A DNA stretch of 64,000 nucleotides from Euglena gracilis (Eukaryota): NCBI GenBank assembly GCA_039621445.1, contig CP154954.1, forward strand, positions 37,185,703 through 37,249,702. The letters run 5' to 3'. The notes beneath the pieces were generated by a model that was not told where the DNA came from, made no database searches, and saw only the letters and a program-made list of their open reading frames with translations. Position 1 is the stretch's first letter. Every line of letters starts with the position of its first letter. The translations under genes were made by a program, and so were the position numbers. Positions 1 through 64,000 of this stretch are shown one piece after another.

Positions 1-3000
1 GTCCCCATACCTGGGCCTATGGGAAACCGTGATTTGGCCCTAAAACTGGAAACCGATTGGTGGTTCCCATTGAGATCCCCGGTATAGCTATTCCGATGTG
101 CCGGCCGGATTAGTGCCTACGGGTGTGAAAAACATGCGGATATCAAAAACTAGCCAGATATCGACAGTTTTGGAGGGGTGGAAGACGGCCCCAAATGTCA
201 GTACAGCCTGGTCCCCATACCTGGGCCGATGGGAAACCGTCATTTGGCCCTAAAACTGGAAACCGATTGGTGGTTCCCATTGAGATCCCCGGTATAGCTA
301 TTCCGATGTGCCGGCCGGATTAGTGCCTACGGGTGTGAAAAACATGCGGATATCAAAAAACTAGCCAGATATCGACAGTTTTGGAGGGGTGGAAGACGGC
401 CCCAAATGTCAGTACAGCCTGGTCCCCATACCTGGGCCGATGGGAAACCGTGATTTGGCCCTAAAACTGGAAACCGATTGGTGGTTCCCATTGAGATCCC
501 CGGTAGAGCTATTCTGATGTGCGGCCGGAGTAGTGCCTACCGGTGTGAAAACATGCGGATATTAAAAAACTAGCCAGATATCGACAGTTTTGGAGGGTGG
601 AAGACGGCCCCAAATGTCAGTACAGCCTGGTCCCCATACCTGGGCCGATGGGAAACCGTCATTTGGCCCTAAAACTGGAAACCGATTGGTGGTTCCCATT
701 GAGATCCCCGGTATAGCTATTCCGATGTGCCGGCCGGATTAGTGCCTACGGGTGTGAAAAACGTGCGGATATCAAAAATCTAGCCAGATATCGACAGTGG
801 AAGACGGCCCCAAATGTCAGTACAGCCTGGTCCCCATACCTGGGCCTATGGGAAACCGTGATTTGGCCCTAAAACTGGAAACCGATTGGTGGTTCCCATT
901 GAGATCCCCGGTATAGCTATTCCGATGTGCCGGCCGGATTAGTGCCTACGGGTGTGAAAACATGCGGATATCAAAAAACTAGCCAGATATCGACAGTTTT
1001 GGAGGGGTGGAAGACGGCCCCAAATGTCAGTACAGCCTGGTCCCCATACCTGGGCCTATGGGAAACCGTCATTTGGCCCTAAAACTGGAAACCGATTGGT
1101 GGTTCCCATTGAGATCCCCGGTATAGCTATTCCGATGTGCCGGCCGGATTAGTGCCTACGGGTGTGAAAAACATGCGGATATCAAAAAACTAGCCAGATA
1201 TCGACAGTTTTGGAGGGGTGGAAGACGGCCCCAAATGTCAGTACAGCCTGGTCCCCATACCTGGGCCTATGGGAAACCGTCATTTGGCCCTAAAACTGGA
1301 AACCGATTGGTGGTTCCCATTGAGATCCCCGGTATAGCTATTCCGATGTGCCGGCCGGATTAGTGCCTACGGGTGTGAAAAACATGCGGATATCAAAAAA
1401 CTAGCCAGATATCGACAGTTTTGGAGGGGTGGAAGACGGCCCCAAATGTCAGTACAGCCTGGTCCCCATACCTGGGCCTATGGGAAACCGTCATTTGGCC
1501 CTAAAACTGGAAACCGATTGGTGGTTCCCATTGAGATCCCCGGTATAGCTATTCCGATGTGCCGGCCGGATTAGTGCCTACGGGTGTGAAAAACATGCGG
1601 ATATCAAAAAGCTAGCCAGATATCGACAGTTTTGGAGGGGTGGAAGACGGCCCCAAATGTCAGTACAGCCTGGTCCCCATACCTGGGCCTATGGGAAACC
1701 GTCATTTGGCCCTAAAACTGGAAACCGATTGGTGGTTCCCATTGAGATCCCCGGTATAGCTATTCCGATGTGCCGGCCGGATTAGTGCCTACGGGTGTGA
1801 AAAACATGCGGATATCAAAAAACTAGCCAGATATCGACAGTTTTGGAGGGGTGGAAGACGGCCCCAAATGTCAGTACAGCCTGGTCCCCATACCTGGGCC
1901 TATGGGAAACCGTGATTTGGCCCTAAAACTGGAAACCGATTGGTGGTTCCCATTGAGATCCCCGGTATAGCTATTCCGATGTGCCGGCCGGATTAGTGCC
2001 TACGGGTGTGAAAAACATGCGGATATCAAAAAGCTAGCCAGATATCGACAGTTTTGGAGGGGTGGAAGACGGCCCCAAATGTCAGTACAGCCTGGTCCCC
2101 ATACCTGGGCCTATGGGAAACCGTGATTTGGCCCTAAAACTGGAAACCGATTGGTGGTTCCCATTGAGATCCCCGGTATAGCTATTCCGATGTGCCGGCC
2201 GGATTAGTGCCTACGGGTGTGAAAAACATGCGGATATCAAAAAACTAGCCAGATATCGACAGTTTTTGGAGGGGTGGAAGACGGCCCCAAATGTCAGTAC
2301 AGCCTGGTCCCCATACCTGGGCCTATGGGAAACCGTCATTTGGCCCTAAAACTGGAAACCGATTGGTGGTTCCCATTGAGATCCCCGGTATAGCTATTCC
2401 GATGTGCCGGCCGGATTAGTGCCTACGGGTGTGAAAAACATGCGGATATCAAAAACTAGCCAGATATCGACAGTTTTGGAGGGGTGGAAGACGGCCCCAA
2501 ATGTCAGTACAGCCTGGTCCCCATACCTGGGCCATGGGAAACCGTGATTTGGCCCTAAAACTGGAAACCGATTGGTGGTTCCCATTGAGATCCCCGGTAT
2601 AGCTATTCCGATGTGCCGGCCGGATTAGTGCCTACGGGTGTGAAAAACATGCGGATATCAAAAACTAGCCAGATATCGACAGTTTTGGAGGGGTGGAAGA
2701 CGGCCCCAAATGTCAGTACAGCCTGGTCCCCATACCTGGGCCCATGGGAAACCGTGATTTGGCCCTAAAACTGGAAACCGATTGGTGGTTCCCATTGAGA
2801 TCCCCGGTATAGCTATTCCGATGTGCCGGCCGGATTAGTGCCTACGGGTGTGAAAAACATGCGGATATCAAAAAACTAGCCAGATATCGACAGTTTTGGA
2901 GGGGTGGAAGACGGCCCCAAATGTCAGTACAGCCTGGTCCCCATACCTGGGCCCATGGGAAACCGTGATTTGGCCCTAAAACTGGAAACCGATTGGTGGT

Positions 3001-4504
3001 TCCCATTGAGATCCCCGGTATAGCTATTCCGATGTGCCGGCCGGATTAGTGCCTACGGGTGTGAAAAACATGCGGATATCAAAAAGCTAGCCAGATATCG
3101 ACAGTTTTGGAGGGGTGGAAGACGGCCCCAAATGTCAGTACAGCCTGGTCCCCATACCTGGGCCTATGGGAAACCGTCATTTGGCCCTAAAACTGGAAAC
3201 CGATTGGTGGTTCCCATTGAGATCCCCGGTATAGCTATTCCGATGTGCCGGCCGGATTAGTGCCTACGGGTGTGAAAAACATGCGGATATCAAAAAGCTA
3301 GCCAGATATCGACAGTTTTGGAGGGGTGGAAGACGGCCCCAAATGTCAGTACAGCCTGGTCCCCATACCTGGGCCTATGGGAAACCGTCATTTGGCCCTA
3401 AAACTGGAAACCGATTGGTGGTTCCCATTGAGATCCCCGGTATAGCTATTCCGATGTGCCGGCCGGATTAGTGCCTACGGGTGTGAAAAACATGCGGATA
3501 TCAAAAAGCTAGCCAGATATCGACAGTTTTGGAGGGGTGGAAGACGGCCCCAAATGTCAGTACAGCCTGGTCCCCATACCTGGGCCTATGGGAAACCGTC
3601 ATTTGGCCCTAAAACTGGAAACCGATTGGTGGTTCCCATTGAGATCCCCGGTATAGCTATTCCGATGTGCCGGCCGGATTAGTGCCTACGGGTGTGAAAA
3701 ACATGCGGATATCAAAAAGCTAGCCAGATATCGACAGTTTTGGAGGGGTGGAAGACGGCCCCAAATGTCAGTACAGCCTGGTCCCCATACCTGGGCCTAT
3801 GGGAAACCGTCATTTGGCCCTAAAACTGGAAACCGATTGGTGGTTCCCATTGAGATCCCCGGTATAGCTATTCCGATGTGCCGGCCGGATTAGTGCCTAC
3901 GGGTGTGAAAACATGCGGATATCAAAAAACTAGCCAGATATCGACAGTTTTGGAGGGGTGGAAGACGGCCCCAAATGTCACTACAGCCTGCTCCCCATAC
4001 CTGGGCCTATGGGAAACCATGAATTGGCCCTAAAACTGGAAACCGATTGGTGGTTCCCATTGCGATCCCCGGTGTAGCTATTCCGATGTGCCGGCCGGAT
4101 TAGTGCCTACGGGTGTGAAAAACATGCGGATATCAAAAAACTAGCCAGATATCGACAGTTTTGGAGGGGTGGAAGACGGCCCCAAATGTCACTACAGCCT
4201 GCTCCCCATACCTGGGCCTATGGGAAACCGTGACTTGGCCCTACAACTGGAAACCGATTGGTGGTTCCCAATGCGATCCCCGGTGTAGCTATTCCGACGT
4301 GCCGGCCGGATTAGTGCCTACGGGTGTGAAAAACATGCGGATACCAAGAAACTAGCCAGATATCGACAGTTTTGGAGGGGTGGAAGACGGCCCCAAATGT
4401 CACTACAGCCTGCTCCCCATACCTGGGCCTATGGGAAACCGTGAATTGGCCCTAAAACTGGAAACCGATTGGTGGTTCCCATTGCGATCCCCGGTGTAGC
4501 TATT
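1..4504. repeat. Tandem satellite array, ~210-211 bp monomer, ~21 copies (open at the window start)
   Basis: GTCCCCATACCTGGGCC recurs at 1, 211, 422, 630, 830, 1040, 1251, 1462 and onward. Units are nearly identical. The array stops abruptly at ...GTAGCTATT (4504), where an LTR begins. Confidence 0.98.
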
Positions 4505-4932
4505 AGTGTACGTCCAAAGCTTTCCCTTTTCCCATTTTTGGGACTTTCTGTAAAAGCCTTTCGCTTTCGCCTTGGTGCGCAGCCTACATATGGTAGGGAA
4601 AAGTCTTTGGAGTAACGAAAAGTGGTTTTCCCCTTTTCTTCCCAATTCTCCAAGAAGCAAAGCACAAAGCAAAGATTCAGAAGTTTCTTCTGAGATCAAG
4701 TTCGATTGTTCTGAGGGTTTTTCCCTCTGACAAAACCAATGGTCAATCTTTGGAAGAATGACAGTGAAGAATACCGCCTGTGGTGGAAGGAGAGAAAAGT
4801 GCTGACGTGTCCAGGGGCAGATCCCAGAAGGGTCTGCCACGATCCTACCAGCTGTGGTTTTCCACAGTGGTGCGACCGTCACAGAACCCTCTCTGCAGAT
4901 ATCCTACAGAGCTGGGACGTGCCTGGTACACA
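4505..4932 (-). repeat. 3' LTR of copy 1 (428 bp, TGTGTAC...GTACACT on -)
   Basis: Reverse complement of 15741-16168 and 32057-32484. Adjacent to the PPT. Confidence 0.95.
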
Positions 4933-4942
4933 TCCCCCTCCC
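4933..4942 (-). promoter_or_regulatory. Polypurine tract of copy 1
   Basis: GGGAGGGGGA on - immediately before the 3' LTR, identical to 32047-32056. Confidence 0.85.
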
Positions 4943-5822
4943 AGGGCTACGCCCGATTTCCTTCATGGACCAGGGTTTCCCAGTCCAGTCAGGATATCTG
5001 ACGCTGCCCCAGGTGGGGTTCACTTCTTCATTCGGTGTCTCTCCTTTCCGCACAGTGGCATCCACCCAAAGCCCAAAAACGCGCAAAAGGTTAGCCGCGT
5101 TTCGCGGTTACCTATTAGCCGTTTTGGCTTTGGTGGGGTGTGAAAAAGCCCACTGTGGGAAACGGGGCTTGGCAGGTTTCCTGTCAAAGTGTCCCATCCA
5201 CCCACTTTGGGTGTGCCAAAGGCACGCGGGGTTGGTCAAGCAATTCGCTGAAATCCCCAGGGGAGAGGTGTGGAAGGGGCGGGGCAGGCTCCTATCCTGG
5301 TCATACCCGGATAGGGCTCCTAGGCGGTCTTATCAGCACTAGGAAACAAAAGCCTACTTACAAAACCGACTGCCGGCGACAGCTTTGCGGGGGTGGGGGG
5401 AAAGTAGGGTGGAGAGGGGGGCTGGCTTAGGCCAGAACAGAATTTTTGCTGTCTGGCAGCCTTAAGGGCCTTAGGGCCGAAAAGTGACAAGTTGGCCTAT
5501 TATTACGGCGTGCGCGCTGTGTGCTGTGCGTCACTTAGCGGCTTGCCAGGTTTCACGGCTGCCAAGGTCTTCACAGCAGTAGCTTCTTCACGACGCAATA
5601 AGAGGCGATTACCTCTTGCGGACGGTTTCCGTCCGCATGGCCATTTGCAGAGGGGGGCTGTTGGCGGGGGGGGGGGGGGGGCTCTCGGATGCTTCCATCC
5701 AGAGCGTAGGGTGCCACAGACCCAGGTTCATCCCAGGGCTGTTCAGCGATTTCCGCTACCAAAGTATATATATATATATATGTATAGTATATGGATGTCC
5801 AGGCTCCATGAAGGCACTTACC

Positions 5823-8800
5823 TTACATGAGCCTGGTAATGCCGTTTCGGCATTGCATCCGTTCCAGCCGCCAATAATCATGGCGGGAGTCCAAGGGATC
5901 TTCCACAAGGACCATCTGGAATTGTGGTGGTGGTGGCCTATCTACGAGCCAGGTTTCTGGCGATTCGTATTCGAAATCAGGTGCCACCCAGTCCCGAACC
6001 CATCCTTCGGGGACTGTGTGCTTGGTTGCACTCGCTCTTTCCGCGAGGAACCATTGCAGCTTCTCCCAGAATTTCCTGGGCAGAGTGGCTGGCCAGATGA
6101 AGTGATTCATCCGTGGGTGATTGGCTGACACCTGCGGGGCATTCCCCGGGTGGAAGTCAATCGGCATGTGATACGCACATTCCGCGCGGACTGTATGGGG
6201 TCGTAATACGGCCCCAAGCCAGTCTTTCCAGGTCATCCCGTGTTCTTCGGGTGGCCTTGTGGCAGGCACCAGCGACCGTTTCGGTCCTGGGTTGTGAACA
6301 GGCGGAAAAATATATTTTCCCTGTCCGCTGTCTCCCAGAGGTAAGGTAATATTACCCCTGCTTCCTCAGCAGCGAGGCGTATCGCCCCACTGTCGATCTG
6401 CCACCCACGGGCCATTCCCGTGTGGCGGTAGTCGTCCAGCTTGAGGTTGGAGTACTTGAAAAAATCCTTGTACTTTTTGTTCAAGGTGGAGTATTCCTCC
6501 AGTGGCTTCTCGGCACTTGGCACTATTGTGCGTACTGCGCCTTCCGCAGCGTGCCAGAAGGTACCTCGAAGGCAGTTGACGCAGAGTATCGGTACATTCG
6601 TACCGTCTCGTTCGGTGTAGCTAAAATTGTGCTTGTGGGTCCAACTGTCCACGCACTTGGCGCATACCAAGGCGGCACAGTTGGGGATGTATACATCCTT
6701 GTGGAACGATTTCCGATCCACAGGGTTGCACACATGGACGAGGGGTAATCCCAGGTCAGGTGCACTGTTATACATCTTGTGGCACACAGTGCAAAGCCAC
6801 ACAAAACGGTTTTCCGTTGTTTTGTCGATGAGGAATTCCTCACCGAAGTATTGGGCCAAAACACGGGGGGATCTGGATTCACGTTCTGATCAAAGGTCCA
6901 TTTTCGGCCCTGACAGAACAGTGGCTCAATCCACCGGTTGAGGAATTGCTGTGTCCTCAGTTTGTGGTCGATCATCATGTACCTGTTTTTCAGGTCATGA
7001 ATCTCAGGATCATCCTGATTGACTGCGTTCCAGTCGATGATAACTTCGTCTTCCGGAGGTGTCTCGGCTGATGAGGCGCGGGATTTTCCCTGCCACTTTG
7101 ACGAAGGTTTCGGCTGTGAGGTTTTCCCATAGCCGGATGATGTGACGTGCGTGAATCCTTGTCCCGAGGTTAATCCACGAGAAGAGGATGCAGCACTCTG
7201 GCCGCCAGCACCACCACCGCCTTTCCGTGGAGGCTGATCACCAGATCTCGGTGCGGGCTTACAAGGTGCGGCGCCCGGCTTTGATTTTGCCGGGGCCTTC
7301 GGGCTGCCGGTTTCCGGAGCACCCGAGGGCCGCCGATCGGCGTCGCGTTTGCTTGCCCAGGTGCGTGGTGACGCTTGGGACGGGGGTCGTCTCCCCGATA
7401 CCGAGCGTCGTTGACCCCCAGCAGGGGTTTCCTGGGCTGAGGGTTGTCCTACGCGTTCCCTCGCAGCTTCCGTGGGTTTCCCAGGGGCAGCCGTGGGGGA
7501 TGGTGTGGGTGTAGGCTCGGCCGGCACTGTTCGTACTGGTTGAGCCTGTGGTGGGGGCATGGACGTCCGCTTGGCCTGCTTTTCAGGCGCCGGTGTCCGT
7601 GTGCCCGGATGCTTTGGTGCAGTGGCTATGGCTGTGCGCTGAGGTGCGGGTTTATCCCGTGTCTCGGCTGGCGCTACCGGTGCTGATACAGGTTCATCCT
7701 GTACCGGCACGGTTGTTGTTGTCTCCACTGCCATTGCTGTCTGTTCGCCTTCCTTCCGTGACGCTTCCGACACCGGCGGTGGCGCCGCCGCTGGGGGAGG
7801 CTCATCCTCCACCATGGCTGTTGTGTCATGTGTGTCTTCTGTCGGCTGGGCAGCTTCCGCCGCAGCCGTGGAAGAACTGGCAGCAGTGCCACGTGGAGTG
7901 ACAACTGCGATCAGGGACCGCAACCCACCGAGTACGCGTCCGCCCAGCGAGGTGCGCCGTTCCTCACCTGAAGTGGGCTCCTCGGCTGGCTCCTCTGTTA
8001 ACGGGGTTTCCCCGGGAACAGGGAGCTTGAGGCGTAATACCTCAGGCGTGTGGGGCACCGTCTCCGGCGGGTTTTTCCGCGGAGGGGTCGGTCTTCCCGT
8101 CGTACCCAGTGAGGCTGGCGACAGTGGGACAGGCGTCATTTCACCTGTCGGCGATCCTGGGCGCTGGGCAGTTTCTGCCACAGTGTCCAGCATCACGACC
8201 GATGGGCTACAGGTTTCCCGTGACGGGGGTTCCGCTGGCTGAGGTTCATCCTCGGCCATAGGGACCTCTTCCTCCTCCTCCTCCGCTTCCGGAGGGGAGT
8301 CCTCTGTGTGGAGTTGTGCTGCAGTACGCGGGTCATTTCCGCTTCTGTAGCACCCTTGTGCATCTGACAGGCGGTAAAAGCTTAAACCTTCACTTCTGTC
8401 AGAGTTGGGGTATGGGGGCGGCCACAACGCTCTCACCCAGCTTCCGGGTGGAGGTTGTGGCTCGTCGTCGTCGATCAGGCAGAGGTCTTCCCACTGCTGT
8501 CGACAATTCTCAGTCACGCCGTACTCTCCTAGCTCTTCAAGGAAAGCAGGCAGCGGCAATACGCATAACCCGGCTCATCGTCTCCGCCGTGCGGTGGATC
8601 ATCACACCCACATACGGTGGGAGGCGACGAGAGCCTGATGGCTGAGATGGCCGCGCTTCCGCGGGCATCGAGGTCATCTTGCTACTGCTGCTGGCTTGAG
8701 GGTTTCCCTGAGCCGCAGTCCGTGCAGGTGACTGTGTACCGTATCGGTACGCATACTGGTCAGGTTGAGGGTGAGTGGTGGGGTGGTAAGGCGGTCCTCC

Positions 8801-8827
8801 GCCTGGCTCCCTTCCACCGGGCAGCAT
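5823..8827 (-). pseudogene. Extra ORF3 of copy 1 (internally deleted, frameshifted), including the 8-Cys finger at 6572-6793
   Basis: ORF pieces 8537-8827, 6523-8559, 6233-6859 and 5823-6269 align to copy 2 ORF3. Lacks ~2.4 kb (copy 2 about 26022-28425). Confidence 0.85.
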
Positions 8828-8990
8828 GATACAGCCCGGGGTCGGTACGGTGGGATGTTGGGGTTGTTGTTTGTAAGGTGTGTAAGGGTAACCGCTTGAG
8901 TATTATTTGCTAAAAAGTCTGCGGAAAGAAAGAATGATAAGAATTAATGATAAAAAGGAAGAGAAAACAACATGGGTTTCCCATGAGTTC

Positions 8991-11900
8991 TCAAAAACTT
9001 GTCATGGAAACATCAATGTTATGCTTCTTGTTCCACAGCTTCCAGTCTTGCTGGACATACCCAACAAAACTGGTTGCTGGCTCCCAAGTGTCCTCCTCGG
9101 GCTCATACCCTCTCCAGCGGACCTTCCAAAGGTGCATACCTTTGTCGATTTTGTGATCGATAATTTTATCGACTACAAAGTCGTCCGTCTCAGGTAGTCT
9201 GGAACGGGGTTTGAAGTGCAGACACGGGATGGGTTTCCCATCCGGTGGCGACAGGTATGGTTTGAAGTCGTCCATATGAACGTCCTCAACACCATTCGGT
9301 AATACAACCTTGTAACGCCCGCTGGTACCTAGTCTTTCTAGGATTTCACAGGGGCCGAGCCAGAGGGGGTCCAGCTTGGAAGACTGCATGCGAGTACGGC
9401 TATTCCGCACCCACACGCGGTCACCGGGACTATACACAGGTGACTTGGAATTCTGCAAAAACGATTTCCGTTTGGTTGCATGAATATCAGTCACGCGCTT
9501 CTGGACTGCAGAACGTAGATTTTCTACTTCCGCAAACCAGGTCTCGCAACTGACACTCGTTCGGGCGGGTCTCTCCGAAGGGACATCCCCTATGGCCGGA
9601 GGTCCCGTCCAAAAACTGATTTATAGGGGGAGTGAGGTAAAACCAACCCTGGTAGGGTATTGATATAAAACAAAGACCATGGTAGAACTGATAAACAGTT
9701 GCTGCGCGAGTCAGCCAGTGAAAGGCGAAGCATATTCACTACGGATTTCACGGCTGCCTCGGCTCTACCGTTGCCTTTGGGTCGGTATATATTGGAAAAA
9801 TGTTGCTCGATTCCGAGTAAACCGCACAAAGTGGTGAAAAACCTTGAAGAAATCAAATGGTCTTGATCAATCACGATTTCATTCGGTAAACCCATTAAGC
9901 AAATGCATTTCTCCAAAAATATAGTTGCCAAACTTTGGGCAGTCAACCCTGACTTCTGGCATGGAATGGCTACAATGTACCCACTCAGCTTGCAGACGAC
10001 AACAAAAACGTAATCGTAAATTTTGTCGAACGTTCATTTGCACGGTTCCAAGTCCAGAAAATCCATGCAGAGGGATGTAAAAATGTCAGGGGGTACGGGG
10101 AAAAAGTCCGTCGTACCAGGGGGGGTACCTCTGCGGGGTTTTACCGCTTGACAAATTTGACACCGTTGCGCTATTCGCAAACAGCGTGAGTAAAGCTCTT
10201 TCTCGCTCAGGGTTGTGCAATATCTGCGGCCCACCAACGAAAGAAGTTTGGGGGCCCCAGGGTGACCATGGTTGTGATAACACAAAATCACATCATCAAC
10301 CAGGTCCTGGGGAATACAATATTTGCAACCCGATTCATTGCGAAAAACCAACCGTAAAGGTGAAAGAGTGTAATTGTCCAGCACTTCGCCATTACGAAGT
10401 CTGGTGACAATGGTGTCATACACCGGGTCACGACTATAATCCCATTCGCGAAAGAACAGTGGGGAAGGGGACTCCGTGCGTGTAATACGCCGGGGTCCGG
10501 ACGTGCTTCCACGTCGGCGCCTTCCGCGCACTGGTGCGACCAGGAATAGTTGTGAAACGGGAAAAGAATCCAAAAGATTATCCGCAGCGTCGTTTCGACG
10601 TCCGTATTCGTCAGCTTCCTGACTTCAATGAAAAGTCGCGTCTCCCTCATCCGGGTTCCCAGGGTAATACTAAGGGGCCCGACTGAGCGGATCCGCTACT
10701 TTTTGTGCGTGACCAGGGGTAAAAATAACCACAAGTTTGAATTGACTCAAGAACTCATGCCATCTGCATCGCCTTCCGACCGATGACATGGCCTTGTTCA
10801 AATCCTCGGTGTACCAGTGTTGGAGACTCTCATGGTCGGTCTTGACGAGGATCTGGACGAGGCTGCTGCCTCCCCAGCTTCGGAATTTCTGGAGTATAAG
10901 CACGATTGCGTAGGTTTCCTTCTCGCGTATACTCCATTTGACTTGACCTTTTCCATCGTCGCCCTGTAACTTTCTGCTGAAGAAAGCCACAGGTCGGAGC
11001 TCATTCGCCGCATTATGCTGGCTAAGAATTCCGCCAACAGCGTAATCGCTGCTGTCGACTTCCAACACGTATGGTTTGTACGGGTCCGCGATTTCGAGGA
11101 CAACATTCTCCAAAAGCAAAACCTTGATTTTCTCAAGGGCCTCGCGCATTTGGTCATCCCAAATGACTTTGGTGTTGTCAGCAGCCCGGTTGTTGAGCTG
11201 TTTGGTGAAGGGCACAGCGATTTTGCGAAGTCCTTCATATAAATCGCGTAGTATTGGGCTAATCCCAAAAATCCTTTGAGGTGTGTAATCGTTTTGATTA
11301 CCTCAGGGGTCCATTTCTTAATGGCTTCGAGTTTACTCGGAGCGGCTTTCCGCTGTCAATTGCTGAGGATGTGACCACAAAATTTTATGAGAATCCGAAA
11401 CAAATGCATTTTCGCGCCTTTCGCGAAAGCACATGTTTTTGAAAAGCGGCTAATACCGCGCAAACATGATGGAAGTGTGTGACGAGGATATCCCCGCTCG
11501 ATTTTGCGGATGGTGGTGGTGTTCCCACCAGCACATCATCGATATACACAATGGCAAACGGTAAATCGCGTAGAACCCATTGTATCATGCGCTGAAACAT
11601 GGCTGGACCATTCTTAACACCCATGGGAAGTACCGTCCATTGGTACACACCCTTGGATGTCACGAATGCGGTGTATGGTTGGGAGTCAGGGTGCAAGTGC
11701 ATTTGGTGAAAACCGTCCTCCAGATCAAAAATTGACCACAACCGGTTTTCCGATTGTTTGGTGATCAAATCCTTGATCAGGGGGAGCGGGAAGGGTTCAT
11801 CCCTTGTTTGGGAGTTCAGGTACCGGTAATCCAGCACCAGTCTCCACTTCTTCTGACCTGAGGGGTCTGGGGGTTTAGGAACAACAAATGCCTGGGATGT

Positions 11901-14085
11901 CCACTCGCTTTTCGAGGGTACAATCCACTTACACTGAATAAGCTTCTCATTTCATTGAGAGCTTGTTCGCGTTCTCCCGAACAACGAAAAAAATTACGGT
12001 GCATGGGTTTAGCTCCTTCCTTAAGCTCGATCTTACAAACACCGAACGGACCGCGTATCGCGGGGTCGATGTCGCACGCGTATACTGGATTTTCCAGCAC
12101 ACCGTGAAATTCGCGGGTGATCCGCGAACAGTATTCGTCTGACTTAGGATGCTGACCTGCACTCTCGATGACTGCGGAAACCACCAGGGTATCCCTGGGG
12201 CTACCGAGCTTCCTCGGCACCGCTAATTCGGACATTCCGAATGCATCGAAGAAACATACGCGAAAAATGATTTCTTGCAAGGGTGGTAATATTTTACCAC
12301 AAAAATCTTCAAAAATTGGTACATTTGTGGGTAAATCCCACCAATGAAAACATACATACGATAGTTGGGTGAACCATTCCGCTTCCGGAATGCTGGGTAT
12401 GAGAATAACTCCACGGGCTTCATCCCGCAGAATTTTCCCAACCGCACATTCGATAAGTTTTGGGGGAGGGTGCATCCATAACACTGTATCACCCCAAAAT
12501 TTATCAAATGCGTTGGAGTGTTGTGACCAATGACGTGGCAAACGGGCATGTGCATTGGATGAAAAGGCATCGGTTTCCAATGCCAAATCAAAAGAATCAG
12601 CCAATGTCCCGATTTTGGAAAACCATCGTTCCAAAATACGATATTGACCAAAATTGAAAGCATTCCATACGCGTTTCACGTATTCATGCTCCCTATTTCC
12701 GGGTTGGAGTGAAGAAACACAATGAATGGATCCCCAAACATGCGGGTTGTCTTCCACTACCTCAAGGGATAATCCCAAGGGAGTTTGGACAGGTTGGGGG
12801 TTTCCCCATTCCGCATCAAATTCATTCCAAGTGTACTCGGGATGGTGATTTGGCATAACGCTTTTCACGTTTCCGAACAACGAGGTTAATCCGCGTTGTT
12901 GGAGTACTCGGTGTATCTCCGCGCATTGCGGGCTACAACCAAGTGTATCATGGCCTGTGGTTTCCGTATTCCGAATAGTGATTAGTGTCAGATTTTCAAC
13001 TAAACATCCACAATCGAAATCCGATTGGGTGGAAATTCTCCTGCAGTGCACACATTGGAAGGAAGTGTGATGGTGTGACGGGTGTGTGTGTAAATGGGTG
13101 TCGGTGGCATTAGCCGGTGAGTCTTGTACAGGTGTGCCTGGATTCGGCACAACTGGTGGGAAACGGAGTGGTGGTGTAGCTGGGCGACTACTCGACAACG
13201 TACGTACTGCAGGCCTTTGGGCTTTCGTCTTGTAACCCAGTGAAACGGCGGGGGTACCGTTACTCGCTTGCCCTGCCTCATGTGGAACGCATGTTGGTGT
13301 GTCATTGGGCAGGAGGGAGGCTTTCTCCGTACCCCGGTTGTGGAAAACGGTTGTTGGTGTGGTGGATAACGGTGTTGCCATTGTAGGTAACGGTCTTGGA
13401 AAAGTGGTGATCATCATGGCGGATGCAAACGGTGATGGTGGTTTGGGTGTCAATGAAGTGGTGGGTGCTGTGCACAAACCGTGGGAGTGGCAATCCACAA
13501 CCAATCAGTACTGGCGTAAAAATGGGTATCCCAAAATTACGTCAGACCCGTGAATTCCGGACTCGTAACCCCAAATATTGGTGAAATGTTGTAATTGTGG
13601 GGGTTGTGAGTGATGCTTCGGAATGATGGGCAAGAGCATCTCGAGCACACATCCCAAATCACCACCACACATGGGGGTGTTATCCGCTGTTGTAATTTTG
13701 ATCGGTTTCTTGGCGCTTACCAAGAGCGGGGTCGGTATCAACCCCAACCGAAAGAGCAGTGCAATGCGCCAACCAGTGTCAAATCAAATTTTAACTTTAG
13801 TGGAGAAATTTTGAATGCGGATTTCCGCTTGGACAAGTAATTCCATTGGTGGTACGCAAAGTGAAGGATCTGGCGGAAATACGTTTGCATGCCAGCTCTC
13901 CCATGAACCCTTTCCAACTTTGCTCAGCATTCCGAGCGGAAATGTGGTGTGGGGGGGTAGGGGACCCGAAATAATTCCGCGTACTGACCGTGAAGGCGGA
14001 TGGGCAGGGGGGGTTAAGGTTGATGAGGTCTTACCTCCATCTGTTCATCAGCCCAGAGGTCCGTGCCCTCGGACCTCGGGCTCCC
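8991..14085 (-). pseudogene. pol: pol of copy 1 (PR-MTase-like-RT-RNH-IN-chromo), several frameshifts and stops
   Basis: Motifs include LDYRYLN, LPMGVKNGP, YIDD, EVDSSDYAVG, KTDHESL, HNHGH...CQIC, GNGRAEAAV and VRWRGYEPEEDTWEP. Confidence 0.93.
12242..12646 (-). other. Dam/DIRS-MT-like N6-adenine methyltransferase domain inside pol, in one open frame in copy 1
   Basis: ETDAFSSNAHARLPRHWS..NAFDKFWGDTVLWMHPPPKLIECAVGKILRDEARGVILIPSIPEAEWF matches the DIRS-MT/phage-Dam pattern DxFAS..N..LP.(F/Y).S...DAF..W....(N/F)PP..LI..VL.KI.....ILI.P.W....W. Confidence 0.75.
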
Positions 14086-15740
14086 CTACTCCAAGTCCGA
14101 ACCGGCCGCATAGCCGGCAACATACTTTTTGGTGGAATAGATGGAATTTAATGAGCGCACCGCCATTCGGGCCTCATTAAATTCTCCCTCCGAGGTCTTA
14201 TCCCCCTCCCTGCCCGAAGCCGGGGTGTCCTCCTCCAAACAAGATATCTTGAAACCGACCTTTTGCCGGTTGGAGGAGTAACCACGGTCCTCGCGGCGCT
14301 TACCGCGATTTCCGTAGCCGGACCAAGGGGAACGAGATCTGGGACATTTGGATGAGTGGTGGTCTTTGGAACCGCAAAGTGAACAACGGGATTTGTGGCA
14401 GGAATCCGTGTAACAGGGGGAACGGTATTCCGTTTTTCCGTCAAACCGTCGTGGTGAACGAGTTTCCCCTCGAACATGACCGGTGTACCGGGGGTTCCCC
14501 GGTGACTCCCGCGAAGAGGATGATCCACTTCGCGAACGAGATCGTGAAGAGTCGCGATTGAAATCCTGTTTTCGGGTAGGGGGTCCAGGTGACCGACCGC
14601 GAGAGGGACGGGTTTCCCGACCATCACGCGATGGTGACTTGGGCCTACTACCGCTAAAGCGGTTCTCCGAAGAACGTGAAACTCCCGATTGACGTGAAAA
14701 CGCCGAGGAACCCGATCCCCGTGAGGAGGTCGAGCCACTTGGGCTTCCAATACGCTTTCGCGCATCGGGATTCGGGCATTCCCGAGGCATGTGACCAGAT
14801 TTGTTGCACAAAAAGCACAGTTTATCCGTGCCTTGGTCCGAAGAACGCTGATTCCGCGTTTTCGGTCCCGTGGTGGGTGATCTTGGTGATATGGGTGATT
14901 TTTGCAACGCGTTAACCGCACCCGCAGGGATTCCCGCGGTGGGATGCGTTTGGAAAGCGGACTGTATTTGTCCCAAAACTTGTGTGAGTTTGAGTTGCTT
15001 TGACACATAATTCCAACGTTGGGCAAGAGTCATCTCATGCCCTGCCAACTCCTCGCGATGGATATCCTTCACGAGGGATGGTGTGAAATGCAACAAAACC
15101 GCATCGAATTGTTCGCGCATTTGCTTCTCGCTAAGTTCATCAACTTCGGAAGCAAGTGCTAACCATTTGGCATACCAAAGGTCAATGGTTTTCCATTTGC
15201 GATCCGATGGCGCGCATTGTCGCCATTTCTTTTCCAGGGTAATCCTGGTGACCAAGCTTGAGTTGGTTGAAGCGTATTGCTCAACCAGGTCATCAAATGA
15301 TACGCCATTACGTATTACCAAATTGCGCGCGCGTTCTCGCTCCTCCCTCGGTAGGCAATCCATGAATTCCATCTTGACCACCTCGGGATTCGGGTCTTGG
15401 GTGGGTCCCTTTAGTGCCCAGTAGTACTCCCAATCCCGAAAAAATTGTCTCCATGTGGACGGATCCCCGTCCCATTGGGGTTTCACCTTGTTCGCTATGG
15501 TGATGGTGCCCCTGAAGTCTCTCTGAGTAACCCGCTGACCCTCGGTGGTATTCCAGGGGTTTGGGTCAGGGTAATTCTTCACACCAAACGCGTTTCGCGG
15601 ATTTTCCGCTCCATGTGTACCCCGTGCAGGATTTCCCGCACCAAGTGTAGGGGTGGCAGGATTTTCCTGCGGGAATTGCGAAAAATGTGGTGAAATTCTC
15701 CCGGTGGGGCAGGTTCCCCGCCGAAAACCCGATGGGTGAT
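14086..15740 (-). pseudogene. gag: 3' part of gag, copy 1 (interrupted at 15740 by the LTR of copy 2)
   Basis: CFLCNKSGHMPREC and CSLCGSKDHHSSKC zinc knuckles, an RS-rich spacer, ending DLE-TAG. Confidence 0.9.
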
Positions 15741-16168
15741 TGTGTACCAGGCACGTCCCAGCTCTGTAGGATATCTGCAGAGTGGGTTCTGTGACGGTCG
15801 CACCACTGTGGAACACCACAGCTGGTAGGATCGTGGCAGACCCTTCTGGGATCTGCCCCTGGACACGTCAGCACTTTTCTCTCCTTCCCCCACAGGTGGT
15901 ATTCTTCACTGTCAATCTTCCCAAGTTTGACCATTGGTTTTGTCAGAGGGAAAAACCCTCGGAACAGTCGAACTTGACCTCAGAAGAAACTTCTGAGTCT
16001 TTGCTTTGTGCTTTGCTTCTTGGGGAATTGAGAAGAAAAGGGGAAAACCACTTTTCGTTACTCCAAAGACTTTTCCCTACCATAGGTAGGCTGCGCACCA
16101 AGGCGAAAGCGAAAGACTTTTACAGAAAGTCCCAAAAAGAGGAAAAGGGAAAGTTTTGGACGTACACT
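15741..16168 (+). repeat. 5' LTR of copy 2
   Basis: TGTGTACCAGG...GGACGTACACT, a direct repeat of 32057-32484, followed by the PBS. Confidence 0.95.
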
Positions 16169-16178
16169 TGGTAGCAGA
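16169..16178 (+). promoter_or_regulatory. Primer binding site, tRNA-iMet type
   Basis: TGGTAGCAGA directly after the LTR, complementary to the ...UCUGCUACCA 3' end found in many eukaryotic initiator tRNAs. Confidence 0.75.
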
Positions 16179-16422
16179 TTTAGGCAACGATCCTACACAG
16201 ACGTTCCACACAGAGAAACTCTGTGGTTGACTGGTGGTGAGGATCGTACTGAGCCGTGAAACACGGTGAAAGTATTGTTCCTGGCCCCTAGCCAACCCTT
16301 AAACAAGGATACAGGTCTCAGAAGGTTCTGTTCGGTATTCGCCGATACAACCTTTCTGGTCCCTGTTTCACTGCTTATTTGTGTGAATTTTTGAGTTTTT
16401 GCCTTTTTACCCATCTCAAAAG

Positions 16423-19400
16423 ATGCAGAGCACAACCCCCAACAGCAAATTTGATTATGACTTGTTGATGAGTTCATTGACCAATCTTGATGAAGATTGC
16501 GGGGATTGGAACGGTTCGAATGAAACAAGTTCCAATTCCCGACTCCCCAAGCAACAAGAAGACACATTGCATCAATTGTCATTGTCACAAGGCGAAACGC
16601 CTTCATTGTTGCAAGGGGGTAATGAACCCTCTTCATCATCATTGTCATTGATTGTGCGGGATGTGGGCGGCAAAATGCCTACCTCCATCCCGGTTCACCC
16701 GTCATTGATTCGGCGAGGGGATGAACCCCTTGCACCGTTACACTTGGCAACTCATGTAACCCATGAACAAAGTGAGGGGTATTTGCCCTTTGCTCTGTTC
16801 ACACCCAAAAGATCCCCGGTGGAAGCACCGGTGGGCCTTTTGGAGTGCAACTCGGTGGAAACACCGTGTTTTTTCCAACCCCCCCCCCTCAATTTCCACC
16901 CCCCACACCATTCCAGGGATTACCCGCGGAAACTGCGGTTTTCCCTGCTTTGCCATGGAACCCAGATATGCGTCTGGTGGTACCGGAAAACTCTGGTGCC
17001 GTTTCCATTGTGGATGACTATGAGGAAGATTTGAGGGATAACCTCAGCCCCGGTGATGTTTACCATATTCTCGGTCAACTCCCAGCGGATCACCCGCTGA
17101 ACAAGCAAATTTTGCATGTCCACCAATGTGTTGGGGAATGTGCAACCATGCTCAACAAGGTTTTGCAGTTTGATGAGGACAATCAAAGGGTTGTCAACAC
17201 CAAGCTGGAATATTGCTGGAATTATTTGCAGGAAATCGGCAAATATTGCCAACACAATTTTGAAAATGCGGGGAAAGACCTTCAGCATTTTCGAGAAAGT
17301 GTTGACAGTATTTTGCGCATCCAACTTCCACAAAATTTCCAACAAATCAGCGAAATGCTGCATGAAGCGGAAACGCGGAATGATTCCAAGTTTCTGCATG
17401 TGCAGGATGGTATGAGCCATCTTTTTGCCAAAGTAGAATCATGTTCAACCATGCTACTGCAATTGCAGCAGCAGTTACAAGCGCAAAATGCCACTCCCAA
17501 AATGCCGGAAATCGGTAACTTTGTTGCGGTTGAGCATTTTGCCACACTCACTACTTCTTTCCAAGAAGCCCAACAACGGATTTTGCATCTCTGCTCGGAA
17601 ATCGAGCATTTGAAGCAATTTCAAGCGACGGTGCAAGAAAATTTTGTTCCCAGTACGCAAATCCAGGTTTTGGAGGAACGCATCCTACATTTGGAGCAAA
17701 AATCCTGCCATTGTGCCGCAAATCAGGATGGATTAACCACCCTGCACGCAAAAATCGCGCATTGCGCACAACGGTTGTATTTCGCGCAACAACAATCGCA
17801 AACGGACATCGGCGGTATTAATGCCACCGTTGTCGGTTTGCAGGAGCATGTTTCTGCACTTTCCAAGCGAATTCCTGACATTAGTGGTATTCAAGCCGCT
17901 ATTGGGGAATTACAAACCCGTTGCACCTTGTTGTCTACCACGGTAGCAGAAATTCGCGCACTTCCCAATACTTCGCGTGCGCGGATATCGGAGTCACCGG
18001 AATTTCGCTCATTTTATAACAAAATGCTTGGTGACAACAAGGAAACCTCGCAAGCATTTTGTACGAGTTTGATTCAACTTGAGGAATCTGTGAATCGGAA
18101 TGCCGGATCAATGCAAGATGAGGTTTCACGGTTGGATGGACGAATTTCTGCGGTGTTGGAAAAGCCAACCGCGGAAAATTCGCGCACCACCGCGGAAACC
18201 CCCACCAAGGCACCCCACCAATTGTAAATTGTCTCAAATGCAGTAAAAGCGCTTGCGGGTCAACTCCGGAATGTGGAGGAGTCCCAAGGACAACTTGTCC
18301 AAGATTTACACTTGGTTTCTGAAAAGTTACCACACTTGGACGATTTTTCCCGTTACCGCAAACGCATTCGGCATTTGGAGACTGAGGTTGACCGTATTTG
18401 CGGCCAACTCCAGTTGGTGGAACATTTGGAAGAAACGGTGCATGACTTGTCCGCGAGTTTGGATAAAATGTCCGCTCCGGTACCGGTTGTGCCACCACCC
18501 ACCGCGGTAAGCGCTGCGGTTGGTATTCCAAATGTCCCGGAATCGCGTTCTCAAACTACCATTTCCGGGGTGGGAATACCTACATCCACCGCGAATTTGG
18601 TACAACCACCCGCGAAAACGCGAATTGTACCACCTTTGCTGTTGCCAACACCGCAAACCCACTTTTCACGGGAAATTTCCGATGAGGAAATTGATCCCCC
18701 GCTCGAGAATTCGAGTCTCCACCAGGAAATTCAACATTCCAACCTTGTACGAGGAATGAGCCAACACCCCGCACCTGGTATTGGTCATGTGTCGCATTCG
18801 CGATCATACCAACCACCATCGGGTTCTGGATTACCAGATCACCCATCGGGTTTTCGGCGGGAAACCCGCCCTACTGGGAGAAAATCACCACATTTTTCGC
18901 AATTCCCGCAGGAAAATCCTGCCACCCTTACACTTGGTGCGGGAAATCCTGCACGGGGTTTATATGAAGCGGAAAATCCGCGAAACGCGTTTGGCGTTAA
19001 GAATTACCCGGACCCAAACCCCTGGAATACCACCGAGGGTCAACGGGTTACTCAGAGAGACTTCAAGGGCACCATCGGAATCGCGAACAAGGTGAAACCC
19101 CAATGGGACGGGGATCCAACCACATGGAGACAATTTTTTCGGGACTGGGAGTACTATTGGGCACTAAAGGTACCAACCCAAGACCCGAATCCCGAGGTAG
19201 TCAAGATGGAATTCATCGATTGCCTACCGAGGGAGGAGCGAGAACGCGCACGCAATTTGGTGATACGCAATGGCGTATCATTCGATGACCTGGTTGAGCA
19301 ATACGCTTCAACCAACTCAAGTTTGGTCACCAGGATTACCCTGGAGAAGAAATGGCGACAATCCGCGCCATCGGATCGCAAATGGAAATACATTGACCTT

Positions 19401-20478
19401 TGGTATGCTAAATGGTTAGCACTTGCTTCCGATGTTGATGAACTTAGCGAGAAGCAAATGCGCGAACAATTCGATGCGGTTTTGTTGCATTTCACACCAT
19501 CCCTATCGTGAGGAGTTGGCAGGGCATGAGATGACTCTTGCCCAACGTTGTAATTGTGTGTCAAAGCAACTCAAACTCACACAAGTTTTGGGACAAATAC
19601 AGTCCGCTTTCCAAACGCATCCCACCACGGGAATCCGTGCGGGTGCGGTTAATGCGTTGTAAAAATCACCCATGTCACCGAGATCACCCACCAATGGACC
19701 GAAAACGCGGAATCAGCGTTCTTCGGACCAAGGCACGGATAAACTGTGCTTTTTGTGCAACAAATCTGGTCACATGTCTCGGGAATGCCCGAATCCCGAT
19801 GCGCGAAAGCGTATTGGAAGCCCAAGGGGCTCGACCTCCTCACGGGGATCGGGTTCCTTGGCGTTTTCGCGACAATCGGGAGTTTCACATTCTTCGGAGA
19901 ACCGCTTTAGCGGTAGTAGGCCCAAGTCACCATCGCGTGATGGTCGGGAAACCCGTCCTTCTCGCGGTCGGTCACCTGGACCCCCTACCCGAAAACAGGA
20001 TTTCAATCGCGATTCTTCACGATCTCGTTCGCGAAGTGGTTCATCCTCTTCACGCGAGTCATCGGGGAAGTCCCGATCCACCGGTCATGGTCGACGGGAA
20101 ACCCGTTCACCACGACGGTTTGACGGTCGAACGGAATACCGTTCCCCCCGTTATGCGGAATCCCGCCACAAATCCCGTTGTTCACTTTGCGGTTCAAAAG
20201 ACCACCACTCATCCAAATGCCCCAGATCTCGTTCCCCCCGGCCCGGCTACTGGAATCGCTGTAAGCGCCGCGATGACCGTGGTTACTCCTCCAACCGGCA
20301 AAAGGTCGGTTTCAAGATTTCTTGTTTGGAGGAGGACACCCCGGCTTTGGGCAGGGAGGGGGATGAGACCTCGGACAGGGAATTTAATGAGGCCCGAATG
20401 GCGGTGCGCTCATTGAATTCCATCTATTCCACCAAAAAGTCCGTTGCCGGCTATGCGGCCGGTTCGGACTTGGAGTAG
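16423..20478 (+). pseudogene. gag: gag of copy 2 with a long N-terminal coiled-coil-like extension (~1350 codons when joined; frameshifts and stops)
   Basis: ORF pieces 16399-17034, 16845-18227, 18273-19511 and 19672-20478. Capsid-like PQWDGDPTTWRQFFRDWE segment and two CCHC knuckles. Confidence 0.85.
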
Positions 20479-20514
20479 GGGAGCCCGAGGTCCGAGGGCA
20501 CGGACCTCTGGGCT
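20476..20514 (+). promoter_or_regulatory. Putative gag-pol stop-codon readthrough signal (TAG + hairpin)
   Basis: TAG-GGG-AGCCCGAGGTCCG-AGGGCA-CGGACCTCTGGGCT. Pol continues in the gag frame. Identical in copy 1 (14050-14088). Confidence 0.7.
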
Positions 20515-23500
20515 GATGAACAGATGGAGGTAAGACCTGATCAACCTTACCCCCCCTGCCCATCCGCCTTCACGGTCAGTACCCGGAATTATTTCGGGTC
20601 CCCTACCCCCCACTCCACATTTCCGCTCGGAATGCTGAGCAAAGTAGGAAAGGGTTCATGGGAAAGCTGGCATGCAAACGTATTTCCGCCAGACCCTTCA
20701 CTTTGCGTACCACCAATGGAATTACTCGTCCAAGCGGAAATCCGCATCCAAAATTTCTCCACTAAAGTTAAAATTCTCATTGACACTGGTTGTCGCATTG
20801 CACTGCTTTTTCGGTTGGGGTTGATACCGACCCCGCTCTTGGTAAGCGCCAAGAAACCGATCAAAATTACAACCGCGGATAACACCCCCATGTGCGGTGG
20901 TGATTTGGGATGTGTGCTCGAGATACTCTTGCCTATCATTCCGAAGCATCACTCACACCCCCCACAATTACAACATTTCACCAAGTTTTTTGGTTACGAG
21001 TCCGGAATTCACGGGTCTGACGTAATTTTGGGATACCCATTTTTACGCCAGTACCGATTGGTTGTGGATTGCCACTCCCACGGTTTGCGCACAACACCCA
21101 CGACCGCATTGCCACCCAAACCACCATCACCGTTGGCGTCAACCATGACGACCACCACTTTTTCAACACCGTTACCTACAATGGCAACACCGTTATCCAC
21201 CACACGAACCACCGTTTTCCACACCCGGGGTACGGAGAAAGCCTCCCCCCTACCCAATGACACACCTACATGCGTTCCACATGAAGTAGGGCAAGCGAGT
21301 AGCGGTACCCCCGCCGTTTCACTGGGTTACAAGACGAAAGCCCAAAGGCCTGAAGTAATTACGGTGTCGAGTAGTCGCCCAGCTACACCACCACTCCGTT
21401 TCCCACCAGTTGTGCCGAATTCAGGCACACCTGTACAAGACTCACCGGCTACTGCCATCGACACCCTCTTATACGCACACCCGATACACCAACACACTTC
21501 CTACCAATGTGTGCACTGCAGGAGAAATTCCACCCAATCGGATTTCGATTGTGGGTGTTTAGTTCAAAATCCGACACTGATCGCAATTCTGATTACGGAA
21601 TCCACACGGCATGACACACTTAGTTGTAGCCCGCAATGCGCGGAGATACACCGAGTACTCCAACAACGCGGATTAACCTAGTTGTTCGGATACGCGAAAA
21701 GCGTTATGCCTAATCACCATCCCGAGTACACTTGGTATGAATTTGATGCGGAATGGGGAAACCCCCAACCTGTCCAAACTCCCTGGGGATTACCCCTTGA
21801 GGTAGTGGAAGACAACCCGCATGTTTGTGGATCCGTTCATTGTGTATCTTCACTCCAACCCGGAAATAGGGTGCATGAATACGCGAAACGCGTATGGAAT
21901 GCTTTCAATTTTGGTCAATATCACATTTTGGATCGATGGTTTTCCAAAATTGCGACATTGGCTGATTCTTTTGATTTGACATTGGAAATCGATGCCTTTT
22001 CATCCAATGCACATGCCCGTTTGCCACGTCATTCGTCACAACACTCCAACGCATTTGATAAATTTTGGGGTGATACGGTGTTATGGATGCACCCTCCCCC
22101 CAAACTTATCGGATCCCCCCAAAACTTGTCAAATGTGCGGTAGAGAAAATTCTGCGGGATGAAGCCCGTGGAGTTATTCTCATACCCATCATTCCGGAAG
22201 CGGAATGGTTCACCCAACTATCATATGTGTGTTTTCATTGGTGGGATTTACCCACAAATGTACCGATTTTTGAGGATTTTTGAGGTAAAATATTACCACC
22301 CTTGAAAGAAATCATTTTTCGCGTATGTTTCTTCGATGCGTTCGGAATGTCCGAATTCGCGGTGCCGAGGAAGCTCGGTAGCCCCAGGGATACCCTGGTG
22401 GTTTCCGCAGTCATCGAGAGTGCAGGTCAGCATCCTAAGTCAGCCGAATTCTGTTCGCGGATCACCCGCGAATTTCACGGTGTGCTGGAAAATCCAGTAT
22501 ACGCGTGCGACATCGACCCCGCGATACGCGGTCCGTTCGGTGTTTGTAAGATCGAGCTTAAGGAAGGAGCTAAACCAATGCACCGAAAATTTTTTCGTTG
22601 TTCGGGAGAACGCGAACAAGCTCTCAATGAAATGATTGAGAAGCTTATTCAGCGCAAGTGGATTGTGCCCTCGAAAAGCGAGTGGACATCCCAGGCATTT
22701 GTTGTTCCTAAACCCCCAGACCACTTAGGTAAGAAGAAATGGAGACTGGTGCTGGATTACCGGTACCTGAACTCCCAAACAAGGGATGATCCCTTCCCGC
22801 TCCCCCTGATCGAGGATTTGATCACCAAACAATCGGAAAACCGGTTGTGGTCAATTTTCGATCTGGAGGACGGTTTTCACCAAATGCACTTGCACCCTGA
22901 CTCCCAACCATACACGGCATTCGTGACATCCAAGGGTGTGTACCAATGGACGGTACTCCCCATGGGTGTTAAGAATGGCCCAGCCATGTTTCAGCGCATG
23001 ATACAATGGGTTCTACGCGATTTACCGTTTGCCATTGTGTACATTGATGATGTGCTGGTGGGAACACCACCACCATCCGCAAAATCGAGCGAGGATATCC
23101 TCGTCACACACTTCCACCATGTTTGCGCGGTATTAACCGCTTTTCAAAAACATGTGCTTTTCGCGAAAGGCGCGAAAATGCATTTGTTTCGGATACTTAT
23201 AAAATTTTGCGGTCACATCCTCAGCAATGGACAGCGGAAAGCCGCTCCGAGTAAACTCGAAGCCATTAAGAAATGGACCCCTGAGGTAATCAAAACGATT
23301 ACTCACCTCAAAGGATTTTTGGGATTAGCCCAATATTACGAGATTTATAAGAAAGACTTCGCGAAAATCGCGGTGCCCCTCACCAAACAGCTCAAAAACC
23401 GGGCTGTTGACAACACCAAAGTCATTTGGGATGACCAAATGCGCGAAGCCCTTGAGAAAATCAAGGTTTTGCTTTTGGAGAATGTTGTCCTCGAAATCGC

Positions 23501-25595
23501 GGACCCATACAAACCATACGTACTGGAAGTCGACAGCAGCGATTACGCTGTTGGCGGAGTTCTTAGCCAGCATAACGCGGCGAATGAGCTCCGACCTGTG
23601 GCTTTCTTCAGCAGAAAGTTACAGGGCGACGACGGAAAAGGTCAAGTCAAGTGGAGTATACGCGAGAAGGAAACCTACGCAATCGTGCTTATACTCCAGA
23701 AATTCCGAAGCTGGGTAGCCAGCAGCCTCGTCCAGATCCTCGTCAAGACCGATCATGAGAGTCTCCAACACTGGTACACCGAGGATTTGAACAAGGCCAT
23801 GTCATCGGTCGGAAGGCGATGCAGATGGCATGAGTTCTTGAGTCAATTCAACCTTGTGGTTATTTATACCCCTGGTCACACACAAAAAGTAGCGGATCCG
23901 CTCAGTCGGGCCCCTTGGTATTACCCTGGGAACCCGGATGAGGGAGACGCGACTTTTCATGGAAGTCAGGAAGCTGACGAATACGCACGTCGAAACGACG
24001 CTGCGGATAATCTTTTGGATTCTTTTCCCGTTTCACAACTATTCCTGGTCGCACCAGTGCGCGGAAGGCGCCGACGTGGAAGCACGTCCGGACCCCGGCG
24101 TATTACGCGCACGGAGTCCCCTTCCCCACTGTTCTTTCGCGAATGGGATTATAGTCGTGATCCGGTGTATGACACCATTGTCACCAGACTTCGTAATGGC
24201 GAAGTGCTGGACAATTACACTCTTTCACCTTTACGGTTGGTTTTTCGCAATGAATCGGGTTACAAATATTGTATCCCCCAGGACCTGGTTGATGATGTGA
24301 TTTTATGCTATCACAACCACGGTCACCCTGGGGCCCCCAAACTTCTTTCGTTGGTGGGCCGCAGGTATTGCACAACCCTGAGCGAGAAAGAACTTTACTC
24401 ACGCTGTTTGCGAATAGCGCAACGGTGTCAAATTTGTCAAGCGGTAAAACCCCGCAGAGGTACCCCCCTGGTACGATGGACTTTTTCCCCGTACCCCATG
24501 ACATTTTTACCTCCCTCTGCGTGGATTTTCCGGAATTAGAACCGTGCAAAGGACGGACGACAAAATTTACGATTACGTTTTTGTTGTTGTCTGCAGGCTG
24601 AGTGGGTACATTGTAGCCATTCCATGCCAGAAGTCAGGGTTGACTGCCCAAAGTTTGGCAACTATATTTTTGGAGAAATGCATTTGCTTAATGGGTTTAC
24701 CGAATGAAATCGTGAGTGATCAAGACCATTTGATTTCTTCAAGGTTTTTCACCACTTTGTGCGGTTTACTCGGAATTGAGCAACATTTTTCCATTATATA
24801 CCGACCCAAAGGCAATGGTAGAGCCGAGGCAGCCGTGAAATCCGTCGTGAATATGCTTCGCCTTTCACTGGCTGACTCGCGCAGCAACTGGATATCAGTT
24901 CTACCATGGTCTTTGTTTTATATCAATACCCTACCAGGGTTGGTTTTACCTCACTCCCCCTATAAATTAGTTTTCGGACGGGACCCTCCGGCCATAGGGG
25001 ATGTCCCTTCGGAGAGACCCGCGCGAACGAGTGTCAGTTGCGAGACCTGGTTTGCGGAAGTAGAAAATCTACGTTCTGCAGTCCAGAAGCGCGTGACTGA
25101 TATTCATGCAACCAAACGGAAATCGTTTTTGCAGAATTTCAAGTCACCTGTGTATAGTCCCGGTGACCGCGTGTGGGTGCGGAATAGCCGTACTCGCATG
25201 CAGTCTTCCAAGCTGGACCCCTTTGGCTCGGCCCCTGTGAAATCCTAGAAAGACTAGGTACCAGCGGGCGTTACAAGGTTGCATTACCGAATGGTGTTGA
25301 GGACGTTCATATGGACGACTTCAAACCATACCTGTCGCCACCGGATGGGAAACCCATCCCGTGTTTGCACTTCAAACCCCGTTCCAGATTACCTGAGACG
25401 GATGATTTTGTAGTCGATAAAATTATCGATCACAAAATCGACAAAGGTATGCACCTTTGGAAGGTCCGCTGGAAAGGGTATGGGCCCGAGGAGGACACTT
25501 GGGAGCCAGCAACCAGTTTTGTTGGGTATGTCCAGCAAGATTGGAAGCTGTGGAACAAGAAGCATAACATTGATGTTTCCATGACAAGTTTTTGA
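20479..25595 (+). pseudogene. pol: pol of copy 2: aspartic protease, MTase-like domain, RT, RNase H, integrase, chromodomain
   Basis: ILIDTGC (protease), YIDD, RNase H acidic motifs, HHCC, IVSDQD...RAE, and chromodomain FVVDKIIDHK...WKVRWKGYGPEEDTWEP. Stops at 21679 and 22281, plus frameshifts. Confidence 0.95.
21916..22340 (+). other. Dam/DIRS-MT-like domain in copy 2 pol (broken by a short tandem duplication near 22095-22130 and a stop at 22281)
   Basis: EIDAFSSNAHARLPRH...NAFDKFWGDTVLWMHPPPKLI / KILRDEARGVILIPIIPEAEWF...FRVCFFDA. Confidence 0.72.
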
Positions 25596-25756
25596 GAACG
25601 CATGGGAAACCCATGTTGTTTTCTCTTCTTTTTATCATTGATTCTTATCATTCTTTCTTTCCGCAGACTTTTTAGCAAATAATACTCAAGCGGTTACCCT
25701 TACCAACAAACAACCAACCATCTACACAACTAACCAAGCTGACCCCGGGCGGTAAT

Positions 25757-28700
25757 ATGCTGCCCGGCGGAAGGGAACCAGGCAGAGGACCGCCTTACCA
25801 CCCAACTCACCCACAGCCGGCCCAATATGCGTACCGATACGGTACACAGCCACCTGCACGGACTGCGGCTCAGGGAAACCCTGAAGCCAGCAGCAGTAGC
25901 AGGATGACCCAGATGCCCGCGGAAGCGCGGCCATCTCAGCCATCAGGCTCTCGTCGCCTCCCACCGTACGCGGGTGTGATGATCCACCGCACGGCGGAGA
26001 CGATTAACCGGGTTATGCGTATGAGCGCAAACCCGGCACCGGACCACCTACACTGTGGGATGACCACTGCCGTAAAATTTTGACCATCGCGAATACCCCT
26101 CCGGCCCTGTGGTGTATGTGCGCCCAGGCGACGATGACCGGTCTGGTGTATTACACCGACCCGGACGCGTCGGGATTCGCGGCGGACATTACCATGCGTG
26201 ACCTGGGCGTGGAAGTCCCGCCACAGGTAGCACGGCAGGTACCACCAGTCGCAACTTACACTTGACATTTTCGTGCTCACTCCCCCGGATTACCCGAGGA
26301 AGAGACAGTGGAAGCACCTGTCCGGAGTGAACACCCACGTGTGAAAGAAAGTATTTTTCGATCCCCTGAGCGCATGCCCCGGCGGGATTATCCTGCGCAG
26401 GAGCCTGTGTCTCAGTACACCGTCTCCGGGGATTACCCCCAGGAGGCGCCAATGCCACGGGATCAGTACGTGTATCCACCTCAACCCCACCCAACCATAC
26501 CTGACCCTATCCCACGACGTCCTGCGGAGGGAAACCCTCCCCCGACGTCTGACTCTGCCCGAAGCGCTCGTCCGCGGGAAGCCGCGGCAGCGCCTCGTGC
26601 GGCACCAGTTCCCCCGGTACGGGATGAACCCGTTAACCCGTGGACTGGCCGGCCGTTCGAGACTGAGGAGGAGCGTCAACAGTATGAATATGCTGTGACA
26701 ATCCAACGACAAATAGCACGTCGTCCCCCTGTTTCCGCTGGCCAGGGATACCCTGCCCGGGGGGAAATGACACGGGAAGAGCGCCAGCAGTATGATGCTG
26801 CTGTGTCGGCTCTCACAGGAGTCCCAGCTCCATCACGATCAAGTCAACCAGCGCGACAGCAGGACATTGCTGTGGCGGAAGCGCCATCAGCACGACCCAC
26901 CAGCTCTGCCGCCGGCAAGCGTGACCGCGGCCCGGAAAATCTGACGCCGCAGCCACAGCGCTGTTCGCCGAGGTCGGAAAATCCGCCCGCGGCGATGCAC
27001 GTCGACGCTGAGGAGGAAGCTCAGCCAGCGCCAGACGTGACGGCAGAACGGGCACGTCGGGAAACCCGACCATCCCCCGTCGCACCGGTTTACTCGAATC
27101 GTGGTGACGCTGAGCAGGAATTTGCTCGAACGCCAAGCACGGAATCCGTGACTTACCCTGTGTTTACACCGGAAGACCCAGAATACTGGGATTACTGGGC
27201 GACATTCGAATGGCTGTCTACACAAAGGGTAAGGGGAAAGGTAAAGGCAAGGGTAAGGGGAAAGGAAAAGGCCAGGAGAAAGGTGGGAAAGCCCCACCTG
27301 GCAAAGGCGGAAAAGCCGCTTGGCCAACTCCAGGCAAAGGCGGAAAATCTGCCGGACCCCCAGCAGGCAAGGGCGGAAAAGCCGCCGAACCTTCGAAAAC
27401 GAAGGACGATGACGTTACTGTAGTATTCACCTACCTGCAGGAGATCTGGCCGAAAATCGACGAAGATCTCCGGCAGTTTACACACGCAAGCAACGTGATC
27501 CACCGACCACCGGATGCGGTGCTCGAAGTGGTGCAGAATCGTATGTACGATCACTGCAAACGTTTTTTCTACAGTTCCGAACTTTATGCGTTTGAGGGAT
27601 ACCCTCATTCGGATGAAGTTGTCCTGGACCGGATGTCCGGTTTCTGGGAGCTGTGGTTCTGGTTGGGATACCCCTGCCAGAACTTCGGCATCTTTACCGA
27701 CCGAAACGGTCATACGTATGCCGACTGTTTGGGAACATGTCCTGACGACGAAACGTTCGTAGCACAGTTGAAGGAAATCTTCAACCACATGTATTCCGTC
27801 GGAGCACTGGGAATCCAGTGGAAATATTACCCCCTGCCGGAGAAACTCCAGGCACAGGCTGCGGTAATGTTCACGCGCAACCTCCAAGTATACTTGGACA
27901 GCATGTATGGCACGCTGTTCAAGGTGCTGGACGTCGACCTCGCGTACCCCCAGCGGTACAAACTGGAATGCCAGTTTTGCAAGGAAGTTCACATTGCTGA
28001 CTTCTGGGGTTTCGGGGAACGCGGAAAACTCCGACTGCCGAGAATGCCGGCAGCCAGCCGACCAGGAGATTCCTCCTGCATCAATGCCGGAATCCCAATA
28101 TCGGAAAAAAAAGGGCTGAAACAGCCGCGGAAGACAAAATTTCAGCTGCAACAGTACTGGCACCGGGCGTGGATTACCTACGTCCTGGAAGTCTACATTT
28201 ATTTCCTGGAACAGATGACCACTGATGTGGATATCCACAGGGGATACACCGAGGTGGACGCCAGGCCTCATGACCCAGAACGACGCAGGATGAACCTGCG
28301 GCCGGAATGGGAGCAGGCAGAAATCGGCCTGCGGGATCACCTGGACACCCAGTTCGGGGATATCCTCGACTGGAAGGAGTTCGAACCTTTCTTCGCAGCA
28401 CGCGAGGTAAGCCACACTCGGTATGCGGTCCCATTGCCCGCTTTCCTGGAAGACACAGGAGAGCAGGGTATGGGATGGAACCTTCGATCGCAGTGGGAAG
28501 ACCTCTGCTTGATCAACGAGGAAGAGCCGCAACCTCCACCCGGAAGCTGGGTGAGAGCGTCGTGGCCGCCCCCATACCCCAACTCTGACAGGAGTGAAAG
28601 TACAAGCTTTTACCGCCTGTCCGACGCACAAGGGTGCTACAGAAGCGGAAAAGACCCGCGTACTGCAGCACAACTCCACACAGAGGACTACCCTCCGGAA

Positions 28701-31187
28701 GCGGAGGAGGAGGAAGAAACGGTCCCCATGGCCGAGGATGAACCTCAGCCAGCGGAACCTCCGGCACGGGAAACCCGTAGCCCATCGGTCGTGATGCTGG
28801 ACACTGTGGCAGAAACTGCCCAGCGCCCAGGATCGTCGACAGGTGAAATGACACCTGTCCCACAGTCACCCACCTCACTGAGTACGACAGGTGTACCGAC
28901 CCCTCCACGGGAAAACCCGCCGGAGACGGTACCCCACACGCCTGAGGTATTACGCCTCAAGCTCCCTGTTTCCGGGGAAACCCCGTCGGCAGAGGAGCCA
29001 GCGGAGGAGCCCACTTCAGGTGAAGAACCTGAACGGCGCACCTCGCTGGGCGGACGCGTACTCGGTGGTTTGCGGTCCCTGATCGCAGTTGTCACTCCAC
29101 GTGGCACTGCGGCCAGTTCTTCCACGGCTGCGGCGGAAGCTGCCCAACCGGCGGAAGACACACATGACATAACAGCCATGGTGGAGGATGAACCTTCCCC
29201 AGCGGCGGCGCCACCACCGGTGTCGGAAGCGACACGGACGGAAGGCGAACAGACAGCAATCGCAGTGGAGACAACAACAACCGTGCCAGTACGGGATGAA
29301 CCTGTATCAGTACCGGTAGCGCCAGCCGAGGCACGGGATGAACCCACACCTCAGCGCATTTCCACCGCCACTGCACCAAAGCATTCAGGCACACGGACAC
29401 CGGCGCCTGAAAAACAGGCTGAGCGGACGTCCATGCCCCCACCACAGGCTCAACCAGCGCGAAGTGCGCCAGCCAAGCCTACACCCACACCATCCCCAAC
29501 GGCTGCCCCTGGGAAACCCACGGAAGCCGCAAGGGAACGCGTAGGACGACCCTCAGCTCGGGAAACCCCTGCTGAAGGTCAACGACGCTCGGTGTCGGGG
29601 GGAAGACCCCCGTCCCAAGCGTCACCACGCACCTGGGCAAGCAAGCGCGACGCCGACCGGCGGCCCTCGGATGCTCCGGAAACCGAAAGTCCAAAGGCCC
29701 CGGCAAAATCAAAGCCGGGCGCCGCACCTTGTATGCACGTACCGAAATGTGGTGATCAGCCCCCACCGAAAGGCGGTGGTGGTGCTGGCGGCCAGAGTGC
29801 TGCATCCTCCTCTCGGGGATTAACCTCGGGACAAGGATTCACGCACGTCACATCATCCGGCGATGGGAAAACCTCACAGCCGAAACCTGCGTTAAAGGGG
29901 CATGGAAAATCCCGCGCCTCAACAGCCGAGACACCTTCGGAAGACGAAGTTATCATCGACTGGAACGCGGTCAATCAGGATGATCCTGAGATTCATGACC
30001 TGAAAAACAGGTACATGATGATCGACCACAAACTGAGGACACAGCAATGCCTCAACCGGTGGATTGAGCCACTGTTCTGTCAGGGCCGAAAATGGTCCTT
30101 TGATCAGAACGTGACCTGGAATTATTACAATTCCAGATCCCCCCGTGTTTTGGCCCAATACTTCGGTGAGGAATTCCTCATCGACAAAACAACGGAAAAC
30201 CGTTTTGTGTGGCTTTGCACTGTATGCCACAAGATGTATAACAGTGCACCTGACCTGGGATTACCCCTCGTCCATGTGTGCAATCCTGTGAATCGGAAAT
30301 CGTTCCACAAGGATGTATACATCCCCAACTGTGCCGCCTTGGTATGCGCCAAGTGCGTGGACAGTTGGACCCACAAGCACAATTTTAGCTACACCGAGCG
30401 AGACGGTACGAATGTACCGATACTCTGCGTCAACTGCCTTCGAGGTACCTTCTGGCAAACTGCGGAAGGCGCAGTTCGCACAATCGTGCCAAGTGCCCAG
30501 AAGCCACTGGAGGAATACTCCACCTTGCACAAAAAGTACAAGGATTTTTTCAAGTACTCCAACCTCAAGCTTGACGACTACCGCCACACGGGAATGGCCC
30601 GTGGGTGGCAGATCGACAGTGGGGCGATACGCCTCGCTGCTGAGGCAGCAGGGGTAAGATTACCTTACCTCTGGGAGACAGCGGACAGGGAAAAGATATT
30701 TTTCCGCCTGTTCACAACCCAGGACCGAAACGGTCGCTGGTGCCTGCCACAATGGCCACCCGAAGACCACGGGATGACCTGGAAAGACTGGCTTGGGGCC
30801 GTATTACGACCCCATACAGTCCGCGCGGAATGTGCGTATCACATGCCGATTGACTTCCACCCGGGGAATGCCCCGCAGGTGTCAGCCAATCACCCACGGA
30901 TGAATCACTTCATCTGGCCAGCCACTCTGCCCAGGAAATTCTGGGAGAAGCTGCAATGGTTCCTCGCGGAAAGAGCGAGTGCAACCAAGCACACAGTCCC
31001 CGAAGGATAGGTTCGGTATTGGTTGGTACCTGATTTCGAATACGAATCGCCAGAAACCTGGCTTGTAGATAGGCCACCACCACCACAATTCCAGATGGTC
31101 CTTGTGGAAGATCCCTTGGACTCCCGCCATGATTATTGGCGGCTGGAACGGATGTAATGCCGAAACGGCATTACCGGGCTCATGTAA
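25757..31187 (+). pseudogene. Extra ORF3 (sense, after pol; ~1800 codons when joined), unknown function, with GK repeats, Pro/Ala-rich linkers and an 8-Cys finger at 30216-30437
   Basis: ORF pieces 25757-26083, 26080-26265, 26308-27423 and 27210-31010, continuing to TAA at 31185-31187. Copy 1 reads through the copy 2 stops (TGG for TAG, CAA for TAA). Confidence 0.85.
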
Positions 31188-32046
31188 GGTAAATGCCTTC
31201 ATGGAGCCTGAACATCCATATACTATATATATATATACACTGATAGCGGAAATCGCTAAACAGCCCTGGGATGACCCTGGGTCTGTGACACACAATCTGC
31301 GCTCTGGATGGAAGCATCCGTGAGCCCCCCCCCCCGCCGCCACCAATGGCCATGCGGACGGAAAACTGTCTGCAAGAGGTAATCGCCTCTTATTGCGTCG
31401 TGAAGGAGCTACTGCTGTGAAGACCTTGGCAGCCGGGAAACCTGGCAAGCCGCTAAGTGACACACAGCACACAGCGCGCACGCCGTAATAATAGGCCAAC
31501 TTGTCACTTTTCGGCCCTAAGGCCCCTTAAGGCTGCCAGACAGCAAAAATTCTGTTCTGGCCTAAGCCAGCCCCCCTCTCCTCCCTACTTTCCCCCCACC
31601 CCCGCAAAGCTGTCGCCGGCAGTCGGTTTTGTAAGTAGGCTTTTGTTTCCTAGTGCGGATATGACCGCCTAGGAGCCCTATCCGGGTATGACCAGGATAG
31701 GAGCCTGCCCCCCCCCCTTCCACACCTCTCCCCTCGGGTTTTCAGCGAATACGCTTGACCAACCCCGCGTGCCTTTGGCACACCCAAAGTGGGTGGATGG
31801 GACACTTTGACAGGAAACCTGCCAGCCCCGTTTCCCACAGTGGGCTTTTTCGCACCCCTAAGCCGAAACGGCTAATAGGTAACCGCGATAAGCGGTAACC
31901 TTTTGCGCGTTTTCGGGTTTTTGGGTTGCGCCCCTGTGGAGAAAAGAGATCCGTGTTCTGGAAAGCAGAACCCAATCAGGACTGTGTCTGAAATCTGGAC
32001 GGGACCTGGGATGACCTGGTCCAAGAAGGAAATCGGGCGTAGCCCT

Positions 32047-32056
32047 GGGAGGGGGA
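32047..32056 (+). promoter_or_regulatory. Polypurine tract of copy 2
   Basis: GGGAGGGGGA abutting the 3' LTR. Confidence 0.85.
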
Positions 32057-32484
32057 TGTGTACCAGGCACGTCCCAGCTCTGTAGGATATCTGCAGAGTG
32101 GGTTCTGTGACGGTCGCACCACGGTGGAAACCCACAGCTGGTAAGATCGTGGCAGACCCTTCTGGGATTTGCCCCTGGACACGTCAGCACTTTTCTCGCT
32201 TTCCCCCACAGGTGGTATTCTTTACTGTCATCAATTCCAAGTTTCACCATTGGTTTTGTCAGAGGGAAAAACCCTCGGAACAATCGAGATTGAACTCAGA
32301 AGAAACTTCTGAGACATTGCTTTGTGCTTTGCTTCTTGGGGAATTGGGAAGAAAAGGGGAAAACCACTTTTCGTTACTCCAAAGACTTTTCCCAACCATA
32401 AGTAGGCTGCGCACCAAGGCGAAAGCGAAAGGCTTTTACAGAAAGTTCCAAAAAGGGGAAAAGGGAAAACTTTGGACGTACACT
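32057..32484 (+). repeat. 3' LTR of copy 2
   Basis: 428 bp. About 28 mismatches to the 5' LTR by manual alignment. Confidence 0.95.
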
Positions 32485-32550
32485 GGATGCTGGCCTGCAG
32501 GGCTTTGTATGGGGTCACCCCTGGGTGTAATGTGTCTGGGGATTCCACAG

Positions 32551-32627
32551 GCCCCATCACTGGGGTCCTTTCCCCTGGCTGCCCCATCACTGCGGTCCTT
32601 TCCCCTGGCTGCCCCATCACTGGGGTC
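32551..32627 (+). repeat. 30-bp minisatellite, ~2.6 copies
   Basis: GCCCCATCACTGGGGTCCTTTCCCCTGGCT at 32551, 32581 and partially at 32611. Confidence 0.9.
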
Positions 32628-34494
32628 GCCTCTGGCCCTGCCATAGGGCTGCTCAAAGACAGGCTTTCCTCCTGATTTTGAAAGGTGGGGGAAGGTCTGT
32701 GTCTGTGGTTGGGAGGTACATATATAGCTGGGGGGTGAGGGCTGATTATCTTCTGGGGGGCCCTGTTGTAGCCAATCTTGGGCCTCCCCCCCAAGGGCTG
32801 ATATGGTGTCGATGATCTTGATTGTAGTGGCCTCCATTGGCCTTCAGGGCCATCTGGCGTTCTTGGTCTCCATTGACCTTCTCTCCAGCACTTTTCTTGT
32901 GCCTTCTTTTTCCCTTTTGGTACCCAGATGAGCCACCATGGCTGAATTTCCCTTTGGGATTTGATGCCACCTGCCTTGGCTGTGGCTTGCTTCCCCTGGG
33001 GGGAATGATTTTGAGGGTGCTGGGGGAATAGTTGGACATACCTCTCCCCACTGGGGTCCCCTGCTGGGATTCTGGGTTCTGTGTCCTTGAAAATGGGCAC
33101 CATGACCTTTTGAATGATGGCTGCCATAGCCTTGGGCCCAAGGCCCTGTAGATAGATGGCCGCCATGGCCGTTTTGAGGAGGGTCTCCACCTTCCTGACT
33201 TGAACCCTTTGCACTTGTCATATTTCCCCTGCCATAGGGGTGCGGATGAGAAAAGTGATGGGTAGTCTGCCAGTCCCGTTTTTCCTTCTCCTGACAATGT
33301 TTCCTGGATTGATGACTGTGATTGGTCCCCATGACCCAATGAGCCTTGCCCTGGGTGGCTTCTCCGTCCCTTTGCTCTGACCACAAGTGTCCAGGGTCCA
33401 TGGCCGTCACAAAGGCTTTTCTGAAAACAGGAAATTTCTGACGAACTGGGGGGCGGAAGGGTTGCGACGGCCACGGACGGACGGACTGCTCCATCAGGTA
33501 CCCCAGCGGCTGCAGCCCCTCGGTGTTTTCCAGCTTCAGCTGTCTGCCTTGGACTTCCTTATGCTCCCACGTCTTCTTGACAGCGTGAAATTTTTTCCAA
33601 CCCATCTTTCATTGAAGTCCGTTGAGCACGGGTTTGATTTTTGAATGTCTTTGTCTTCCGTATTGACCGCACTCGTAGAGTTGAAAGTCTTCCGCCTTTA
33701 GGTCGAATGGCAGAATTAGGAATCAGCCAACTCCGGCAACAAAAAGCAGTAAGAAGCACCCCCTGCGCACGCACAAACACACCAGAACAGAGCAGCCGGC
33801 AAGGAAAGCAGGACCTCACCATCTCGCCATCAATTCAAAGCACCTTACGACGTTGTCGCGCAGTGCCGGAATAGCTTGAAGGGGATTTTTGGAAGGGTTT
33901 GAAAGGAAAAAATGCGCCACCCAAACAGCACTGCCGGCGAACGTGGCATGGCCCCAAAAGGGCAGAGTGCGGAGCCTCCACCCTGGTCGGTTTTCCCCCC
34001 TCGAGGGTGCACCAAAAAGCGCCACAGGGGACTCCAAACACAACCAGGTGAACACAGCATGGCCTTACAAGAGCAACGTGCCCGTCTGATGGGAGCGCAG
34101 GTAATTTTTTTTGAAAAATACCGCTCTAAAGCAAAAAAAAATTGTGGCCAAAATTTGGGGGGTGGGCAGAGCCAAAAATACATGCTAGTTTCGGTGGGTA
34201 GAGAAAGCGCACAGCGCATGGAAGTCTTCAGTGAACAACACAACAATTATTGAGGCCGATTCATCTGCCTGCACAATTCCTGCACAATTCATGTGCGAGT
34301 CAAAAGAGGTCAGCAGGGAAGAGGGGATAACAGAAAAATACTCCACAATATGCGAGTTCAAGAGGGTGATGAAGTCAGGCATCTCTGAAATAGAGATAAG
34401 AGGGCTCGAGCCATCGCAGGGATTTGTAATATTTGCTGGTCAGCCGATGCGTATGTGGAGGACGAGCAGGGGCCGAACCGCTGCATTGGGCAGT

Positions 34495-58440
<23,946 letters not shown>

Positions 58441-58941
58441 GCCGTTGATTTCATCCAGAAAGGCTGCGGAAACCTGAAACGGGTGCCCTCAAACAGGGTT
58501 TCTCAGCAGCAACCAAGGGCTCAGCAGAAATGCACTTGGGGTGAACCAACAACAAAAAACCACACAAAAACAAGATGTCTCAGAAATTGTTGAAATTACA
58601 TGTTGAAATTACGATGTTGAAATTACACAAACAAGAACACCCCCCCAAAAAATATATTGCAATCACCACAAATGATGTGGGTTATGAAAAATTGTATTTG
58701 GAACAATACTTCCTTGTGGTTGGCACCCATGATGTGTGTGGTCTTCTGATGCAGTGGGGGGAAAAGTGGGACAGACATTTCACTTCCTTTCAAGCCAGGG
58801 AATGAGGAGAGCACCTCTTATATCACTGGTCCTCTTTGGGGTGCGATCATGTGCAGGCTTGGTAACCGCAGGAAACGGCCTCTCTGGCTCGTTGTCCATT
58901 TCCCTGCCAGCCTTCTGGTCGAATGTTTCCGAAGCACCGCC

Positions 58942-59055
58942 TCACCCCAGCCACTCAGTCCCCCAAGCCTGGCCCCACGCCATCCACTTCGACGGAGCAC
59001 CCCAGTCCTGGAGCTGCGCACGAGCATTGTCATACTCGGACTTGTTGTACCATCC
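58942..59055 (-). CDS. Last exon of the upstream gene (second half of SHOCT-like motif)
   Basis: CTGCAG acceptor. Encodes GWYNKSEYDNARAQLQDW...TGA. Confidence 0.6.
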   Translation of the reverse strand, partial: GWYNKSEYDNARAQLQDWGAPSKWMAWGQAWGTEWLG

Positions 59056-60822
59056 CTGCAGCAACGAAATACATAAAGACGCTGCTCAAATTCACAAAGG
59101 TCAGGAAGAAACCAGCAGTGCAGAACGGTCCGCAGTCACAGGGAGCCCAAATCCGACCCATTTTTGCCCATTTTTTTTATTTTCTTTGCCCATTTTTGCA
59201 CCTCCGAAAGCCAAAAATCTGCTACCGTCCAGCTGCCGTTGAGGAGCTGGAAAATAATTAAAAGTTGTAAAAGTTGTAAAAGTTGATGGAGGGGCCAGGG
59301 CTGGGAAAAGGCAGTTGGCTGGCCCCCCTCCCCGGGGGATGGGACTTCGGCGTGAGCGACGCCTGGTACCCGGTTCAGAAAAATGAGATTCCTCGACAAA
59401 ATAAACCACCCAAATTTAAAGGCCCCCCTCCTGAGGGTCTTGAAATCCTGTCCACACATACAGCCGGGGGAGGCTTTATATTTGGGGGGGTTATGTACTT
59501 TTCGGGGAACGTCAGCAACTGTCCTCCCTGGGGCTCAACAGTGTGATCCACTGGGCACTTCCGTCCGACCAGGCCACACTCCTTGGACCCCCCATTTCCC
59601 TTTGGAACCTCGGGAAACTTTTTGCGCAGGCGGGGTCGGGTTTGGGTCAATTTTTGGCCTAATATCAGGCCTGATTTGCCCAATTATCGAAATGATTTGG
59701 CCTGCGTTAGCCAGATTTCTGACCCTGACCCTTTTCCTCACCCCAACCACAATCCTGAACCTAACCTGGTTGAAAAGAACAGAACTGGCAAAAGAAGCCA
59801 AAAAATCTGGGTTGGCCCTTCAATAAAAGGGCACGTGGGGGCGGGGGCGGACCCCTCCCCGCCGGTCTAAGGGGGGGACACTCCCCACCTGAACACTGCG
59901 CGGTCTGGGTGACTGTCCCCCCCCCAAAAGGGCCAGATGTGCTATTGTGGGGACAGCGTTGAGCAAAAATTTGTCAAAAACGCAAAAAAATTCTCGGCGC
60001 AAACACCAAAAACAAAATTTGACCTTTTTGGGCGGTCCCGGGTTCCCCCCCCCGTCTTCCAGACCCCCTTAGGTGGGGGGAAGGGACCCCCTTGGTTACA
60101 CTAAACCAAGGGGGTCCCCCCCCCCGGTCCAGGAGGGGGACACCCCCCACCTGAGGTTGGCCATAGAAGACATACCCCTGCCCACGTTTGCTGCTGGGTC
60201 CCCATTTCCTAATTTGCTCTCGAATTCTGCGATCGGCTAGTTTGGGCAGTTCTTGGTCACTTTAACATTTTGCGCAAACAGAACACAACACATCTGATGT
60301 GCAATCATTGGTCATTTTTAAAATATTTTGGGAGTAAATCCCTCAATGTGACCATGAAATCACCCTAAAAAAGGCCAAAAAAATGTTCGGAATTGGCCAA
60401 AAAAATTCCAAAGCTGGCAAAATTGACAAAAATCAGCAGGGAAAAAACACAAAATGGGCTGAAAAATGGCCAAAAAAATGCAGCCGCAACCAACGAAAAT
60501 CATCATTTTGAAGGGAGATTGATGAGGAGATTGCTTCTGCACCAGAAGATGTGGATGACCTCATTTTTCTGTGAGTCACATAGCTGGCCGACGGTGACAT
60601 GTAAAATTAAAAATTACAATACATATTCACTGCATTTGTGAATTTAAAACAATCATATAAACTGTTAACACAAATTGTCAAACAACAATCAACATTGAAA
60701 ATAGAGAGGGAGGCACTGGAAGATTGTCAAAGTTCCAAAACCCACTCTGGCAGTTATGACGCCCATTTCCACAGGTGGAAACGCTTTGATAATGCAATCC
60801 AAAAACCATTGCATTGTCATAC

Positions 60823-60903
60823 ATCGTCCGCAAGCTTCTTTAATTTCTGCATTTCTTCATCCACTTGCTCTTGCCTCCCACAGCCTGCTCGGCGTCGATT
60901 CAC
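60823..60903 (-). CDS. Penultimate exon of the upstream gene (first half of SHOCT-like motif)
   Basis: CAG/GTATGA boundaries, phase 0/0. Encodes VNRRRAGCGRQEQVDEEMQKLKKLADD. Confidence 0.6.
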
Positions 60904-61564
60904 CTGTTGAAAAAGAATTACGGTTGATGGACACACAAAATGGCTCCAAATGGGCTCAGAAAAAAGCAGCCCCTCCAAACAATTTTGCCAACATAAAAGG
61001 ATTTTGAGGGGGTGCGGGGGGGGGGGGGGCGATGGCCACCCCCCCGAAGAGGCCATGAATAACTCAAAACAACAACAAGAATGGCTCCATATGGACAAAA
61101 ATGATGCCCCCCACTGTGCACAAATGATGGCAACAAAAAGACAAAAAAATGATCAGCCCGACACGACACAACGAATGAATGAGATGAAAAAAATGGAACA
61201 AATGCAAAGCAGCAAATCTCCAAGCTGCAGGTCAGCAAAACATGCAGAAGGTTCACAAAATACAAGGTGACATTTTAAACCCCCCAGCAGCTGGTTCACA
61301 ATTGTCAGGGTGTTATTTTGGGGGGTTAAAATATCGTCCTGTGCTTTGTGCACCAGCAGTGCAGCACCCAACAGTTTTATGGGTGTTTTATGGGTTTTAT
61401 GGGTAGAATTTTGACAAATGCAGTGACGATCACAGCACAAACTTCAAAATTTCTGCAGCGGTCGCACTTCACTTTTTTTTCCCAGTCGCACCAACTCAGG
61501 GCTGCCCATTATTTTTGAGATGGTGTTAAAAATCCATATTTTCACTCCAAAATAGCCTGAAAAT

Positions 61565-61668
61565 GGTAAGAGCCCAAAACATGGAAAACAGGAATGCAGC
61601 AAAATACCGTTGAACAGGTTGTCTCAAGGGCTTCATTACCCCCCACACTGTTCCCATTGGGCCGTACA
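61565..61668 (-). CDS. Probable exon of the upstream gene (hydrophobic; boundaries uncertain)
   Basis: YGPMGTVWGVMKPLRQPVQRYFAAFLFSMFWALTI. Confidence 0.4.
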
Positions 61669-61796
61669 GGGTCCGGGATAGGAACAGATTGGGGGGGGGG
61701 GGCATGGCATTTGGATTTCCCAGTCAAAAATTTTGATCTTTTGAAAACATCTTGAAATTGACGGGGAATTAAAGGAAAATGTCTGCGACCTGGGTA

Positions 61797-61936
61797 GGAT
61801 TAGTGCCCAGGGGTGTGGGAAAAATGCGGATATGCTGAAACTTGCACATTTTGAAAGAAACTGGATGGGTGCTCTGGGGACCTACGGGAACCGGTCATAT
61901 GGCCCTCAAACGTGAAACTGTTAGGGGGTTCCCATT
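61797..61936 (+). repeat. Degenerate dispersed relative of the 211-bp satellite monomer
   Basis: GGATTAGTGCC, ATGCGGATAT, CCTACGGGAACCGGTCATATGGCCCTCAAAC and GGTTCCCATT occur in the same order as in the satellite. Confidence 0.75.
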
Positions 61937-62387
61937 TTGTTCCCAGGAATGGGCATGTGTGTGGTGACAGTGGGGGCGTGGGGGGGTGTGGGGGGTATGT
62001 GCGGGATCACGGGGGGGGGGGGGGGGGGGTTCCGAAATCGCTGGAAACTCAGTTTTGAGAAGTGTCATTCACAAACAATATTGCACATTTGCATCATATG
62101 TTTTGGGGGGTCAATCAATCCCCTTTGTTTCTCAACTTCTTGAGGGCACAAAATAACATCAAAAAAAAGGGTCAAAAATGGCCAAAGATGGCCGTTTTTG
62201 GTGCTTGTTTTGGGTTTTCACCTCAAAATCTTGTCCGAAAGTAGCCAACCAGCTTTATGCATCACACCAACAAAATTAGTCGCGAAAAAAGTAAAAAAAG
62301 AACTTGCGCACAAAGGACATAGATCCTTGCCATTTACAGAGAAAGGATGATGTTCTGGGTGGGTCCCAGGGGGTGCCCCTCCCGGAC

Positions 62388-62470
62388 CGAGGAGGAAGGC
62401 CGAGTACATAAAAAAAATGATGCCACAAAAGTTGCCCACAAAAGTGGCATTCAACGACGTCGACGTGTGA
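62388..62470 (-). CDS. Probable exon of the upstream gene (transmembrane-like; boundaries uncertain)
   Basis: SLNATFVGNFCGIIFFMYSAFLL. Confidence 0.35.
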
Positions 62471-62684
62471 GGTGACAGCAGGGTGTGTGGGACAGTGGGG
62501 GGGGGGTGTGGGGGGTGCTGACGACATCACTCTCATTTTTTGAATTTTTTGATAATCTGCTCCATTTTTGTCAAACATCCCAAAATTACTCAAAATGACC
62601 CGACATGGGAGTGAGTAATTGGTCTTACATTGGGTTATGGTAATGCTCGGGGGGACTAGCCCCCCTCCCCCCCCCCCCCCGAGT

Positions 62685-63839
62685 CAAGCACCTATTGACA
62701 GATTCCAAATTTTTAGCCTGGCAGTCGGCTGCGGGTCGGGCCGCGGTCGGCTGCGGTCGCTGCGGTCACAAGGGTAGTTGGCTGTAGGTGGGGGGCAGGC
62801 CAACAAAACAGGTGGGGGGGCAGGCCAACAAAAAAAATGAGCATATATAACAATCACACAATCCACTGTTGCCGACTTTTGGCCACTTTTCACTGCTTTT
62901 GGCCAGCTTTTGATGCTTTTGGACTGCTTTTGGCCACTGTTGCCGACTTTTGGTCGACTTTTGCTGCCTTTGCCCATTATTTCCTGCCTTTTGCTTTGTT
63001 TTGGTCACTTTTGTTGCTTTCGCCCACTTTTTGCTGTGTTTTGGCTGCTTTTGGCCAGCTTTTGCTTTGCTTTGACCTCTTTTGACCACTTTTGGCCTCT
63101 TTAACCCACTTTTGACTACTTTTCTCTGCTTTTGGCCATTTTTACCCACCTCTGGCCACTTTCAGGCCACTTTAGACATCAAGAGCAGCCAAACTTGACC
63201 TAAGAATGGCCTAAAAGTGGCAAAACATGGTTAAAATCGCCAAAAGTTCCAAAAGCAGACAAAAATAACAAAAAAAATGCCCCCAAAATGGCCCAAAATG
63301 ACTCTGCTTTTGGCCAATTTGGGTCACTTTAGCAGCTTTTGTTCACTTTTGGCAACAAACTGGCGCAAAATGCTCAAAATGGTCAAATTGGACCAAAAAG
63401 AGACCAAAAAAATGGGCAAAAATAACAAAAGAAAAGGTCGAAAGCGGCTTTAAATAGTCAAAAATGGCCCAAAATGGCCCAGAATGGCCCAAGAGCAGGA
63501 CAAAATGGCCCAAAATTACAAGAAGTGGGCAAAAAGTGGCCAAAAACGGTCAAAATAGGTCAAAATGGGTGAATTATGGTGGCAAATGGGCCAAAAGGGG
63601 ACAAAAGCGACCAAAAATGGCCAAAAGTGGCCAAAAGTGACAACATGAGCCAGATGAGCCAGAAAAATCTCAACATCTGGGATAAAAATGAGCCTAATTC
63701 CTCATTCTCACTGAAAAATTGACATCAATTAGAAAAAAGTTGCGCGGTCGGCTGCGGTCGGATGCGGTCGGCACCCCACCTATGACAGTCCTGAAACCCG
63801 CGGTCGGCCGCGGTCGGCTGCGGTTGGCATAGGTGCCTG
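62685..63839. mobile_element. Degenerate TIR element related to hAT-like family B
   Basis: Ends CAAGCACCTAT/ATAGGTGCCTG, GCGGTCGG subterminal repeats and TGGCCAAAA-type internal repeats. No TSD seen. Confidence 0.55.
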
Positions 63840-64000
63840 TTTCCCCCCTACACATCCCCCCACACACCCCACACTTACACCTAACACTCACAATTTTGGG
63901 ACTTCCTGCCAAAATTGTTGACCACTTTGCCATAATTTTGGGCTCTTTTGCCAAAACGCCTGGGACCTTTCACCAAAATTTTTGAGATTCCGTTATGGAG

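Follow-up and report, generated by a model that had tools for sequence, protein, structure and literature searches.

A Ty3/gypsy chromovirus in two copies

The 64,000-nt window analysed here carries two copies, A and B, of one LTR retrotransposon family. Copy B, located on the plus strand at positions 15741–32484, is a 16.7-kb Ty3/gypsy chromovirus, with reverse transcriptase (RT), RNase H, integrase and a C-terminal chromodomain encoded inside a pair of LTRs. The LTRs are 428 nt long and start with TG at the 5′ end; the 5′ LTR (15741–16168) is 93.7% identical to the 3′ LTR (32057–32484) and 95.8% identical to the copy A LTR at 4932–4505. A primer-binding-like sequence, TGGTAGCAG, was read directly after the 5′ LTR at position 16170, and a purine tract, GGGAGGGGGA, is found just before the 3′ LTR, all on the plus strand. 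Pfam searches with pol of copy B returned RVT_1 (E = 8.4e-25), RT_RNaseH (3.1e-23), Integrase_H2C2 (1.4e-06) and rve (1.7e-08), whereas the ORF that ends pol (25188–25595, plus strand; stop codon 25593–25595) matched Chromo (3.2e-11). The zinc knuckle of gag, the DTG protease motif, RT, RNase H, integrase, C-terminal chromodomain, LTRs, primer-binding site and purine tract are all common to Ty3/gypsy chromoviruses, from which the element differs in its 16.7-kb length, a gag region of ~900 codons, a Dam-like insert in pol and a 5.4-kb third gene, denoted here as ORF3. Comparison of pol of copy B with copy A or with contigs of other runs revealed indels at 22096, 24462, 24552 and 25217. Both copies are now dead.

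The Dam-like stretch of pol matches PF05869 with 17.1 bits (E = 0.0046), under the cut-off of 28.1, and is 40% identical to P0026, in which Dam scores 26.2 bits; homologous stretches reach 31.7 bits in P0029 and 33.3 bits in P0033. Among the 120 pol relatives listed, PF05869 (Dam) is present in ten and PF00145 in three. In Euglena, methyltransferase modules fused into pol have been described for the DAM-LTR and EpiLTR elements (10.64898/2026.05.21.726589). Their pol is closely related to that of the present element, a chromodomain is likewise present, the Dam-like stretch is at the matching place, before RT, and they too are retroelements gathering extra modules. ORF3 differs from those modules in being a separate downstream gene without a methyltransferase signature, and the main-text passages on these elements mention no ORF3-like gene.

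Extent and state of ORF3

In copy B, ORF3 occupies ~5.4 kb of the plus strand between the pol stop and the 3′ LTR, from the ATG at 25757 to the stop codon at 31185–31187, in agreement with the first-pass annotation, which had noted coding-like sense sequence after pol. It was also right to treat this sequence as an extra gene: in the six closest pol relatives that cover the chromodomain ORF whole (41–83% identity), pol ends 0–13 residues past the chromodomain alignment, and ORF3 is therefore separate from pol. The proposed ORF of ~1,800 codons stands as real coding sequence, but a single open frame across ORF3 was found in neither copy. Reading in B passes from frame 2 (25676–26080) to frame 1 (26008–27420) and then to frame 0 (27114–31007, 1298 codons), with two frame changes and three premature stops (26263–26265, 31008 and 31152). 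One original frame of ~1,800 codons would be a reconstruction from decayed copies. The usual accessory ORF (aORF) is far shorter than that.

ORF3 of copy A lies on the minus strand (5826–8827) and runs from the ATG at 8827–8825 to a junction at 8559/8552, followed by the linker and C block (see below) and a stop at about 5826. Both the ATG at 25757 and the final stop of B are kept in A, which has 16-nt and 1-nt deletions at the B-equivalents of 30114 and 30753. The annotation had placed ORF3 in both copies; this is so for the shared parts (two of the two window copies), but in blastn comparison the 2.4-kb segment 26023–28434 of B (plus strand) is missing from A, 2412 nt being replaced by 6 nt through a deletion between GGTTATGCG and GGTATGCG, with short microhomology at the junction as read from the junction sequences. 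Within the window, the Lys-Gly repeat and most of the first globular block are consequently found only in copy B. The missing segment is partly covered by contigs from other runs, and ORF3 bins are covered by contigs in all four runs with 90–99% likeness. The differences between copies quoted in the annotation were recovered: B reads CCA TTG CCC GCT TTC CTG GAA GAC at 28431–28454 and A reads CCG CTG CCT GCT TTC CTT GAA GAG; the peptide INEEEPQ of B corresponds to IDDDEPQ of A; and the stops at 31008 and 31152 of B are sense codons in A.

Parts of ORF3 and its homologues

The 5′ segment (25757–26080, plus strand, frame 2 in B) is Pro/Ala/Arg-rich and open in both copies; codon-position GC periodicity was not found in it. 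The middle segment (26008–27420, plus strand, frame 1 in B), which from 26023 on is present only in B, is rich in Pro, Ala, Arg and Glu, consists of open stretches of 85 and 385 codons on either side of the stop at 26263–26265, and has a GC content of 0.71/0.56/0.54 by codon position. A VRDEP-coding motif is common to this segment and the downstream linker. The homologue search for the first third of ORF3 (25757–27420) was by Pfam and gave no match. The Lys-Gly repeat noted previously is located at 27225–27391 (plus strand) and comprises about 12 KG units followed by three PGKGGKAA-like units; Tandem Repeats Finder reports periods of 24, 18 and 33. KG runs also precede the blocks in homologues P0020 and P0014.

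The rest of ORF3 (plus strand) is made up of a globular N block (27411–28592) with a C-x2-C knuckle and the motif DFWGxGERG, a Pro/Ala/Glu/Thr-rich coding linker (28593–29945), a globular C block (29946–31007) and a C-terminal tail (31008–31187), in which the last two premature stops of B and the shared stop are situated. Homologues of the N block are P0019, P0020, P0007, P0011 and P0021, those of the C block are P0002, P0005, P0009, P0010, P0012 and P0014–P0017, and the linker has relatives in P0003, P0004, P0006, P0008, P0013 and P0018 (52–74% identity). Alignments of P0012 and P0015 extend past 31007 into the tail. The two globular, non-low-complexity blocks of the annotation (~27411–28592 and 29946–31187) were thereby recovered, each with homologues. 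The structure predictions proposed for them were uninformative: the AlphaFold2 (AF2) models were poor (pLDDT 45 for the N and 47 for the C block) and gave no fold match. Pfam and PDB searches brought no match for the N block and none above threshold for the C block; the two predicted folded parts match no described protein family. The protein of the intact gene would have begun with a disordered Pro/Ala/Arg-rich head and the basic Lys-Gly repeat, continued through the N block (of alpha/beta type), the long, acidic, Pro-rich linker and the C block with its two-zinc RING/ZZ-like finger, and closed with a tail bearing the conserved motif NHPRxNxxIWP.

Searches against 1.84 billion representatives yielded 20 proteins with E ≤ 0.001 (12 of them at E ≤ 1e-10), which jointly cover the N block, linker and C block and match exclusively the plus strand in frame 0. 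Other organisms carry distant relatives of both predicted folded blocks. The best named homologue, P0002, is an Euglena gracilis transcript (43% identity), and it is the only one from a named organism. Five of the distant homologues (P0005, P0014, P0016, P0019 and P0020) are Met-start ORFs with one block each, and the one-protein architecture is therefore not universal.

A tract of pyrimidines followed by CAG (25616–25666, plus strand) ends 91 nt upstream of the ATG at 25757. It is 84% pyrimidine, the highest value of all 45-nt windows on the plus strand of element B, and copy A retains it, within a spacer of only 87% overall identity. This candidate 3′ splice or trans-splice acceptor suggests that ORF3 might be expressed via spliced RNA, in which case translation would proceed from a subgenomic RNA generated by cis-splicing or spliced-leader trans-splicing at 25616–25666.

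A putative zinc finger in the C block

The C block contains a Cys/His cluster (30216–30437, plus strand) with the pattern C-x2-C-x15-H-x-C-x16-C-x4-C-x2-C-x23-C-x2-C. Every sequence that covers a given motif (five to seven sequences per motif) shares the ligands C-x2-C, H-x-C, C-x4-C-x2-C and C-x2-C without exception, so that eight conserved Cys/His ligands are arranged in four pairs, as in the cross-brace zinc fingers of the RING and ZZ types. The best Pfam match was zf-C3HC4_4 (E = 0.022; 15.3 bits versus a cut-off of 30), a B-box match was likewise sub-threshold, and weak PDB matches were to the RINGs of RNF141 and CBL (E = 0.24–0.53). A fold search with the poor model returned four ZZ-domain rows and one RING row (Z = 2.0–2.3), RING clusters of the Atlas gave 0.75–0.78, and the low-confidence AF2 model has pLDDT 50–73 at the cluster. 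No family profile scored above its curated threshold with canonical spacing. The central C-x4-C-x2-C resembles the RING core C-x-H-x2-C-x2-C, and four Cys/His pairs are common to RING, ZZ and B-box domains; in contrast to these, pairs 2 and 3 of the ORF3 cluster are spaced by 16 residues rather than 2–3, all scores are under the family threshold and the structural model is of low confidence. The pattern thus resembles a two-zinc finger of the RING/ZZ type, a putative assignment to which three kinds of search point, each below threshold.

Selection on ORF3

Selection was assessed on the part of ORF3 common to A and B, the N block being without a second copy in the window. Over 28435–31007 (848 codons), where neither copy has an in-frame stop, dN/dS between A and B is 0.47 in frame (bootstrap 95% interval 0.33–0.66; none of 2000 resamples reaches 1) versus 0.96 and 1.35 off frame, well away from the value near 1 that would have spoken against the annotated selection. 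The ratio for the linker is 0.52 (CI 0.36–0.76; 0.90 and 1.20 off frame), with a single 6-nt indel in 1504 nt, and that for the C block is 0.42, based on only 18 substitutions. The signal is weak in the 5′ segment (0.66 versus 0.85 and 1.13 off frame; 113 codons), as is the constraint on the 5′ 266 nt. The in-frame value for 28435–31007 is comparable to those of other genes of the element (0.25 for gag, 0.44 for nucleocapsid, 0.63 for protease and 0.20 for RT-RNase H). Indels are scarce as well: the 2.73 kb of shared ORF3 sequence contains three events and the 0.86 kb of 3′ UTR contains 12, a roughly tenfold higher frequency.

Identity between A and B rises from 91% in the linker to 98% in the C block, a mosaic from which recombination between lineages is evident. 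Since the two copies are about as old as the LTRs of B indicate (93.7% identity), part of their divergence is post-insertion and neutral. Purifying selection nevertheless conserved ORF3 during the divergence of the A and B lineages. By its dN/dS, the scarcity of indels and its homologues, ORF3 evolves as a protein-coding gene, and its frame is open beyond chance, given the 1298 codons of frame 0, the homologues elsewhere and an in-frame dN/dS well below the off-frame controls.

Origin and unity of ORF3

Taken together, the LTR retrotransposon family probably has a genuine third gene in ORF3, an accessory ORF that lies in sense orientation downstream of pol and ahead of the 3′ LTR. Several observations would fit a captured cellular sequence instead, one or two host genes carried as a passenger or kept since an old capture. 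GC3 is higher in the N block (0.66) and the C block (0.64) than in gag (0.475) and RT (0.54), a hint of foreign origin; the distant homologues stand alone as single-block proteins; none of 192 pol relatives has an ORF3-like stretch; and sister pol lineages did take in foreign modules, namely the PF05869 and PF00145 domains counted above. However, the contexts of the homologues may be retroelement-borne too, and ORF3 is found in both copies, in contigs of all four runs and in relatives at about 50–74% identity, whereas transduced genes, in the passages of PMC7264820 dealing with them, are usually in one or few copies. Purifying selection acted between element lineages, and 20 homologues in 1.84 billion sequences, one from a named organism, make a patchier distribution than expected of a conserved host gene. 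We therefore regard capture as unlikely in the form of a passenger or host gene; an old capture that was later kept is compatible with a genuine third gene. The three frames of copy B raise the question of whether the 5.4 kb might be divided among at least two genes, such as one for a disordered protein starting at 25757 and one starting at the ATG at 27210, which stands just before the KG repeat and opens a 1,266-codon stretch. The parts do appear modular, the KG run of P0020 being preceded by ~160 residues and that of P0014 lying directly before a C block. Yet pol of B is broken by indels at similar density, so that the frame changes are expected from decay alone; the frame-1 and frame-0 stretches overlap by 300 nt without a stop; VRDEP and EDEPxPA motifs are present in both the frame-1 segment and the frame-0 linker; and the pre-KG region of P0020 weakly matches the frame-1 segment (E = 0.03). 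Division into separate genes is accordingly quite improbable.

The position of ORF3 is that of env and of the env-like aORFs of plants (as given in parts of PMC7264820), and long antisense ORFs, such as the one at 27192–28865 (557 codons), illustrate that composition alone can keep frames open. ORF3 is nonetheless not env-like, as the first-pass annotation had held: across its five pieces the Kyte-Doolittle mean of 19-residue windows peaks at 1.08, nothing resembling a transmembrane or signal segment was found, and sequence searches of Pfam and the PDB yielded no env match, nor any other family above threshold in Pfam (fold searches used poor models). Neither strand matches a Pfam transposase, a second RT or another enzyme family, and around 25400–31600 there are no direct or inverted terminal repeats, but only short internal direct repeats and no inverted pairs, which argues against a nested independent transposon. 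Chance-open non-coding sequence is opposed by the homologues, codon periodicity and dN/dS, all of which select frame 0 of the plus strand. The hydropathy, Pfam, repeat, homologue and dN/dS results largely refute all three of these readings, which we consider very improbable.

Possible role of ORF3

Regarding ORF3 as an accessory gene of the element, its closest analogues are the aORF-3S and env-like ORFs of plant and insect elements. As portrayed in the relevant passages of PMC7264820, the likeness is in position and orientation, apparent presence in many copies rather than one, and a splice acceptor-like site upstream; for barley Bagy2, a spliced subgenomic RNA is cited there. ORF3 differs from the ORFs of those passages in having neither a transmembrane domain nor env similarity, in its two conserved blocks without a described family and in its apparently euglenid-like protist host.

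The ORF3 protein would work within the cell as a scaffold, with basic repeats that attach to nucleic acid or chromatin and a putative zinc finger through which a host protein is recruited or marked, and would in this way aid replication of the element or its dealings with host silencing. This role is a guess, and a rather doubtful one. For the 'nuclear', 'anti-silencing' or 'targeting' function suggested in the first pass, the hints are the basic tracts rich in Lys/Gly and Lys/Ala/Pro, the possible sub-threshold RING/ZZ-like finger, and the Dam, cytosine-methylase and chromodomain modules in the same element lineage (in the passages of 10.64898/2026.05.21.726589 on these elements). A bolder and distinctly unlikely reading is that of a host-manipulation factor, a large disordered scaffold whose RING/ZZ-like finger would either be or recruit a ubiquitin-type ligase or a histone-tail reader, while the Lys-Gly and Lys/Ala/Pro tracts would anchor it to chromatin or to nucleic acid of the element. 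Alongside two modules of pol, the Dam-like domain and the chromodomain, it would make up a three-part anti-silencing toolkit, and it would be expressed from the polycistronic RNA of the element through spliced-leader trans-splicing. If this were true, the two blocks would be the founders of two new protein families across protist retroelements.

Organization of the element and arrangement of its two copies

Two copies of one LTR retrotransposon, copy B and copy A, lie head-to-head in the window. Copy B (15741–32484, + strand) is bounded by a pair of 428-nt LTRs (15741–16168 and 32057–32484) that are 93.7% identical to each other; a primer-binding-like sequence, TGGTAGCAG, lies downstream of the 5' LTR, and upstream of the 3' LTR there is a purine tract, GGGAGGGGGA. 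Pfam searches of copy B recovered, all on the + strand, a zinc knuckle (within 19663–20478), RVT_1, RNase H and integrase zinc domains (within 22284–24539), an integrase core (within 24502–25248) and a chromodomain (within 25188–25595), and the 16.7-kb element is therefore a Ty3/gypsy chromovirus. Its gag region (16776–19511, + strand) is unusually long, ∼900 codons over two frames, and part of it resembles a coiled coil and weakly matches NPV_P10 (E = 5e-4); no capsid family was matched in this region.

Copy A (4505–15740, − strand) has lost its 5' end at the position equivalent to 18838 of copy B and abuts the 5' LTR of the latter, the truncation falling exactly where this LTR starts. No target-site duplication was found around copy B, the flanks GTGAT and GGATG not matching as one, and copy A does not resume downstream of 32484; a simple nested insertion of B into A is therefore ruled out in favour of a rearrangement. 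The 5' LTR of copy B shares more identity with the LTR of copy A (95.8%) than with the 3' LTR of its own element (93.7%). Together with the head-to-head junction at the cut in copy A and the lack of a target-site duplication, these identities suggest recombination between elements.

At its other end copy A meets a satellite array (1–4629; ∼21 copies of a 211-nt unit, many of them 99–100% identical), which reaches its LTR at 4505. Outside the two copies 54 ORFs were scanned, and the sole family among them not belonging to retroelements was represented by a short fragment resembling one Alpha-kinase exon (44290–44985, − strand; Pfam PF02816, E = 7.5e-13), which is too short to serve as a reference for host codon usage. 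Several direct repeat pairs (76–89% identity, 13.2–15.3 kb apart) at 37720–41631 and 53064–54849 probably represent another dispersed repeat family; their ORFs yielded no Pfam domains. A dense array of an 8–12-nt unit at 56631–57200, with 45 or more register shifts and strong GC and AT skew, gives rise to long but spurious ORFs in both orientations. The window gave no match in searches for Rfam families or tRNAs.

Dam-like stretch and affiliation of the element

For the RT-RNase H ORF, 156 relatives reach E ≤ 1e-20, and among the 120 relatives listed at least ten carry a Dam domain (PF05869) and at least three a cytosine methylase domain (PF00145). In four of these pol relatives (P0026, P0029, P0023 and P0033) the Dam domain directly precedes RT. 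The corresponding part of our element, between protease and RT (21682–22143, within a region extending to 22400, + strand), resembles this N6-adenine methyltransferase: its match to the Pfam Dam family (E = 0.0046, 17.1 bits) lies below the cut-off of 28.1, and 91 of its residues align to P0026 at 40% identity. A frame change in copy B follows the Dam-like stretch at ∼22098–22140, where a 20-nt indel distinguishes it from copy A and from contigs of other runs. The agreement with the Dam position in pol relatives places the element close to the DAM-LTR and EpiLTR group of Euglena (10.64898/2026.05.21.726589), and its host is therefore probably a euglenid. The available passages of that preprint make no mention of a downstream third gene.

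Reading frames of ORF3 and a deletion in copy A

Downstream of the pol stop codon of copy B (25593–25595), and separated from it by a 161-nt spacer, lies an additional coding-like sequence on the + strand, ORF3, which extends from an ATG at 25757 to a stop at 31185–31187. It is distributed over three frames: frame 2 (25676–26080), frame 1 (26008–27420, with one stop at 26263–26265) and frame 0 (27114–31007), the last comprising 1298 codons without a stop. Two conserved blocks, the N block (∼27411–28592) and the C block (29946–31007, continuing to 31187), are joined by a linker (28593–29945). The premature stops at 31008 and 31152 of copy B are both sense codons in copy A, which reads through to the final stop common to the two copies. 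The first-pass annotation had described such stops that are sense in the other copy, and the sequence differences that it quoted proved exact on re-reading.

The same annotation held that ORF3 is present in both copies, which is correct for the shared parts but not for the 2412 nt at 26023–28434 of copy B, in place of which copy A has 6 nt. For this reason copy B alone carries the KG repeat (27225–27391, + strand) and the greater part of the first globular block. The junction in copy A lies between GGTTATGCG and GGTATGCG, as would be expected of a deletion in this copy through template switching or slippage. Contigs from other runs span parts of 26023–28434, which points to loss from A rather than gain by B. 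Further deletions, of 16 nt and 1 nt, occur in the C block of copy A. Given the premature stops and frame changes in B and the deletions in A, both copies in the window are dead relics; pol of copy B is broken at a density similar to that of ORF3.

An antisense open frame of 557 codons (27192–28865, − strand) overlies the N block. Neither a Pfam family nor any homologue matches that strand here, and the frame most likely arises from the codon composition of the sense strand.

ORF3 is under selection

Copies A and B were compared by the Nei-Gojobori method in all three frames, so that composition and transition bias were controlled for by the two off frames. For 848 codons of ORF3 (28435–31007) the in-frame dN/dS is 0.47 (dS 0.101, dN 0.047), as against 0.96 and 1.35 off frame; on codon bootstrap the ratio ranges from 0.33 to 0.66 and none of 2000 resamples reaches 1. 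The linker (500 codons) gives 0.52 in frame (CI 0.36–0.76) and 0.90 and 1.20 off frame. For the C block (347 codons) the respective values are 0.42 (CI 0.15–1.40) and 1.48 and 5.63, resting on just 18 substitutions because the two copies are 98% identical there. The signal is weak in the 5' 266 nt of ORF3 common to both copies (113 codons; 0.66 in frame, 0.85 and 1.13 off frame). In the same test gag gave 0.25, nucleocapsid 0.44, protease 0.63, RT-RNase H 0.20, integrase 0.45 and the chromodomain 0.12, while the three frames of the 3' UTR gave 1.13, 1.10 and 0.55.

Indels are scarce in ORF3: three events, including a 6-nt change that keeps the frame, separate the copies in the 2.73 kb of shared ORF3, compared with 12 in 0.86 kb of 3' UTR. 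GC content by codon position is periodic throughout the parts of ORF3, except for 25757–26262. ORF3 is thus under selection, as had been surmised from the sequence at first pass. Identity between A and B is a mosaic (linker 91%, RT and C block 97–98%, gag 94%), which suggests recombination between element lineages. A share of the divergence must be post-insertion decay, so that the constraint acting on ORF3 in active elements is probably stronger than the computed ratios.

Homologues of ORF3

Residues 100–1298 of the long frame were searched against 1.84 billion representative proteins. ORF3 has homologues, 20 at E ≤ 0.001, of which 12 are at E ≤ 1e-10 and three at E ≤ 1e-30. Close fragments (51–72% identity; P0003, P0004, P0006–P0008, P0011 and P0013) cover the linker as well as the end of the N block, whereas distant ones match either the N block only (27–29%; P0019 and P0020) or the C block only (27–43%; P0002, P0005, P0009, P0010, P0012 and P0014–P0017); P0002 is a Euglena gracilis transcript (EukProt). 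When aligned to the window, all lie on the strand of ORF3 and in its frame, in both copies, and the alignments of P0012 and P0015 extend beyond the stop at 31008 of copy B. A Lys-Gly run precedes the N block in P0020 and directly precedes the C block in P0014, and the parts of ORF3 are therefore used as modules; in profile-profile comparison the N and C blocks are unrelated.

None of the 192 pol relatives collected contains an ORF3-like stretch. In relatives covering the whole chromodomain ORF (41–83% identity) pol ends 0–13 residues past the chromodomain alignment, which indicates that ORF3 is a gene separate from pol.

A word-based search with the C block alone returned nothing and one with alignment A1 only its own member P0016, candidates probably being swamped by low-complexity words. 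Scans of JGI metagenome contigs with alignment A4 and the whole protein P0001 gave no confirmed relative.

Predicted features of the ORF3 protein

ORF3 contains no hydrophobic segment, the maximum of mean hydropathy over 19 residues being 1.08, and in agreement with the first-pass annotation it has no transmembrane anchor. About half of the protein, rich in Pro, Ala, Glu, Thr and Arg, is probably disordered. Conserved motifs of the N block include RPP, W..F.LGY, GI.W and YPQRY...C..C.....DFWG.GERG. The C block carries a Cys/His cluster, C-x2-C-x15-H-x-C-x16-C-x4-C-x2-C-x23-C-x2-C (30216–30437, + strand), the residues of which are invariant in all sequences covering it, and a C-terminal NHPRxNxxIWPAxLP motif.

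Pfam, PDB sequence and profile searches of ORF3 gave nothing above threshold, relaxed Pfam searches with all alignment members nothing consistent, and PDB sequence profiles of both blocks no match below E = 0.08. AlphaFold2 models built on shallow alignments were poor (mean pLDDT 47.2 for the C block, ten rows; 45.0 for the N block, six rows); compared with ∼48,000 chains by VIA-align they reached best Z-scores of 3.3 and 3.6, none ≥ 5, and being poor are uninformative on folds. The best ESM Atlas match of the N block, DUF6076 at 0.80, is at chance level.

Three leads, each weak but independent of the others, converge on a RING/ZZ/B-box type of finger for the Cys/His cluster. Searched alone, the cluster matched the Pfam families zf-C3HC4_4 (E = 0.022) and zf-RING_5 (E = 0.12), both below threshold, and among PDB sequences the Cys-rich piece matched PRDM9 zinc fingers (E = 0.006) and the RINGs of RNF141 and CBL (E = 0.24–0.53). 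ESM Atlas returned RING-type clusters for the C block at 0.75–0.78, below the level that counts, and the 50 structure matches listed for the C block model include at least four ZZ domains and at least one RING finger (Z 2.0–2.3). The cluster is probably a two-zinc finger, possibly of the RING family.

A candidate splice acceptor upstream of ORF3

The spacer between pol and ORF3 contains a pyrimidine tract (25616–25660, + strand; 84% pyrimidine) that is the richest 45-nt window of the whole element on that strand and is followed by CAG at 25664–25666, 91 nt upstream of the ATG. Copy A retains the tract, while identity over the remainder of the spacer, 87%, is the lowest in the element. The tract and CAG have the look of a 3' splice acceptor. 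Spliced-leader trans-splicing occurs in Euglenozoa, and in a euglenid the candidate acceptor could equally serve that process. In both LTRs of copy B (15875–15897 and 32188–32210) there is likewise a pyrimidine tract followed by CAG/GT (TTTTCTC..CCCCCACAGGTGG), which is one of the most pyrimidine-rich stretches of the element.

The four RNA-like runs consist of Logan contigs, which are no guide to transcription, transcript ends or splice joints. The gaps in their cover of ORF3 in X16 and X17 and the lower depth over 27830–29950 accordingly carry no weight as evidence, and the contig rows listed contain no joint at 25666 or 26022/28435.

Nature and possible role of ORF3

The explanation that we favour, and hold with reasonable confidence as a whole, is that ORF3 represents a conserved accessory gene of a retroelement family, encoding a non-env, intracellular, multi-module protein that would be expressed from a spliced RNA and would probably act as a scaffold. 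The data establish selection on ORF3, its separateness from pol, its homologues and its lack of membrane features; the single-ORF architecture and the splice acceptor we infer. The scaffold function is conjecture: basic repeats may bind nucleic acid or chromatin, and the zinc finger may engage a host protein.

Capture of one or more host genes could account for GC3 being higher in the two blocks (0.66 and 0.64) than in gag and RT (0.475–0.54) and for homologues carrying a single block, but the occurrence of ORF3 in many copies and the selection seen between element lineages render it rather improbable; an ancient capture later kept would be compatible with an accessory gene as well. Division of the region into two or more separate genes seems to us quite improbable, and recurrence of the VRDEP and EDEPxPA motifs in both the frame-1 segment and the frame-0 linker supports the view that these parts once formed one protein. 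An env gene, a nested transposon or a chance ORF, taken jointly, are very improbable, being contradicted by the in-frame homologues, dN/dS, codon periodicity and lack of a hydrophobic segment. In addition, 25400–31600 has no flanking direct or inverted repeats of the kind that bound a transposon, and Pfam searches of both strands matched no env, transposase or second RT.

Extra genes are rare in LTR retrotransposons and mostly have no known role. ORF3 is a real gene and an unusual one. Accessory ORFs in sense orientation are already known at this position, between pol and the 3' LTR (PMC7264820); ORF3 differs from them in its size, in the absence of any env feature, in having two conserved blocks outside all libraries searched and in belonging to a protist chromovirus lineage that bears Dam. 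In the literature searched, neither ORF3 nor any chromovirus with a third ORF bearing a RING is described.

ORF3 is very large and demonstrably constrained, contains two blocks without a family and has relatives in other microbial eukaryotes, and the lineage of its element is already known for gathering chromatin-related modules (Dam, cytosine methylase and chromodomain). Even without a function, the two blocks can be used as markers for finding such elements in other genomes. If the zinc-finger block does act on host proteins or chromatin, ORF3 would offer a testable case of a retrotransposon equipped with its own factor against silencing, in a protist whose epigenome is unusual.

Follow-up and report, generated by a model that had tools for sequence, protein, structure and literature searches.

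ORF3, the last frame of a Euglena gracilis LTR retrotransposon, carries toward its C-terminus a cluster of eight Cys which, judged from sequence conservation, is a real and conserved module of an undescribed protein family and probably binds zinc. We favor, with some reserve, a zinc-stabilized domain, likeliest with two zinc ions in a treble-clef/cross-brace fold, that would form the core of a C-terminal module of ~330 aa in the accessory protein. The cluster showed no significant likeness to named finger families, including the PHD/ADD fingers to which the initial annotation had likened it. On the best reading, this zinc module is restricted to euglenids; a role as chromatin reader is possible, albeit unsupported.

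The retrotransposon and its ORF3

The window analyzed here (64,000 nucleotides of E. gracilis contig CP154954.1) contains two decayed copies of the element, mutually inverted, with the following features.

4505..15740, minus strand: copy 1, inverted and 5'-truncated, abutting the 5' LTR of copy 2 and lacking an equivalent of 26023-28434
6572..6793, minus strand: the same finger in the broken ORF3 of copy 1 (73 of 74 residues identical)
15741..32484, plus strand: copy 2, an LTR retrotransposon of ~16.7 kb (LTRs at ~15741-16168 and 32051-32484, 93% identical)
19663..20478, plus strand: gag-like frame with a CCHC zinc knuckle (Pfam zf-CCHC, E 3.1e-07)
21682..22143, plus strand: weak Dam-like stretch upstream of RT (PF05869, E 0.0046, below the cut-off)
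22284..25248, plus strand: RT, RNase H, integrase zinc-binding domain and integrase core in two overlapping frames (Pfam RVT_1 8.4e-25, RT_RNaseH_2 4e-24, Integrase_H2C2 1.4e-06, rve 1.7e-08)
25188..25595, plus strand: frame with the chromodomain (~25407-25514; Pfam Chromo, E 3.2e-11; 43.4 bits, cut-off 25.1)
27114..31010, plus strand: ORF3 from stop to stop, 1298 aa, first Met at 27210 (ORF translation)
30033..30515, plus strand: conserved domain around the finger (alignments; both AlphaFold models agree on its secondary structure)
30216..30437, plus strand: eight-Cys module, C1 to C8, in ORF3 of copy 2 (translation and alignments)
30516..31010, plus strand: conserved C-terminal part of ORF3, modelled as mostly helical, with the stop codon at its end (homology to P0006-P0009, P0011 and P0014; AlphaFold)

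The LTRs, gag knuckle, RT, RNase H, integrase and chromodomain are on the strand of ORF3, and the coding domains all lie upstream of it. With LTRs, a CCHC gag, RT/RNase H/integrase and a chromodomain after the integrase, the host element is a chromovirus-like Ty3/gypsy LTR retrotransposon. ORF3 follows pol; in copy 2, at least three frame changes and one stop lie between the chromodomain frame and ORF3, which may be a gene of its own or a C-terminal extension of pol that has decayed. The ORF3 protein begins with a Lys/Gly-rich start and a region of ~400 aa, for which Pfam, NCBIfam and PDB sequence searches detected no relatives and the ESM Atlas offered no usable match. A disordered stretch of ~450 aa rich in Pro/Glu/Ala/Thr/Ser/Gly follows, and then the conserved C-terminal module.

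Adenine methyltransferases bear the motif D/N-P-P-Y/F, and the Dam-like stretch has H-P-P-P at the expected position. It matched PF05869 with E values of 0.0022 in copy 1 and 0.0046 in copy 2 (17-18 bits, with the cut-off at 28.1) and had no match in NCBIfam or among PDB sequences. No Pfam DNA_methylase was found in the 13 sense-strand ORFs of copy 2 that were scanned, which include all of those of at least 250 aa. The element had initially been proposed to encode a self-contained epigenetic read/write set. The chromodomain (E 3.2e-11) stands as a part of such a set, but the methyltransferase-like domain is present only as a Dam-like match below the cut-off (E 0.002-0.005) and the finger is unlikely to be of the PHD/ADD type, as detailed below.

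Pattern and conservation of the eight-cysteine module

Translation of 30216-30437 on the plus strand yields 74 residues with Cys at positions 1, 4, 22, 39, 44, 47, 71 and 74, confirming the pattern C-x2-C-x17-C-x16-C-x4-C-x2-C-x23-C-x2-C given in the initial annotation. The module shares the reading frame of the stop-to-stop ORF (27114-31010) and holds eight of the 25 Cys found in the 1298 residues of ORF3. A loose regular expression for cross-brace fingers matched only this module and its counterpart in copy 1 among 192 six-frame ORFs of at least 100 aa (32,868 residues in total); on the sequence evidence, the eight-Cys pattern is beyond chance. The surrounding domain comprises a conserved N-terminal flank of ~55 residues with an invariant Q and an invariant D, the finger itself, and a beta-hairpin past C8.

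All Cys were said to be kept in copy 1 at 6572-6793, and this is true of the minus strand, while translation of the plus strand gives another peptide with a stop. The sole residue change within the finger is N to D, and four of the 222 nucleotides differ, three of them synonymously. Cys positions differing between the copies, named at the outset as evidence against a finger, were not found (8 of 8 constant). Nevertheless, copy 1 is no independent witness and adds little, since the DNA of the finger-containing block is 98% identical between the copies and the frame is broken; ORF3 of copy 1 is interrupted at 6878 (gap of 16 nt) and at 6256/6257 (1 nt), and relative to copy 2 there is a further gap of 2,412 bp. 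Over the 621 nt compared, the two copies differ at six synonymous and eight non-synonymous sites, too few for selection to be shown from them.

More distant sequences are the useful witnesses. The exhaustive protein search returned 12 matches at E <= 0.001, among which P0013 (648 aa, E 3.3e-4) was dropped, as seven repeated stretches of C-x2-C units appeared to drive the match. Five distant homologues (23-49% identity) were obtained from E. gracilis transcripts and short metagenome contigs, the transcripts being the closest protein relatives. The six independent sequences share, without exception, the eight Cys and two His, one directly following C2 and the other two residues ahead of C3; these ten residues belong to 16 invariant columns among the 106 ungapped ones, and upstream of C1 only one Q and one D are invariant. 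The spacings C-x2-C, C-x4-C-x2-C and C-x2-C are constant, whereas the loops vary in length (12-17 residues for C2-C3, 13-17 for C3-C4 and 14-26 for C6-C7). As far as the alignment can tell, this is the look of metal-ligand pairs linked by free loops.

A word-indexed protein search found one relative with a 354-aa piece and two with alignment A1. The same search limited to proteins of 713-2272 aa found none, and hence a fused or full-length relative is not known. A search of metagenome contigs with alignment A3 gave 53 matching stretches, none of which was confirmed by tblastn. Parts of ORF3 were present in 20 of the 24 sequencing runs listed, and 14 DNA runs from one organism contain 0.65-0.70 of the ORF3 words. 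Contigs from one metatranscriptomic RNA library (X18) cover all 30 bins of 16200-32000 with at least 90% likeness, and the finger is covered by contigs of X15 (29993-30385, four differences) and X16 (30327-30746, eight differences). We do not count the coverage by these runs as proof of transcription, because X15-X17 are taken as RNA only by conjecture and DNA may have been carried over.

Predicted fold and family assignment

The two AlphaFold models, each with a mean pLDDT of 56, predict identical secondary structure, and within the finger the pLDDT per 10 residues ranges over 61-82 (model 1) and 57-76 (model 2). The C1/C2 knuckle comes after a strand, His-x-C3 lies on a strand, another strand runs from C4 to C5, and a helix starts from C5/C6, followed by a loop, the C7/C8 knuckle and the hairpin. 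A knuckle combined with the N-terminus of a helix makes the treble-clef arrangement. The predicted secondary structure and the weak structural matches described below are compatible with a two-zinc treble-clef/cross-brace fold. The four ligand pairs, borne by a knuckle, a strand, a helix start and a knuckle, recall the cross-brace class of RING, FYVE, PHD and ZZ domains, as do C-x2-C at pairs 1, 3 and 4 and the variable loops between pairs. Unlike this class, the module has a loop of 13-17 residues and an extra invariant Cys between the second and third pairs, and ten invariant Cys/His rather than eight, two of which are not accounted for by two putative metal sites. The finger is also embedded in a conserved module of ~330 aa with no known relatives and no significant match to a member family. 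We infer that the eight Cys, probably together with one or two of the invariant His, would serve as the metal ligands of a small domain that most likely holds two zinc ions and falls in this broad structural class, with an unusually long loop (13-17 residues) between ligands 3 and 4. The cross-brace finger proposed initially is compatible with the ligand order and the predicted secondary structure, but its assignment to zf-4CXXC or RING is not significant.

No significant assignment to PHD, ADD, RING, ZZ or FYVE was obtained through Pfam, PDB sequence profiles, Foldseek or VIA-align. Foldseek, suggested in the initial annotation as a check, gave no match at E <= 0.001 with either AlphaFold model against PDB, and none against BFVD. 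The PDB profile search with alignment A2 produced no rows of any kind at E <= 10, and the six rows of the trimmed A4 profile, with E of 0.2-1, were multihaem cytochromes, a p53 fusion and an ADP-ribose pyrophosphatase, all of which we rejected as noise. Below the thresholds, Pfam listed RING variants, B-box, FYVE and a zinc ribbon, and the weak profile and ESM hints converge on the RING/FYVE/PHD/ZZ class.

A RING- or ZZ-like module, acting in ubiquitin-type transfer or in recognition of protein termini or degrons, for instance to remove or recruit a host factor, has a small but real chance of being correct. RING variants are the best Pfam rows (zf-C3HC4_4, E 0.02; zf-RING_5, E 0.18), the RING of RNF141 (E 0.5-1.1) is among the rows of the single-protein PDB phmmer search, which all lie at E 0.45-1.1, and most of the 16 non-significant VIA-align rows are ZZ and RING chains. 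The BFVD rows include baculovirus PE38 and IE2-like proteins (E 0.17-1.1), and the ESM Atlas neighbors at 0.84-0.88, which below 0.9 are leads only, include RING-type clusters of giant viruses. All of these scores are at noise level, however, and the Pfam RING rows (E 0.02-7) reach 7-15 bits against cut-offs of 27-30 bits. The His-x-C3 pair is ~21 residues away from C5, in contrast to 2-3 in RING, and the last pair is C-x2-C instead of the His pair of ZZ domains.

We give only a slight chance to a divergent reader of the FYVE/PHD class, in which a histone tail or modified DNA would be recognized through a new surface formed by the long loop between ligands 3 and 4. A preprint reports heavy 5mC methylation of Euglena DNA, with 6mA at promoters (10.64898/2026.05.21.726589).

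The PHD/ADD reading, in which a divergent histone-tail finger would join the chromodomain as a second reader of chromatin and help to target or retain the element in certain chromatin, we regard as improbable. PHD/ADD ligands are spaced as C-x2-C-x(8-21)-C-x(2-4)-C-x(4-5)-[HC]-x2-C-x(12-46)-C-x2-C. The module agrees at pairs 1, 3 and 4 and in C4-x4-C5-x2-C6, and strands are predicted ahead of C3 and between C4 and C5 in both models; C3-C4 departs from it, with 13-17 residues in all six sequences against 2-4. Like the PHD-like finger of DNMT3/ATRX ADD domains, it is all-Cys, with N-C-x4-C-x2-C at ligands 4-6 and long loops before C7-x2-C8. The N-C-x4-C-x2-C-V-D motif that had been likened to DNMT3 is indeed seen, but the V-D after C6 is not kept across the homologues. 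No invariant Cys precedes C1, where an ADD domain has its GATA-like C4 finger directly upstream, and, unlike in DNMT3, the finger is not joined to a cytosine methyltransferase. Pfam PHD, ADD_DNMT3, ADD_ATRX and zf-4CXXC_R1 gave no row at E <= 10 for the 354-aa and 114-aa pieces or for eight members of alignment A2, negatives to be read with the fact that HMMER filters remove most rows above E ~0.1. PDB profile searches with A2 and trimmed A4 likewise gave no PHD/ADD chain at E <= 10, and ADD in Foldseek against PDB (E 2.2-2.3) was non-significant. The company of a chromodomain and a Dam-like stretch speaks for this reading, as do the Euglena LTR elements combining chromodomain, DAM and DNMT that the preprint describes (10.64898/2026.05.21.726589) and the Discussion of PMC6673714, according to which many retrotransposons encode PHD fingers.

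A role as zinc scaffold in a His-Me (HNH-like) nuclease, or as some other nucleic-acid-binding zinc ribbon, acting on the RNA or DNA of the element and not on chromatin proteins, is very unlikely. Invariant His and Asn adjoin the Cys pairs (C-x2-C-H and C-x-N-C), HNH-domain proteins are the top BFVD rows (E 0.085-0.9), Hpy99I ranks 19th in Foldseek against PDB (E 3.5), and ribosomal zinc ribbons occur among the Foldseek and VIA-align rows. These structural rows are all non-significant, Pfam HNH has no row at E <= 10, the motif order is unlike HNH, and LTR elements already possess an integrase.

That the Cys are not zinc ligands, forming instead disulfides of an envelope-like secreted protein or a C-x2-C-H attachment of haem c, is hardly tenable: ORF3 occupies the env position of retrovirus-like elements and multihaem cytochromes matched the trimmed PDB profile through C-x2-C-H (E 0.2-0.6, non-significant), but C-x2-C-H occurs once, three C-x2-C pairs are typical of metal sites, and the start of ORF3 is Lys/Gly-rich. 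Moreover, no membrane segment (best 19-residue Kyte-Doolittle mean 1.08) or signal-like start was found in ORF3, and therefore an intracellular zinc protein is likelier than a disulfide-rich envelope protein.

Implications for euglenid retrotransposons

We thus prefer the zinc-stabilized domain, lying in an accessory frame downstream of the integrase-chromodomain region of a euglenid element that bears a Dam-like stretch. We infer that the domain could provide a rigid interaction surface linking the ORF3 protein to a partner, for which protein, chromatin or nucleic acid from the host or from the element's own particle would be candidates; the disordered linker of ~450 residues would set it apart from the N-terminal domain.

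Retrotransposons with chromatin and DNA-methylation domains illustrate the adaptation of mobile elements to host epigenomes, and Euglena elements have recently been proposed as extreme cases (10.64898/2026.05.21.726589). The present element resembles those DAM-LTR/EpiLTR elements in its Ty3/gypsy-like LTR organization, its chromodomain and its Dam-like stretch, and differs from them, as far as they are described there, in that its Dam-like match is below the Pfam cut-off with an H-P-P-P motif and no DNMT was found. In the main text of the preprint, 'zinc', 'ORF3' and 'additional ORF' are absent and 'PHD' occurs in the acknowledgements only; its supplements may include domain diagrams of the region. 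The general concept is not new, as PHD fingers in retrotransposons have already been published (PMC6673714). A chromatin-type finger with a chromodomain in an LTR element would be the same idea as in the PHD fingers of 2005 cited there, which are presented as recognizable, unlike the present finger.

The protein set of the element is incompletely described, since its last frame carries a conserved zinc module of an unrecognized family. At ~160 aa, the module is a small, expressible target for binding studies. Should it be no more than a structural zinc domain in an accessory protein, its interest would be confined to the annotation of euglenid repeats. If it is a divergent reader of the FYVE/PHD class, euglenid retrotransposons would have a third epigenetic module beside the chromodomain and the Dam-like domain, and the 'EpiLTR' idea would extend to a reader family found nowhere else.

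The eight-cysteine module and its two copies

Translated on the plus strand, 30216-30437 yields 74 residues with Cys at positions 1, 4, 22, 39, 44, 47, 71, and 74 (C1 to C8), reproducing exactly the eight-Cys spacing claimed in the initial annotation. This module, hereafter the finger, is in phase with the stop-to-stop frame 27114-31010 (1298 aa; first Met at 27210), termed ORF3. Eight of the 25 Cys among the 1298 residues of ORF3 lie inside the finger, and a loose cross-brace regular expression, run over the 192 ORFs of 100 aa or longer in all six frames (32,868 residues), matched at the two finger sites only. The finger pattern is confirmed and is not due to chance. ORF3 is an accessory frame of a euglenid chromovirus-like LTR retrotransposon, of which the window has two inverted copies.

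Features of the retrotransposon pair
4505-15740, minus strand: copy 1, 92-95% identical to copy 2
15741-32484, plus strand: copy 2, LTRs at ~15741-16168 and 32051-32484 (93% identical)
19663-20478, plus strand: CCHC knuckle (Pfam)
21682-22143, plus strand: Dam-like stretch (Pfam E 0.0046; copy 1 E 0.0022; both below cut-off)
22284-24539, plus strand: RT, RNase H, and integrase zinc domain (Pfam)
24502-25248, plus strand: integrase core (Pfam)
25188-25595, plus strand: frame with chromodomain (Pfam E 3.2e-11)

All Cys were said to be kept in copy 1 (6572-6793), and 73 of the 74 residues are indeed the same, but the coding strand is minus: this strand gives the same peptide bar one N-to-D change, while translation of the plus strand yields an unrelated peptide interrupted by a stop. 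The two fingers differ at 4 of 222 nucleotides. Because only 14 of 621 positions differ in the wider region (6 synonymous, 8 not), their agreement is of little value as evidence for conservation.

ORF3 and the state of the retrotransposon

ORF3 comprises a Lys/Gly-rich start, ~400 residues, ~450 residues with a combined Pro, Glu, Ala, Thr, Ser, and Gly content of 65-72%, and a conserved C-terminal module. No relatives of the ~400-residue N-terminal part were detected in Pfam, NCBIfam, PDB sequences, or ESM Atlas. ORF3 may be a separate gene or else the decayed tail of pol. In copy 2, one stop and three or more frame changes separate it from the chromodomain frame; it is open there over 3.9 kb, and gag-pol of the same copy (16776-25595) is spread over at least eight frames. 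In copy 1, gaps of 16 nt (at 6878), 1 nt (at 6256/6257), and 2.4 kb interrupt ORF3. Part of the openness of ORF3 may come from its base composition, which is GC-rich and poor in stops, and an antisense frame inside the region is also open (557 aa, 27192-28865).

The initial ~2.7 kb of the internal region is missing from copy 1, as are, at 8552-8559, 2,412 bp corresponding to 26023-28434; in copy 2 this stretch contains the frame 26266-27423 and encodes ~440 residues at the N-terminus of ORF3. Contigs of other sequencing runs span 26023-28434, also with joints skipping 26542-27008 and 27407-28048. From these joints and the gap in copy 1, this region is structurally variable among copies. Contigs of four runs, one of them a metatranscriptomic RNA library, match the whole element at 90% likeness or above, and two contigs span the finger with 4 and 8 differences. 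These contigs show that related copies exist elsewhere, and they may reflect either transcription or DNA carry-over. At 24462, 24552, and 25217, contigs of all four runs compared have one extra base relative to the window; thus, at least some of the frame breaks in pol are private to copy 2.

Copy 2 has 61 sense-strand ORFs of at least 60 aa; a scan of 13 sense-strand ORFs, including all of at least 250 aa, gave no cytosine methyltransferase match. Adenine methyltransferases carry a D/N-P-P-Y/F motif, at the position of which the Dam-like stretch (21682-22143; copy 1 ORF 11816-13504, minus strand) has H-P-P-P. No [DNS]-P-P-[YFWH] occurs in the sense-strand frames of copy 2 (20401-22400) or in the Dam-like ORF of copy 1. 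The methyltransferase of this element family may be inactive or very divergent.

The copies stand head to head at 15740/15741, where the 5'-truncated end of copy 1 (equal to 18838 of copy 2) adjoins the 5' LTR of copy 2; the junction may stem from an insertion, nested or rearranged, or from joining during assembly. At 1-4629, ~21 tandem units of 208-212 bp, 99-100% identical in many cases, adjoin copy 1 at its LTR end (4505) and look like a satellite beside the pair. Dense short repeats at 56631-57150 (spacing 8-14 bases; 45 overlapping copies reported) coincide with the long frames 56226-57353 (minus strand) and 56289-57146 (plus strand), with a strong GC skew of 0.24. Two direct repeat pairs outside the retrotransposon, 41398-41631/54616-54849 (82%) and 44344-44552/49130-49338 (87%), may be fragments of other repeats.

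Relatives and conservation of the finger

The C-terminal 354 residues of ORF3, used as query in an exhaustive HMMER search, retrieved 12 proteins at E <= 0.001. P0013 (648 aa, repeats of C-x2-C units) was set aside, leaving 11 relatives. P0003 (48-49% identical) and P0006 are Euglena gracilis transcripts (EukProt), and each of the remaining nine comes from a single short contig (957-2101 nt) in ENA or JGI. The whole finger is spanned by P0003, P0004, P0005, P0010, and P0012; P0007 begins before C4, P0011 has C7/C8 only, and four relatives span only the region after the finger. The protein search for relatives of 713-2272 aa found none, and the family has no Pfam or NCBIfam model. As far as the databases searched show, the family is restricted to euglenid-like sequences.

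Conservation was assessed in six independent sequences, the window and the five homologues spanning the whole finger, with copy 1 left out. The domain alignment has 16 invariant among 106 ungapped columns. The invariant ligand candidates are all eight Cys, the His after C2, and the His two residues before C3; Thr after C1, Ala after C4, Pro three residues before C7, and Asn before C8 are also invariant, as are one Gln and one Asp upstream of the finger. Thus, the Cys positions, the constancy of which had been put forward as a check, do not vary. C1-x2-C2, C4-x4-C5-x2-C6, and C7-x2-C8 are constant in spacing, and the loops vary in length (C2-C3 12-17, C3-C4 13-17, and C6-C7 14-26 residues). Constant pairs joined by variable loops are, in terms of sequence, the signature expected of metal ligands.

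Predicted fold and class of the finger

AlphaFold2 models were built for a 354-aa piece (12 alignment rows) and a 161-aa domain (8 rows). Mean pLDDT is 56 in both, and ten-residue blocks over the finger reach 61-82 and 57-76, respectively. In both models, the C1/C2 knuckle follows a strand and precedes a short strand; a further strand bears His-x-C3 and leads into a long loop. C4 and C5 are then joined by a strand, a helix starts at C5/C6, and after a loop come the C7/C8 knuckle and a hairpin. The treble-clef motif combines a knuckle with ligands at the start of a helix; when a second site interleaves with it, the result is the cross-brace found in RING, PHD, FYVE, and ZZ fingers. The Foldseek check of a cross-brace fold proposed initially returned 0 PDB matches at E <= 0.001 for either of these models of mean pLDDT 56. 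Foldseek against BFVD gave nothing significant, its top rows being HNH-domain and baculovirus PE38-like proteins (best E 0.085), and sequence profiles against all PDB chains matched no zinc finger. Sub-threshold Pfam rows for the region are RING variants, B-box, FYVE, and a zinc ribbon, and RING clusters are among its weak ESM Atlas neighbours (0.84-0.88). We consider the finger best described as a new, lineage-restricted putative zinc-binding domain, probably of the cross-brace class.

The initial annotation regarded the finger as a PHD/ADD type acting as a second chromatin reader, which we retain as a minority possibility. The all-Cys pattern, the N-C-x4-C-x2-C core, and the presence of a chromodomain and a Dam-like stretch in the same element speak for it. 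On the other hand, no PHD or ADD entry was matched among Pfam models or PDB chains at any reported threshold, the C3-C4 loop has 13-17 residues against the 2-4 typical of PHD/ADD fingers, the six sequences conserve no upstream Cys for the GATA-like part of ADD, and the V-D after C6, on which the likeness to the DNMT3 ADD motif drew, is not conserved in the homologues. For these reasons membership is unsupported, and neither the assignment nor the reader function is supported by any of the tests run. From the proposed set of chromodomain, PHD/ADD finger, and methyltransferase, the chromodomain stands, the PHD/ADD member is unsupported, and the Dam-like stretch is weak.

An envelope-like, disulphide-rich ORF3 protein is unlikely, as the frame lacks any hydrophobic segment (highest 19-residue mean 1.08) and starts with a Lys/Gly-rich stretch. 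A His-Me nuclease scaffold, suggested by BFVD rows at noise level, is improbable. Multihaem cytochromes, matched through the invariant C-x2-C-H, were the sole PDB profile rows (E 0.2-0.6); we take this likeness to a haem site to be a coincidence of motif.

According to the Discussion of PMC6673714, many retrotransposons encode PHD fingers, and passages of that article describe retrotransposon chromodomains and PHD fingers as widespread; thus, a PHD finger here would not be new in itself. The architecture of the window element fits the Euglena DAM-LTR elements presented in a 2026 preprint (10.64898/2026.05.21.726589), which carry a chromodomain and DAM, with DNMT also present in a subset. The words 'zinc', 'ORF3', and 'additional ORF' are absent from the main text of the preprint, and 'PHD' is there only as a fellowship in the acknowledgements; judged by title and abstract, none of the papers retrieved on zinc fingers in Euglena LTR retrotransposons deals with such a domain. 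We regard the finger, a putative zinc-binding module, as a real and so far undescribed domain, carried by elements of a currently topical class.
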